A stretch of DNA of 64,000 nucleotides from Macrostomum lignano (Eukaryota). Positions 1 through 64,000 of the stretch are shown one piece after another; positions within the stretch are counted from its first letter, which is position 1, and each line of letters begins with the position of its first letter. Position numbers and translations under genes: made by a program. The stretch covers positions 369,313 through 433,312 of the forward strand of contig NIVC01000330.1 in the NCBI GenBank assembly GCA_002269645.1. Direction: 5' to 3'. The notes under the pieces are model-generated. The model was given only the letters and a program-made list of their open reading frames with translations. It did no database searches and was not told where the DNA came from.

Positions 1-162
1 GACGAGCTTGCTATGTGATTCATGCCTATGAGGACCGACTAGGTCAGATGACTAGGCCCTCACGATGTGATAATTAGGCCAGATGTCCAAGTGTGCAGAG
101 CATACGAGGGTTGTGTTATTACCACATTTCTACCACGGCTCAAAACTCAACAAATGAGCTAA

Positions 163-957
<795 letters not shown>

Positions 958-1074
958 TGAGCAATGCAGTTGCTGTAAATCGAAAAACTACTGTCAATTC
1001 GCGATTCAAGTACACGTGCACTTTTGGTGATTGAGTTCTCGCTAGTTGCCTGCATTCTTAGTTGGTTTGCCTTC

Positions 1075-1620
1075 TGATTGGCTCTCAGTCTCAATCTTAC
1101 TGTCCCTCTTTCCCGTCTTCGCCTCATGATTGGCTGTCAGTTTTCTATCTCACTGTCTCTCTCTTTCCCGTCTTCGCCTCATGATTGGCTCTCAGTCTCA
1201 ATCTTACTGTCCCTCTTTCCCGTCTTCGCCTCATGATTGGCTCTCAGTCTCAATCTTACTGTCCCTCTTTCCCGTCTTCGCCTCATGATTGGCTGTCAGT
1301 TTTCTATCTCACTGTCTCTCTCTTTCCCGTCTTCGCCTCATGATTGGCTCTCAGTCTCAATCTTACTCTCCCTCTTTCCCGTCTTCGCCTCATGATTGGC
1401 TGTCAGTCTCAATCTTACTGTCCCTCTTTCCCGTCTTCGCCTCATGATTGGCTCTCAGTCTCAATCTTACTGTCCCTCTTTCCCGTCTTCGCCTCATGAT
1501 TGGCTGTCAGTTTTCTATCTCACTGTCTCTCTCTTTCCCGTCTTCGCCTCATGATTGGCTCTCAGTCTCAATCTTACTCTCCCTCTTTCCCGTCTTCGCC
1601 TCATGATTGGCTGTCAGTTC
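1075..1620. repeat. Intronic minisatellite, about 52-55-bp unit, about 10 copies
   Basis: Unit gctctcagtctcaatcttactgtccctctttcccgtcttcgcctcatgattg, with an interspersed variant gctgtcagttttctatctcactgtc... Confidence 0.9.
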
Positions 1621-1793
1621 TCAAACTCACAACCCTGCTTAAGCTTTTCTGTTCCTAGTCTCTTGACTCCTAAAATCAACATTATCTCTTCTCTCTTCCG
1701 ACTCCTGATTGACTAGCAGTTTTCTTCCTTAATTTTAATCGCAATAAATTAAAAATAAATATTAATCATTCCCGCAAAACGCTAATGAATTAA

Positions 1794-2342
<549 letters not shown>

Positions 2343-2774
2343 TGATAGTTAGTGACAATTTCACTAGTTGACTATTGAGAACCAGTTCTCAAGCTTAATA
2401 CATTAGCGATATAACAAACAAAAGTTACAACTCTAAAACATGGCATACGGCTTATTGATTCAACATTCTTGCCCGAGATTAACAAACAGACTGAATAAAA
2501 AAAGCGTGTTATGCATTATGAAACATTTTATTATACTTGCACTTGTCTGCTTCGAGAATGCAACTAATCGAATTTATCTAAAAATACAAACGTGTTTATT
2601 TACGCCTATTGGAATCAATTTTTACAAATATTTTAATCGTCAATAAAAGCCTAAACAAGATCTATAAGTACAATACTAGCCTACTGATAGTAGTTAGGCT
2701 AAATTTTCCAAATTAGCTAAATTAAATATGGAGACAATCGTCACTACTAGGATAAGCTTTCAGTTACAATCAAA

Positions 2775-3222
2775 GATACTAAAATAACTAGATGGGCCAC
2801 TCTGGCATAAATACGTAGTAAAACAGCTTTCTACTTCCAGCTCAGTAGCAAAGAAGAATACATAAGCTATTTTATAAAAATCAAGGGCAAGGCAGCTGAA
2901 ATGACTTTGATAAGTTTAGAAGCCCAAGCTTGCAGGCGTAAACAACTTGCTAATTGGTTCAGCCATAATGTACATTAGCCAGTCTACTGAAATGTACATG
3001 GCAGCTTTAGGCTGGAATTCCGAGGAAGGCAATAAAATTGGGGCGGGGCGGGGGGTGGTAGTGTGGAAAGGCTCAGTTAGATGGTTTAAGCTGGGGGTAA
3101 GAGCCAATAAATTGAGCCTTGGCTTTAAAAATATATAAAAATGCTTCTGTTTTACTTACTACTGAACTGAAAGTAGTTTACACGTAAATGTGCTGAGTGG
3201 CCCATCTAGTTATTCTAGTATC
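2775..3222. mobile_element. Putative MITE, about 450 bp, with 28-bp terminal inverted repeats
   Basis: gatactaaaataactagatgggccactc (2775-2802) and its reverse complement with 1 mismatch at 3195-3222; no coding content. Confidence 0.55.
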
Positions 3223-3310
3223 TGTGGTTACAATACTTCGGCCTACTGATAGTAGTGCGATATAAAAAAGTATCGACAATAAAAAAGCATCATAAAAAGA
3301 AGAAAATTAC

Positions 3311-3387
3311 CTGAACAGAGCGCAACAACTCGGTCTTCTGCTCCGAGGTCAGCATGGTTACATCCGGCGGCACTTTAATACGGTTTT
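3311..3387 (-). CDS. Spectrin-repeat protein, exon 6 of my model (ENRIKVPPDVTMLTSEQKTELLRSVQ); terminal exon unresolved
   Basis: tttattcag acceptor, GTAA donor, phase 1 to 0, in frame with the upstream exons. Confidence 0.7.
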
Positions 3388-3475
3388 CTGAATAAAAAAT
3401 GAACAAAACATAAACACGATTATAAAGAAAATACTAAAACAGTGGTGTTAAATAATACTTGAAAATAATACAGAC

Positions 3476-3526
3476 CATTAGCCGTATCTAGCCAATCTTG
3501 AGCTTCCTGGAGGTCGCATTCCAAGT
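3476..3526 (-). CDS. Spectrin-repeat protein, exon 5 (DLECDLQEAQDWLDTAN), 51 bp
   Basis: ttttcag acceptor, GT donor, phase 1 to 1; helix-A Trp pattern of a spectrin repeat. Confidence 0.7.
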
Positions 3527-4403
3527 CTGAAAATAATGGTGTGAAAAATTGGATGCTTAATTTTTCTTCTACCATTTTTTATAGAAAATCGGGAGAAATT
3601 AACGAAAAGGATGTGTTCAACTGGGAGTATACTACGGAAGGCGAGGGTCATTTCGGGTCACTGTCACTTGAGAGGAAAGGTTGGGTGAACAATTAATTCC
3701 CACACTTGCACTAGCAGGTGAGCTAGTGTAGATGAGCCAGAAATTACAATTCAAGCCCCAGCTAGTGTCGTGAATGAGTTTTGTCACGCAACAATAGAAT
3801 AAATAATTATGATGAGTAGTGGGGATCTGATGCTGCAGAAGCAAAAATTTCCACTGCCTAACGAGCCACTTCAGCATAACTGTTACAGCAGAAACTACAG
3901 CTTCAAAGACTAAAAGCTATTACGTCAGGCACTCATTGTATTCTATATTTTCTAGAGTATGGACGGGAAATCAATATGAGTGCCGATTCTGGCATTCCCA
4001 GCTATTGCAGCTGGCAAGCGCGAGTGACTCATCACCGCTCTCAGGGTAGGCGATTAGAGCAGTCACCCCCACACTGCCCTCAGACCCTCTAAGCAGGGCT
4101 GAGCTCGCACTGGGTTGAAAAAACACACAACTGGGATCTGCGTTAACAATGGCGATGAAATGAAGCTGGCCTAGGCTTATATTGAGGAGGGCATTGTTGA
4201 ATGAATAATATGATTGAGCCTGCAGATCTGAAACCCCCATCACTGAGTTCAATAATTTACACCGCCAGTGTTCAGATGCTGCATGCCATTAAGCTTAATT
4301 AGATCCGATCTGATAACAAAAAATACCACCTAACCTAATGAACCCGGAATGACCCATCACAAGTATCTATAGACGGAATAAGTGGCGGCCCAGCAACAGA
4401 GGA

Positions 4404-5699
4404 TCTGGGAGGCTGGCTCAGCAACTGATGATTTGGGAGGCTGGCCCGGCAACTGAGGATCTGGGAGGCTGGCTCAGCAACTGATGATTTGGGAGGCTGG
4501 CCCGGCAACTGAGGATCTGGGAGGCTGGCTCAGCAACTGATGATTTGGGAGGCTGGCCCGGCAACTGAGGATCTGGGAGGCTGGCCCGGCAACTGAGGAT
4601 CTGGGAGGCTGGCTCAGCAACTGATGATTTGGGAGGCTGGCCCGGCAACTGAGGATCTGGGAGGCTGGCTCAGCAACTGATGATTTGGGAGGCTGGCCCG
4701 GCAACTGAGGATCTGGGAGGCTGGCCCAGCAACTGAGGATCTGGGAGGCTGGCTCAGCAACTGATGATTTGGGAGGCTGGCCCGGCAACTGAGGATCTGG
4801 GAGGCTGGCCCGGCAACTGAGGATCTGGGAGGCTGGCTCAGCAACTGATGATTTGGGAGGCTGGCCCGGCAACTGAGGATCTGGGAGGCTGGCTCAGCAA
4901 CTGATGATTTGGGAGGCTGGCCCGGCAACTGAGGATCTGGGAGGCTGGCCCAGCAACTGAGGATCTGGGAGGCTGGCTCAGCAACTGATGATTTGGGAGG
5001 CTGGCTCAGCAACTGATGATTTGGGAGGCTGGCCCGGCAACTGAGGATCTGGGAGGCTGGCTCAGCAACTGATGATTTGGGAGGCTGGCCCGGCAACTGA
5101 GGATCTGGGAGGCTGGCTCAGCAACTGATGATTTGGGAGGCTGGCCCGGCAACTGAGGATCTGGGAGGCTGGCCCGGCAACTGAGGATCTGGGAGGCTGG
5201 CTCAGCAACTGATGATTTGGGAGGCTGGCCCGGCAACTGAGGATCTGGGAGGCTGGCTCAGCAACTGATGATTTGGGAGGCTGGCCCGGCAACTGAGGAT
5301 CTGGGAGGCTGGCCCAGCAACTGAGGATCTGGGAGGCTGGCTCAGCAACTGATGATTTGGGAGGCTGGCTCAGCAACTGATGATTTGGGAGGCTGGCCCG
5401 GCAACTGAGGATCTGGGAGGCTGGCTCAGCAACTGATGATTTGGGAGGCTGGCCCGGCAACTGAGGATCTGGGAGGCTGGCTCAGCAACTGATGATTTGG
5501 GAGGCTGGCCCGGCAACTGAGGATCTGGGAGGCTGGCCCGGCAACTGAGGATCTGGGAGGCTGGCTCAGCAACTGATGATTTGGGAGGCTGGCCCAGCAA
5601 CTGAGGATCTGGGAGGCTGGCCCAGCAACTGAGGATCTGTGAGGCTGGCCCGGCAACTGAGGATCTGGGAGGCTGGCCTAGCAACTGAGGATCTGGGAG
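4404..5699. repeat. 28-bp minisatellite, about 46 copies, two interleaved variants
   Basis: gggaggctggcccggcaactgaggatct and gggaggctggctcagcaactgatgattt; the ORFs called here are repeat artefacts. Confidence 0.95.
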
Positions 5700-5769
5700 T
5701 GTGGCTGCAGCTCAAGCTGAGCAGTGAGACGCACACAAGGCGGGCGCAGCCACGGGCAGGTGAACTCAC

Positions 5770-5962
5770 CAACTAGCAGCGAGCCGCCGTTGCCAGGCCA
5801 GAGCTCCAGCGCCGCGTCAACAGCCAGCCAGGCCTCCTGCATGCTGCGCATCTTGGCGGAGACGTCGTCGGCAACGCGTGGATTAGCGACACAGAGCGTG
5901 CTGGCATAGTGGGACACCTTCTTCTGAGCTGACAGGTGGGCGCGATGGTCCGATTCGGCGTC
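5770..5962 (-). CDS. Spectrin-repeat protein, exon 4 (DAESDHRAHLSAQKKVSHYASTL...SMQEAWLAVDAALELWPGNGGSLLV)
   Basis: tgtcaag acceptor, GTGAG donor, 193 bp, phase 0 to 1; helix-C Trp pattern. Confidence 0.75.
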
Positions 5963-6689
5963 CTTGACAACAAGGAATTATAATCAATGTAGACAGATTT
6001 GGGTGGCAGACTCTTTTCCATCGTACATAAATTTAACATCAAATTTAGACTGGTTGTTAAAGGGACATGACCCCGTCATATAAATTTAAGGAATATGCGG
6101 CGGCAATTGCCCTCCCTGGCATTAAGATGAGGCCTTTAAATTCGCGATTTATGCAAACTACAATGCGTTATCCATTCGGAAGGGGTCAGCTGCCCCCTTT
6201 GACAATGGGGGTCATAAATACAAGGAAACGACAGTGATAAGAGAATAAATGAATGACGCGCTTCACACTATACTGGATGACAGTTTATACGCATCCTGCC
6301 ATATACAGAGTATTATAAGCATATCAAACTGTAAAATATGGCACAAGCCTATCGATTACAAACGCCGCGTTCGCGCGACCACCCACTTTACGATTATCCG
6401 TATTCGTCATATTCATAATACTCACTCACACTATAGGCTTATAGATAATAAGCAAGTAAAGCTGGCCCGCAGGCCTTTTATTATAAATAAAGAGCTTGAT
6501 AATGCAAAAACTCCAATGCCGGCTCACAAACTGCATTACGTAACCCCCCCCCCTACAAGGCGCCCTCAATCCCAGTCGCGTTTCTGAACTCAGCCAAAAC
6601 ACACAATTTTCAGCCTCAATCGGAACCCAATTCTTTCTCTCCTGGAGTCGCTCGGGTTTCCCCGTCGCTTTTTAATTTTTTTGCTGATT

Positions 6690-6945
6690 ACCCAAGTTTC
6701 CCAAATTTCCAAAACAATAGCAGCCCGGCCAGCTCAAGGTTTGTTTAAGCTTTTTGTATTTAATCCTCTCTCTTTTTTCTCCTCTACATCTGCCTTCTCT
6801 CTCCGCTCTCGGCTCCTTTCTCTCATCTACTTCTCTTCTCTCCTCTCCCTCCTCTCCTCTTCTCTCCACTCTTCCCCTTTATTCCATCGCCTCTCCTTTC
6901 TCCCATCTCTCTTCTCTATTCCCTCTCCTCTCTGCCCTCCTCTGG
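6690..6945. repeat. CT-rich low-complexity tract
   Basis: Long polypyrimidine stretch. Confidence 0.8.
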
Positions 6946-7304
6946 CCCGCAGCCATGCTCTAGGTTCTCTATCTAAGTTTGCCAACCCCTGGCCTATATG
7001 CAGTGCCAGACCCCAAGAAACATGACGCATGAACGACTTAAGTAGGATGGAGAACTTCATTTCTTAGAAAATATTTCAAAGCTGGTTTCATGTGTGAATA
7101 TACTACAAAGATTGGATTATTTTCATATTTTAACACAGTAATAAAGCAATAAAAACACTGGAAAATCATATCGAGTTTCTAAGAAACGAAGAACTTTGAC
7201 CTGCCAATGACAAAGTACCAGCGTAGAGTACCTTTCTTAAAAAAAGTAATTAGTTTTCTGTTTTCAATTTTCATAAGGCCAAAGCATCACACATGATTCC
7301 TCGA

Positions 7305-8288
7305 AATGGAAGCGATGGGATTCGAAGAGGAAGCGATGGGGTCCAGAGGGGAAGCGATGGGATTCGAAACTTAAGCGATGGGATTCGAGACTTAAGCGAT
7401 GGGATTCGAGGAGGAAGCGATAGGGTCCAGAGGGGAAGCGATGGGATTCGAAACTTAAGCGATGGGATTCGAAGAGGAAGCGATGGGGTCCAGAGGGGAA
7501 GCGATGGGATCCAGAGGGGAAGCGATGGGATCCAGAGGGGAAGCGATGGGATTCGAAATGGAAGCGATATGATTCGAAATGGAAGCGATGGGATTCGAAA
7601 TGGAAGCGATGGGATTCGAAATAGAAGCGATGGGATTCGAAGGGGAAGCGATGGGATCCAGAGGGGAAGCGATGGGATTCGAAATGGAAGCGATAGGATT
7701 CGAAATGGAAGCGATGGGATTCGAAATGAAAGCGATGGGATTCGAAATGGAAGCGATGGGATTCGAAATGAAAGCGATGGGATTCGAAATGGAAGCGATG
7801 GGATTCGAAATAGAAGCGATGGGATTCGAAGGGGAAGCGATGGGATCCAGAGGGGAAGCGATGGGATTCGAAATGGAAGCGATATGATTCGAAATGGAAG
7901 CGATGGGATTCGAAATAGAAGCGATGGGATTCGAAGGGGAAGCGATGGGATCCAGAGGGGAAGCGATGGGATTCGAAATGGAAGCGATATGATTCGAAAT
8001 GGAAGCGATGGGATTCGAAATAGAAGCGATGGGATTCGAAGGGGAAGCGATGGGATCCAGAGGGGAAGCGATGGGATTCGAAATGGAAGCGATAGGATTC
8101 GAAATGGAAGCGATGGGATTCGAAATGGAAGCGATATGATTCGAAATGGAAGCGATGGGATTCGAAATAGAAGCGATGGGATTCGAAGGGGAAGCGATGG
8201 GATCCAGAGGGGAAGCGATGGGATTCGAAATGGAAGCGATAGGATTCGAAATGGAAGCGATGGGATTCGAAATGAAAGCGATGGGATT
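7305..8288. repeat. 21-bp minisatellite, left part (about 47 copies); continues at 12631-12850 after the retrotransposon
   Basis: Unit gatgggattcgaaatggaagc and variants; long ORFs in several frames are 7-aa repeat artefacts. Confidence 0.95.
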
Positions 8289-11200
8289 TGTTGTGCTTTT
8301 TGGCTGTAGCCTTTAGCAATTGTCAGTCTAGCGGTCTGTTGACCTCTGACGCGTCTATTATTTATTTCATAACTCAATAGCATGGTTCAATTCATCAACG
8401 CAGTCGCGTAACAAAAATGTCTATGGCAAAGCCATCAACCCACAACACCCTCCCTCTTCTATAGGTAGGTGTACAATTATCACTCAGGTGTGATAAAAAA
8501 TTCTAGTTTTCTTGGCCAAGCGTTCGCTTCGCCTGGGTGACGGCTTGGATTGAACTCCAACCTCAGTCTGTTGCTGTTGTGCTCTCTCAGCTTGTTCTGT
8601 TCCCGGTAGTATCTCAGTGTCTGTCGATGACGGACGCGTCTGTTGGCCGTCGTCACTTGGACTGCTGCCACCGGGCTTGGAATCCCCCATTTCCATAGTT
8701 CCGTGAGCCTCAGGTACCTCACCGATTCGTAGTTGATCAAGGTGGGTCTTTAGATTTTGTCCAGTCTCTGTGGTGACGACTGCTGTGTTGCTGCCAAGCA
8801 TTTTGGCGAATCTCAACAGTTCGTGGCTCATGAGAACTCGATGCACGGTAGATGAGTGATTCTCCTGGGATCCACTTGGACTGAGTGCTGCTCTCCGAGA
8901 TGGGGAGTCTTATTTGTCTGCCGTTCAACAACTCGGACGGTGATGCTTGCTGCTTCCCTTTGGCAGCTCTGTAGAACAGTAGAAATCTGTCAATACTTCT
9001 TTGGGATAAACCATTGGTCTTGATTGTCTCTTTGACGGTTCGCACCATTCGCTCTGCAATGCCGTTGCTCTGTGGATGGTAGGCGGGCGTTGTGATGTGC
9101 GAACAGCCAATCTGGGTGAGCCAGCCGGTCACCGCTTCGCTCACAAAACTAGGGCCGTTGTCTGACACGAGACACTTGGGCACCCCCTGTTGTGAGAACA
9201 ATCTTCTAAGTCTGGAAATGACTGTGTCGGCCTTCATGTCGCTCGTGATGAAGACTTCCGGGTAGCTCGAGTGCGCATCCACAATGATGAGTAGGTACTT
9301 GCCCTCTATCGGACCGGCAAAATCAATGTGCACTCGCTCCCAGGGGTTGTCAGGTTCTGGCCACGAGTGCCGAAAGTTCTTATTTCTGGACTTGTACGCG
9401 TTGCACACGTTGCATCGTCCAATGTAGTCAGCGATGTCACGGTCCATCTGTGGCCACCAGAACTGTTCCCTCAAAATTGACTTTGACTTTTCCACCCCAA
9501 GGTGCGTTGAGTGTACAGCTGCCAGGGCAGTTTCTCTCAGGACACGAGGCAATACAATTCTGTTCATTCTGTAAATAATTCCATCATTGACAGTTAGCTC
9601 ATCTTGAACCTTTGAGTAGCTGAGTAGGTGTGGGTCGTCAAATAGATTATTGTTAATTATGGCTGCGCCCAGGCATCTGAACTCCGGGTCCTCTCTGGTT
9701 GCGTGTGCAACGCGATCCAGCTGAATTACTCCCGGGTTGTCAGCTTCGAGAAGTCCGATCGATGCTGTCTGTGCATTCGGCTTAGCGGGCACCAGTCGAG
9801 ATAGCGCATCCGACAGCATTAGCTTTGATGGTCGATACTGTATGTCATAGTCATAAGCAGCTAGTATGATTGCCCATCGTTGTAGTCGAGCTGAAACTCT
9901 GGTGGGCAGCTGTTTGTCTGGCGCGAATATGTATGTGAGGGGCCGGTGATCAGTTATCAGTGTGAACCTCCGGCCATACAAGAACCGATGGCATCTTTGA
10001 ATGCACCAAACCAGTGCCAGGCCTTCACGCTCTATTTGCGAATATTTTGTTTCGGCGTCAGACAGAGTCTTGCTCATGTACAGCACGACTTGACCGCTTT
10101 GTGTCAACACTCCGCCCAGAGCTCGCTGAGAACTGTCGCATTCCAGTTCAATGGGCTTCTCCGGATCAAATATTTGAAGACTCGATTGATCAGAGAGAGT
10201 GACCTTGATTTCGTCAAATGCTATTTGACACTCCTTTGTCCACTCGAAGTCCTCATTTTTCTTTCTTAGTCGATTGAGAGGCTTGGTCAGTGCAGCTAGG
10301 TTTCTGATGAACTTGCCGCTAAAATTTACGAGACCCAGGAAAGATTCAGCTCGCCAACGTTCTGCGGTGGTGTCATGTCCTGGATTGCCTTCACTTTGGC
10401 TGGGTCCGGCTTGAGCTGATCTCCTTCCAATAAGTAGCCTAGAAACTTGATCGAAGTCTTGCGGAATTCACTTTTCGCCGTGTTGATCTTCAATCCTTGC
10501 TGGTTTAGTCGATGCAATACTTCTGTCTCACGAACTGCCAATTGTTCTACGCCTTTGCCGCATATCAATATGTCGTCTACGTAGGCAATGACGCCAGGAA
10601 CTCCTTGTAGGACTTGGCTAATGTACCGCTGGAAGATCGCAGGTGCTGTTTTCACTCCGAACGGAAGCTTGTTGAAAGCGAACATCCCAAATGGTGTTGA
10701 CATTACTGTCAGCTCTTTGGAAGCTTCATCTAGTGGGATCTGGTGATAAGCTTTCTCTAGGTCCAGACGAGTGTATATCCGGCTGCCAGTAGCAGTTGCA
10801 ATCACTTCGTCAGGTGCAGGCATCGGATATGAATCGTTGATAAGATGAGAATTGATTGTCACCTTGTAGTCGACGCAAAGTCTGAGCTTTCCAGAAGGTT
10901 TCTTGACCACGACAATTGGTGAGGCCCATTCACTGAACTTGACGGGCTTGATGGTGTCTTCTTCAAGCAACCGATCGACTTCATCCTTGACTCCCTGTCT
11001 GAGTGCGAAGGGTAGCGGCCTGGGTTTGCAATGGATTGGAGTGGTTCCTTCCTTGATCTTAAGAGTTACTGGTGGAAATTCGCATGACTGGGTTGCCGAT
11101 GTGCAGCTGTTGTCTACAGCGTTTAGCGTGAAATTGAGCTTGTCTCGGCCAACCAGAACAAAGTTCCTCTGCGATTCCACAATGAAGAATGTGATTGGAA

Positions 11201-12630
11201 TGAACTCGTCATTGTACTCCAACTCAGTGTCGTGTGTTCCAAAGACCTTCATCTGTGTATCAGCGTATGTTGTCAGAACAGTGTCTGTAGGTGTCAGCTT
11301 TGGACAACCCAATCGTTTCCAGATCGTTTTTGACATTACTGAAACTCCTGCCCCAGTATCGATTTGTGCGTTCACGCTAAGCATCGACCCGCTCGTGTGT
11401 CTGAGCCTAACAGGCACGGTGTAGCTATCAACGGGATGTCGAATGTGAAAACAATCCTCCTGTTCAGCTTCGCTTGCATCTACAAAGCTTGTGGTCCTTG
11501 GCCACACTGCAGCTCGCCTAAATTGACCAGATGCTGACGGGCTTTTGAACGATTTTCGGCCTTTGCCAAAACCAGTTGATTTTGCTTTGCAAACTGTTGC
11601 GAAGTGGTTTTGCATGCCACATTTGTTGCACGTTTTCCCTTTCGCAGGACACCCTCCATTGGAGCCATGCATTGTGCCACATCTGCCACACTTGGAGCTT
11701 GTAGAGTGGGAGCCTCTGGCCACCGATGCTGAAATTTTCATTACTTCAGAAGACTGCGGCTGACTGGTGCAACCCTTTAGTATTTGCGTTTGTGATAGGT
11801 TCTGGTGCGCCTCAGCGATGTTGATAGCTGTCTCAAACGTGAGAGTGCTGAAGTCCTGTTCCAATAACTTGCTGATGGCCACCTTGTCATTCAAACCGAA
11901 TACGAGCTGATCTCTCAGTCTCTTATCTCTGGATAGGCCAAACTGACACTTGTCTGCTTGCATGCAGAGTTGCTGTGCATACTCACGAATGCTCATTGAT
12001 GCCGTGCGAGTGATATGCTGGAAATTGAATCTCTCAGCCATGACGAACGTCTTTGGTTCCAGGATGCTGGCCAGTAGTTTGGTCAGTTCATCGAAGCTCT
12101 TTTCTCCCGGCTTCTTGGGAGCGGCTCGATCGGCCAATGCGTCGTACAGCTTGATGCTGAGCTTCATCAGCAGCAGCTTGTTTTTCGTGTTGTCCTGCCA
12201 GCCGTTGATTTCGCTGCACAGTATGAATCGGTCCAACCACCTCTGGAAGTTAGAACTTTCATCGAGTTTTTCGATGTCAACTTGCTGTCCTCTCGATACT
12301 TGTGCGCTTGGGTTCTGCGCTGTCGCTGTTGCCGACTTTGTCGCTTGGACTGATTTCGACGAGATCGCAAGCGGTGGTGCTTTGTCGCTCGAAACCGTTT
12401 TACCAACTCCTTTAGTTGGCGATGCTGGCGTACTTCCAGGCATTTTCGTAGCCTATGCTTGCCGACGCCACTGTTGTGCTTTTTGGCTTTAGCCTGAAGC
12501 AATTGTCAGTCTAGCGGTCTGCTGACCTCTGACGCGTTTATTATTTATTTCATAACTCAATAGCATGGTTCAATTCATCAACGCAGTCGCGTAACAAAAA
12601 TGTCTATGGCAAAGCCATCAACCCACAACA
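8289..12630 (-). mobile_element. Compact full-length Ty3/Gypsy LTR retrotransposon (4342 bp; Mag-like by impression)
   Basis: 159-bp LTRs TGTTGTG...CACAACA at 8289-8447 and 12472-12630 (5 mismatches by eye); 5-bp TSD GGATT; PBS TGGCGTCGGCAAG inside the right LTR; PPT AGAAGAGGGAGGG beside the left LTR. Confidence 0.97.
8484..12443 (-). pseudogene. gag-pol polyprotein of the compact Gypsy element, broken by two single-base frameshifts (near 10345 and near 8800)
   Basis: Gag with CX2CX4HX4C, protease IDTGA, RT YVDD, RNase H, integrase HHCC and D-D-E (HIDFAGP, SDNGP, NGIAERMV); the frame is restored by +1 nt at CTGAA-TCT and by -1 nt in CAAAATG. Confidence 0.9.
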
Positions 12631-12850
12631 GGATTCGAAGGGGAAGCGATGGGATCCAGAGGGGAAGCGATGGGATTCGAAGGGGAAGCGATGGGATCCA
12701 GAGGGGAAGCGATGGGATTCGAAATGGAAGCGATGGGATTCGAAATGGAAGCGATGGGATTCGAAATGGAAGCGATGGGATTCGAAATGGAAGCGATGGG
12801 ATTCGAAATTGAAGGGATGGGATTTGAAGGAGAAGCAATGGAATGCGAAA
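12631..12850. repeat. 21-bp minisatellite, right part
   Basis: Same unit as 7305-8288; resumes in register at the TSD. Confidence 0.92.
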
Positions 12851-12923
12851 GGGAAGCAATGAGCCTTTTAAGACCACTACGTCTTTGTGAAACATCAAAA
12901 CACACATAAAACTGGCCCCTCAC

Positions 12924-13079
12924 CAAATGCATCAGGTAGCGTTCAGCCTTGGACGCGGCGGGCCGCTGCAGGCGCAGCTGCAATTGCCGCAGCCAATCGT
13001 TGTGCTCCTTCCACATGCTGTAGAACTCCAACAGTGTGTGAGCGTCGTCTCCGCCTGTCTCCGATTGGTTCTCCATCGA
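12924..13079 (-). CDS. Spectrin-repeat protein, exon 3 (SMENQSETGGDDAHTLLEFYSMWKEHNDWLRQLQLRLQRPAASKAERYLMHL)
   Basis: ttccgcag acceptor, GTGAG donor, 156 bp, phase 0 to 0; F..W...WL helix-A pattern. Confidence 0.78.
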
Positions 13080-13414
13080 CTGCGGAATAGCAATGGTAGT
13101 AGGCTGTGGATATAAGTACATTTTGGCTAGTTCATTCATAGCCCCGTTTTAATAAGGACTTGCAAATCAGCCACTGCCTCCAGTTGCAGTTGGAGTTTTG
13201 TAATTCTAATTAGCAATTTTGTTAGCATTGGCACTAATTTGCCTACCGAATAACACGTTGGTTCAGTAACGGAAATAACCGTTTTCAGTAAAGTTGGGAA
13301 GCACGAAAAAGTGCAAATATCAGAGAACTAAATAAACAGATATGTTGGCAATACGTTTCTTTCAAGTGCGTAAAGACTTTGTACTTGGACAAAAGCACTT
13401 TACAGTTGTCATTG

Positions 13415-14478
13415 TTTCTGCAAAGAACAGATCATTGTGCTATTGGTCATTGTTTCTGCAAAGAACGGGTCATTGTGCTATTGGTCATTGTTTCTGCAAA
13501 TAACGGGTCATCGTGCTATTGGTCATTGATTCTGCAGAGAATGGGTCATCGTGCTATTGGTCATTGATTCTGCAGAGAATGGGTCATCGTGCTATTGGTC
13601 ATTGATTCTGCAGAGAATGGGTCATTGTGCTATTGGTCATTGATTCTGCAGAGAATGGGTCATTGTGCTATTGGTCATTGTTTCTGCAGAGAATGGGTCA
13701 TTGTGCTATTGGTCATTAATTCTGCAGAGAACGGGTCATTTTGCTATTGGCCACTGATTCTCTAGATAACGGGTCATTGTGCTATTGGTCATTGATTCTG
13801 CAGAGAATGGGTCATCGTGCTATTGGTCATTGTTTCTGCAGAGAATGGGTCATTGTGCTATTGGTAATTGTTTCTGCAGAGAATGAGTCATTGTGCTATT
13901 GGTCATTAATTTTGCAGAGAACGGGTCATTGTGCTATTGGCCACTGATTCTCTAGATAACGGGTCATTGTGTTATTGGTCATTGATAATGCAGAGAACGG
14001 GTCATTGTGCTATTGGTCATTGTTTCTGCAAAGAACGGGTCATTGTGCTATTGGTCATTGTTTCTGCAGAGAATGGGTCATTGTGCTATTGGTCATTGAT
14101 TCTGCAGAGAATGGGTCATTGTGCTATTGGTCATTGATTCTGCAGAGAATGGGTCATTGTGCTATTGGCTACTGATTCTCTAGATAACGGGTCATTGTGC
14201 TATTGGTCATTGATTCTGCAGAGAACGGGTCATTGTGCTATTGGTCATTGATTCTGCAGAGAATGGGTCATTGTGCTATTGGTCATTGATTCTGCAGAGA
14301 ATGGGTCATTGTGCTATTGGCTACTGATTCTCTAGATAACGGGTGATTGTGCTATTGGTCATTGATAATGCAGAGAACGGGTCATTGTGCTATTGGTCAT
14401 TGTTTCTGCAGAGAATGGGTCATTGTGCTATTGGTCATTGATTCTGCAGAGAACGCGTCATTGTGGTATTGGTCATTC
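13415..14478. repeat. 38-bp minisatellite, about 28 copies
   Basis: Unit cattgtgctattggtcattgattctgcagagaatgggt. Confidence 0.95.
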
Positions 14479-15009
14479 GCTCTACTGTGAGGCTTTATCG
14501 GTCATTGGTTTTATAGGAAACGTTAAATGTACTTTGAAGCATTCAATTTTTAGCATGCCTATAACCTCAACACTGAAATTTACAGTGAGATTTGTGTACT
14601 ACCTGCTATTAATACCAATCTATTTTATTTCAAAATAGGTACAAATCCAATAGCTAATCCTGCCAGCTAAAAAAGGCTACATCGGTACATGCTGGTTATT
14701 ACTCTGGGCAATTGGGCATTTATCAGCCGCCACTGCAATGCTTGCATACATACATCTAGTACTAGCGGCCAAACCGAGAGGGGGTCAGAGAACTCACTGG
14801 AAAAAGGCATAGCCGGGCGTCACGCCCCCCCCCCCCGTCATCCAAGCCAGAGCAGCGACTGCATGATTAATTAATTAATTCTGGCTTGCCAAACCCTTGC
14901 GGACTGGCAATAAAGGGATTTTCAGGCCAACGCCGTTTACATTATGCCCTCCATCACCGACTGTACGAGTCCCTAGAGCAGAGATAAAGAGATGAAGAGA
15001 CTTGATCAC

Positions 15010-15320
15010 TGCTGCGGGCGAGATGAGAGTGGAATGGAGATGGAATGGGAGAGAGAAGAAATAGGAGATGAGAGATGACAAAATAGAGGAGATGAGAGAA
15101 GAGATGAGATAGAAGATAAGAGAGAGAAGTAAGGAGACGAGAGGAGATAAGAAAGGTGAGGAGATGAGAGGAGAGAGTTGAGATGAGATGAGAGGAGAGA
15201 AGAGGAGAGGAGAGGGAGGAGAGGGGAGGAGAGGAGATGAGAGGAGAGGAGGGAAGAGGAGAGGGAGGAGAGAGTAGGGGAGAGAAAGGAGAGAAGAAAA
15301 GAGAGAGGAGAGAACTTAGA
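15010..15320. repeat. GA-rich low-complexity tract
   Basis: Polypurine stretch. Confidence 0.8.
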
Positions 15321-15631
15321 AGACACCAACCTTGACCGGATAGAGGCTTGCCGACCCCTGCCTTAGAGACAAGGAATCTGAAAAAAGGCTTAATAGTTTC
15401 TACCTGTTCACCTCCAATAAAAACTATCAAAAATATGAAAAAGAACCCTAGCGAGGCTTTAATTTTTACGGGTGAAAGATTTTTGTGCTTAACGGAGCAT
15501 AATCGTTCAGAAATACTTTTTCTGTAAAGAAAAACTTTTTCTGATTCTTTCAATAAAGAATCTGGGACCTAGCTAGATTCCTGGCTTGAAAATTGCAAGC
15601 CCGAGTGTCATATATAGGCCGCGTGACTCAC

Positions 15632-15805
15632 CTGGCATTTCTCCATGATGCCGCTGTCGTTCATTAATAAAGTATAGGAAGGCTTCAGCAGATCCCAAAG
15701 AGGCTGCTGGCAGTTGTCCGGCGATGGAGAATGATTGTGACGCTGCTGTTTCTGTTGCTGCTGCTGCTGTTGAAGCAGATTGCGCAGTTCCTCCTCTGTG
15801 ACGGC
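15632..15805 (-). CDS. Spectrin-repeat protein, exon 2 (AVTEEELRNLLQQQ...PLWDLLKPSYTLLMNDSGIMEKCQ)
   Basis: acaatag acceptor, GTGAG donor, 174 bp, phase 0 to 0, open frame (different from the frame shown in the ORF track). Confidence 0.68.
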
Positions 15806-16767
15806 CTATTGTTGTTGTGCAAAAATACATTAACAATAATTTACTTATATCAATAGAAATCTGGGCCGAATCAAAGTTACCAGCAGCAATGCCATGGATT
15901 CTATGGCCTAAAGCTTAAAAAAATAATTTGTTCATTTAACGTCTGTCAATAAACTCGTACTTCCTTTGGCATATTGCTACAGATAAACTATGTTTTTGTA
16001 ATTAAAACCACCTGATTAATAAATTACAAAATATGTTTGTAAGCGATGCAAAGGAATTCCAAATTTTGGGGAGTTGCAGTCTTGGAAATGAAGCGTCACA
16101 GGGCCGCTGCACATGTACACCCTGTGTGAGCATGTGCCACCCCCCGTAAATGTGTGCGCGTACGTGCTCAGAGACTATCTATTAGCCTCATCTATTAATA
16201 TTCATAGCAACGATGGTAGCCCAAGCGTCAATCAAAACAGGTAAAAAGAATTGAGAAGTTGAATAATGGATTAAGATATTGATGACTGACAGATTTGAGT
16301 GAGTCAGAATGAAGAACATTATCATGACTCAACTTAAGTAACGCTTGACAGGCCAAGACAGCTCTATAAAGCATTTGAGCATTGCTCTATGATAAGCTTA
16401 CAGCGATTTTGATTGATGCCCCAGACAGGTAAGCACGGCTCTAGGCATCCAACTCAGATCAATGGGAGAACGGCCGACCAAAAAAGCCTCGCTAAGCCTT
16501 CAACACACGCGCCCTTTGGCCTCCCATTTAGCTGGGCAAATAATGACGTAATAAAAGATTTCCAAAAAATGGGGAGAAAATTCCTCAGACTTGATGGCTA
16601 TTACGCAACAAAAAATCCCTAACAAGTTGCCAACTAAATCGATAAGAGTTAATAAGAAGACGACTTAGGGATGGGATTTATCCAGGATGGGCGATGACGC
16701 TTAGAGGCTGATGATTCACGCGGCGCTATTTGCGTATAAATACAATACTTGTGTAACAGTCTTAAAT

Positions 16768-17668
16768 GGCGATTGTAGCAAGAGTGGCTAAGGGCGATTG
16801 TAGCAGGAGTGACTAAGGGCGATTGTAGCAGGAGTGACTAAGGGCGATTGTAGCAAGAGTGGCTAATGGCGATTGTAGCAAGAGTGGCTAAGGGCGATTG
16901 TAGCAAGAGTGGCTAAGGGCGATTGTAGCAGGACTGGCTAAGGGCGATTGTAACAGGAGTGGCTAAGGGCGATTGTAACAGGAGTGGCTAAGGGCGATTG
17001 TAGCAGGAGTGGCTAAGGGCGATTGTAACAGAAGTGGCTAAGGGCGATTGTAACAGGAGTGGCTAAGGGCGATTGTAGCAGGAGTGGCTAAGGGCGATTG
17101 TAACAGAAGTGGCTAAGGGCGATTGTAACAGAAGTGGCTAAGGGCGATTGTAGCAGGAGTGGCTAAGGGTGATTGTAGCAGGACTGGCTAAGGGCGATTG
17201 TAACAAGAGTGACTAAGGGCGATTGTAGCAAGAGTGGCTAATGGCGATTGTAGCAAGAGTGGCTAAGGGCGATTGTAGCAAGAGTGGCTAAGGGCGATTG
17301 TAGCAGGACTGGCTAAGGGCGATTGTAACAAGAGTGGCTAAGGGCGATTGTAACAGGAGTGGCTAAGGGCGATTGTAGCAGGAGTGGCTAAGGGTGATTG
17401 TAGCAGGAGTGGCTAAGGGCGATTGTAGCAGGAGTGGCTAAGGGTGATTTTAGCAGGACTGGCTAAGGGCGATTGTAACAGAAGTGGCTAAGGGCGATTG
17501 TAACAGGAGTGGCTAAGGGCGATTGTAGCAGGAGTGGCTAAGGGCGATTGTAACAGGAGTGGCTAAGGGCGATTGTAACAGGAGTGGCTAAGGGCGATTG
17601 TAGCAGGAGTGGCTAAGGGTGATTGTAGCAGGACTGGCTAAGGGCGATTGTAACAGGAGTGGCTAAGG
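16768..17668. repeat. 25-bp minisatellite, about 36 copies
   Basis: Unit agggcgattgtagcaggagtggcta. Confidence 0.95.
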
Positions 17669-18231
17669 GCAAATCTAAGGAGTGTGTGTATCAAGACTAT
17701 CAGAAGAATGATTAAGGGATTCATTCTCAAGCCAGGAACTGGGCTACCGATGCTAAGCCCCCAGCCTTCGTCGGAAATATGAAATATTTTCATATTGTGA
17801 ATATAAGAACCAGTTAAACAATCTTTATGCACAAGGCGTGCTGTAAGCGCTGCTATGCAGCTTAAAAATATTAAGTCGTCAAGGGCGAAATAAAACGTTG
17901 CTATATCATCCAAACCTTTACAATTAAGGTTAATCAAAAGAAAAAACATTAACCCAAATCAATTGTCAAATTATTAACTGAACAGAAGAAAATGAACACA
18001 AAATAATATAAATTAACAAAAGTCAAAAGTACACAGAAGTAGGCAAACCTTATGGCAGTACTTAATCTCGCTCCGAACTTGTTTAAAATGCACTTTTGTT
18101 AATTAGTAGAAAAGCTACAAAAAAAACAAATTCAAGACATGCTGAGAGGAAATCAAAAACGCTAGAGTAAAATTGATACAATGACGAATTAAAACAAGAG
18201 ACGAGAGAGGAGACGAGAGGAGGAAGGGAGA

Positions 18232-20180
18232 CCCGCCTGGCCCAAACACCCGGTTTTTGTCCGGATTTGGTCCGGAATTGTCCGGTTTTAGCGGTTTTTC
18301 CGGATCAAGCTAAATTTCATCCGGATTTTATCCGGTTGTACAGTCCGGATCAAAATTCGGAGGATCCTCCGGACCAAAACCGGATAAAAAGTTTTTTGCA
18401 AACGTCTTACGTCCGGTTTTTCACCCGGAAATTTATCCGGTCGATTTTCTAACAAAAATTGGACAAAACCCGGAGCATAATCCGGATGACCTCCGGACGA
18501 GAGTAGTTTTTTCGTCCGGAAATTGATCCGGTATTTCTTCCACTCGTTTCTCCACTGTTCGAGACGGATCTAAACGGATCAAATACCGGATTAAATCCCG
18601 CTGGGACGCAACTCCGACATTTTGCAAGCTGTTGGTTCGATTTCGGATCGAAATTAACACGAAATTTACTTTTGGTCCGACTTTTAACCCTTTAGGACAC
18701 GATTTTTGTCGTCCAGAAAGTCGTCTGGCTACAGGTCAGCAGCTGCAAACCCTGGAAAATTGGCCGTAGCCAAAATGTGGCTGGCGAATGCATCTGTCGT
18801 TTACACTCCAGCCGAACTCCACCGAGCGTTCACCCGTTGCGGTGAAACAGCTCGCGAGAAGCTGGGGTACCCGAAGCGTGTCAGAACCAAGCCGGGTGCC
18901 ACAAAACCGGGAACCACCAAGCCGTCCACCACCCAGCTGTCCGACTCTGGCGTACTCGGACATGTTGTCGACATATCGCAGCTGGACGGGAGTGACGACA
19001 TGCTGAACCTAATAGTTCGCAATTAGTAGCAGAAGAATTTTAAGTTCGACTGTTAGGAAACTTCCGTCCGTTTTGGCTGAAATAGGTTGGAGCAAGTTTT
19101 CATAGGAATGCAGCAGTGTTACTCAGTAAAATAATTGCCATCACTGCAATCGATGACCCTCTGCCAACGAGAGGGCAGACTTTGGATGCCAGCTGGCATC
19201 CAACACAGCTTCATTATCCTCTGCATAGAAAAGTATAAAAACGGACAGAACTTTCCTAACAACCCAATAACTAAAAAATAAAATTTTGTGGTCCCCTTTG
19301 GCGTCCGAGGTAGAGCCCTTAATCTGTAGTTAGTCTATATGGTGCTTAATATATTTCTTAATCTGTGGTGGAGCCCCCAATGTCTACTGTTGTAGCGATC
19401 CATGGTGGTTTGTCCTGTGACGGAGGGTGACAGTAAGGAATGTGATCGAGTAGAGGGGAGGTGGGAGATTAGAGGGATGGTGACAGTAGAGAGACTGAGA
19501 GAGTAGAGGGTGAGATGGTTTAGGTGCTTGAGAGAGTAGAGGGTGAGATGGTTTAGGTGCTTGAGAGAGTAGACGATGGTGACATTGTAGGTGGTGACGT
19601 GAGAGGGAACTGGCACTGGCCCTCTGTAAATCGCTGATGTCTATTTGAATTTGAAAAAAATATACGGAATGTATTGATGGAGTGCAAGGAATGGAAGTAT
19701 TTCGCCAGGCGTGAATTTTGAAGCCGGAATAACTGCTCCAGACTGTGTTACGTGTTTCCCATTTTTTCTTCTCTTAGTAATCAAATTTATGCTGCCAAAT
19801 CTATCTCCGCGTCTATCGAGATCCGGCTTTTTATCCGGAAATTCACCCGGCGTTTCATCCACTAAGGAACCGAGTCGCGTTGGTCCGGTTTTTATCCGGA
19901 AATTCACCCGGTATTTCATCCTGCACTGCTGATCCGGATTTGATCCGGTTTGTCGTCCGCATTTACATCCGCTAAAAACCGGAGGGAAACCGGAGATTCT
20001 TTCGGATAAACCCCCGGATCTAGACCCGGATGAAAGTACTCAAAATTCACACTCTCATCCGGAATGTTAACAATTTCTCCGGCTTTCGTCCGGTATTTTA
20101 AATGGGAATTTTATATTACGAGCCGGATGAAAATTCGGAATTGTGCCCGGAGAAATTGCCGGATGATTGGGCCAGGCGGG
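18232..20180. mobile_element. Non-autonomous TIR DNA transposon, CMC/EnSpm-like (CCC...GGG ends, 2-bp TSD)
   Basis: TIR cccgcctggcccaaacacccgg versus the reverse complement of the right end cccgcctggcccaatcatccgg; GA on both flanks; both subterminal regions dense in CCGG/CCGGA motifs. Confidence 0.8.
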
Positions 20181-20617
20181 GAGGGGAGAGCTGAGAAGAG
20201 ACAAACCTTGAGCGGGCTGGATTGCTTTAGTGAATTTTCAAAGGGACCAGAGAGTCGGATTAGGGAGGCTTAGCCGACCGGAGTTTGCCGGCCACTTGCC
20301 CAATAGACACAAGTTTAGTCTTTAAGGAAGGTAGTGGCTGCAAAAAAGCAATATTAAATGCACGCTACCCAATGCTATTGATATCGAAGTTACTATCATA
20401 GACTAAATTTTGATAGAATACTTATGGTTCAGGCAAGGTCTTTTTTAATTCCATGCTCAGATATACAAGACATGTAAATCAGAACTGAAAGTCAATCAGG
20501 TTGATGATAAAAAACGAATCTACAGGACACTGTGATACAAACAGTCGCTTTCCGGGATTGAGAACTCAGGATGCGAGCACCGAGTTTTTTAATAGATATA
20601 ATTTTATTAAATCTCAC

Positions 20618-20759
20618 CTGGTTGGCATCAAATCTGCGTCGCTTATTAGGAGCTGGCGCGAATTCGTCCCTGACAATGATAATCTTAGAAGAGTTAGATG
20701 GAGGCGGCGCAGTCTTTAGGCTGTTTCGACGCTTGCTATTGCTAGTACTGTGCTGCTGC
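20618..20759 (-). CDS. Spectrin-repeat protein, putative exon 1 (QQHSTSNSKRRNSLK...PNKRRRFDANQ); start uncertain
   Basis: GTGAG donor in phase 0 matching the next exon; could begin at an in-frame ATG about 25 nt upstream (MPVTCTHRRQQ) or at the cgcag acceptor. Confidence 0.5.
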
Positions 20760-21046
20760 CTGCGGTGCGTGCAAGTGACTGGCATAATTCTGTTGAAATA
20801 TTCCACTATTTTTTAACTAGACGGCTGCACTCATAGCAGTTCGATTGTTCTTTAATTAGTAGACCTGAAAATGTGCAACAACAGTTATATGCTATACAAT
20901 TTAACAGTAACTGTTAGTGACAGTGAAACTATTGCAATAAACAAAGCTATGCATACAAAATGATATCTCATTATAATTATTTGACTTGCAATATCATAAA
21001 GCACATCTTATTATGAAAAACTGGCTTTTTAATATATATAACTATA

Positions 21047-22583
21047 CGAAGGGCACTGCAAAAGTTTTTAGCCACAAATCAGCTGTTTGTCCAATCAGCT
21101 TCATTTTTTTTCACAGGCTTACATGCCAATACAAATGACCATGACGGATAAAACTTCACGCAAATATCTTGCAGCCTTCAGCTGCTGGACCAGATAACTT
21201 CAGCACCTCTGCCCACTTTCCAGCAGAGCTCGTAGAACTTTCGTGCTATGACCTTTTATGACTATCGCAGCGGCCTTGATTGCCGCCAGTGCCACGAAAG
21301 GCTGTCAGCCACTGGCGGCGCAGGGGGGGGGCACCTGCCCCGGGTGACCACAGGTCATTGCCTCAAGGGGTGACCACCCCACCATCCCCACGGCCCTGAA
21401 AAGACCCTAGGAAGGGAAGGCAGATGGTCACCCCCTGCTATGCAACTTGCACTTGCATCAATGATTAAAAATGCATTTTTATAAGAATTTTTGTGTTGTA
21501 CAATCGTTTTGTTAATTTGTTCGTAATTTTTTACTTTCTTTGAAAATTTGTGTTCTAATTCAAATGTTTTTATTTGTTTAATTACGATTGGTAGGGGAAG
21601 GGGGGCGACAACCTAACTACTGCCCCCCCCCCCAACCGGAGATACTGCGCCGCCACTGCTGTCAGCGGCTTTCGCAGAAGCTGCTTCATCGCCTACGACC
21701 GTCAGCAACAGGTTCCGTGAGTTTCGTCGTGGCTGAGACACGATGGAAGATGAGAAGCGTACAGACCGACCTTCAACTCCCACGACACCAGAAACAGTGG
21801 TTAGTGTCCGCCAGCTGGTAGAAGCTGACAGGCGGATAACCTACAAGGAGATCAAGACATTCATTCGCCGACAATCGCTAAAAATCTTTACCACCACATT
21901 GGCTTGTGCAAGCTGATCAGTAGCTGGGTGCCCCACCTGCTGCAGCCTGAACAGAAATATGCCAGTGTCGATTGGTGCCACCAGATGCTACAGAAGTACA
22001 GTGATGGAGCATCGAAAAGCGGTCGCCAACATTGTGACAGGCGACGAGACTTGAATGTACTGCTATGAGACAGAGCGCAAGTGCAAGTCGCAGGTGTGGG
22101 CGTTTCCAGATGAGGTGCTACCATGCCAACAAAGGTCGTGCAAGGCAGGAGCACCAGCAAGCAGATGGTTGCAACTTTTTTGCATTGCTCAGGTCACAGG
22201 GCAACTGTGCAGCTGCTAGACTAGTGCTCCTAGTATACTGGCCTAGTATAATGGCATCTGGTTGCCACAGGTCATCCACAGCCTGAGCAAGACATATCTA
22301 AAGTCCAGTGTCCAAGGCCTCAGGACAATGGGAGTACTCACATGGCTCAGGCAACATGGCCATTCCTGCAGACCTAGGGACTGCAGCTGACCAGTCAACC
22401 CCTATACTCTTGGCACTGACTTTTTTGTGCTCCCTAAAGTCAAAGACTCCCTATGTGACTAGAATTTTTTTACTGCAGAGGCTATTGATGCATTCCATGA
22501 GATAGAAAAGGGTTGTCGACATCTACGTGGCAGCTTAGCTGCTTCCATTCAGATATAGCTAAAAACTTTTGCAGCACCCCTTG
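21047..22583 (+). mobile_element. Decayed mariner (DD34D-type) transposon
   Basis: TA-flanked imperfect TIRs (tacgaagggcactgcaaaagttttt / tacaaggggtgctgcaaaagttttt); transposase remnants WVPHLL and IVTGDET with stops and frameshifts. Confidence 0.85.
21310..21658. mobile_element. hAT-type MITE nested in the mariner
   Basis: TIR CA(C/G)TGGCGGCGCAG; perfect 8-bp TSD CTGTCAGC at 21302-21309 and 21659-21666. Confidence 0.85.
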
Positions 22584-23972
22584 TAGTTTATTGTTTATTT
22601 TAAAAAAATCATACTGTTTGCCAACAAAAAAGTGGCAAACAAAATGACTATGCATCCTATTATATACCATAGAGGAATTTTTAGACTTTCTAATCTGATA
22701 ATAGATAAGTCTTAATGACTATAGCAACAATATCTAAGACAATAATATATCTCTATATTCGTAAGATATAAACATTGATTTTAGGTAAATAACTCTCATT
22801 TCTTCCTACTAGGCCATAGTCAGGATCATATTATACATATATATACACTAGAATTTAGCTAAAGCATTTAAATTTGCACTAGATAGGTATGTCAAGCAAA
22901 ATACAATAGTTTACGAAGTATACTAATAGTAATAGACAGTCTAAATTATCTTAGCCATCCTCCTAGGGCTTAGCTGAATCTATATAAATACAACTTGATA
23001 GGAAGATAAATTACTAAAAGTAAAAAGTTTTCTATGAAACAATTATTATCATTAATATTATATACTGTATATTTATAAAATATTAGCAAAAACATTGTCT
23101 AATTATATGTTCTATAACTTTATATATATTTTTTACTAAAATTTTAAATAAATAAAATATAAAAACTGAATATTTTATAGTGCAAATGTGATTTCTAACT
23201 TAACTTAAACTTTAACTTAATATAACTTTTGTTATGTTTAAACAAACAATAAATGGATAGCATAGACTTTTTAAGTCTAGAATATTTGCACATTAATACA
23301 CTATATAGTATATACTACATTGGTTTATACCAACCTATATGCTATGAGACTTGAAAATTATACACCAAGTATATACTAATGATCAATATGCCCTAGAAAT
23401 TTTGAATGCATATAACATGATCTTTAGAGTTGAGAATGGTTTTTAGTCTATTGCTTATATTAGCATTAGAATCTCTAGAATCTATCTATTAGACCCTTTA
23501 TACCTTTTGATAAAGTCCACAATGTAGATATGATCTGACCTCTAGCAAGTGATATAGCACTATATTCCAGATCATTTTGGGTGCATGCCTAAACTAAAAT
23601 TGAAGAGTTACAAATGTATACCAAAAAAATTTAATATATGCCTTTAATTTAATTTAGGCATGTTGCAACAATAAATGACCCTTTTTGCATTGTATAAAGA
23701 ACCCTTTTTGGCTACTTATTTATCTATATTATTTATAACAAAAAATTGATATGCACAAAATTTTGTTTAAACATATTATTGATAAGCCTAAAAGCCAAAA
23801 AGTTTGAAATTTATGCTAAAATATGAATATTTTCAATCTTTTTACATGATGCTATGAAGTGCATGCCAGGTATACATGCATACTATTTTCTTAAGAGTTA
23901 TGCATACCAATTGTGTAGCCTAAATTTAAATGTGCAAGGCCAATGCACACCTAAATTTTTAGATATATACTA

Positions 23973-24577
23973 CAAGGGGTGTTTCAAAAGTAACGATAAT
24001 TTTGTTACAAATTTTGATTATATAAATGTATGGACCTGAAATTTTCACCCAATAATTTTACACATATAAACAACTAATAGCTTTATTTAAAGCCTTATAT
24101 AGCTGCACACAACTGTGTAATCATAAATGAAACATTGTGCCTCAAAATTTTAAATTATGATTTTTGTCTATGGCAAAAATAACCAAGTTTGAATGTGTTC
24201 ATCAAGTAAAAAATCTGGCATTAACCAGGAATGCCATGCAGCTCAAAACTGCAAGATTATTCCTAAGTAACTTTGCCCATAGAAAGCAGAAGGAGTGGGT
24301 CCTTATTAGAAGTAGCCAAATTTAGTAGCAAAAGTTGAAAAGCCTTCAAATTTTAAACTTTTTGAGTCTTTTAGCCATAGACAAAAATCATAATCTTCAA
24401 TCTCAAAGCATGGACTTTCATTTTCAATTACACAGTTGCATTCAGCTATATAAGGCTTTAAATATGAAGCTAATAGTTGTTTATGTGTGTAAAATTATTG
24501 GATGAAAATTTTAGGTTCATATGTTTATCTAATCAAAAGTTAGAACAAAATTCTTGTTACTTTTGAAACACCCCTCA
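23973..24577. mobile_element. Tc1/mariner-type MITE with about 200-bp imperfect TIRs
   Basis: TA|caaggggtgtttcaaaagtaac... mirrored by ...gttacttttgaaacacccctca|ta; the inverted match extends about 200 bp inward. Confidence 0.75.
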
Positions 24578-25744
24578 TACATGATCAAGTCTATCTGGAG
24601 TGTGGATATAGCATGCAAAGTAAAAACATTTGTGTATACATAGTATATACTTTTTTATACTTATGACTCATGATAATTAAATAAAAGAAAAAAATACATT
24701 TTTAGCTTCAAAAAGAAATGATTAAAATATGATTTCTATAACTAGAAATGATTAGTTATAGCGGCCTAATAGAAAAATATTAAGGCTCTTTGGCACTTTG
24801 GCAACAAGACATTAGGCCAAAATGTCTCCCTTTTTATTGCCAATAAAGCAATTATGGTTGCCAAAAAAATTTATTGTCCCAAAATTGTCACTGAAGTGTC
24901 CATTGCTAAAGTGTCTTTTTGCCAAAGTGACTGGTAGCCATATATTAAAATGCAGAGAGGAAGCCCCTTAATGTAATTTTGTTATGCTTAAACATATAAT
25001 TAATTACAGTATAATTTTTATTAGATATCATAAAGTCAGGCCCGAACCTGTCGATATGTGGACTGCCTGCTATGCAACGCTGGGGCGCCCAACACTGCCA
25101 ATGGAGCTGACTTTGTTCACTCCTAAGCTATCTGACATACCTTGCTCTAACTGTGACTGCATGCGGGGTAGCATATTTAGTTGTTGTTGTTGTTAGATAT
25201 CAGACAGTGAGACAGGAGCTAGAGTATCTAAAAACATGTCTAATGAACAGGGTTCCAATAATGCTGCTTTCTTAAGCAACTAAACTAAGCAATTAGACTA
25301 CAGGTTAAAAGGGCAACAGATCAAAAAGGCAATAGTCAGAAGGGTGAAAGTCAAAAGGGCAACACTCATAATATATTTATTACAATTACCAGTTCACATG
25401 TGTTAGACTTCTATATGTTTAAAATATATTTGTTAAAATGTACAAGTAGTTAAAATTAGGCCTCAAGACTTGTGTGTGTATATTTGTTAACTTTGTTAAA
25501 ATTTACAAGTAGCAATAGTATGAAATTGCAATCTATTTTATGATTCCTAGCTGACTATTGAAAAGATTTTTGAATATCAATAGACCTATAAGAAAGGCAG
25601 AATATATTGAAAGATGAGCATTTACTCTTTGAGTCTAGACTAAAAGCAATAGCAATTTTCTCTGCTAAAATGATTAATGAAAAATGGGCAATTTTCTAGT
25701 TTTTTTCATTAAATTATTTTGACTCCAGAAAAGTAATCTATGAA

Positions 25745-27310
25745 TGAGGGGTATCCCAGAAGTAGTGTCACTTTTGCATGTAAAATGGTTTCTAAAAGAA
25801 CACTTAACTTAATAGAGCATGGCATTAAAAAGCGGTACAATCTAGCAACATTTTAATGATTGAATTTTGAAAATCAAACAAACAAAGAAAGTTACAAACA
25901 GAAACAGTTCCACATAAAACCCACAAAGCAATTTTAAACACAGTAATGCATCTATTCATAATCTTTTATGGGCATCATCTTCTCGACATAGTCACCATGC
26001 AGCTAGATGCACTTCTGCCATTGTTGTTGAAGTGAATTAATTGTATTGGCATAAAACTGTGGCTGAATATGATGAACCAGTGACTGACGCACAGCATCCA
26101 CAATGCAGGCTCGATTCTTGTAGACATGACCTTGCAGCAGTTGCTTTAAGTGGGGGAACACAGCGAAGTCCAGCGGAGCCAAGTTAGGTGAGTATGGTGG
26201 GTGGGGCAAGATGTTAAAGTGCAGCTTCTCTAGAGCCTCCTGAGTCCGTCTGGCTATATGTGGCTTGGTGTTATCATGGAGCAGAATTAGTGGCTGTTGA
26301 CCTCCATGCCTCCTGTTGCTGATGTTTCGCCAAAGTTTGTTTAGGGTTTAGACATAACAGTTGACCATCGTGTTGGGCTCCAAGAAGTCAATTGTAAGAG
26401 GACCACGCAAATCAAAGAAAACCAATGTCATGATCTTCTGAGCATGCAGTTGCTGCTATGCTTTGATTGGAGGATTTGATCCCTTTATTGTCCAGACCAT
26501 GTACTACAAATTGGTAAGAGGATTGAAGTGAGGGATCCATGTCTCATCACCAGTGACAATGTGCTCCCTGAAGTTCTACCATCCAAGCTGATTTGCAGGG
26601 TCCAGGTTTGCTTGGCAAAACACCATGCGCTGTCTTTTCAACTCCTCCATTAAAAGTCGCGGCACCCAATGAGCACTAAGCTTCACTAGTCCCATGCTAC
26701 CAACAATGCTATGGTGCACACTGATTTAGGGGTGTTCAGTCTATTAGAAATCTGCCAGATGGTGTAGCGAGGATCTTCCAGCAAATCCAAGATCTGGTCA
26801 GGCAGCTCTTTGGATACAGAAGTCAAAGGGCATCCACTTTTTGGCAAGTTGGAAATGCACTGGCGGCTAGCCTTGAACTGCTTTATCCACTGGTAGACTG
26901 TTTTTCAACTGATAGCATCAGAACCATGAATGCGTGTCAGATTGTTGTGAATTTCAGGCATTTTTGGCTGAGACTCCCGAGTGTAAAAATTCTCTGCCCT
27001 TCTAATAAGTGAATGTTAGCCTCCATGCCTGGAACAAGCCTTGCTGCTATTGCTGCTTTCTGATTCTGCTGCTCCATATGCTATTCTTCTATGCAAGCAT
27101 AAAAGTAGTCATATGTATTTCTATGGTCAAGAGTACGCAAACAAATGCATGCTGCCTAGAGCAGGCTATATATATGAAGCTAGGACTTTTGGTGAATGAA
27201 AGCTAAAATAAGCCGCTTACTCAACCAATATGGCAATATGAAAAAAAATTAACATGCATTCTTACTTATGGCAGAAAGCAAATGTGACACTACTTTTGGG
27301 ACATCCCTCA
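25745..27310 (-). mobile_element. Decayed mariner transposon
   Basis: TIRs gaggggtatcccagaagtagtgtcacttttgc / reverse complement gagggatgtcccaaaagtagtgtcacatttgc; minus-strand remnants WVPRLL, IVTGDETW, LLHDNTKPH and HPPYSPNLAPLDF. Confidence 0.88.
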
Positions 27311-29594
27311 TATTTTAAGTATAAATAAATACTTTTAAGACACTTAAGCCTGATTAAGCACTAATTCTATACTTCAAAACTTATTGTAATGCATCTGACA
27401 CCAGAAAGTTGCAATAGTCTGGCTAGAATGTTTGAACATTTTTTGACTTAAAAAAAATTTATGGTTGAGTCTAAACATCAATGATCTTTGACAAGTTGAC
27501 AAATAACAAATAACTAAAAGTAAGGTCTTAAATTTAGCAAAGCTATGTTGCATGCTATACATGGGACTTAAAATCACAAGCCCTATTTGAATTTGAAACT
27601 TAGAGGAATTGTTGTATCAATCAATGATCAACTGAACCCAATAAAGCCATTTGGGAATATCCTATTATAGGGCCTAGGATATAGGGAATATCCTATGTAA
27701 AGCTTTTGCTGTTTGTTGGCAATTTGACCATAGAAATAATACTTTTTATTTGTTTCTGTTAAGACTCATTCATTTGTTATTATTTTGGTTTTGGCCATAG
27801 ACTATTGCAGCCTTTTGGTATTAGATACATTAATAACAAGTTTTGAAGCATAAAATTAGGGCCTGATTAAGCTTAGGTCTCTTAAAAATAGCTATTTGTA
27901 CTTAAAATAGTTCACACAGTACTTTTCTGGAGTCAAAATAATTTAACAAATGGAACTTAACAATTGCCAAAAAACTCACTATGTTCATGTTCATTATAAT
28001 TTATAGGCCTTATATTTTTTGGAAAGAACTGCTTTGTAAAATTTTTCTAAGAAATGGGGTTTCCCATCCTTGGATATCTGAGTAGTCCTTTGTGCATTAC
28101 TGTATATGCATGTTACAGCATGTAGAATGTCAATACAACTCTAAGATGTACATATTTTTATTACTTTTTCGTACATTTTTAACAAAATTATTTTTAACAA
28201 ATGTACATTTTGACAAATACAAGTCTAATACATGTGGACTTGTAATTGTTATGACTGTCGCTTTTTTGATCGGTTCCCAGCAACAGCAATTAGACCATGT
28301 CTTACAAAAATAATCACAAATTTACTCAATTGAGATCTACATTCTTTTAATCATGTTTTTCTTTCTATTCTTTGATAAGTCGCAAGCAATTCAGTCTAAA
28401 GGAGACTCTTACGCTGATTGTAATTTATTTTTCGAGATTAGGGTTCCTTTAATCATGTTACACTTACAGACCGACCGACACGACACTCACTACTTGTTAT
28501 ATTTGCAGGTTCAGACGTAACGTACGACACGAGCTCTCGGTTCATTTATTCTTTTTTTTAACTTAATACAATATCGACACCTGATAAAACTTTTTCGGTA
28601 AAACAGGAAATAGAAAACGTAAATATTTTAGAATTTGTTTTTTATAAGGTAATCTTATAGCAGAAAAACATTTATTTTGAAAAACTTTTGTTTTGCTTCT
28701 CTGCATCCAACTTAAAACCGGAAGAAAAAACACGTAGGGAAATGAAACATTCTATGATTTTTTAAAGCTCTGCACGAATATATATAAAAAAACTAAGCAG
28801 CTTGTGTATACTCAAACACAAAATAAATTGGCTGTTTCACACCTTGTCAACCGACATGTATTATTGTAGTCTCCGAAATGGCGAAATCAATATTCTCAGG
28901 TCAATTGCCAAAACAAATCCCTGGGCTCTGCCTGGATTTGTCACTTTTTACTGCTATTATTCGTGATGAATTCGTGCTATACATTTACCTGCAAGTTTCA
29001 CCAGAACTGCAGTGTAAATAATCTATTAAATGTGTCATTTCTTCCGGGCGGTTACCAAAATTTACGTATTAACCTTACAATTGTCTGGATAGACACGAAG
29101 TAGCTCACACACTACTTGATGCTGTTGTTACAATACGAAGTAGTATTTCGGTGCATTATGTTATCTTGAAATTTATTTTACGACGGCACGGAAAATAAGT
29201 GAAACAATTTTTACGAAAGAAATGTTTTCTCTGAACATAGGGATAAAAATTAATTGAAAAAACTGGATATTTTGAAAATTGAACATAAAGCGGAACTTTG
29301 CAAATAGGTAAAACAAGTTATTGCATTTTGGAAGAGTCAGTTTAACTTGAATTTACGAGCTTTTTTTGTATTTTTATCAAAGAAACATAAATGCGCAAGA
29401 GGCATACAGGGAAATGCCTGTGGCAAATTTAACCTATTGATTTTATTGACAAAAGTTAATAAACCAGTCGAACAACAGTTCAGTGATTCGGGTGATTGTA
29501 AAATAAATCAGATTGCACGTGAAACTAAATTGAAAACCGGAATATGGAAAAAAGCTTTCAATCTTGAATCATATTACGCACTATAGATATAATA

Positions 29595-30239
29595 TCAAAG
29601 TAAATTTTCCGCAGTTGAAGACATCGCCACTTTGGCTTGCTTAGCCGAGGTCGGACCGTCCGACACAGCTGCCGCCGACTTGCTGCTCGCCGATGCATCA
29701 TTCGCGGCGTCAGCGCTCGCATTCTCATCGTTTTCATCCGGTAGGTCGTCGCCGGGCTCGCCAGTCTCGGCGGCAGCGGCGTGCCGCAGCGTCCATTCGC
29801 GAGCGCGCCGTTCAAACGCCGGCCGGTCGGTGACGAACTGCCGGGCCAGCTCGGCCTCCAGCGGATCGTCCGGATTCGGCGTCCGCATCAGCAGGCGAAG
29901 CTGCAGCAGGAGGCCGCGCAGGCTCATGGCTGGCGACCAGGAGCCGGCGGGCTGCGGCTTCAAGCTGTCCAGGCAGATCCGGCCGGCGGAGTCGATGTTC
30001 GGGTGCAGTATGGCCGTCTTGAAACGCATAGCCGGCGGCTCGAACGGATAACGAGGCGGGATTAGCAGCTCCAGGCGGAAGCGGCCGCCGGCGTATGGCG
30101 TATCCTCGTCGCCAGTAAGCAGCACCACCAGCTGGTCGGGCCTGTCCGGTACGCGCTGCACTCTGCAGCCGGGCAGCGGGTCTGTCAGCAGCTGCTGCAG
30201 CTCGCGGGCCAGTCGGCTCTGCTTAGCATTGGCTGCCAT
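29595..30239 (-). CDS. UBE2T: Ubiquitin-conjugating enzyme E2 T (FANCT), intronless, 214 aa
   Basis: UBC fold PPRYPFEPP...HPNIDSAGRICLDSLK.QPAGSWSP...PNPDDPL, closely matching the UBE2T signature HPNIDSAGRICLD...KGAW; low-complexity C-terminal tail. Confidence 0.88.
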   Translation of the reverse strand: MAANAKQSRLARELQQLLTDPLPGCRVQRVPDRPDQLVVLLTGDEDTPYAGGRFRLELLIPPRYPFEPPAMRFKTAILHPNIDSAGRICLDSLKPQPAGSWSPAMSLRGLLLQLRLLMRTPNPDDPLEAELARQFVTDRPAFERRAREWTLRHAAAAETGEPGDDLPDENDENASADAANDASASSKSAAAVSDGPTSAKQAKVAMSSTAENLL

Positions 30240-30756
30240 ATGGAGAGCTAATTGAACTGTTTTACAGGAAAATCAGTGGGCAGAAAGTGTGAATAAAAAT
30301 AATTATCCAATTGTTCACGCGTGATCTGCTGCCATTACAGCGTATTTAGCCAACTAGTTCACTGAATCAGTAGTTTACAGTCTCTAGGAGGGGGGGGGGT
30401 ATTCCAATAATACTTAGATAGAATTTTTCTCAGTAGATTAAAGACATATTTGCTAACACTGAGTGGTATTACTGAGGGGCTGGTTATGTACACTGAGGGG
30501 TATTACTGAAGGGGTATCCTCGTTCACTAAATGGGTAGTCGCTTACAGTACTCAAACGGGACGAGATGGGATAAGATTTTCTGCGACGGGATCTCGGGAC
30601 CAGGTCGGGAGGGGATTTGACAATTGTCACCATCGGAACATCCATAAAAAAGGAGTACTATCGTAGCCTACAGACAGCTATAAACCTCAGGCTACGGGAG
30701 CAACTTATTGTCTATAATAGATTGTTTCCCGTTTTTATTCACTGAGTATTCTTCAA

Positions 30757-31625
30757 TCACTGAATGGGTAGCTATTTACGCACTGAAGGTCTTCCTCATT
30801 CACTGAATGGGTAGCTGCTTACGCACTGAAGGTCTTCCTCATTCACTGAATGGGTAGCTGCTTACGCACTGAAGGTCTTCCTCATTCACTGAATGGGTAG
30901 CTGCTTACGCACTGGGGTCTTCCTCATTCACTGAATGGGTAGCTGCTTACGCACTGAGGGTCTTCCTCATTCACTGAATGGGTAGCTGCTTACGCACTGA
31001 AGGTCTTCCTCATTCACTGAATGGGTAGCTGCTTACGCACTGAAGGTCTTCCTCATTCACTGAATGGGTAGCTGCTTACGCACTGAGGGTCTTCCTCATT
31101 CACTGAATGGGTAGCTGCTTACGCACTGAGGGTCTTTCTCATTCACTGAATGGGTAGCTGCTTACGCACTGAGGGTCTTCCTCATTCACTGAATGGGTAG
31201 CTGCTTACGCACTGAGGGTCTTCCTCATTCACTGAATGGGTAGCTGCTTACGCACTGAGGGTCTTCCTCATTCACTGAATGGGTAGCTGCTTACGCACTG
31301 AGGGTCTTCCTCATTCACTGAATGGGTAGCTGCTTACGCACTGAGGGTCTTCCTCATTCACTGAATGGGTAGCTGCTTACGCACTGAGGGTCTTCTCATT
31401 CACTGAATGGGTAGCTGCTTACGCACTGAGGGTCTTCTCATTCACTGAATGGGTAGCTGCTTACGCACTGAGGGTCTTCTCATTCACTGAATGGGTAGCT
31501 GCTTACGCACTGAGGGTCTTCTCATTCACTGAATGGGTAGCTGCTTACGCACTGAGGGTCTTCTCATTCACTGAATGGGTAGCTGCTTACGCACTGAGGG
31601 TCTTCTCATTCACTGAATGGGTAGC
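30757..31625. repeat. 43/42-bp minisatellite, about 20 copies, between MSH6 and UBE2T
   Basis: Unit cactgaatgggtagctgcttacgcactgagggtcttcctcatt. Confidence 0.95.
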
Positions 31626-32291
31626 TGTTTGATATTTAGGTGCGGTTTCAGATCATAACTAAATTGAAGCAATCAATGCTGGTCCTCTAGATGTCACCGC
31701 TCATATAAAATCTGAAACCAAGACAGAAAATCGTAATGAAAGAACAAAAGCCATTGCCGTCATTCGACTTGCGTCATCCTTTATTATTTGTTAGAAAAAA
31801 ATAACTATGATATTTGTTATCGGCCTAAATGCACAAAGCTTCAACCGGGCATAAAAGACGTAAGCATGAAAATGAGATTTTCATTATTCAGTTTGACTGC
31901 ACACAATTTACTTTTTATATCAAAGAGATGGTAGGTGATTTTGAATAGACACAACACAAAGGAAAAGCTCAGTTATAGCTGGTAGAGAAACCTTCCTTGA
32001 GGCAAACTATAACATCAGATTGAACTACAATGATAAAAATTGTAAATTGCAAAATAGGATTCGAGCTACAAAAAGACTTAATCGAATTGGGAAATTCTAT
32101 CCTTTCGGGCTAGGGGGGGGGAAATAATAAAAAACTATAGACTATGACAACTAATAGTTTGTCTTCAGTAGGTTGATGCAACAGACGAACTGTCTGCCGT
32201 CTTATAAAAAAAAACTGTTTGAGAAGAAGCCGCCCGAACAGAGCAGCTTGAGCTTGCTTAGCAGTCAGCGAGGCTGTCAGCCACCCCCCAG

Positions 32292-32549
32292 CTAGCCACT
32301 GCGAAAGGCAGCCAAATCGGCCGCCGCGAGGCGCCCGGCTCTGGCGTGCACTAGCAGCTTCACTACGGCCACCTGTCGCTCCAGCTGGCGGGCCCGGGCC
32401 ACGGCGCGCCGGACAACATCGGCTGGAAGGCCGGCCAGACGGGCTGCGTTGAAACCGTAGCTTCGGGGGCAGGCGCCGGGCCGCAGCTTGTACAGAAAAG
32501 TGATCGACTCGCTGCCGACGTCGTCTTCGCCCTCGCCGTCGCGCTCCAC
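32292..32549 (-). CDS. MSH6: MSH6 exon 14 (C-terminal, stop)
   Basis: TFLYKLRPGACPRSYGFNAARLAGLP helix-turn-helix motif; acttag acceptor; TAG stop. Confidence 0.93.
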   Translation of the reverse strand: MERDGEGEDDVGSESITFLYKLRPGACPRSYGFNAARLAGLPADVVRRAVARARQLERQVAVVKLLVHARAGRLAAADLAAFRSG

Positions 32550-32551
32550 CT

Positions 32552-32872
<321 letters not shown>

Positions 32873-32963
32873 CATTAGACCCATTAAACTATCCTGATTT
32901 TATTTTTGGGACTAGTAGTAGCACGCTCACGCTGAGCACCAGACAAGAGCAATATGCACTCAC

Positions 32964-33217
32964 CTGGCAGGCCATGTGGCCCAGCTTGACGCGCGGATCA
33001 CCAATGAACTCTTCAACCAGAAAGTGGTAGTGCGTCGAGAACAGGGTGCGGCAGCGGATGGTGTGCGCCAGTTCGCGTACAACACCGTAGGCAACGGCGG
33101 TGCCGTCGTAAGTTGACGTGCCGCGGCCGAGTTCGTCTAGCAGCACCAGCGAGTGTCGGGTGGCGTGGCGCAGTATGGCTGACGTCTCGGACATCTCCAC
33201 TAGGAAGGTGCTCTCGC
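32964..33217 (-). CDS. MSH6: MSH6 exon 13 (ATPase, Walker B)
   Basis: [12 protein letters not shown]...[14 protein letters not shown]...FSTHYH; phase 1 to 0. Confidence 0.95.
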
Positions 33218-33283
33218 CTGCGAGCAGAAGGACGGATATTATTGTTAATGACAACCGCGGATGCAAGTGAAAGCGATAGACAG

Positions 33284-33590
33284 ATAATAATAATTAATAA
33301 TAATTGATTGCACTTGCCCTAATGAGCAGATGTGCAACCGACAGCTCAGCCGCAGCTATTGCGCGGCGCATCTGAAGGCTGCGTACGGCTGTTCAGTCCA
33401 AGGACTGGGGGGTCGCCACACACCCCAATTACCTCGGCTAATGCTGGCACCAATTTAAAACTGGGTAAACTGAAGCAATGCAGAGTGAAGTGTCTAGCTC
33501 AAGGACACAAATTGTTCCAAGTGGGTCGAGAATCGAACCCCCGACCTTTCAGTCGTGAGTCTGACGCTCTAACGACTAGACTACAATCCT
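33284..33590 (-). mobile_element. tRNA-derived SINE copy
   Basis: Minus strand reads tgtagtctagtcgttagagcg (A box) ... ggttcgattc (B box) ... gtgtccttgagctagacac, ending in an (ATT)n tail; matches four other copies in the window. Confidence 0.85.
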
Positions 33591-33635
33591 AATAGGCAGA
33601 AGTAATTTAATTAGGTTTTAAAGCTCAATAATTAC

Positions 33636-33723
33636 CTGTCATAATGCGATCCGACGCGCCTAGCCGAGTGAAAATTCTATCGACAGGTGTTAGGGTGCAC
33701 TCTTCGGCCGGCACGTAGCAGCC
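33636..33723 (-). CDS. MSH6: MSH6 exon 12
   Basis: [29 protein letters not shown]; 88 bp, phase 0 to 1. Confidence 0.93.
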
Positions 33724-34780
33724 CTGAAGCAATTGTGTAGATTGGATTTGGTTTACATCCAGTTATTCACATTAGATATGGACTTTTAATTGACTTAATG
33801 GTACTTTCTGGCTTTGCACTTTGTTCACTTTACTGAATTTTACCAAGCAAAGTCCAATAAAAGCCCAGTACATTACATTTGATTAAATATCTACCGCCAG
33901 CCAACTATGGCAAGAAAACATCGTGCACAAGTCGGGGTGGGGCTAATTGCCGATGTATTAACCCAGCACCAGACGGCAGAACAGGCCAAATGCGAGCTAC
34001 TAGCAGCAACAGCAGGAGCACTAAACTAACCGCTCGATCAGATGCACCCAACAGCATCGCTTTGGAAAAAAAGCTAGGTTATCGCTAGTGGGTGAAATGA
34101 ATTCAGCAAGATAGGCGGTAGGCAGGTACAGAGGGGGAAGAGAGAGAGAAATGGAGTGAGCAAGACTGCGGGCTCCACCCATGGATATTTACCCCGCTTT
34201 ACACTCAATAAATTGAATTGAATGCGCATAGAATACAGTCAGTGAAGGGGTTGCACGGGCAACAGGGAATGGAATGGCAAAGGGGAAGGGGAGAAGGGAA
34301 TGATGGGATTCTGGGTTGCAAGACAGCATAGGTTGAGACAGAGAGAAGAATCACGAAAAACGGGGGAGGAAAAATGTAAAGATGACTTAGATTCTAGGGC
34401 GTGGGGCAGAAGGCTTTAGTGATGAGGCGGGGAGGAACTGCGGAGCTGGTGAGCAGACGAGAGAGCGAATCGAATCTCAGACCGGATAGAAAGGCAAAAT
34501 GGGGCGAGGCTCAGACAGCAAGATGAGACGGACGCAATGAGTGGGAGGATAAAAGAAATAATCAGCCCGGCAGAGTATTCCCCAGAGCTAAGCGGACGCA
34601 CTACTGTATAGTGGAAGTGAACTCCAAGAGAATTGTCTGTTAAATCGGCTGTTTACGCCAAGTTACCTACGTGAAAGGAAGCCATTATTAGCTCTATAGG
34701 GGCTTAGCGCAGGTTACCGACCCAGCGTGAGATGGGATACCGCATCAACGCGACGCCAAGCAGAGCAGAGCAGCATTAAC

Positions 34781-36115
34781 ATGGGCCAGCGGTACTCAAG
34801 CTTCACAGGATCTCTGCCGCATTATACCAGACTGTCGCAGACATCAACCTTGGCGATGTTGCACGACGCCATCGTTGAAGGTGACAGCGAAGTGGCTAAT
34901 CAGTTAATAGACGCGCTGCGCGTCGATGGAGGCGCGCGGACGTTCGGTGCAAAGCGTCGCAAAAAAGCACGTCGACAGCAGCAGAGAGAGCAGCAGCAAC
35001 TGTACTTGGACTACCGCGGCGAGACCCGATTTGGCATTGAGATTCGGTATTCACAGACAGCCCTAGCTTTGGCTATACAGTTCGGCCAGTGGGATACATT
35101 CAAGGATCTGATATTGTGCGGACTATCGCCAAGGGCGCAGCAGCGCATGCTAGTGCCTGGACACAATGGCCAGTCAAGCACTCGAGACTTTGAGAATGCG
35201 TTGGATCTGTTCGTCTGGGCGTTAACGAAGGTAAGATTTGTAAAAATGATACATCAAATACTAAAAGAATTTCTAACAGCAAAATTTGAATTATCAATAC
35301 GACCCAACCAGGCGTCGTACTATCCGCCCTACTTGTCCGAGGAGCAAGTGATCGAACTGATCTGGGTAATTTTGCGCCACGGTGTGTCGCCAGACAGCCT
35401 TCCTGGCCAGCTGCTGCACAGGGTGTGCCAAGCTGCCGTGCTCGACCTAATAGGATCTTCCCTACTCGACATGGAGACCAGCACGGTGCTGCAACGCTCG
35501 GCGCTCAGCATCCTGTGCTGCTTGTTACAGCACGGCATGAACCTGAACGATGGCGCCATTAGTAATTTGCAACCGCTGTACCATCTAGTCCTCTGTTACT
35601 TAGCTAATCCTGCAGCGAGTCTGGCACAGCAGCTGCGTAGCAACAGCAAGCTTCGCTTGGCCCTGTGCATCATAATTAACGCCGCGTGCAATAGCAATAC
35701 CGGCTTGCCCAGCGTGACTGCCGCTGGATTAACAAATCGCAGTTGGAGGAGCACAGCCTCTCTGTGGTATAACTACGCTAAGATGCACGGACAGCAGCGG
35801 AAGACAATGCTAGTGGACGAAGAGGACGTGGCCCGAATACTGCGAGCCCACTGGGCGGTCACGGAGACCTGTGGCGGTCGGCCCGCCCGACTGGCCCTGC
35901 TAGCCAGGAACCACATCCGCTGGGCACTAATAGCCAAGAATGGCAACGCCGAAACGTACAAAGACTTGTCGACGAGAATGGCTGAACTGCCGGGGCGCTG
36001 GCGACTGTGCCGAATGGTGGAATTCATGGACGAGGAGTTTCTAGCGCCAGAGATTAGTGCCATACTGAGCCGAGTGACGTCCGATAGTGACCAGTTTGCA
36101 GCATGCTTGCCGTGA
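34781..36115 (+). CDS. Ankyrin-like / C-terminal SOCS-box-like protein nested antisense in MSH6 intron 11; probable 81-bp intron at 35231-35311 (417 aa spliced)
   Basis: Long ORF; ankyrin-like LHDAIVEGDSEVANQLI and QTALALAIQFGQWDTFKDLILCG; SOCS-like PARLALLARNHIRWAL...ELP.RWRLCRMV; the internal AT-rich segment is bounded by GTAAG...CCAG. Confidence 0.72.
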   Translation: MGQRYSSFTGSLPHYTRLSQTSTLAMLHDAIVEGDSEVANQLIDALRVDGGARTFGAKRRKKARRQQQREQQQLYLDYRGETRFGIEIRYSQTALALAIQFGQWDTFKDLILCGLSPRAQQRMLVPGHNGQSSTRDFENALDLFVWALTKVRFVKMIHQILKEFLTAKFELSIRPNQASYYPPYLSEEQVIELIWVILRHGVSPDSLPGQLLHRVCQAAVLDLIGSSLLDMETSTVLQRSALSILCCLLQHGMNLNDGAISNLQPLYHLVLCYLANPAASLAQQLRSNSKLRLALCIIINAACNSNTGLPSVTAAGLTNRSWRSTASLWYNYAKMHGQQRKTMLVDEEDVARILRAHWAVTETCGGRPARLALLARNHIRWALIAKNGNAETYKDLSTRMAELPGRWRLCRMVEFMDEEFLAPEISAILSRVTSDSDQFAACLP

Positions 36116-36649
36116 AATAAGCCTTAGTTTACACATTATAGATTTCACTTGCTTCTGACTACTTAATTTAGTCAGATCACTTCCGGACATATGGTCTCGA
36201 CACTCAAGTCAAAAATATTACAATCGGCTTTCTTGTATTTGGAAACAAAACTAACTGCGATTACATTGTCTGTCTGTAACTACCAAATTCATTTTCCAGT
36301 TGATACTTCCGATCACCCCAGATCAAGTTTTTGTACCAGCCGCGTCTCAGTTTCTACTTAGTCGTTAGATTGCAAAATGCACGCATTTTTGGTATCACAA
36401 TTTAAATGGAACTGTCACCTGCTACCAATTGGTAGCATTGTGACCATCGGACGTCACTGAATATGCTTATTCAAAAGCTCTTTTTTGTAATATTCAGTTT
36501 TTTTCACTGTGTATCACGCAGAATTATTTTTAAGGCCGATTTTGAGAATCGTGTATACTTTATTAGTTGGAAAACTAATGCACTACATGTATCTTGCTGG
36601 GGTGCTTTCTATCGGGGAGGGGTGCTAGATAACTGGGGTTGCTTGCTCG

Positions 36650-36755
36650 GGGGAATTACTGAGATGTAAAGGCTTACTGAGGGAATTACTGAGATGTAAA
36701 GGCTTACTGAGGGAATTGATAAGATGTCAAGGCTTGGGGGAATTGCTAAGATATA
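36650..36755. repeat. About 30-bp short tandem array (3-4 copies) related to the 39820-40150 array
   Basis: gggaattactgagatgtaaaggcttactga. Confidence 0.7.
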
Positions 36756-37592
36756 AAGGCTGAGGTTAGAAGCTACAGGTAGTTTTTTTTTTAAATTATT
36801 ACATTCTTTGCTTGTTCCCCAACGGGGGCCGTAGATTGCTAGTAACTTCCTAGAAACAACCGAATCAAAGTATTGTTTTGAAAAAACGGCCTCCAAAACG
36901 GCACCAGAACAACATTGCCAATTTATTGTGCGTGCTTGTTGCTTATAAGAGCGCCAATCTAAACGATCCCCCTCTTTCTACTTATGCTACGACTCAGAGC
37001 AATAGGTTTCTTAGTCATGGACCGTATCTTCAGAGTTTTTTGTTATAAAAATGTGAAATCTTACATTTAAAGTTCTCTGCAGATGAAAACCACTGTCAAA
37101 GTGTGTAAGTGGTTCGAGAAAATCTTTACCCAGTTACCATGGAAACTTAACCGAATAAGTATTTTGTTGAAAACTGAGAAACTCTATTTTGCGAGATTTG
37201 ATTGCTTTGAGACAATATTTGCTTGAAGCACCGTTTGCAAAGCAGCAAAGGGAGTATGGGAGGGCAAGATCTTCAAAATGCATTTTATCCCGGTTGCCTT
37301 TGACAGCTAGCGAACAAAATATTGGAGCTCAATATTTCTAACCACAAAGTACTTCGGTGTCAAAAGCAAGAGATTCAAGCATAATGGCTGCAGCTTCGTC
37401 TTCGTTTCGTTCTGTCTCTCCGAAATATTCAGACAAGACAAGTCGGACCTTGATGGGTCGGGTCCTGCATCAGGGGTGCTAGTTGAGCAAGCAAGACAGG
37501 ACAGCCGATGTATGCTAAAGTTTGACTCCGGATAATTTTCCAAGCCAAATAGCTCTTAAATAGCTCATCAGCTCATCTGGGGGGAAGTGCTT

Positions 37593-38182
37593 TCCATCAT
37601 ACACCCGAAATATCATAGACCCGAAATATCACAAACACAAAATATCATAACTCCGAAAACCAAAATAGTGTTGGACATTGCTAGAACTTTCTAGTGATAT
37701 TTCGGGTTTATGATGGGCGTTGCTAACACTTTCGGAGTTATGATATTTCGGGTTTTTGATATTTCGGGTTTATGATGGGCAAAGCTATTTTGGTTTTCGG
37801 AGTTGTGATATTTCGGGTTTATGATGGGCGTTGCTATTGTTGCAAAAATAACAATTAAGAAAGAGCAAGGTGCTCGGGCCAGTGGCCTCCTGACTGATAT
37901 ATATTTGCTGTCTAGCTGGGCAGTCTACAAGTACGTAGCCGCCCTCACAAGTGCGTACATAGGAAAAGACTGACGGAGAGGGGTGGTTATAGGCTAATAA
38001 TAAAAATCGATAATAGAGTTAACCACTCCACTAGCATGCATGCAAAAAGAACGCAACAGCTATTAATTTCGGAGTTGTGATTTTTCGGTTCAATGATATT
38101 TCGGGTTTGTGATATTTCGGATTTATGATCGGGTTTATGATGCGAAGTGCTTTCGGAGTTGTGATTTTTCGGGTTTATGATG
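37593..38182. repeat. Cluster of gatatttcgggttt / cccgaaatatc motifs in both orientations (possible decayed MITE)
   Basis: ccatcatacacccgaaa at the left end versus tttcgggtttatgatgg at the right end; many internal copies. Confidence 0.5.
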
Positions 38183-39819
38183 GCGACCCGCTCATCTCTA
38201 TCAGACGCCCAGAGCTTGATTATTCATTAATCAAGAATAATGATTCAATACCTTCAATACAAAGTCAGAATCCCCTTAGCAAAGCAGTTAAGCGTTGCTC
38301 AACTCAAGCTCAGCGGTACACCCTGTGTGTGAGCGTGTGTCAGCGTATATATCCGTCCGCATGCTCAGGCCAGCGGGATGAGCACTATATGCCTGGCTTG
38401 ATTTGCGGCAGTGCATGAAGCCTCACTGCAGACAGACAGTCGCACTCGTTTTTAATAAAATATGACACTGCAAAGTTCAAAGTCGACTTTACACTTCTTC
38501 AAGTGATCAGGTGGCGAGTGTAGTTTCGTCACGAGAATCCGATGGAAAGAAGATTATCGGAAGGATCGGACTCTATCCAGGCATTCGCCAGTCGCCAGTC
38601 GGCAACGCGTTAATCCGGACAGACACGCTGAAACTTGATCTACTCAAAACTGATTTTTTTAGACTAGCAATGCGACGTCCATAGCTCTGCTTTTGCAGGA
38701 AAAAAAACTTTTTAGCTTTTAACATCACACAGAGAGCAGCGCAGGGCTCACGTCAGCTGTCATAATCATCTCCGAATCTGGTTGCTCTAATGTCCATTTT
38801 GAAGACTTTTGATTTTGCAAAAATCGATATTCAGCAACAGATAAATCCCCCTCTCCAAAGCTGACGCTGTCACGCGGCACAAAAGTGCAAGCAATGCTTT
38901 TAATATCGTTTGTTTCAGTATCGTGTGTAGGAATCACGAGCATGCAAAAGCAGGCATTCAGAAGCACCAATCGCAACTGTTCAGCATTCTGCGGGGCAAC
39001 CACGCTGAACTCTTCGCTTTACGAAGTCGAATCAAGACATGCTTGGTGGGGGTTCATGTCTGGAGACTTTGACGGCCTGTTTAAATGTGCGAATTGCTCT
39101 GCGCAACCCCCATCCCCTCCATGGTTTCCTTATGCCGCATGCTGCGATGGCATCTAGCGGTGGCAGCGATTCGCACATTTCTGAATCACCGATGACATGC
39201 AGAAATTTTGAGACGTGTCAGTGCAAGTTTATAGGGGTTAGCTGTTGCTGGGTAGATTCTTCTTATGCAAGCCTGAAGAGTCAGCGAAGGGGAAGAGACT
39301 GGTTCGCCGCCATCTAAGGAATGCCGCTCATTGCTAGCGAAAAGGGCGTTAACCGCGCAATACAAAGGGAATCCTTGGTAATTCTAGCTAAATCAGTGCA
39401 CGCGGACATGAAGTCAAATCATGTTTTAGCCGGCCAGTACGAGCACTTGTGCTGCTTGATTTCTTAGAATTGAAGTGCGCTTCGGGTAAACAATTGTCTG
39501 GAGTCTAATACGGTTGATAATATTAATTCACTAGTTTTAACTGCAATTTTCTAGAGCAACTAGATTATTATGCCGGTATAAACGCTCGTACAGTAGGTGA
39601 TTTATGATTGTTTTACATAGGGAAACTAGCCGGGAACCGAACAGGCCAAACTTCTAAGCTGTTTTCGATCTTAAAGGATTTCCTTCTGGCATGGGAGCGG
39701 TACGTCTGCCTAAGCCTGCCTAAACTATTGGAAATGCGACTTAACTCAAATCTGCTCTAGTCCTAAAAGAAAAAATCTTTTAAGTGGCTAAGGAGAAAGG
39801 AACAAGACAGATTAGCCCT

Positions 39820-40150
39820 GACTCTCATTGAGATGTCCAGTCTCATGGAGGGAATTGCTGAGATATCAAGGTTCATGGAGGGTATTGCTGAGATTTCAAG
39901 GTTCATGGAGGGTATTGCTGAGATTTCAAGGTTCATGGAGGGAATTGCTGAGATTTCCAGTCTCATGGAGGGTATTGCTGAGATTTCAAGGTTCATGGAG
40001 GGAATTGCTGAGATTTCCAGTCTCATGGAGGGAATTGCTGAGATGTCAAGGCTCATGGAGGGTATTGCTTAGATTTCAAGGTTCATGGAGGGAATTGCTG
40101 AGATTTCCAGTCTCATGGAGGGAATTGCTGAGATGTCAAGGCTCATAGGG
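39820..40150. repeat. 30-bp minisatellite, about 11 copies
   Basis: Unit tcatggagggaattgctgagatttcaaggt. Confidence 0.92.
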
Positions 40151-40448
40151 GGATGCCGATATATTAGGCTAGATTGCTGGCTTTCAAGGCGGATGCTGTC
40201 TAATAAAGAAATGAACAATAGAGACAGCAAAAAATGTCAAAGATCATCAAAGCTTGAATGCAGTTCATTCTGAAAAATGTATCTTCCTTTGTATTTGTAG
40301 CCTCCCCAAACTGGCTGCGCAGATTTCTAGTAAATACTAACAGTAGGTGCGATTGCCTATCATAATTTGTTCTTCTGAGAAAATTAGGAACTTTGTGTGT
40401 GTGCCCGCCTTTAGTTTTAACTAAACCTAGAAAATTCCAGAAGTTGAT

Positions 40449-40685
40449 AACAATAATAATAATTGATAATAATTAATTACACCTGCCCTAATAGGCAGAT
40501 GTGCAACCAACAGCTCAGCCAGAGCTATTGCGCGGCGCATCTGGCACCCATTTTACAACTGGGCGAACTGAAGCAATGCAGAGTTAAGTGTCTTATTCAA
40601 GGACACACATCGCTCCAATGGTATTGGGAATCAAACCCCCGACCTTCAAGTCGCGAGTCCGACGCTCTAACCCCTAGGCTACAGC
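40449..40685 (-). mobile_element. tRNA-derived SINE copy (internally deleted)
   Basis: Same family as 33284-33590. Confidence 0.8.
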
Positions 40686-40726
40686 CCCCTTCTGCGCAGC
40701 GGATAATATAGCAAAAACGAACTCAC

Positions 40727-40936
40727 CAGCTGCGCCAGCACTACAATAAGCGCCACCTGCCGCATCAGAGTGCTCTTGCCGCCCATATTCGGCCCGGTAA
40801 CTAGCACAAACGGGGCGCCGCTGGGATCGTCCGATCCGGCCGGCTTACCAAGCGACGTATCGTTCGGGATGTAGCCGCCAGCGCTGAATGTGCGCGACAC
40901 GAATGGGTGCCGGCCCTGACGTATGGTCAGGAAAGG
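40727..40936 (-). CDS. MSH6: MSH6 exon 11 (Walker A)
   Basis: GRHPFV...[16 protein letters not shown]; 210 bp, phase 0 to 0. Confidence 0.96.
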
Positions 40937-41008
40937 CTGCGCGGAGAGATATAGAAAAGGTACATGTAAGTACACAGTAAGTGCATTAGCGAACTACACT
41001 TAACTACA

Positions 41009-41600
41009 CACCCTCCAGAGTCCAACAATGGGCCGCCGCTACCCTCCAGAGTCCAACAATGGGCCGCCGCTACCCTCCAGAGTCCAACAATGGGCCGCCG
41101 CTACCCTTCAGAGTCCTACAATGGGCCGCCGCTACCCTCCAGAGTCCTACAATGGGCCGCCGCTACCCTCCAGAGTCCTACAATGGGCCGCCGCTACCCT
41201 TCAGAGTCCTACAATGGGCCGCCGCTACCCTTCAGAGTCCAACAATGGGCCGCCGCTACCCTCCAGAGTCCTACAATGGGCCACCGCTACCCTCCAGAGT
41301 CCTACAATGGGCCACCGCTACCCTCCAGAGTCCTACAATGGGCCGCCGCTACCCTCCAGAGTCCTACAATGGGCCGCCGCTACCCTTCAGAGTCCAACAA
41401 TGGGCCGCCGCTACCCTCCAGAGTCCAACAATGGGCCGCCGCTACCCTCCAGAGTCCAACAATGGGCCGCCGCTACCCTTCAGAGTCCTACAATGGGCCG
41501 CCGCTACCCTTCAGAGTCCTACAATGGGCCGCCGCTACCCTTCAGAGTCCAACAATGGGCCGCCGCTACCCTCCAGAGTCCAACAATGGGCCGTTGCTAC
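41009..41600. repeat. 31-bp minisatellite, about 19 copies
   Basis: Unit acaatgggccgccgctaccctccagagtcc(a/t). Confidence 0.95.
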
Positions 41601-42043
41601 CGCAAGAACGAGAATTGCCCAGACTAATTGCCTGCCGAGATTTGCCCGCAATGCTTTTTCCTGCAGCAAGTCTATTAATCAAGAGATTTACCCGATCATA
41701 ACGTTTCGATAGTAACTGCATATCAAATTCTTATTTTCCTTGTAGGCTTTCATTTCTATATGCATACAGGGGTACATCTATGAGCGATTCATTCATGCAC
41801 ATGCCATGTCGCTTTTGTCCCCTAAATCTCTTTATTAAAAGTTACTAAATTTTTCACTGTAACTTTTACTATAAAATGCGCTGCAGAAAAAATCATTGCG
41901 GGCAAACCTCGGCGGGCAAATCGTCTGCAGGAAATTCTCATGGACCCCGTCGCTACCCAACAAGTCCTACTATCTAAAATGGGATGCCGCTAGCCTAAAT
42001 CCCACAGCGGACAGGCACTACACCTCCGAGTCTATCAACGCAC

Positions 42044-42179
42044 CTCAGTGTCCGGCTGCAGCGCCACTATAGTCGGTCGGCACATCTCGCCGCCGTCGCA
42101 AGTTCGACTAAATTCGGCCAGCGATAGCAGCACATCCAGCACAGCCAGGCACTGCACTGCGGCCATCCATTTTTCGTAG
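42044..42179 (-). CDS. MSH6: MSH6 exon 10
   Basis: YEKWMAAVQCLAVLDVLLSLAEFS...MCRP; 136 bp, phase 2 to 0. Confidence 0.9.
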
Positions 42180-42325
42180 CTGTAATTAACGAATTAAGGA
42201 TAGAGATTAGATTAATTAGTTAATTAGTTTTCCGTGGGGGGGGGCAATCAAGGCCACAGTCGACCCGCAGCCCATTCCGCGGCCCCCAGCTGAGGAGAAG
42301 CTCACAGAATTGCAGCATTACTCAC

Positions 42326-42516
42326 TGGCTATCGAACCGGTGGAAAAGTCTGCACATGACGTCCTTCAATGCGGCAGCCTTCTGCTCCTCCAGCGCCTGC
42401 ACGCTAGCCAATAGTTCGTCAGTCTCCGGACAGCGGAATCTTTTGAAACCTTTACGCGATCCGGACACTGTCCAGTTTGATGGGACCCGGCTGGCGCGGG
42501 ACTCGGCCAGTTCCAC
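42326..42516 (-). CDS. MSH6: MSH6 exon 9
   Basis: VELAESRASRVPSNWTVSGSRKGFKRF...LKDVMCRLFHRF; phase 0 to 2. Confidence 0.9.
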
Positions 42517-43211
42517 CTGAGTAGCAGTTTGAGTTTGAGCACATTTGAGCAGTGTGACAGCACCATTGAAATAACTGAGCGGGACTGTATGGGCAGTAAA
42601 CCCATCTCTAGACTAAAACTTTCGATTCAAGAAAACTCAACTACGGAGATTGGAACTTTTCACTTTTTTCATAGTAAAATTGCTATTGCTTTCAATAGGA
42701 GACAGACCCAAAGTTTATCTTTTGATATGTTGTGCCTTTCTTGTAGCTCTATTGATATTTATAAAGCTTTTCGTTCAGAAAATTAGAATTCTTTGTTAGT
42801 TTTTTATTCTACATAAAATTGCATGTCTTCTTGTGCCTAAAAACCATTAAAATGGCACGGCTCATTGGTTTTATGAATCATTCTTAGCTGACTGTGTAAC
42901 AATATGTGTAACAGAGATGATAAAAAAGACTCAAAAAATTCCTAATTTTCTGAACGAAAAGCTTTATGAATATTAACAGAGCTATAAGAAAGGCACAACA
43001 TATCAAAAGATGAACACTGGGTTTAGGAGGATAGGAGGCAGCGCAGCGATAGGAGGCAGCGCAAGCAATAACGATTTTATTATGAAAAAAGTGAAAAAAG
43101 TTGCCATCTCCGTAGTGTATTTTCCAGAAAAATCCTGCCTCCTTAACTTTTTCTAAGAAACGTTTAGTTCGAACTCTAAACAGTGCCAGACAAAGCCGCC
43201 AATAAGCCAAC

Positions 43212-43488
43212 CTGATAGCGAGTCCGGCCGCTGCCAACAAAGTTCAGCTTGCAGCCGAGCCGGCCGCCCTGCTCGGCCAGGAACGCCTTGGCCCGCTGCT
43301 CGCAGTCTGTCAGGCCGGACACGGCCTCGTCGTATTCGCCGAGCACGCCGCGCTCCGGTATGATGACGCCTTCGCGTTTGGCTCGCTCGTTGTCGAATGA
43401 GCCGCGCAGGCCGCGAACAGTTGGCAGCAGGCTGGGGAACCGGCCGCCAGATTCTGTCGGGTTGATCAGCTGGCGCAGCAGCTCCGAA
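43212..43488 (-). CDS. MSH6: MSH6 exon 8
   Basis: GGRFPSL...SFDNERAKREGVIIPERGVLGEYD...GRTRYQ; 277 bp, phase 2 to 0. Confidence 0.9.
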
Positions 43489-43789
43489 CTGGGGTGGGTA
43501 GCCGGTCAGGGGTTGCAGAGGTTGCGCTGGGGAATTCCTGCTGATTTCCCGCGGGAATCCCCTTTTTGGTTATCTATCGGGGAATCCCCCTAACTCTGGG
43601 TTTCAGATTGAAGAAATTCATTCCGAGTTATTTTTATTGGGAATTTCCCCTCGGGTAATTTCTTCTGGAGATTTCCCCTCGGGTAATTTCTATTAAGAAT
43701 TTTCCCTCGGGTAATTTCTATTGGGGATTTCCCTTCCGGTTATTTTTATTGGGGATTTCCCTTCGGGTTATTTTTATTGGGGCATTCTC

Positions 43790-44178
43790 CTCAGGTAATT
43801 TCCGTTGGGGATTTCCCCTTGGGTAATTTCCATTGGGGATTCTCCATCGGATTTTTATTATGGATTTCCCCTCGGGTAATTTCTACTTGGGAATTCCCCT
43901 CAGGTTATTTCTATTGGGGCATTCCCGTTGGTTTATTTCTATTGGGGAATTCCCCGGTTTCCCAGGTGCTTGCATTAGGAGGCATTGCCTTCGGGTTTTC
44001 TAGATAGATAGGGTCTTTTCATAGTGAGTGGTTAAGCTACTGAAACACTGGAGACGATCGACCCAAGCGAGGCTTCAAAGACTCACTCGAACAGTTTCCT
44101 TTCAGCCAGGCCAGCCATCAGCCGGCAGGCGGCTTCAAAGCCGGCCAACAGTCCCAGGAAGTCTTCAATCTTGCGCTT
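43790..44178 (-). repeat. 389-bp direct duplicate of 52055-52443 (3' 92 nt of MSH6 exon 7 plus its GT donor and intron start)
   Basis: Appears identical by eye from ctcaggtaatttccg to caatcttgcgctt. Confidence 0.93.
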
Positions 44179-45012
44179 GTGATGATGGGGCTCAAGGGCT
44201 CGGTCCTTTCGTGCCCCTTTCCCAGACTCGGGTTCGTGTACTGACCCTGGCTACGGTCCTCCACTGACACGCGTACGACGCGGTGTCCGTCGGGACTAGG
44301 CTGTTCGAGCGTACGACGCACGACAGCCTACAGACTTGCGTACGACGCAGAGCTGCTTGGGGTGGGACCGGCGTACGACGCAGTTAATCCCTCTAAGGTG
44401 CCTAGTACAGATGCAGACCCAAATGACGTGCAAATTGGAAGGCTTACCAGCCGCGATTTCAGTCGTACAAGAAACAGCGCCGTCAGAGCAGTGGTGATCT
44501 CGATATTCTTTACTTATATATTTGTCTAGCAATTCGGCGAGGAATAGCAATTCCGCAACCAACGCTGGCACAATCGCCGAGGAGCCACGAAGACAACGAG
44601 AATGGGGTCTCACGGGGCTCTGAATAAATAGGCAGCAAACTGGGGGTTGAGGGCGCGGGATAAAGGCAGAAAAGGGGGCTTAGACATCAGCCAAGGCAAC
44701 GCATGAGCTGTACCAGCCAATCGCCGGGGCGCAGCACGGCAGACTGGGACTGGCAGCCAATCACAAACAGGGGCGGGGCAGCAAAGCTAACAAAATAATG
44801 GGCGGGGTCGCACAGGGGGGGGGGTCGCACGCAGAGCATGGGGGGTTGACTCAACAGAAAAGGTCTAGGCAGGGAGGGGAGGGGTACGCACGCGCAGAAG
44901 TGCAGGTGGGTGAGTCAGAAAATATCTAAGGAGGGGGGAGGGGGAGAGGACGGCCCACTGGCCCGGTGCAGCAACTTAGCAAAGAGCACACTGTCATAAC
45001 ACATTCATGACA
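44178..45012 (-). repeat. 3' LTR (835 bp) with promoter-like U3
   Basis: TG/CA termini; GC boxes and CCAAT boxes at about 44715-44810; TATATAAGTAAA on the minus strand near 44510-44521; short cgtacgacg repeats at 44270-44380. Confidence 0.85.
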
Positions 45013-45586
45013 CTCCCTCCCCCTAGACAAAAGTTCGAGTTCGAAAAGTCGAATATTGAAATGATGCTACTATAACAAAAAAAATTGAACAGAGGAACAA
45101 ACCGCATTTGAAAAATATTTTGGACTCGCATGGCAACTAGTTCGAACAAAAAACAAAACCGCAGTGATTATACCGTTTAAAAATGACGAAGAAACCTTCA
45201 ACATAGGATAGTGAGTACGCATCATTGGGAAGCAAAACGCAAATTTTGGGAAAAACTCACTTTAACAAAAACGCTGAAGTTCGAAAAAAACGCTAAATGT
45301 TAACAAAAAAAAAAAAAATGAAACCGTCAAACATTTACTCTCACAAGTAATACTAGCACTGCTTCCCTGCATCCCGCCGAGTACGGCCGTCGCTCTGGTG
45401 CCTCGTCTCCCTGTCGCTACTGTCGCCGGTTGCTCTGGTCGCTCTGCGCTGGTCGTCGAGTCCTGCGGTTGCTGCACAGCCGTGTCGCTCCGTCAGCACC
45501 CGTTAAGGCCGGTCCACCTCCGCTCCGCTGTCCCTGGGTCTGCACTGCAAAGTCCCTAGCCCCAAAGTCCCTAGGAAGACATAGCC

Positions 45587-46573
45587 TCAGTCAGAGCACG
45601 AATCCCACAGCCTACGGAGGGCACCCAGGACCAAACCCTGGCGTCGCAGGTCGAACAGCGGGAACACCACCATCACCGACATGTAGACAGCTTGACACGC
45701 TTGGCGACTCCACCGACGAACTCCGTGCCCCGGATACTTGCGACCGTCTCGCTCCAAGTAGCCCAGGATCTGCAGCATCAACTCCGGACCGAATTCCTTG
45801 AAATCCACCAAGGCAGTGGCGCACTTCCCCTTCAGGGCTAGCAGCACCTCAAAGATGCCCCACGAGTCGCCCTTCCGCATTGCCTGATGCAGTTTCTTCC
45901 GACTGGGTCCTACGTTCTCGAGTTCCGCGACGGTCACTGGTCGGCACGGTCTTGTCTGAAGCCGGTACGCTCTCTGCAGGTATTCTTCAATCAGGTTTCT
46001 ACATCCGGCACAATCTTCCTCCGCTTCCCATGACGTCTCAAGCTCCTCTACACCGGCCCACTGCAGCAGATACTCCGCTCCTCGCTCCGTGACTCGTACT
46101 CCTAAGACCTTCTCGACCTCGTACTCCTCCGGCAGTGTCTCACTCGCCTCGTTCATCTCTTCGTCCTGCTCATCGTCTGAGGCCTCCTCACTTGCCTCCA
46201 TCTTGACGTGCTCCTCATCCCTCCTCGCCTGTTCTCTCTCGTACGCCTCCTCAGCTAATCGGTCGCTCTCTTGTAGTCTTTCTATCTCTTCTCGGAGATC
46301 GTCGGGCATGTCGTCATCCTCTAACATTCCTTCTGCGAGCCGAAGCATCTCATCCCGGTCACGAACAGCATTTCCAAAGATATCGTACAGCTTTCTAAGG
46401 AACGGACACGACAGTATTCGGTACGCCTCTTCGCACTCCTGGAATCTCTTCCGCGTCTCCTCTGTTGCGCTCTTGTCTGGGTGCAGTTCGCGTGCTCGAC
46501 CGTAGAACGCTTTCCGAATCTGTGCCGCAGACGCCCACAGCTGCACTCCAAGACACTCGTAGAGGTCCGCCAT
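45587..46573 (-). CDS. Retrotransposon accessory ORF3: N-terminal DnaJ (J) domain, acidic linker, chromodomain, unknown C-terminal region (328 aa)
   Basis: DLYECLGV...ASAAQIRKAF...LHPDK...FQECEEAYRILSCP.LRKLYD matches the J-domain pattern with HPD; YEVEKVL...EYLLQWAG...TSWEAEEDC..C..LIEEY matches the chromodomain pattern. Confidence 0.9.
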   Translation of the reverse strand: MADLYECLGVQLWASAAQIRKAFYGRARELHPDKSATEETRKRFQECEEAYRILSCPFLRKLYDIFGNAVRDRDEMLRLAEGMLEDDDMPDDLREEIERLQESDRLAEEAYEREQARRDEEHVKMEASEEASDDEQDEEMNEASETLPEEYEVEKVLGVRVTERGAEYLLQWAGVEELETSWEAEEDCAGCRNLIEEYLQRAYRLQTRPCRPVTVAELENVGPSRKKLHQAMRKGDSWGIFEVLLALKGKCATALVDFKEFGPELMLQILGYLERDGRKYPGHGVRRWSRQACQAVYMSVMVVFPLFDLRRQGLVLGALRRLWDSCSD

Positions 46574-46672
46574 CTGTAACAGTCCGGCCTAACTCCGATG
46601 AGCAATGAGACACGCACGACATGAACCTCCCTTCCCCCTTGGCTATCCAAGCGCCGTACACCGGACCCTTCT

Positions 46673-49600
46673 TCAGTAGTGGTACACCGGGACCCCAAAC
46701 CGATCTGGCGGTCGCCGCAGACGTCTTGGTCGCCCTGCTTCCTCCTGTGCCGTCCTCACTTCCTGCTCGGGTACGTTGGCGTCGTTCGGCTCTGCCTCAT
46801 CCTCTTCGTTTTGCTCCTCGTCGTACCGCGCCTCATCAAAGTGCTCTTCTTCGTCATCGTCTGCTTCTGGACGCTCAGGTCCGGGCTCACGGTCTCCGGC
46901 CAGATTTCGGGTGTCCGGCGGAGCGTGATCTCTTGGATCTTGAAACCGCAGCTGAAGATCTTCAAACTCTTCATCTTCCTGCTCGGATTCCGGGTCCTGC
47001 GGCCCTCGCGCTGCGGTCCACCTCTGGGTCTCGCCCCGTTGCACTCTCTGCCTTCGGCTTCGTCCAGCAGCGGAGTTACCGCGTCGCGGTCTGGTTTTTC
47101 TCGAACTGGCCCTCCCAATTTCCTCTCTTGTCTCTTGACCGTCTGCCGCCTCCGTCTGAACCTGAACCGGCCGGAGATTGTTGAAGTGCACCACCTTGGT
47201 CTTCTGCGGCTGTGTCGGATCCTGCACTCGGTACAACGCATCTGACAGCTTCTCCAGGACCTTCACTGGGCCGCGCCAGTTGATATGGAACTTGCTCTTC
47301 TCTCCCATCTCCAAGCACGGATAGTACAGCAAGACAGAGTCGCCCTTCTGAATCGCTTTGCCCTTCACTTTCCGATCGTAATTCATTTTCTGCCGTCGCT
47401 GAACCGTCTCGCGTCCTTCTCGAATGCGTTCATGGGCATGAAGCAGGTTCTGCTGGATCTCTTGCACAAACAAGGGATAGCTGTCCGTCTTTCGCCTAAG
47501 GTCCTCTGGTTCGAATCCCAGCGGCATCTCCTGACCATGCAGCATGTAGTAGGGCGTGTAACCGGTGGACGCCTGGACCGTCGATCGATAAGCCATCAAG
47601 GCACTTGGCAGGTACTCCTCCCAGGCGTTCTGACCCTTCTGTACCAGATACGTGCGCAAACTGTTCTTCAGGAACCCGTTAAATCGTTCCACCTGTCCGT
47701 TGCCACTCGGGTGGTAGGCGCTCGTCCTGGTCTTCTTCACACCCAACAGCTCGCACAGCTTCCTGACGATCCCCGACTCAAAGTTCCTTCCTTGGTCTGA
47801 GTGAAGTACCCGGGGGCACCCGTGATTGGCAATCCAGCGTTCGAATAGCACCCTTGCGATCGTTGCCGCCTTCTGGTTCCGGATGGCATAAGCGTCAGGC
47901 CACTTTGAGAACGCATCTTGCACCGTGAGGATGTAGAAGTTTCCTTTCTTGCTCCGTGGCAGCGGCCCGATGACGTCTGTCATCACGATATCGAATGGGC
48001 TTGAACTCGGAATCGGCTCCATCGGTGCAATTGGTTTCTTGCCAGCCTTGGCCTTGGTGCAGTCCAAACAGGCTTTTACGTGCTCTTCGACCTCGCGGCC
48101 AAGTCCCGGCCTCCAAAACGATTGCCGCACCTTCTCCTTGGTCTTGAAAATCCCAACGTGCCCTCCACTCCGTCCACCATGAGCTTCTTCCAGCACCGCT
48201 CTCAGCATATTCCGTGGCAACACCACTTGCGGCTGACGTCCACTGGCCGTATGACACAGCAACACCTCACTGTCCGACACCTCAAGGTCACGACGTCTTT
48301 CGACAATCCTCCTTGCCGTCGGTGATATGCGTCGCAAATGCTCTTCGGTTATCTCTCCGTCGCCGTGTGCCAGCAGCTCCATCGCCTGACGAATGTCGCT
48401 GTCCATCTTCTGGCTCTCTCTGATCTCCTCCGAGGTCCACCTCTGCAATCCCAACGCGTTCACACCGATCTGCTCTTGTGCACATCCAGGACAACTCTCG
48501 CTTCCTTGATGGCGCCGACGTGGCTTCCTGGATAGAGCGTCCGCGTGTTGATGTTTCACTCCCGGACGATGTTCGATGCGATACCTGTACGGAGCCAAGA
48601 GTTCCAGCCATCTGGCCAGTTGTCCTTCTACGTCCCGCAGCGAATGCAGCCACTTCAAGCTGCTGTGATCGGTGCGCACTAGAAACTCTCGCCCCATCAG
48701 GTAATAACGAAACTTCTGTACGAAAAACACCACGGCCAGCAACTCGACTCGTGTCGTGCAGTAATTCCGTTCTTCTCGCGACAACGTCCTGCTTCCGTAA
48801 GCTATTACCTTCTCACTCCCATCTTTCTGCACCTGCGAAAGCACAGCGCCAATTCCTTCTTTTGTGCTACCGTCTGTGTCTAAAACGAATTCTCCAGCGT
48901 CCTCCGCAAAGTTTGGAAACGCCATGACCTCAGATCCCTGCAACCTTTCCTTCAGGGCCTCGAATGCGGCTTGACACTCCTTATCCCAGCTCCACGGGCA
49001 ATCATTTCGGGTCCGTCGCAGCATCGGCTCAGCAATGCGGGAAAAATCTGCGATGAATTGCCGGTAATACCCGCACAGTCCCAGGAATGACCTTACTTCC
49101 TTCACATTCCTCGGAGTTGGCCAGTCACGAATTTCGGCAATCTTTTCTGGACTCGTGGCGATCCCATCAGCTGACACTACGTGTCCCAGGAAGGTCACTG
49201 ACTTCAGCAGGAATGCGCACTTCTTCGGCTTCAGTTTGATGTTCGCTGCTCGCAACCGTCGAAAAACCGTTTGCAACCGTTCCAGGTGCTCTTCCACCGT
49301 TCGTGACCACACTAGCAGGTCGTCCAGATACACCAAACACGTCTTCCAGCACAACTTCCCCAACACCACATTCATTAGCCGGCTGAATGAAGCCGGTGCA
49401 TTTGTCAATCCAAATGGCATAACGTTCCAGGCGTACTGCTGTACCCGGTGTGAAACGCCAAAGGCCGTCTTTAGTCTGTCGCTGGGTTCCACCGCCATCT
49501 GCCAGTATCCCGACTGCATGTCCATGGTCGAAAAAATCTTGGCACCGCCTAGGCTCTCCAACAGGTCATCTGTCCTGGGCAACGGCACTGCATCCTTCTT

Positions 49601-50881
49601 GGTCACTTCATTCAGTTTCCGGTAGTCACAACAGAACCTCAGGGAACCGTCCTTCTTTTTCACGCACACCACCGGAGAGCACCATGGGGACTGGACCTCG
49701 CTGATTCTCCCAGCTTCCAGCAAGTCATCCAACTCCTCGTCCACTTCCTGCCGCAGGTACGGGGGAATCCGCCTCGCCGCTTCTTTCACAGGCCTGGCAT
49801 CTCCAGTGTCGATCTCGTGCTTCATCACCGTCGTACAGCCGAGATCCTTGGAGTCCTTAGCAAAGACAGCCCGATGTTGGGAAATCAGCTCCCTGAAGTC
49901 GGCTTCCTCCTCCTCCGACAGGCCACACGAACCCCACTCGCGGAATTCTTCGATCGGGTCCCATGCCTCCGCTTCATTCTTGGCCTCTACGTCGTCGTCC
50001 AAGCGCACCACGTTGATACCTCCGTTCGGTTCCAAAGGAATAAACCAGCCAATCGTCTCTCCTTTCTTGACCCTCTTCCTACAACTGGACGTATTCAGCA
50101 ATCTCATCGGCAGCCGTCCATCCACGCCGGGCGCTACCAGAGCTCGAGCCAGCGCCAAATCCTTCTCAGAGGCCTTCACTGACTTTTCTTCCGTTATGCC
50201 GACAGATCCGCAGTTTCTTGCGCCCTTTTTCTCTACCCTGGCTGGCATGATCACTTCTTGCGCCGGTTCCAGGAATACCGTTGTCTCGGCTTTGATTCGA
50301 CACACCACGGGCAGCTCGCCTTTCTGCCGTATCGGAACTCTAACATCGCCCACTCGAAAGACAAACTCTGAATAGTTGATGACGCAACGATGCTGTTTGA
50401 AAAATTCGGACCCGAGAATGACGTCATAGCGCAATCCGTCCACTACAAAGAAATTCGCTGACCACCGCTCGCCGCCAATCTCCACGTCCAGCACAATACA
50501 GCCTCTCATCCTCATCGCACCTCCATTGGCCGTTGAAAGGGCCCCGTCCATCATCGTCAGTCTCTCTCTCACTTCTTGCGGCAGCCTCAGGAAAACATCA
50601 CAGCTCAGCACTGACACACTCGCACCACTGTCTAACAGCAGAGCCACTGGCTTGCCGGAAACCGCACCGGAAATAAAAACTGTCAAGGGCTCCGTTGATA
50701 CCGACGAACCCCCCTCTTGAACCAGGTTGCTCTTTAAATTCCCATCACCAGAGACGCACTTGGATTTATTTACAGAGTTAGTGCCCAACCCCGGTTCCTC
50801 GCTCCTGGGAGACTTCACTTCCTGGCAGGGTCCCGACTCTCCCCGGTCGGTCCCCTCGGCCCGTTTCCCGACTTCGGACAC
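46673..50881 (-). CDS. Gypsy pol (protease-RT-RNase H-integrase), uninterrupted 1402 codons, probably made by -1 frameshift from gag
   Basis: LLDSGA; YLDD; DTDGS...GIGAVL; H-H-C-C zinc finger; TDVIGP...SDQG...GQVERFN; GPV(Y/F)-like C-terminal region and acidic tail; no ATG at the start of the frame. Confidence 0.96.
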   Translation of the reverse strand: MSEVGKRAEGTDRGESGPCQEVKSPRSEEPGLGTNSVNKSKCVSGDGNLKSNLVQEGGSSVSTEPLTVFISGAVSGKPVALLLDSGASVSVLSCDVFLRLPQEVRERLTMMDGALSTANGGAMRMRGCIVLDVEIGGERWSANFFVVDGLRYDVILGSEFFKQHRCVINYSEFVFRVGDVRVPIRQKGELPVVCRIKAETTVFLEPAQEVIMPARVEKKGARNCGSVGITEEKSVKASEKDLALARALVAPGVDGRLPMRLLNTSSCRKRVKKGETIGWFIPLEPNGGINVVRLDDDVEAKNEAEAWDPIEEFREWGSCGLSEEEEADFRELISQHRAVFAKDSKDLGCTTVMKHEIDTGDARPVKEAARRIPPYLRQEVDEELDDLLEAGRISEVQSPWCSPVVCVKKKDGSLRFCCDYRKLNEVTKKDAVPLPRTDDLLESLGGAKIFSTMDMQSGYWQMAVEPSDRLKTAFGVSHRVQQYAWNVMPFGLTNAPASFSRLMNVVLGKLCWKTCLVYLDDLLVWSRTVEEHLERLQTVFRRLRAANIKLKPKKCAFLLKSVTFLGHVVSADGIATSPEKIAEIRDWPTPRNVKEVRSFLGLCGYYRQFIADFSRIAEPMLRRTRNDCPWSWDKECQAAFEALKERLQGSEVMAFPNFAEDAGEFVLDTDGSTKEGIGAVLSQVQKDGSEKVIAYGSRTLSREERNYCTTRVELLAVVFFVQKFRYYLMGREFLVRTDHSSLKWLHSLRDVEGQLARWLELLAPYRYRIEHRPGVKHQHADALSRKPRRRHQGSESCPGCAQEQIGVNALGLQRWTSEEIRESQKMDSDIRQAMELLAHGDGEITEEHLRRISPTARRIVERRRDLEVSDSEVLLCHTASGRQPQVVLPRNMLRAVLEEAHGGRSGGHVGIFKTKEKVRQSFWRPGLGREVEEHVKACLDCTKAKAGKKPIAPMEPIPSSSPFDIVMTDVIGPLPRSKKGNFYILTVQDAFSKWPDAYAIRNQKAATIARVLFERWIANHGCPRVLHSDQGRNFESGIVRKLCELLGVKKTRTSAYHPSGNGQVERFNGFLKNSLRTYLVQKGQNAWEEYLPSALMAYRSTVQASTGYTPYYMLHGQEMPLGFEPEDLRRKTDSYPLFVQEIQQNLLHAHERIREGRETVQRRQKMNYDRKVKGKAIQKGDSVLLYYPCLEMGEKSKFHINWRGPVKVLEKLSDALYRVQDPTQPQKTKVVHFNNLRPVQVQTEAADGQETREEIGRASSRKTRPRRGNSAAGRSRRQRVQRGETQRWTAARGPQDPESEQEDEEFEDLQLRFQDPRDHAPPDTRNLAGDREPGPERPEADDDEEEHFDEARYDEEQNEEDEAEPNDANVPEQEVRTAQEEAGRPRRLRRPPDRFGVPVYHY

Positions 50882-51939
50882 TTGAAGGATAGGTGGCCTT
50901 CACCGTTGCACTTGTGACATCGTACTGGCGATTTCCCGTTTTCACTCTTCTGACTGGTCTTCTTCGGACACTTTGATGAGATATGGCCCCACTCTCGACA
51001 TGAAAAACACTGCACAGCCTTCCGACTCGCCGGGGTCGGCTCTGCCGCTTCTTCAGACCTCCGCTCCTCCATCTCTTTCATTCGCATCTCCATGGCCGCC
51101 AGCTGTTTTCGAAGCATCTCGACCTCACTGCTTTCGGAAGCCTCCTTTCGGGTTTCGGTCGTGACAGCGCAAACGGCTCTTTTCGATACCTGACCTGGTG
51201 GACCATGACTTGCCCTAACCGCCGCTTCCAGCTGATGCACCAGACGCATTGCGTCCGCTAACGTATCCGGCTGGCTCATGTACAGTCGCTCACGCACAGC
51301 CACCCCCGCACGGACGCCTCGCATAAATCGCTCTTTCGCAAGATCATCGCGCACATCGGCAGGCGCATCAGGAAAGGCGTTTGCGACCAACTCAATCACA
51401 GCTTCAGAGAAATCTTCTACCGACTCCTTCTCGCTCTGCTCTCTATTGCTCAGTTCTGTGCGGTAGTCGACGACGGTACGGTGCATAGTGAACCTATCCC
51501 TCAAGGCCTGGGTAAATTCTTCGAACTGCAGGTCGTCATCAAGGTTCATGTTGTCAACAACTTGGAAGGTGCTGAAGTCTAGGTTGCTGAGCAACTGAGC
51601 GCGCCGATTCTGCATCGGAATCTGCATGGCATCGCAATAAGCTACGAAGAGCCTCAACCACTTCACGAAATTCATTCCTGGAGCATACTTCACCGGCCTC
51701 TGAATCCTGAGGGCACCCGCTTGCTGCATGTTCTGCTGAATCTGGGCAGTCAAGGCGGCGACCAGATCATTAACACCAAAGGCTCCAGCAGCACCTCCAG
51801 CCGCACCTTCAGCCGCACCTCCAGCCGCACCTCCAGCAGCACCTCCAGCCGCACCTCCAGCCGCACCTCCGGCAGCACCTCCAGCAGCACCTCCAGCCGC
51901 ACCTCCAGCCGCACCTCCAGCAGCACCTCCAGCATCCAT
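50815..51939 (-). CDS. Gypsy gag (374 aa) with two CCHC knuckles and an N-terminal (GAAG) repeat
   Basis: CFSCREWGHISSKC and CHKCNGEGHLSFKC; capsid-like core REQSEKESVEDFS; ATG about 90 nt downstream of the PBS. Confidence 0.92.
   Translation of the reverse strand: MDAGGAAGGAAGGAAGGAAGGAAGGAAGGAAGGAAGGAAGGAAEGAAGGAAGAFGVNDLVAALTAQIQQNMQQAGALRIQRPVKYAPGMNFVKWLRLFVAYCDAMQIPMQNRRAQLLSNLDFSTFQVVDNMNLDDDLQFEEFTQALRDRFTMHRTVVDYRTELSNREQSEKESVEDFSEAVIELVANAFPDAPADVRDDLAKERFMRGVRAGVAVRERLYMSQPDTLADAMRLVHQLEAAVRASHGPPGQVSKRAVCAVTTETRKEASESSEVEMLRKQLAAMEMRMKEMEERRSEEAAEPTPASRKAVQCFSCREWGHISSKCPKKTSQKSENGKSPVRCHKCNGEGHLSFKCPKSGNGPRGPTGESRDPARK
50863..50869 (-). promoter_or_regulatory. -1 ribosomal frameshift slippery heptamer G GGA AAC with a downstream GC-rich hairpin
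   Basis: X XXY YYZ in the gag frame inside the gag/pol overlap; pol is in the -1 frame; downstream CCGAC...GTCGG stem. Confidence 0.75.
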
Positions 51940-52351
51940 ACCACGGCGTCACAGTTTCTAACCTTAATTTCTCACAATATTCCGCGCCTCGAGCTTTCTT
52001 CCTTACTTAGTCTTCCACAGCGCAGGGTCCCACCAAGGATGCCAATGGTAATTTCTCAGGTAATTTCCGTTGGGGATTTCCCCTTGGGTAATTTCCATTG
52101 GGGATTCTCCATCGGATTTTTATTATGGATTTCCCCTCGGGTAATTTCTACTTGGGAATTCCCCTCAGGTTATTTCTATTGGGGCATTCCCGTTGGTTTA
52201 TTTCTATTGGGGAATTCCCCGGTTTCCCAGGTGCTTGCATTAGGAGGCATTGCCTTCGGGTTTTCTAGATAGATAGGGTCTTTTCATAGTGAGTGGTTAA
52301 GCTACTGAAACACTGGAGACGATCGACCCAAGCGAGGCTTCAAAGACTCAC

Positions 52352-53319
52352 TCGAACAGTTTCCTTTCAGCCAGGCCAGCCATCAGCCGGCAGGCGGCTT
52401 CAAAGCCGGCCAACAGTCCCAGGAAGTCTTCAATCTTGCGCTTATTGTATTGCACAGCTTCGAACAGCACAGCCCGCTGATCCGGATGGTCCGTGCCGGC
52501 AGGCCGGCAGCCGAACACGTGCATCTTAGCCGTCAGCTTCTCTAAATCTGGCAGCTTCTTCAGGCCGGCTGATAATTCCTGGCAGACTTGTCGATCGGCC
52601 GACACCAGTTCAGCGACGGCCTCCTGGCGGCGTTGGATCGCTTCCGGATGGCAGAGCGGAGCGCACAGCCACTGCTGCAGCAGCCGCTTGCCGAAGGCCG
52701 TGCCGCAGCGGTCCAGCCGGCTGTACAGGGTGGCCTCAGATGACCCGCCGCCTCCTCTCTGCTGCTCAGCGAAGACATCCAGATTGGCCAGCGCGATGCC
52801 GTCAAGCACAGCGTGAGTCTGGCTGGCGTAGAATGGCGGCGCATCAGCTGCTTTCATCTCGGCCTCATCAGCGCCAGCCTCATCGGCAGCTGAGCCGGAG
52901 TCTGCCGGCCTGTAGACGGCGAAGTTGCGCATAGACAGCACGTCGTGATCGATGAGGCAGCGGCTCAGGTAGTGCACCAGGCCGCCAAGGGCGCTCACTC
53001 CGAGCTCCCACTGTCTGGCCGCGGTCCGGCCAAGGCTGTCCGACTCGCATAGCAACGGTTGCAGACCCTCGGGCCAGGCGAACTTGCCGTTATCAACAAA
53101 GTAAGGCGCCTCGGCCAGGTGTGCCAGGCACCGGCCGCTGTCCCAGAACTCGCGGCCGGGCGTCAGCGCCTCTTTCGGCACGGCGCGGAGGCAGCCGTTC
53201 AGGATGGCCAGAGTGGCCGGGCGGAGTCGGCCGCGCTCGTGCAGCAGCTGGGCAGGCGGATGGTGCGCTATGAGGGTGCGCAGCCGGGAGCAGTGGCAGT
53301 CGTCGGCGAACTGTCCCAC
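52352..53319 (-). CDS. MSH6: MSH6 exon 7 (connector and core domains)
   Basis: VGQFADDCHCSRLRTL...LDGIALANL...TAFGKRLLQQWLCAPL...LPDLEKL; gcgcag acceptor, GTGAGT donor, phase 0 to 2. Confidence 0.95.
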
Positions 53320-53451
53320 CTGCGCCAATGGGGTTGGCAAAATTTAGTTTGTACTTTGTTAGTGCAATTCCAGTGCGTTCCTTGACGTCCTTGAAGCACG
53401 ATTTGAAGTAGGATCCCAAAAACAGTTTTTGTCTGCCACTAACAAACTAGG

Positions 53452-53762
53452 GGTTGTAGCCCAGTGCTTAGAGCGTTTTACTCACGAGTAACGACTTGAA
53501 GGTCCGGGGTTCGATTCGCGATCCTACTGGAACAATTTGTGTCCTTGAGCAAGACACTTAACTCTGCATTGCTTCAGTTCACCCAGTTGTAAAATGGGTG
53601 CCAGCATTAGCTGGGGTAATTGAGGGTGTGTGTGTGTGTGTGTGTGGCGACCCCCCAGTCCTTGGACTGAACAGTCGTACGCAGCCTTCAGATGCGGCGC
53701 GCAATAGCTGCGGCTGAGCTGTCGGTTGCACATCTGACCATTGTGGCAATTATTATTATCTG
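53452..53762 (+). mobile_element. tRNA-derived SINE copy (full length)
   Basis: A box tagcccagtgcttag, B box ggttcgattc, gtgtccttgagcaagacacttaac core, internal (GT)n, attattatt tail. Confidence 0.87.
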
Positions 53763-54157
53763 CCACGATAGTTTTAATCCAGCATTAATATAGCATTTTC
53801 TAAGCATATTGAGCCTAGGAGCAATCTTTAGTTAATGAGTGAATTTAGCTATTGAAGACTTGTTTCTCATTGTCTATGGCCTAAAGGGGGGTCTGTGAAG
53901 CAGCCATAGATACTAGAAACATTAGCTAACTCTAAGAGGCTAAGAGGCTAAGATGTTGTCTATGGCCAAGAGCTATAGAAATAGCTTATCGCAAAATCAT
54001 AACGTAAAGATTGAACTCGAACTTTAGGGGTTAGCGAAATGGGCGGCAACGCCTCCTCGCTGTTTCCGGACGCACGGAGCCCCCTGCAGCTAAGTCAAGT
54101 AAGTGTTCAATAGAAAAATTGAAAAAAGGTCAAGTAAAACACAAACTTATTACTCAC

Positions 54158-54373
54158 CCAAACTTGACCAATAGTAGTATCGACAAATGCGACGCCAAAT
54201 TGCAGCGAAACCTGCTGTTGCGTTGAGTCAGAATCCGCCGACCCGGCGTTACATTGAACAGCCTCCTTCACAGCTAGAAGGTACTGCGCCTTAGTTACCA
54301 GGGCGTCACCGTCCCAGTGCGAGGCCAGGCGGGTGCCAGGCGTGGTCACGCGACAGATTTCGCGGCGCATCAC
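54158..54373 (-). CDS. MSH6: MSH6 exon 6
   Basis: VMRREICRVTTPGT...YLLAVKE...FGVAFVDTTIGQVW; 216 bp. Confidence 0.94.
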
Positions 54374-54419
54374 CTGGCAGAGCGATTAGAAAGTTTTAAC
54401 CATCGTTATAATAAACTCC

Positions 54420-55590
54420 AGTGCCTGAGTTGAGAACCCTACTCCCCATTGCCTGAGTTGAGAACCCTACTCCCCATTTCCTGAGTTGAGTACCCTACTC
54501 CCCATTGCCTAAGTTGAGAACCCTACTCCCCATTTCCTGAGTTGAGAACCCTACTCCCCATTTCCTGAGTTGAGTACCCTACTCCCCATTGCCTGAGTTG
54601 AGAACCCTACTCCCCAGTGCCTGAGTTGAGAACCCTACTCCCCAGTGCCTAAGTTGAGAACCCTACTCCCCATTGCAGTTGAGAACTCTACTCTCCAGTG
54701 CCTAAGTTGAGAACCCTACTCCCCATTGCCTGAGTTGAGAACCCTACTCCCCATTGCCTGAGTTGAGAACCCTACTCCCCAGTGCCTGAGTTGAGAACCC
54801 TACTCCCCATTGCCTGAGTTGAGAACCCTACTCCCCAGTGCCTGAGTTGAGTACCCTACTCCCCAGTGCCTGAGTTGAGAACCCTACTCCCCATTGCCTG
54901 AGTTGAGAACCCTACTCCCCATTGCCTGAGTTGAGAACCCTACTCCCCAGTGCCTGAGTTGAGTACCCTACTCCCCAGTGCCTGAGTTGAGAACCCTACT
55001 CCCCATTGCCTGAGTTGAGAACCCTACTCCCCAGTGCCTGAGTTGAGTACCCTACTCCCCAGTGCCTGAGTTGAGAACCCTACTCCCCATTGCCTGAGTT
55101 GAGAACCCTACTCCCATTGCCTGAGTTGAGAACCCTACTCCCCAGTGCCTGAGTTGAGTACCCTACTCCCCAGTGCCTGAGTTGAGAACCCTACTCCCCA
55201 TTGCCTGAGTTGAGAACCCTACTCCCCAGTGCCTGAGTTGAGAACCCTACTCCCCAGTGCCTGAGTTGAGAACCCTACTCCCCATTGCCTGAGTTGAGAA
55301 CCCTACTCCCCAGTGCCTGAGTTGAGAACCCTACTCCCCAGTGCCTGAGTTGAGTACCCTACTCCCCAGTGCCTAAGTTGAGAACCCTACTCCCCATTGC
55401 AGTTGAGAACTCTACTCCCCAGTGCCTAAGTTGAGAACCCTACTCCCCATTGCAGTTGAGAACTCTACTCTCCAGTGCCTGAGTTGAGTACTCTACTCCC
55501 CATTGCCTGAGTTGAGAACCCTACTCCCCAGTGCCAAAGTTGAATTCCCAACTACAGTGCCTGAGTTGCATACCCTCCTCCCCCAGTGTC
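54420..55590. repeat. 28-bp minisatellite, about 41 copies
   Basis: Unit cctgagttgagaaccctactcccca(t/g)tg. Confidence 0.95.
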
Positions 55591-55636
55591 TGAGTCGTCT
55601 GCCTCAGGCCATCTACGCAAACCATAAAAAAATTAC

Positions 55637-55933
55637 CTTCTCCTTTCCCGGCCTGCCTCGCGTCCTCTCCTGCATCTGATCGGGCGTCTCAGTCTGCTCA
55701 ACCCTGGCCACTTTGTAGCCTTTCTGCACCAGCGAATCGGCCATGCGACCAAATGAGACCTCAGGAAAGCCGGAATGAGCGTAAGCGCCGCGCATGTAGG
55801 ACAAATTGAGCTCCTGCACGCCAAGCACCGCGTCCATATGGTAGAGCTCATAGAATTTGCCAACTTTAAAGAATAGCACCGTGTCGAAATGGCGCGACTT
55901 CAGTTCCCACCACTGACGCATGGCCGGAGTCAC
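55637..55933 (-). CDS. MSH6: MSH6 exon 5 (mismatch-binding domain)
   Basis: [12 protein letters not shown]...[15 protein letters not shown] (Phe-X-Glu motif)...GFPE...[13 protein letters not shown]. Confidence 0.97.
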
Positions 55934-56099
55934 CTGTGGGTAATAGATGAAAATTTGTGAAATATAAATGATGATTGACTATAAACAGCTTTTATAGTTA
56001 ATTTAGCTGTATATATACTACTTACTACAAATATTAAATCCAAGAAATTAAATACTGTATTGAGGGTTTTAATTATAAATTAATATTTAATTGATTACA

Positions 56100-56375
56100 C
56101 CCACCCCAATTAGGCCAGATGTGCAACCGACAGCTCAGCCGCAGCCATTGCGCGGCGCATCTGAAGGCTGCGTACGGCTGTTCAGTCCAAGGACTGGGGG
56201 GTCGCCACACACCCTCAGTTACCCCAGTTAATGCTGGCACCCATTTTACAGCTGGGTGAGCTGAAGCAATGCAGAGTGAAGTGTCTTGCTCAAGGACACA
56301 GATTGTTCTAAGTGGGCCGAGAATCGAACCCCCGACCTTTTAGTCGTGAGTCCGACGCTCTAACCAGCAGGCAAC
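56100..56375 (-). mobile_element. tRNA-derived SINE copy
   Basis: Same family as 33284-33590. Confidence 0.85.
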
Positions 56376-56614
56376 AAGCCTTTTAACCCCTTTAGGGACT
56401 TAAGATACTTCAAGAATCGTTTAACTGTCAATAAAGTGTTTCTGTAGATTCTACGACAATTTATGAGCCTGCTTTTGCTGGCCATCGAAGGAAGAAAGTC
56501 CCATTTTTAAGGTAAAGAAAGAAAAATTATTTAGTTTTTAAATCATACAAGTTCTACTCCTAGCCAGAAGCTCCTGGCCCAGAAGGCCCAGGAGGCCCTG
56601 GCCTCCTATCTAGA

Positions 56615-56975
56615 AGCTCTACTACCCTGAAGCTCTACTACCCTGAAGCTCTACTACCCTGAAGCTCTACTGCCCTGAAGCTCTACTACCCTGAAGCTCT
56701 ACTACCCTGAAGCTTTACTGCCCTGAAGCTCTACTACCCTGAAGCTCTACTACCCTGAAGCTCTACTACCCTGAAGCTCTACTACCCTGAAGCTCTACTA
56801 CCCTGAAGCTCTACTACCCTGAAGCTCTACTACCCTGAAGCTCTACTACCCTGAAGCTCTACTACCCTGAAGCTCTACTACCCTGAAGCTCTACTACCCT
56901 GAAGCTCTACTACCCTGAAGCTCTACTACCCTGAAGCTCTACTACCCTGAAGCTCTACTACCCTGAAGCTCTACA
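56615..56975. repeat. 16-bp minisatellite, about 22 copies
   Basis: Unit gaagctctactaccct. Confidence 0.95.
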
Positions 56976-57041
56976 AGCTCGGCTTTTAAGCTGTATTCAT
57001 CCTGTAAGCTCTACTTCAACACACGAAGCGGGCTGACCTAC

Positions 57042-57559
57042 CTGAGTATAATACCTCTCCGGCACTAGCAGGGTTCGGCCGTCATATTCAGGATTGTCCG
57101 GCCGCCGGCCAGCCGAATCTCGGATCCGCTCGGGCCGCAACCAGTCCAGCTTGAGGTGATCCCAGATCTGCTGCTGGCCGCCGCCCAGCTGCACATCGTC
57201 ATCATCGGCGGCACCAGCCGAGGCAAGCGTTGACCGATCCAGTGCCGACGCTGAGAAGCTGGCCTCGCCATCGGATGAGGCAACAGACGCCGGGCTGAAA
57301 GCTGCCAGCCTGCTCAGACCGCTGCCCGGCTTGCGGGCTGGCGTAGTCTTCGTTGTTGAAGCAATCGACGTGTCGGCAAGTGTTTTAGGATTTTTCTGCT
57401 TTTTCTTGTCGGCTGCGGCAGCTTTGCGACGCCTGGATGGCGGGCTGACATTCTCCAGGTCGCTGCCAGAATCGGCACTGCTGTCGGCTGAATCTTCTTC
57501 TGAAGCATCGTCTTCTTCTTCTTCTGCAGATTCCTCAGACGATGAAGTCCCACTTTTTC
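57042..57559 (-). CDS. MSH6: MSH6 exon 4
   Basis: Acidic/basic disordered region, then WDHLKLDWLRPERIRDSAGRRPDNPEYDGRTLLVP; phase 1 to 0. Confidence 0.92.
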
Positions 57560-58029
57560 CTGGAGAGTAGTCTGTAATGTAGCAGTAGTAAGCGCATTGA
57601 ATTAATTGACAAATAGCAACATTTAGGATTATTTCTAGAAAATATCACTTTAGCTACTTTTCAAATGTAGCAATACATTTTAAGCAGACCCGCTAAATTA
57701 GACTGTCTTAGACTCGGAATTATCTATCAGTATCAAAAGAGACAGTTTCTGTAGTAAAACTAGGAAAAATCGTGTACAAAAGCCGAGGTTGCCAGGAAAA
57801 TGTGCGGCAAGAAAGGTACCAGCTCAGGACAGAATTTCAGCAGCTGTCTAATTTTACTATTAAAATCAATTAATGAGCTTAAGTATACTAATACACTTAT
57901 TTATTCGGTTAGGCTGCATAAAGATTTGTATTTAAAAAACTTTTACCAACTGACTAGCAATCAGCGCCCCCCGTTTGATTTTTTTAATAAACTACATGTA
58001 GCTTCTCTTTGCAATAACCTCAGCAATCC

Positions 58030-58145
58030 GTCTGTCTGTCTGTCTGTCTGTCTGTCTTTCTGTCTTTCTTGTCTGTCTGTGTGTCTTAGTGTCTGTCTGT
58101 CTGTCTGTCTGTCTGTGTGTCTTAGTGTCTGTCTGTCTGTCTGTC

Positions 58146-58218
<73 letters not shown>

Positions 58219-58247
58219 GTGTCTGTCTGTGTGTCTGTCTGTCTGTC

Positions 58248-58312
<65 letters not shown>

Positions 58313-58313
58313 G

Positions 58314-58372
<59 letters not shown>

Positions 58373-58389
58373 GTGTCTTAGTGTCTTAG

Positions 58390-58420
<31 letters not shown>

Positions 58421-58441
58421 TTGTCTGTCTGTCTGTCTGTG

Positions 58442-58492
<51 letters not shown>

Positions 58493-58525
58493 GTGTCTTA
58501 GTGTCTGTCTTTGTGTCTGTCTTAG

Positions 58526-58566
<41 letters not shown>

Positions 58567-58569
58567 TAG

Positions 58570-58640
<71 letters not shown>
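58030..58640. repeat. (TCTG)n microsatellite, about 600 bp
   Basis: Directly visible; the SVCL ORFs are artefacts. Confidence 0.97.
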
Positions 58641-59171
58641 GATTTTTTTCGAGAACCGTCTGGTCGATTTTTTTCACATTAACTTAAAAAAATTGTAATT
58701 CTTCGGCAATCATGCATAACTTTTTTGATGAAAATTCGAATTGAAAGTGGGTCAAATATTTGAAAAAGTGTCGAAAGAAGAGTTTAAAGTTTACTTTAAA
58801 ACACAAGGCCCCAATGCATACTAGCAAAGAATGATATTTTCAATGAAAAAGGTCGCTGCTTAGAGTTTTGCGAGTGTGAGAAAACTGTGGCAATTTGGCA
58901 AAGTGGCAGTTCATGAGACTGATAAAATCGAGAAGCACTTGGCTATGTCAAGCTGACTACCTCTGATTGAAATAGATTTACTAACCTTCCTAAGGCAAAT
59001 GACAGCTCTGACAGGGCGTGGGCGGCGCGGCAGGGCGAGACCGCGTCACCTGCAGTGGCACCAGCGACACCATAAATGAGAGCCCAGCGACCGAGCCCGA
59101 GACCCAATCAGCAACTCAACCCAGCAGCCAGTCTCAAGAAGCCAGCAACCAAAGCACCCAGCTCAGCAGCC

Positions 59172-59459
59172 ATGTACAAGCTCGTCTGTCTGTTCGCTCT
59201 CGTGGCCTTCGCCGCCGCCGCCTACACTCCGGAGCAGAAGAACGAGGTCGTGAACGACATCATTCACGAGGTCGTTCCCGTGATCAGCATCGACACCAAC
59301 TGCCTGCAGCAAAACGGCATCAGCTCCGTGACGTGCCTGGTGAGCAACCTGATCACCTGCTTCTTCTCCAGCGGCACCAACATCAGCAAGCTGGCCACCT
59401 GCCTGGCCAGCAAGTGCGGCGGCAGCGCCATCCAGATCATCAGCTGCATCAAGCTGTAA
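59172..59459 (+). CDS. Small secreted Cys-rich protein (95 aa), intronless, nested antisense in MSH6 intron 3
   Basis: gccATG context; signal-peptide-like MYKLVCLFALVAFAAAA; six Cys in the mature part; strong C/G third-position bias; AATAAA near 59651. Confidence 0.8.
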   Translation: MYKLVCLFALVAFAAAAYTPEQKNEVVNDIIHEVVPVISIDTNCLQQNGISSVTCLVSNLITCFFSSGTNISKLATCLASKCGGSAIQIISCIKL

Positions 59460-59815
59460 ATGCTGGATAGCTGCTTTATTTCAGATAGATTCCAAATACA
59501 CTTGGCTGAGATGCAATTAGAGATGTAATGTCTACATGTGTTTAACAAGCTTTATCAATTTAATTTTTATTTCTGAAGCTACAACTCAGGATAAGGGAGG
59601 ATAAAGAGCAAGCAGATCTCTTTATGCCAACGGTTTAATCGCACAGGGCTAATAAACGCACCCTCCCCAAAAACTGGAGGTGGTTAAGACAAACCCACCA
59701 CAAACCGGCACACCGCCAACCAATCGCAGCCAAGCGCCCCACTTTTGCCTCCACCCTAAGAAAGAAAGATTCCCTATACGCTATTTAAACCATCGTTTCC
59801 TCAATTCGAACTAAC

Positions 59816-59927
59816 CCGAATCCATATCCGACTCAGCCTTCGGTTCTTCATCGTCGTCCGATTCAATAACAGCCACGCGGCGCTTCTTTCTAGCTGGCAG
59901 TTTCGATGCAGGACCGGAATTCGCGTC
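59816..59927 (-). CDS. MSH6: MSH6 exon 3
   Basis: DANSGPASKLPARKKRRVAVIESDDDEE (NLS-like KKRR plus the I.SD motif seen in MSH6 N-termini); phase 0 to 1. Confidence 0.82.
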
Positions 59928-60286
59928 CTAAATGGCAATTTATTAATAAATAGCAATTAAAATATCAGCAATGTTGCTTTTATATTACTCGTCACAACAA
60001 AGTAAGTAGTATGGAATGCTAATTCTAACATTCAAGAACAATAAAAATATAAACGTTAATGGCACTCTTCTTGCCTTAAATGGACATTTACACACGAACG
60101 CACTCACACAGGGTGTAAAAGCGGCCCTAGCTTTTTGGTAGTACTCTGAAGTACTCGAAGTTTGTAGTACTTACGCTCGTAATATATGGTAATATTAAAT
60201 ATGCAAAATTGATCTAAACAAAGAAATGAAAGAAATACATTTCGGTACTGTATGAACTACTAAAAGTAGCTTGCTAAAATACTTAC

Positions 60287-60529
60287 TGGCGATTCCTCTC
60301 TGCCCCGTTTGCGAACAGTTGACACCGCCTCATCCGCATCTTCGTCAATGCTAGTCCCATTCGGTCCGGCATTATCCTCCTCGCCAGACGATGGCTCCTG
60401 CTGGGCCAGCAGTTTGTCTAATCTGTCGGACCGGCTAAGAGGCTGAGCATCCAGCGCCATCTTATAAGCGGCAGCAAGTTTTGGATCCTCCGGTTCCATA
60501 GACTCTCCGCAGGACATCATGCTGCGGGC
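60287..60529 (-). CDS. MSH6: MSH6 exon 2
   Basis: catag acceptor, GTAAGT donor, 243 bp; PKLAAAYKMALDAQPLSRSDRL resembles the post-PWWP helix. Confidence 0.82.
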
Positions 60530-60649
60530 CTATGCGGTCGCGTGATCCAGGGGCGGGGATCAAATCGAATGAACTGATGCTTTATAGATAGATAAATTAT
60601 GTTGGATTAGAATCCATAAAGCTACTTGAAATCAGTAGTATTATCTAGC

Positions 60650-60956
60650 ATTTTATTGCTCCCAGCTGTGAGTTGGGGTCACTTCTCTACCCCACTACAC
60701 CACCTCTCATTTTATTGCTACCAGCTGTGAGTTGGGGTCACTTCTCTACTCCACTACCCCACCCTCATTTTATTGCCCCCTGTTAATTGGGGTCATTTCT
60801 CTACCCCACTACCCCACCCTCATTTTATTGCCCCCTGTTAATTGGGGTGACTTCTCAACCCTACCTTTATTTTATTGCCCCTGTTAATTGGGGTCACTTC
60901 TCAACCCCACCCCTCATTTTATTGTCCTTTTGCTCGCTGACCATGCATGTTGCCTT

Positions 60957-60990
<34 letters not shown>
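60650..60990. repeat. Diverged 45-60-bp tandem repeats followed by (CA)n
   Basis: cattttattgc...ttggggtcacttctct... about 5 times; (ca)n at about 60958-60988. Confidence 0.7.
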
Positions 60991-60993
<3 letters not shown>

Positions 60994-61031
60994 ATAACCA
61001 CCGGTGATATTTAGTGCTGGGGATTTAATAC

Positions 61032-61499
61032 CTGTTCGCAATTGCCGCCAGCTAAGTCAGTCCAGAGCTGCACACAGTCGGCCGGCACCCAGGACCGGTT
61101 GGGCGGACTGTCCAAAAATTGCACGTGCACCCGGCCGGGCCGATCCGGCCGACGATTGGCTTCAAAAGTCCGGCGCCGGGTCGGATGCCGGCAGACTAGA
61201 GCGGGCCACCACGGATACGGGTCCATCCTGGCCCAGACTAAGTCGCCTTCAGCCGGCCTGCCCGGCACTTGCTGCTGCTTATCAGTCTTATCCTTCCGTT
61301 TCGGCGTCTTTGAAATTGATTTTTGCTTTTTAGCGGAAGAAGCAGACTGAGCCGGCGCTTTCAAACTTTTCGGCGTCTTTGCTGCGCCTGATGGCGAAGA
61401 CAAAGCGCCAGCCGACGGCGATGCGGCGGGCCAGGGCAGCTTCTTAGCCTGGCCGCTGTTCTGCGGCGAGAAGAACTGCAGAATAGACTTCTGCGACAT
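61032..61499 (-). CDS. MSH6: MSH6 exon 1 (PIP box, PWWP domain); the 14 exons sum to 4236 nt = 1411 aa
   Basis: MSQKSILQFF (QxxLxxFF PIP box); GDLVWARMDPYPWWPALVC PWWP; GTATT donor, phase 0. Confidence 0.95.
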
Positions 61500-61619
61500 C
61501 TCTGGCTTCTGTTGAGCCTTTTTGCTTGTTCACCTGGGTCAATTTTTCTTATAACACCCTATAGAATTACAGCAACGTGCAGCACAACCAGCATAAATAT
61601 TTTGCTTTATGCATCAGAG

Positions 61620-62735
61620 GCAACGGCTGAAATTTCAGAATCTTCCCTAATTCCCATTGAGAATCTTCCAATTACCATTCGAGAGTTTTCTTAAATTCTT
61701 CTTTAATAATCTTCCCTATAAGTACCCTTTGTGAATCTTCCCTAATTTTTTAAAACAATATTTCCCTATTCCTCTTTAAGAATCTTCCAAAATTTCCCTG
61801 AAAATCTTCCCTAATTCCCCATTTGAGAATCTTCCCCAATTCCCCATTTGAGAAGCTTTACCTTTTCCCCTTTGAGAATCTTCCCCAATTCCCCATTTGA
61901 GAATCTTCCCGATTCCCCTTTTGAGAATCTTCCCGATTCGCCTTTTGAGAATCTTCCCTAATTCGAGAAGCTTCACCTTTTCCTATTTGAGAATCTTCCC
62001 TAACTTCCCCTTGAGAATCTTCCCAATTCCTCTTTGAGAAGCTTCACATTTTCCCCTTTGAGAATCTTCCCCGATTCCCCATTTGAGAATCTTCCCGATT
62101 CCCCCTTTTGAGAATCTTCCCGATTTCCCCTTTTGAGAATCTTTCCCAAATTCCCATTTGAGAAGCTTCACCTTTTTTTCTCATTTGAGAATCTTCCCTA
62201 TCTTCCCCTTGAGAATCTTCCCAATTCCCCTTTGAGAATCTTCCCAATTTTCATTTGAGAATCTTCCCCAATTCCCCATATGAGAAGCTTCCCAAATTCC
62301 CCCTTTGAGAATCTTCCCCAAATTCCCCTTTTAAGAATCTTCCCCAATTCCCCTTTTGAGAATCTTTCCCAAATTCCCCTTTTAAGAATCTTCCCCAATT
62401 CCCCTTTTAAGAATCTTCCCCAAATTCCCCTTTTAAGAATCTTCCCCAATTCCCCTTTTGAGAATCTTTCCCAAATTCCCCATTTGAGAAGCTTCACCTT
62501 TTCCCATTTGAGAATCTTTCCAATTCTCATTTGAGAATTTTCCCGATTCCCTTTTGAGAAGCTTCACCCTTTCCCATTTGAGAATCTTTTCAAGTCCCTT
62601 TTGAGAATCTTCCCAATTTCCATTTGAGAATCTTTCCCAATTCCCTATTTGAGAATGTTTAGCTTTTCCCATTTGAGATTTCCCTAATTTTCCTTTTGGG
62701 AATCTTCCCAATTCCCCCATTTGAGAATATTTCGC
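61620..62735. repeat. Diverged minisatellite with a unit of about 24-26 bp
   Basis: Unit about gagaatcttccccaattcccc(a/t)ttt; ORFs here are artefacts. Confidence 0.9.
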
Positions 62736-63399
62736 TGCCGTAGCGAATGGGATTCTCCACTTGATCAGCTTGACTATGAAGTTGACTGACAAAGTACCAT
62801 ATTATATAATAGTCCTAAACACGCAGGCTCAGGAGAAATAACGAAAATTGTTTGAAAGAAGTCAAAGAAAAGATTGCAAGCAACGTCAAGCGACCCGATC
62901 CATCGCGTCTAAACATTATTTTATATATTGCCATGTCAATATGCTATGGAGACAGAGATTATCAGCAACTGTAAGGGAATATTTAACGCACTGGAACACA
63001 CAAAAAGCAGTGATTAACGAAGAGAAAAATGAATAAATCTGAAATAGATCCACAACATTAAAACTAACTAGTGTGAACAAAGTCAAAGCATCTATAAAAC
63101 ATTTTTGATGATTGATTTTCTGAATCATATTCACTATATATTTATTATATTTAGCACAAACAAAGACTCGAAGACAAGGACAATAACAACAAAGACTTGT
63201 TAAAAATAAGATGGACTAAGATTTTATTTAGTATTAGTTCCCCCACACCAAGCACACACTACTGAAAGCGTCGTGTCGAAAATAAGTAAATAATCATTAT
63301 AATTAAATACAATTGAATTCATAACAGTAGAGGACACAAGTCAACACACAGCAATCCAATCCATCAGAACTGCACGCACACTCCAATACACAAATCTCA

Positions 63400-63579
63400 A
63401 AGTCCAACTTGGCCAACACGATCGCGCGAATCAGGCGCAGCTCGGAGCCGTACTTGAGAAACACTTCGCCAGCGGTTTGCTGAGGATTAATTCCACGCAC
63501 GCTGGTGGCCGGTTTGAACTCTTCGGCTGAGAATTTTAGCACGGCGGTGAATGGAGTGGCCTCCGGCACGCTAAGCCTG
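63400..63579 (-). pseudogene. UFM1: UFM1 second exon with an in-frame deletion and a 1-bp frameshift before the C-terminal VG; first exon lies outside the window
   Basis: [43 protein letters not shown] matches UFM1; lacks the AIITNDG segment; adding one C restores IPRDRVG; aaccag acceptor. Confidence 0.75.
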
Positions 63580-63950
63580 GTTTGAATGGCACAGATGGCA
63601 GTGTCAATCCAGTACTGCTATGTATAATGCTGACCCTATGTTCAAAAATCCATATCAGTAACTGATTAATTTTCCACAACTTCCTATAATTCACTTCCAG
63701 TAAGTCATCAACTTCACAGGCTCTTTTAACTGCCTGGGACTACATTTATGTTAACTTTAGACTCCATCATCTCAACTACAACATGCAAATGTTGCTTGAG
63801 TAGCCAACCCCACTCAAGCCAACCCTACCCTAGGTGCTGAACTGAAGCTTTAAAACTGGCAGCATGCATTTATTTCTACTAATCATTAAATTCTTAGCTA
63901 TTGAGTTACTAATATTAATAGATACAAAAAATAGATCATGTACAACCTCT

Positions 63951-64000
63951 AGCCTAGTGGTTAGTTTTAGACTCACTCACGACTGAAAAGTCGGGGTTCG
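63951..64000 (+). mobile_element. tRNA-derived SINE head, truncated by the window end
   Basis: tagcctagtggttag...ctcacgactgaaaagtcggggttcg matches the head of the other copies. Confidence 0.7.

What the first reader, a model, noticed from the sequence alone, without database searches (positions are those of the whole stretch)
43790..52443. 5' LTR missing; a 389-bp duplication of host MSH6 sequence flanks the element instead
Seen: the layout is host B (43790-44178), LTR, internal region, PBS (to 52044), 10 nt of filler (atggtaattt, echoing the nearby ggtaatttc), then host B again (52055-52443) and the rest of exon 7. The LTR abuts the exact point inside the exon 7 copy where the duplication ends. 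Normal Gypsy TSDs are 4-6 bp. Inference: the element first integrated into MSH6 exon 7, and a microhomology-mediated template switch or recombination with an uninserted allele then removed the 5' LTR and rebuilt an intact exon. That would rescue an essential repair gene. The alternative is a haplotype-merging assembly artefact.
Basis: partly seen in the sequence, partly recalled or inferred. Interest (0 to 1): 0.7.

Follow-up and report, generated by a model that had tools for sequence, protein, structure and literature searches.

The report
One-LTR retrotransposon flanked by 389-bp duplication
A young Gypsy retrotransposon in a flatworm MSH6 mismatch-repair gene lacks its first LTR and sits between two identical 389-bp host copies, which looks like a botched one-ended insertion that left the hit exon intact, though an assembly error is not excluded.

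Summary
Window 43790-44178 and 52055-52443 are 389/389 identical. Between them lies a minus-strand Ty3/Gypsy element with open gag, pol and ORF3 and one complete 835-nt LTR.

Comparison with seven full-length copies from Macrostomum lignano shows that only the 5' LTR plus 1 nt is missing. The element starts at AT plus the PBS (window 52046). The true filler is 8 nt (GGTAATTT), copied from the intron minisatellite. Normal copies have 4-bp TSDs.

The window's + strand from 44178 to 52046 equals a full-length minus-strand cDNA, from the U5 terminus to the PBS. Its 3' end runs into the patch and then into host DNA.

Best reading (about 0.6): a single-step aberrant integration. The U5 end was joined normally. 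The PBS end was extended by a host polymerase 389 bp away, which created the duplication. This matches one-ended integrations described for ASLV and HIV-1 in cell culture.

The duplication spans the exon-intron boundary, so the exon hit became an intronic insertion.

No reads or independent assembly of the locus could be reached, so an assembly artefact (about 0.15) is unlikely on structural grounds but not excluded.

The parts
43790..44178 (-). Duplicate copy 1 (B1). It holds the first 297 nt of the intron (43790-44086) plus a 92-nt exon fragment (44087-44178) with its GTGAGT donor. It abuts the LTR end.
   Evidence: 389/389 identical to 52055-52443. Exon/intron split taken from the donor GA|GTGAGT.
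44178..45012 (-). Complete 3' LTR, 835 nt, TGTCATG...CATCACA. Base 44178 is shared with the host sequence.
   Evidence: Aligns end to end to both LTRs of L001-L004, L006 and L007 and to the one LTR held for L005, at 95.7-99.6% identity.
45013..45024 (-). Polypurine tract AGGGGGAGGGAG, directly upstream of the LTR.
   Evidence: Sequence read. The same tract precedes the 3' LTR in the reference copies.
45587..46573 (-). ORF3, 328 aa, with a DnaJ (J) domain and a chromodomain.
   Evidence: Pfam DnaJ 4.7e-16 and Chromo 1.4e-12. The same ORF is called in L003.
46673..50881 (-). pol ORF, 1402 aa, in the order PR-RT-RNaseH-IN. It is open.
   Evidence: Pfam hits. 97-99.3% identical to M. lignano proteins.
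50815..51939 (-). gag ORF, 374 aa, with a CCHC zinc knuckle and an N-terminal (AGGA)n stretch from a 12-nt tandem repeat at 51783-51933.
52026..52044 (-). Primer binding site TGGCATCCTTGGTGGGACC.
   Evidence: Identical in all seven reference copies, where it follows LTR plus AAT.
52045..52046 (-). AT, the last 2 nt of the 3-nt spacer AAT. This is the outermost element-derived sequence.
   Evidence: Alignments of every reference copy to the window start at 52046. Junction view.
52047..52054 (+). 8-nt filler GGTAATTT, a templated patch from the intron minisatellite. With the next 2 nt (CT) it equals the 10-mer GGTAATTTCT.
   Evidence: This 8-mer occurs 11 times on the + strand: 10 of them in the two minisatellite copies and this patch, and one at 35365. 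About 1.2 are expected by chance. The 10-mer GGTAATTTCT is also at 43654, 43682, 43710 and 43875.
52055..52443 (-). Duplicate copy 2 (B2): 297 nt of intron (52055-52351) plus the last 92 nt of the intact exon (52352-52443).
52352..53340 (-). It encodes MutS domains II-III and ends at the donor GA|GTGAGT.
   Evidence: Pfam MutS_III 3e-25. 38-42% identical to MutS II-III proteins.
43212..43488 (-). Next exon (277 nt), in frame with the exon above. The ancestral intron was 598 nt and is now 8863 nt.
   Evidence: Acceptor and donor read. The spliced translation extends the MutS_III hit to residue 327.
43630..43955 (.). 28-nt intronic minisatellite. The left boundary of the duplication (43789/43790) falls inside it.
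   Evidence: TRF: period 28, 11.8 copies.

Best explanation
This is a real, recent, single-step aberrant ('one-ended') integration of a Ty3/Gypsy cDNA that never acquired a 5' LTR.

Shown:
- The window's + strand from 44178 to 52046 is colinear with a full-length minus-strand cDNA read 5'->3'. It runs from the U5 terminus of the single LTR, through the internal region, to the PBS plus 2 nt.
- That strand continues without a break into an 8-nt patch copied from the intron minisatellite. It then continues, with a 2-nt CT overlap, into host sequence that starts 389 bp downstream (in gene sense) of the point where the U5 end is joined.

Inferred:
1. Reverse transcription completed the minus strand but plus-strand transfer failed. 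One possible cause is that the PBS tail of the plus-strand strong-stop DNA was cut off at the CA. A 1-LTR circle opened in the AAT spacer would give the same molecule.
2. Integrase joined the only competent end (U5 ...CACA) to the sense strand inside the MSH6 exon.
3. The free 3' end of the minus strand was used as a primer by a host polymerase on nearby host DNA. It first made a short abortive copy in the minisatellite, then a stable extension through the intron and exon.
4. Fill-in and homologous joining completed the insertion. The polarity is that of a normal target-site duplication, but over 389 bp instead of 4 bp.

Because the duplicated block spans the exon-intron boundary, an intact exon with its donor lies upstream of the element. 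The element now sits in an enlarged intron.
For: Family and normal structure:
- The duplication is exact, 389/389.
- All seven full-length M. lignano copies read LTR(...CATCACA)-AAT-TGGCATCCTTGGTGGGACC.
- Three independent insertions have 4-bp TSDs: CTTA, AATG and ACAG.

This copy:
- It has a full 835-nt LTR, and its alignments to every reference copy begin exactly at 52046. Only the 5' LTR plus 1 nt is missing.
- The U5 end is joined at the canonical CA: CATCACA|AGCGC.
- The filler 8-mer is specific to the local minisatellite.
- The copy is young: it differs from L004 by 0-3 positions per 400 nt over most of its length, and all ORFs are open.

Host gene:
- The exon, its donor and the next exon are intact and in frame. 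Further MSH6 exons follow downstream.

Precedent (PMC5041404): in aberrant ASLV and HIV-1 proviruses one end is normal and the other is often truncated. Host DNA is most commonly duplicated over hundreds to thousands of bp. The authors explain this by priming from the unintegrated viral 3' end on nearby host DNA, sometimes with several appended patches, followed by homologous recombination. Capture of Ty1 replication intermediates into chromosomes is documented in yeast (PMC11372161).
Against: - No reads, no second assembly of this locus and no empty allele could be obtained. The junction at 52046/52047 therefore rests on one assembly of a neopolyploid genome that its users describe as error-prone (PMC10733133).
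- The U5 junction has a 1-2 nt ambiguity (host AAGCGC against cDNA CACAAAT). Joining by integrase cannot be told apart from microhomology end joining.
- There is no microhomology between the cDNA 3' end (..CCAAT) and the sequence preceding any GGTAATTT unit.
- This is a single case. None of the seven other loci fetched (at least five independent insertions) lacks a 5' LTR.
- The failure of plus-strand transfer is inferred from end positions only.
Confidence: 0.6

Rival explanations
1. Two-step history. A canonical two-LTR insertion with a 4-bp TSD disrupted the exon. Later a break at or near the 5' LTR/PBS border was repaired. The PBS-side 3' end invaded an uninserted allele or homeolog in the minisatellite, copied the intron and exon, and re-annealed beyond the resected LTR.
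For: It gives the same final structure and the same templated patch at 52047-52054. M. lignano is a neopolyploid, so uninserted templates would exist. Selection on a mismatch-repair gene could favour such a repair.
Against: It needs a chromosomal break within 1-2 nt of the LTR/spacer boundary, with no known cause. It also needs loss of exactly the LTR side. The boundary is instead a natural cDNA end. It requires two rare events where one suffices. The two 389-bp copies show no allelic differences.
Confidence: 0.12
2. Assembly artefact. The true locus is heterozygous or homeologous for a normal two-LTR insertion. A piece ending at the inner edge of the repeated LTR was joined to a piece of the empty haplotype that starts in the minisatellite. 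That would create a false duplication.
For: The genome is a neopolyploid whose draft assembly contains wrongly expanded or collapsed variants. The two copies are 100% identical. The left and right host junctions would be correct in such a merge. Only the junction at 52046/52047 would be false, and nothing independent confirms it.
Against: - There are no Ns or gaps.
- The two sides of the junction share no sequence that could mislead an overlap assembler.
- Confusion between LTRs gives solo LTRs or tandem elements, not precise loss of an LTR.
- A chimeric read would not be expected to land 1 nt from the LTR edge, in the right orientation, 389 bp from the same element's own insertion site.
- The 8-nt patch plus a 2-nt overlap looks like biological end joining.
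- None of the seven other loci fetched, all from the Mlig_3_7 assembly, shows this defect. That assembly may not be the window's own source.
Confidence: 0.15
3. Integrase-independent capture. A free one-LTR cDNA (or an opened 1-LTR circle) was patched into a gapped or broken replication intermediate by host end joining at both ends.
For: Both ends of the insert lie within 1-2 nt of the ends of one specific cDNA species. The U5 junction allows a 2-nt AA microhomology. cDNA capture at breaks and integrase-independent insertion are known.
Against: Simple capture at a double-strand break gives no duplication, let alone one with the polarity of a TSD. There is no PBS or PPT homology at the target, as there is in the Tf1 pathway (sequence). 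The U5 end sits at the exact processed CA.
Confidence: 0.1

Closest known systems
Aberrant one-ended retroviral integrations (ASLV vectors with one defective LTR end; HIV-1 with suboptimal strand-transfer inhibitors or weakened integrase; Hughes laboratory, PMC5041404)
   Same: One normal LTR-host junction and a truncated other end. A direct host duplication of hundreds of bp replaces the short TSD. Short copied patches sit at the aberrant junction. The model of priming from the unintegrated viral 3' end on nearby host DNA fits base by base.
   Different: Here the event is natural and apparently germline, in a Ty3/Gypsy retrotransposon of a flatworm, not in a cell-culture infection. The bad end is not a mutated or drug-blocked LTR end but the PBS end of a cDNA with no 5' LTR at all. 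The duplication happens to span an exon-intron boundary.
Capture of Ty1 cDNA replication intermediates at chromosomal double-strand breaks in yeast (PMC11372161 and the work it cites)
   Same: Incomplete reverse-transcription products become chromosomal inserts through host repair.
   Different: Those inserts are mostly fragments joined by NHEJ at a break, without a long flanking duplication. Here the insert is full length apart from the missing LTR, one junction looks canonical, and there is a 389-bp duplication.
Integrase-independent Tf1 insertion by single-strand annealing (PMC11042837)
   Same: The single-stranded termini of the cDNA that derive from the reverse-transcription primers (PBS, PPT) decide where and how the cDNA is joined.
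   Different: That pathway needs target homology to PBS or PPT and mostly makes tandem elements at pre-existing copies. No such homology or pre-existing copy is present here.
5'-truncated LINE-1 insertions with microhomology at the 5' junction and variable TSDs
   Same: It works in a similar way: a first-strand cDNA 3' end is resolved on target DNA by microhomology or template jumping, and the TSD length is set by the distance between the two strand breaks (established knowledge).
   Different: The element is an LTR retrotransposon with PBS, PPT and integrase. It has no poly(A) junction and no target-primed reverse transcription.
False duplications in long-read assemblies of heterozygous or polyploid genomes
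   Same: Two 100%-identical copies of a short host block lie close together in an error-prone draft genome.
   Different: There is no gap or contig end between the copies. The copies flank a retroelement whose ends coincide with cDNA termini.

Membership tests
Ty3/Gypsy (Metaviridae) LTR retrotransposon | gag with a CCHC knuckle, and pol in the order PR-RT-RNaseH-IN | tested here: met
   Pfam hits in that order on the 374-aa and 1402-aa ORFs.
Ty3/Gypsy (Metaviridae) LTR retrotransposon | Two direct LTRs, TG...CA | tested here: not met
   This copy has one LTR only. The family itself has two 835-nt LTRs in L001-L004, L006 and L007; L005 is cut by its contig end.
Ty3/Gypsy (Metaviridae) LTR retrotransposon | PBS next to the 5' LTR and PPT next to the 3' LTR | tested here: met
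   PBS TGG... lies 3 nt after the LTR in all reference copies and is retained here. The PPT AGGGGGAGGGAG lies before the LTR. Complementarity to a specific tRNA was not tested; no tRNA gene was found in the window or the loci.
Ty3/Gypsy (Metaviridae) LTR retrotransposon | Short (4-6 bp) target-site duplication | tested here: not met
   The TSD is 4 bp in three reference insertions but 389 bp here.
One-ended (aberrant) integrase-initiated integration | One LTR end joined to host at the processed CA | tested here: inconclusive
   The junction reads CATCACA|AGCGC, so it sits at the CA. A 1-2 nt A/AA overlap with host AAGCGC also allows end joining.
One-ended (aberrant) integrase-initiated integration | Other end truncated or abnormal and joined through short copied patches or microhomology | tested here: met
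   The 5' LTR is absent. An 8-nt minisatellite-derived patch and a 2-nt CT overlap lie at 52047-52056.
One-ended (aberrant) integrase-initiated integration | Direct duplication (or deletion) of flanking host DNA of hundreds of bp or more, with TSD polarity | tested here: met
   A 389-bp direct duplication flanks the insert. The polarity follows from strand assignment: the + strand equals the minus-strand cDNA 5'->3'.
One-ended (aberrant) integrase-initiated integration | Dependence of the good end on integrase activity | not testable with these tools
   This needs experiments.
cDNA capture at a double-strand break by NHEJ | Insert at a break with no long flanking duplication | tested here: not met
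   A 389-bp duplication is present.
Solo LTR / LTR-LTR recombination product | A lone LTR without internal region, flanked by the original TSD | tested here: not met
   The full internal region of about 7 kb is present.
Assembly false duplication | Duplicated block adjoining a gap or contig join; no molecule spans it; depth not doubled | not testable with these tools
   The window has no Ns. Reads and depth are not available.

The most novel reading that the evidence does not exclude
The locus is a heritable fossil of a dead-end reverse-transcription product: a complete minus strand with no plus-strand transfer. It was integrated by one end only. The long duplication made by host repair is a general 'self-healing' route by which LTR-retroelement hits in exons of essential genes are turned into tolerated intronic insertions. 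Under this reading, a genome-wide search in this very active family would find more one-LTR, PBS-terminated copies with long TSDs.
Probability: 0.3. Interest if true: 0.65.

Novelty: new member of a known kind. Interest (0 to 1): 0.45.

Why it matters
If real, this would be a natural and apparently germline example of one-ended retroelement integration. In the work I read, that process is described from engineered ASLV and HIV-1 infections in cultured cells.

It also preserves, base for base, the ends of a reverse-transcription intermediate: U5-CA at one end and PBS plus 2 nt at the other. That gives a rare in vivo read-out of where minus-strand synthesis stops and of how host polymerases resolve such an end.

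It shows how a retrotransposon hit in an exon of a mismatch-repair gene can leave the coding sequence intact. This bears on which insertions survive selection in TE-rich genomes.

Practically, it flags a structure that TE annotators (which expect two LTRs and a short TSD) and gene predictors will both mis-handle. It also names a junction that should be checked in the M. lignano assembly.

Tried and rejected
- An independent copy of the locus. Protein searches with the hit exon and with the ATPase exons found only 38-54% identical MutS/Msh6 homologues and no M. lignano MSH6. Exact look-ups of this copy's ORF3 and gag found nothing on record. No empty site or second assembly could therefore be compared.
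- Other one-LTR copies. All seven loci fetched through pol proteins carry a 5' LTR, so the structure is not a family-wide or assembly-wide habit.
- A hairpin-prone or fragile minisatellite as the reason for the second junction. Folding 43700-43880 as DNA gave z = -0.54 against shuffles, which gives no support.
- PBS or PPT homology at the target, as in the Tf1 pathway. None was seen beyond 2 nt.
- Filler derived from the element itself. The 8-mer is absent from the element and specific to the minisatellite.
- A poly(A) signal in the LTR that might truncate MSH6 transcripts. There is no AATAAA or ATTAAA in the LTR.
- A tRNA matching the PBS. No tRNA genes occur in the window or the loci.
- Mosaic structure of this copy. 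It is closest to L004 almost throughout, with two or three 400-nt pieces closer to other copies. This is uninformative.
- Solo LTR, LINE-like TPRT and simple break capture were rejected on structure (see the membership tests).
- Literature. A search for natural one-LTR or long-TSD LTR-retrotransposon insertions found nothing relevant. Two papers from the Hughes laboratory (PMC1317513, PMC3767498) were not held.


Full report
**Observation**

The two host blocks 43790-44178 and 52055-52443 are identical at all 389 positions. Similarity ends abruptly on both sides. A self-comparison of the window shows many tandem minisatellites but no other 100%-identical dispersed repeat, and no second copy of the LTR. 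The window contains no Ns. The duplication is real in the sequence and cannot be chance.

**The element**

Between the blocks lies a minus-strand Ty3/Gypsy element:
- gag, 50815-51939, with a CCHC knuckle;
- pol, 46673-50881, in the order PR-RT-RNaseH-IN;
- a third ORF, 45587-46573, carrying a DnaJ domain and a chromodomain.

All three ORFs are open. The pol protein is 97-99.3% identical to several Macrostomum lignano proteins. The window therefore comes from that flatworm or a very close relative.

I fetched seven loci of the same family from the M. lignano assembly GCA_002269645.1 (L001-L007). I compared them with the window in pieces only.

Every copy reads LTR (835 nt, TGTCATG...CATCACA), then AAT, then TGGCATCCTTGGTGGGACC (the PBS). 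A polypurine tract GGGGAGGGAG precedes the 3' LTR. Three independent insertions have 4-bp target-site duplications: CTTA, AATG and ACAG. One insertion (L001/L006) has none. LTR pairs within L001-L003 are 99.3-99.9% identical. The window copy differs from L004 by only 0-3 positions per 400 nt over most of its length. The family is therefore very young.

**What is missing**

The window's LTR (45012->44178) aligns end to end with the reference LTRs. At the other end, every reference copy aligns to the window starting exactly at 52046. That position is the AT of the AAT spacer, followed by the PBS.

Only the 5' LTR and one spacer nucleotide are absent.

On the + strand that 8-mer occurs 11 times, against about 1.2 expected by chance. 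Ten of these are in the two copies of the local 28-nt minisatellite and in this patch itself; the eleventh is at 35365. With the next two bases the patch equals GGTAATTTCT, which is present in four minisatellite units. The patch is therefore templated from the intron, and it overlaps the start of the duplicated block by CT.

**The host gene**

The open frame 52348-53340 (minus strand) carries MutS domain III. Downstream exons at 42193-41981, 40957-40727, 33723-33631, 33227-32961 and 32549-32319 match the Msh6 ATPase domain at 38-84% identity, piece by piece. The best-named hits for these exons are Msh6.

The exon ends at 52352 with a consensus donor, GA|GTGAGT. The next exon is 43488-43212. 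Splicing the two is in frame and lengthens the MutS_III match.

The duplicated block is therefore 92 nt of exon plus the first 297 nt of an intron that was originally 598 nt long. In the present arrangement an intact exon with its donor lies upstream. The element (same orientation as the gene) and a 92-nt exon fragment now sit inside an 8863-nt intron.

**Mechanism**

The decisive point is strand polarity. The element's sense strand is the window's minus strand. The window's + strand from 44178 to 52046 is therefore the minus-strand cDNA written 5'->3'. Its 5' end is at the U5 terminus, where the tRNA primer was removed. Its 3' end is at the PBS plus 2 nt, where minus-strand synthesis stops on the RNase H-trimmed template before plus-strand transfer (established model of retroviral reverse transcription).

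That 3' end continues directly into the 8-nt minisatellite patch and then into the intron, the exon and beyond. This is what is expected if a host polymerase extended the unintegrated cDNA 3' end on nearby host DNA. At the other end the LTR is joined at its processed CA (CATCACA|AGCGC).

The two joining points have the polarity of a normal integration: the plus-strand 3' end joins the sense strand, and the minus-strand 3' end joins the antisense strand downstream. They lie 389 nt apart instead of 4 nt apart, and filling in gives the 389-bp duplication.

Steps shown by the sequence:
- the identity of both insert ends;
- the patch and its source;
- the polarity;
- the exactness of the duplication.

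Steps inferred:
- plus-strand transfer failed, or a 1-LTR circle was opened in the spacer;
- integrase made the U5 junction;
- a host polymerase and homologous joining completed the event.

**Precedent**

Varadarajan et al. 2016 (PMC5041404) summarise ASLV and HIV-1 experiments. When only one viral end can be inserted by integrase, the other end is often truncated. Host DNA is most commonly duplicated over hundreds to thousands of bp. The authors explain the structures by priming from the unintegrated viral 3' end on nearby host or viral DNA, sometimes appending several patches, followed by homologous recombination. A duplication or a deletion results, depending on the side.

The present locus fits this description point by point. 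Yeast work shows that Ty1 replication intermediates do enter chromosomes (PMC11372161). Tf1 can insert without integrase through its primer-derived single strands (PMC11042837).

**Rivals**

That amounts to about 3 acceptable positions in about 8.7 kb. It is possible but unparsimonious (0.12).
- *Assembly artefact.* I could not reach reads or another assembly of the locus, and the M. lignano draft is known to contain wrongly expanded variants. Against this, the junction shares no sequence that could mislead an overlap assembler. LTR confusion does not delete an LTR precisely. There is no gap. A chimeric read would not be expected to hit a cDNA terminus in the right orientation 389 bp from the same element's insertion point (0.15).
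- *Integrase-independent capture at both ends.* The 1-2 nt ambiguity at the U5 junction permits it, but it does not naturally give a TSD-polarity duplication (0.1).

**Verdict**

The order of events is better explained by one aberrant integration than by insertion followed by rescue.

The locus is a new, natural member of a known kind of event. It is of moderate interest, and its reality hinges on read-level confirmation.

One script did hold the retained 7.9-kb element region of the window as a single unprinted, unsaved string while scanning for poly(A) signals. That scan should have been done in pieces, as was done afterwards.

Noticed in passing
window 45587-46573 (-); L003 11363-12349: This Gypsy family carries a third ORF (328 aa) that combines a DnaJ/J domain with a chromodomain. 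A full-text search found no paper describing such an accessory ORF in LTR retrotransposons.
   Followed up: partly
window 51783-51933 (-): The N-terminus of gag is an (Ala-Gly-Gly-Ala)n stretch encoded by a 12-nt tandem repeat. Its copy number differs between genomic copies of the element.
   Followed up: no
L001 651-9339 and L006 646-9332: A full-length two-LTR copy (the same insertion on two contigs) has no target-site duplication; its flanks are ...ACAG and GTAT.... It may be a recombinant between two elements, or another aberrant insertion accompanied by a host deletion.
   Followed up: no
window about 8785-11156 (-): A second, much older Gypsy-like pol remnant, 27-33% identical to the young family at protein level.
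   Followed up: no
window 33285-33573, 40446-40683, 53491-53749 (-), 56070-56364: A dispersed repeat of about 290 bp (82-90% identity between copies), scattered in MSH6 introns. It looks like a SINE or MITE.
   Followed up: no
window 42657-43097: A nested inverted repeat in the next intron. Arms of 89 nt are 89% complementary and arms of 35 nt are 91% complementary. It looks like a hairpin or MITE.
   Followed up: no
whole window, e.g. 1066-1630, 4384-5711, 7301-8288, 13408-14477, 16765-17670, 41010-41601, 54415-55595, 56613-56974, 58027-58640, 61632-62733: The introns are packed with long minisatellite arrays, up to 1.3 kb. There is also an AT-rich block (GC 25-33%) at about 23-29 kb.
   Followed up: no
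window 44087-44178 (-): The 92-nt exon fragment with an intact GTGAGT donor lies directly downstream of the LTR's U5 end, in the same orientation. A transcript starting in the LTR could splice into the next MSH6 exon. This was not testable here.
   Followed up: no

Follow-up and report, generated by a model that had tools for sequence, protein, structure and literature searches.

Why does a retrotransposon of Macrostomum lignano carry a third gene in which a J-domain is combined with a chromodomain? The gene, ORF3, is located in a stretch of 64,000 nt (contig NIVC01000330.1 of GCA_002269645.1, positions 369,313 to 433,312; G000:C330 in the 764-Mb genome searched), which is called the window below. 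A sequence-only reading had placed an intact 328-aa sense ORF between the pol stop and the polypurine tract (PPT)/3' LTR and proposed that it encodes an adaptor which brings Hsp70 to chromatin or methyl-lysine-marked proteins. The ORF is stop-free, and its coordinates were confirmed: It starts 99 nt past the pol stop (46673), and its end precedes PPT and 3' LTR. The features of the window copy are, in the direction of transcription:

52055..52442, minus strand: 388-nt duplication of MSH6 exon end and intron, upstream copy, at the place expected for the 5' LTR (MutS_III match)
52027..52044, minus strand: primer binding site (PBS), 18 nt, complement of the host tRNA-Arg(TCT) 3' end plus CCA
52002..52006, minus strand: GTAAG in the 5' leader, putative splice donor
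50815..51939, minus strand: gag, 374 aa, two CCHC zinc knuckles
50863..50869, minus strand: heptamer GGGAAAC where gag and pol overlap, candidate site of -1 frameshifting (from sequence)
46673..50899, minus strand: pol (PR-RT-RNase H-integrase), a single 1408-aa frame overlapping the gag end
46574..46576, minus strand: CAG abutting the ORF3 ATG, putative splice acceptor (YAG in 4/8 family contexts)
45587..46573, minus strand: ORF3, 328-aa accessory protein (stop-free; 17 full-length stop-free genome matches; purifying selection)
46382..46567, minus strand: J-domain, aa 3-64 (Pfam PF00226, E 4.7e-16; J-domain fold; Hsp70 model)
46475-46483, minus strand: HPD motif, aa 31-33, within the J-domain
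46127..46372, minus strand: conserved helical extension, then acidic linker, aa 68-149 (net charge -24)
45971..46123, minus strand: HP1-like chromodomain, aa 151-201 (Pfam PF00385, E 1.4e-12; PDB sequence matches)
45590..45934, minus strand: basic five-helix C-terminal domain, aa 214-328 (alignment; model of the family D homologue; pI 9.9)
45013..45024, minus strand: PPT
44178..45012, minus strand: 3' LTR, 835 nt, TGT...ACA, sole LTR of the window copy
43790..44177, minus strand: 388-nt MSH6 duplication, downstream copy, adjoining the 3' LTR

The element and its window copy

The element is a Ty3/Gypsy retrotransposon. In the window copy, Pfam finds gag followed by PR-RT-RNase H-integrase, with RT, RNase H and integrase above the Pfam cut-off and a weak protease match (E 0.05). 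Paired TG...CA LTRs, a PBS, a PPT and a short target duplication are present in its family (A; the letters A-M are labels coined here); the window copy itself lacks the 5' LTR. By the features tested, the element is neither an errantivirus nor a chromovirus. An identity as env-bearing errantivirus was rejected, because ORF3 has no Pfam env family and no transmembrane segment by hydropathy (19-residue peak 1.35; below 1.6 in 9/9 ORF3 proteins). A chromodomain on the integrase C-terminus, the chromovirus feature, was rejected as well: A stop codon and the 99-nt gap separate pol from ORF3, and a Pfam Chromo match was not found in the window pol. By the slippery-heptamer rule for -1 frameshifting, GGGAAAC at 50863-50869 sits in the expected register.

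The nearest named RT is that of Mlig-id38, a Gmr1/Osvaldo element with 54% identity over RT-RNase H (38% for the CsRN1 element Mlig-id55). In an RT tree built without Mag, Mdg3 or GyDB references, Mlig-id38 and locus L053 are sister to the ORF3 lineage, which may be Gmr1/Osvaldo-like. The end of pol (46673-46740) encodes a basic R-x-R-x-x-P-x-R-[YF] tail, which is kept across the ORF3 lineage, family J included, and is missing from Mlig-id38 and L053; we take it to resemble nucleosome-binding arginine anchors. Mlig-id38 differs in lacking ORF3 and in having a heat shock element (PMC12801592), whereas a canonical three-unit element was found neither in the LTR nor in the internal region of the window family. 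The main text of PMC12801592 contains no 'DnaJ', 'chromodomain' or 'additional ORF'.

The window copy lies in a coding exon of MSH6 and has no 5' LTR, a point that had escaped the sequence-only reading. Identical 388-nt pieces of MSH6, which span an exon end and intron sequence, flank it on either side, and this MSH6 copy is disrupted. The chimeric gene model P0155, whose pol residues are slightly different, has the same MSH6 peptide on either side of the element; this favours, short of proof, a real rearrangement over an error of GCA_002269645.1 alone. The duplication could have arisen by repair from an empty homologue after insertion, by aberrant integration or as a haplotype chimera. Minisatellite arrays with units of 8-52 nt are abundant in the window (4247-58509), several of them within MSH6 introns. 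In the full-length copy L036, the pol frame is interrupted; its two LTRs align with 831 matches, 0 mismatches and 3 gap columns, and the target duplication is 4 nt long. These near-identical LTRs indicate that family A moved recently. Among 29 loci scanned, 23 LTR ends with 19 distinct flanks were found.

The message for ORF3 is probably spliced or trans-spliced, since a candidate acceptor precedes the ATG: YAG abuts the ATG in 4/8 contexts (A, B, G and D, with B and G close kin), and in the other four, AG is located 1-16 nt upstream. Additional ORFs of Ty3/Gypsy elements are typically expressed from spliced messages (PMC5408684). Contigs of four runs, only guessed to be RNA, cover 30/30 bins and contain the LTR-to-PBS junction; in these contigs, which are blind to level, strand and rare forms, no splice joint to ORF3 was found. 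The heat-shock table of PMC12801592 has no row for Chromo (PF00385) or TatD, and its six DnaJ rows cannot be assigned to ORF3.

ORF3: domains, families and selection

The J-domain of ORF3 matches Pfam DnaJ with 59.1 bits (cut-off 27.8), and the chromodomain matches Pfam Chromo with 47.7 bits (cut-off 25.1). The sequence-only reading had set the HPD at aa 31-33 and the chromodomain at about aa 151-200, and both domains were found there. The acidic linker that it had described is borne out by the net charge given above, and the C-terminal residues it had left unassigned correspond to a basic, predicted five-helix domain. The model of full ORF3 (pLDDT 73, pTM 0.40) is confident for J-domain and C-terminal helices and low for aa 132-191. 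Its predicted J-domain superimposes on many J-domains with an rmsd of about 1-2 Å (Foldseek E 0.002 at best for the whole model) and has the HPD between helices II and III, as in class C J-domain proteins. The best PDB sequence matches of the chromodomain are Swi6 (E 1.9e-10), CBX5 and CBX1, and no Polycomb chain is among the 27 PDB matches listed. Group I chromodomains have the aromatic cage Y24, W45 and Y48 of HP1 (PMC3350952). At these positions, family A has Tyr151, Trp172 and Val175 and thus lacks the triple aromatic cage, whereas the variant A' has Phe, Trp and Phe, all three aromatic. Due to Val175, methyl-lysine reading is possibly weak or lost in family A.

For the C-terminal domain of family D, five helices are predicted (pLDDT 88.6, pTM 0.82). 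It has no match in Pfam or the ESM Atlas and none by Foldseek at E<=0.001 in PDB or BFVD; its best VIA match, M-Sec (Z 8.0, rmsd 3.9 over 117 residues), is in the range of generic helical bundles. Its basic character (pI 9.7-11.8) is found in 9/9 ORF3 proteins, the acidic linker (net charge -9 to -30) in 8/9. Apart from these elements, the helical domain turned up only in three database relatives: P0003 (76%, with chromodomain), P0026 and P0034 (both without chromodomain). When the context of these three was sought, a metagenome scan gave only a bacterial DnaJ and viral scans gave no match. Among the best 8000 candidates scored in profile searches, no additional ORF3 member emerged.

Judged by homology, ORF3 is shared by no fewer than seven further Gypsy families of this RT lineage; it follows pol in the single representative read for each of the families B, C, D, E, F, G and H. 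Near-full matches number 21 in family B (20 stop-free) and 14 in family C; family H has nine full-length stop-free matches, and its intact ORF3 comprises 558 aa. Common to all ORF3s are the J-domain, the conserved helical extension, the linker and the C-terminal domain (weak in H, E 0.0014). The conserved core is J-domain plus helical domain. Nothing more was found with Pfam in families B, C, D and E or in two of the database relatives. Among the ORF3 families, the chromodomain is confined to A/A'. Families F and H have a TatD-like domain at the ORF3 end instead, and in the copies of family I seen, only the TatD-like piece of ORF3 is left. Such a fusion to the ORF3 core occurs at L051:3219-4892 (G000:C647) and also at L056 and L049. 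Pfam TatD matches with E 9e-5 in family H and 1.6e-7 in family I. The metal-binding His, His and Asp that follow the GE motif of TatD have catalytic roles. Compared to 2gzx, the family H domain keeps GE, and both His as well as the Asp of ETD are replaced; an assignment as TatD DNase was therefore rejected, and the module is catalytically degenerate.

The ORF3s of A, A', B, C, D, E and G, where intact or sampled, retain the HPD, as do the three database relatives and one of the two family F copies read. Family H has lost the motif, so recruitment of Hsp70 is no general requirement within the clade. No ORF3 was found in the one copy read of family J, the sister of H, which argues that the gene is dispensable; likewise, none was found at L052, L053 and L055. 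Where L052 was compared by eye with the published Mlig-id38, the two agree at either end of the pol stretch. An RT-RNase H tree was built from 14 rows, with A', D2, M and duplicate rows left out and the CsRN1 element Mlig-id55 as long outgroup. In this tree, A-J, ten rows in all, lie together on one side of a branch (support 84/85, not starred). This side splits into F/I/H/J (99/97) and A/B/C/D/E/G (92/96). On this tree, the simplest reading would be a single ORF3 gain followed by loss.

In the A' form (L030 = G000:C455, C1935, L039, L040), the RT is 93-96% identical to that of A, ORF3 is only about 58% identical, and the last 47 ORF3 codons are again nearly identical (dS 0.055). This pattern suggests that the ORF3 of A' was exchanged by recombination. 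Other arrangements were encountered, too. The family E copies L046 (G000:C506) and L034 (G000:C20) are internally deleted or duplicated; in one of them, a deletion joins RNase H in frame with the J-domain, and this is the annotated gene Mlig034239g2. A 1449-aa open frame with N-terminal J-domain at L047:223-4572 (G000:C575), which occurs in several copies, with J-domain matches also on C3488 (twice), C1744 and C1901, was rejected as a pol fusion, since retroelement domains are absent by eye. P0106 (263 aa) is an independent protein with DnaJ and chromodomain but without the ORF3 helical domain; it may represent a further fusion or a chimera made by gene prediction, and no viral contig for it was found in the viral scan.

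Is ORF3 more than a chance ORF or a one-off capture of a host gene? At 17 places in the genome, the window included, all 328 aa are matched at 98-100% and stop-free (a lower bound, in which duplicated haplotypes are counted), so ORF3 is not due to chance. For co-segregation, 123/150 RT rows were crossed with ORF3 matches, and 27 rows at 54-58% identity were left out. ORF3 was found downstream of RT in 24/24 rows at 99-100% identity, in three of nine at 88-98% (four of the misses are 126-aa RT fragments), in 24/27 at 65%, in 18/20 at 62-64% and in 9/43 at 59-61%, many of the 43 being later assigned to family H. Among 16 ORF3 copies, 27 distinct synonymous and 9 non-synonymous changes were counted, each once as the copies are related, on 234.5 and 749.5 sites, respectively. 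The resulting ratio of 0.10 (binomial p 1.4e-10) is far from the neutral value of about 1. Between A and A', the dN/dS values are 0.06-0.12 (J-domain, with saturated dS), 0.13 (C-terminal domain, aa 214-280) and 0.28 (chromodomain); between B and G, 0.10 and 0.21 were obtained. ORF3 is under purifying selection both within and between families.

The closest database protein is an M. lignano gene model titled 'hypothetical' or 'J domain-containing protein'. Identity to ORF3 does not exceed about 50% for non-element J-domains and is 33-37% for host chromodomains. In a J-domain tree, 10/11 element J-domains cluster with weak support (0.71), family E is located outside, and no host donor was identified. 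Retention in all close RT copies, purifying selection and the lack of a close host gene argue against a one-off capture. Of the outcomes by which the sequence-only reading could have failed, neither the capture of a near-identical host gene by this copy alone nor a dN/dS of about 1 with frequent stops occurred. ORF3 is an old, selected and modular accessory gene.

What ORF3 might do

J-domains recruit and activate Hsp70. The ORF3 J-domain (aa 1-72) was modelled together with host Hsp70 (aa 1-530, L058) and ATP. The model scored 0.68, compared to 0.00 for the best of three controls, and because a solved complex of this kind exists (5NRO), this value indicates likeness to solved complexes, not binding. 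At least 93% of contacts recur between runs, the partner pLDDT is at least 83, and the modelled interface comprises helix II, HPD and helix III in the canonical J-domain manner. The docking mark is reached by 51/78 solved and 2/108 mismatched pairs (eukaryotes 71/105 and 2/126). In the HPD-bearing families, the J-domain probably recruits and activates host Hsp70.

From the adaptor proposed at the outset, the Hsp70 part found support, with a selected ORF3 and a J-domain that could be modelled on Hsp70, although family H has lost the HPD. Its chromatin part did not hold in general: The chromodomain does not belong to the conserved core. The reading that we prefer, with a little less than even confidence and by analogy to T antigens, is that ORF3 may serve as an Hsp70-recruiting adaptor on the element's own chromatin or RNA. 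According to HPD, fold and model, the J-domain would bring in and activate host Hsp70. The basic helical domain, to go by its charge and conservation, would hold the client, most likely element DNA/RNA or a protein bound there. The variable slot would provide a second handle: in A/A' the chromodomain for methylated chromatin, in F/H the degenerate TatD-like fold for nucleic acids. Hsp70 might then strip silencing or RNA-bound complexes off the element, which would be expressed. It was counted in favour that both add-on folds, chromodomain and TatD, bind chromatin or nucleic acid. A precedent for repressor disassembly is the polyomavirus T antigen J-domain, which breaks Rb-E2F complexes (PMC8894888), and DnaJ proteins activate methylated genes together with methylation readers, although these SDJ proteins are called Hsp70-independent (PMC7827474). 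Against the preferred reading count the helical domain without fold match, the nine intact full-length ORF3 copies of family H that lack the HPD, the one copy of family J without ORF3, the incomplete cage of family A and the absence of a chromatin reader from most ORF3s.

The same J-domain and basic helical domain might instead act in the particle. ORF3 would then deliver Hsp70 to the packaged RNA, to RT or to Gag and thereby help in assembly, in uncoating or in the maturation of RT. Auxilin and the hepadnaviruses, in which RT needs Hsp70/Hsp40, offer analogies. T antigen J-domains influence virion assembly, too (PMC8894888). Both domains are constant in families without chromatin reader, and the basic domain could bind genomic RNA. 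However, it is hard to see what a selected chromodomain (dN/dS 0.28) would do in a cytoplasmic particle, and the close relatives without ORF3 (J, Mlig-id38, L053) keep intact pol frames. We regard a particle-stage co-chaperone as rather unlikely, yet likelier than the other alternatives. The degenerate modules, i.e. the J-domain without HPD in H, the incomplete cage in A and the TatD-like domain minus most catalytic residues, would also fit a decoy that diverts Hsp70 or competes with PIWI-stabilising J-proteins or HP1, by which silencing is lowered in trans. In planarians, DNAJA1 stabilises the PIWI protein SMEDWI-2 (PMC11663942). As a pure decoy leaves the conserved element-specific helical domain unexplained, we give this little credence.

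It seems improbable that ORF3 ties the integration complex to heterochromatin in place of an integrase-fused chromodomain. The chromodomain is HP1-like, A' has all three aromatic cage residues, and the MAGGY chromodomain binds H3K9me2/3 (PMC3350952), but the ORF3 chromodomain is separate from integrase and absent in seven other families, and family A has Val175. Of the three roles once proposed, the other two being particle or RT maturation and dismantling of silencing complexes, integration targeting has least in its favour, with a chromodomain off integrase and the window copy in a coding exon. That ORF3 is a passenger, a captured piece of a host gene without function for the element, would agree with its loss in J, its truncation in I and its listing as an ordinary J-domain protein by NCBI and UniRef. 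This explanation is largely refuted by dN/dS values of 0.06-0.28, by the distance from non-element J-domains and host chromodomains, by a helical domain confined to these elements and three relatives and by the preservation of ORF3 across RT lineages only 57-65% identical, and we consider it highly improbable.

The retention of ORF3 and its exchangeable domains suggest that these elements recruit host chaperone machinery for their own use. More specifically, though doubtful enough to be put forward tentatively, the lineage might have evolved a modular Hsp70-recruiting effector aimed at silencing complexes, with modules that are exchangeable and traded between families by recombination.

Known systems and significance

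ORF3s as such are not new. Bdelloid Ty3/Gypsy elements carry a DEDDy exonuclease or a GDSL lipase in the same position between pol and 3' LTR and likewise show family-specific gain and loss (PMC5408684). Their cargo differs from the one described here, in which a J-domain co-chaperone comes with a helical domain and with exchangeable modules of chromo or TatD-like type; in PMC5408684, 'DnaJ' and 'TatD' have 0 occurrences. HP1-like chromodomains are found in the Ty3/Gypsy chromoviruses (MAGGY, plant CHD_I/CHD_II; PMC3350952) and in chromodomain-bearing errantiviruses (PMC13524379). In chromoviruses, the chromodomain is located at the integrase C-terminus, whereas here it is part of a separate ORF behind a J-domain. 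The cage differs as well: In ORF3 of family A, only the third of its residues is missing, while in CHD_II, the first is absent and the third usually so (PMC3350952).

Polyomavirus T antigens also combine, in a selfish element, an N-terminal HPDK J-domain with a client-binding part (PMC8894888). They belong to a DNA virus, and ORF3 has no LXCXE, helicase or origin-binding domain. No sequence link was found beyond the generic J-domain, so the analogy concerns the mode of action only. Arabidopsis SUVH1/3-SDJ resembles ORF3 in that the reader of a repressive mark is paired with a DnaJ-type protein and activates transcription (PMC7827474). These are, in contrast, separate host proteins that read DNA methylation independently of Hsp70, whereas ORF3 is one transposon-encoded chain with HPD. 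In the accessible literature, as distinct from Repbase, Dfam, GyDB and an earlier LTR classification of M. lignano, a transposon-encoded J-domain was not found, in line with the earlier expectation that this architecture is undescribed. The DnaJ mentioned in PMC9940879 is unrelated to its Gypsy element. A study of transposon-chromodomain fusions (10.1101/2021.11.30.470311) contains no DnaJ and no Macrostomum in its text, and its supplements may list relevant fusions. Within these sources, an ORF3 that encodes a J-domain co-chaperone with exchangeable modules seems to be a new form of this known kind of gene.

Retroelements borrow host chaperones, and M. lignano has RNAi. Transgenesis is available, too (PMC12801592). 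Many M. lignano gene models called 'J domain-containing protein' are transposon genes. Families with chromodomain, with TatD-like domain, without module, without HPD and without ORF3 form a natural comparison series. A J-domain protein that is encoded by the element itself and selected across families with swapped targeting domains provides a handle on resistance to chromatin/piRNA silencing. If the proposed effector is real, it would represent a transposon-encoded, chaperone-based anti-silencing system and thereby a counterpart of the T antigen J-domain.
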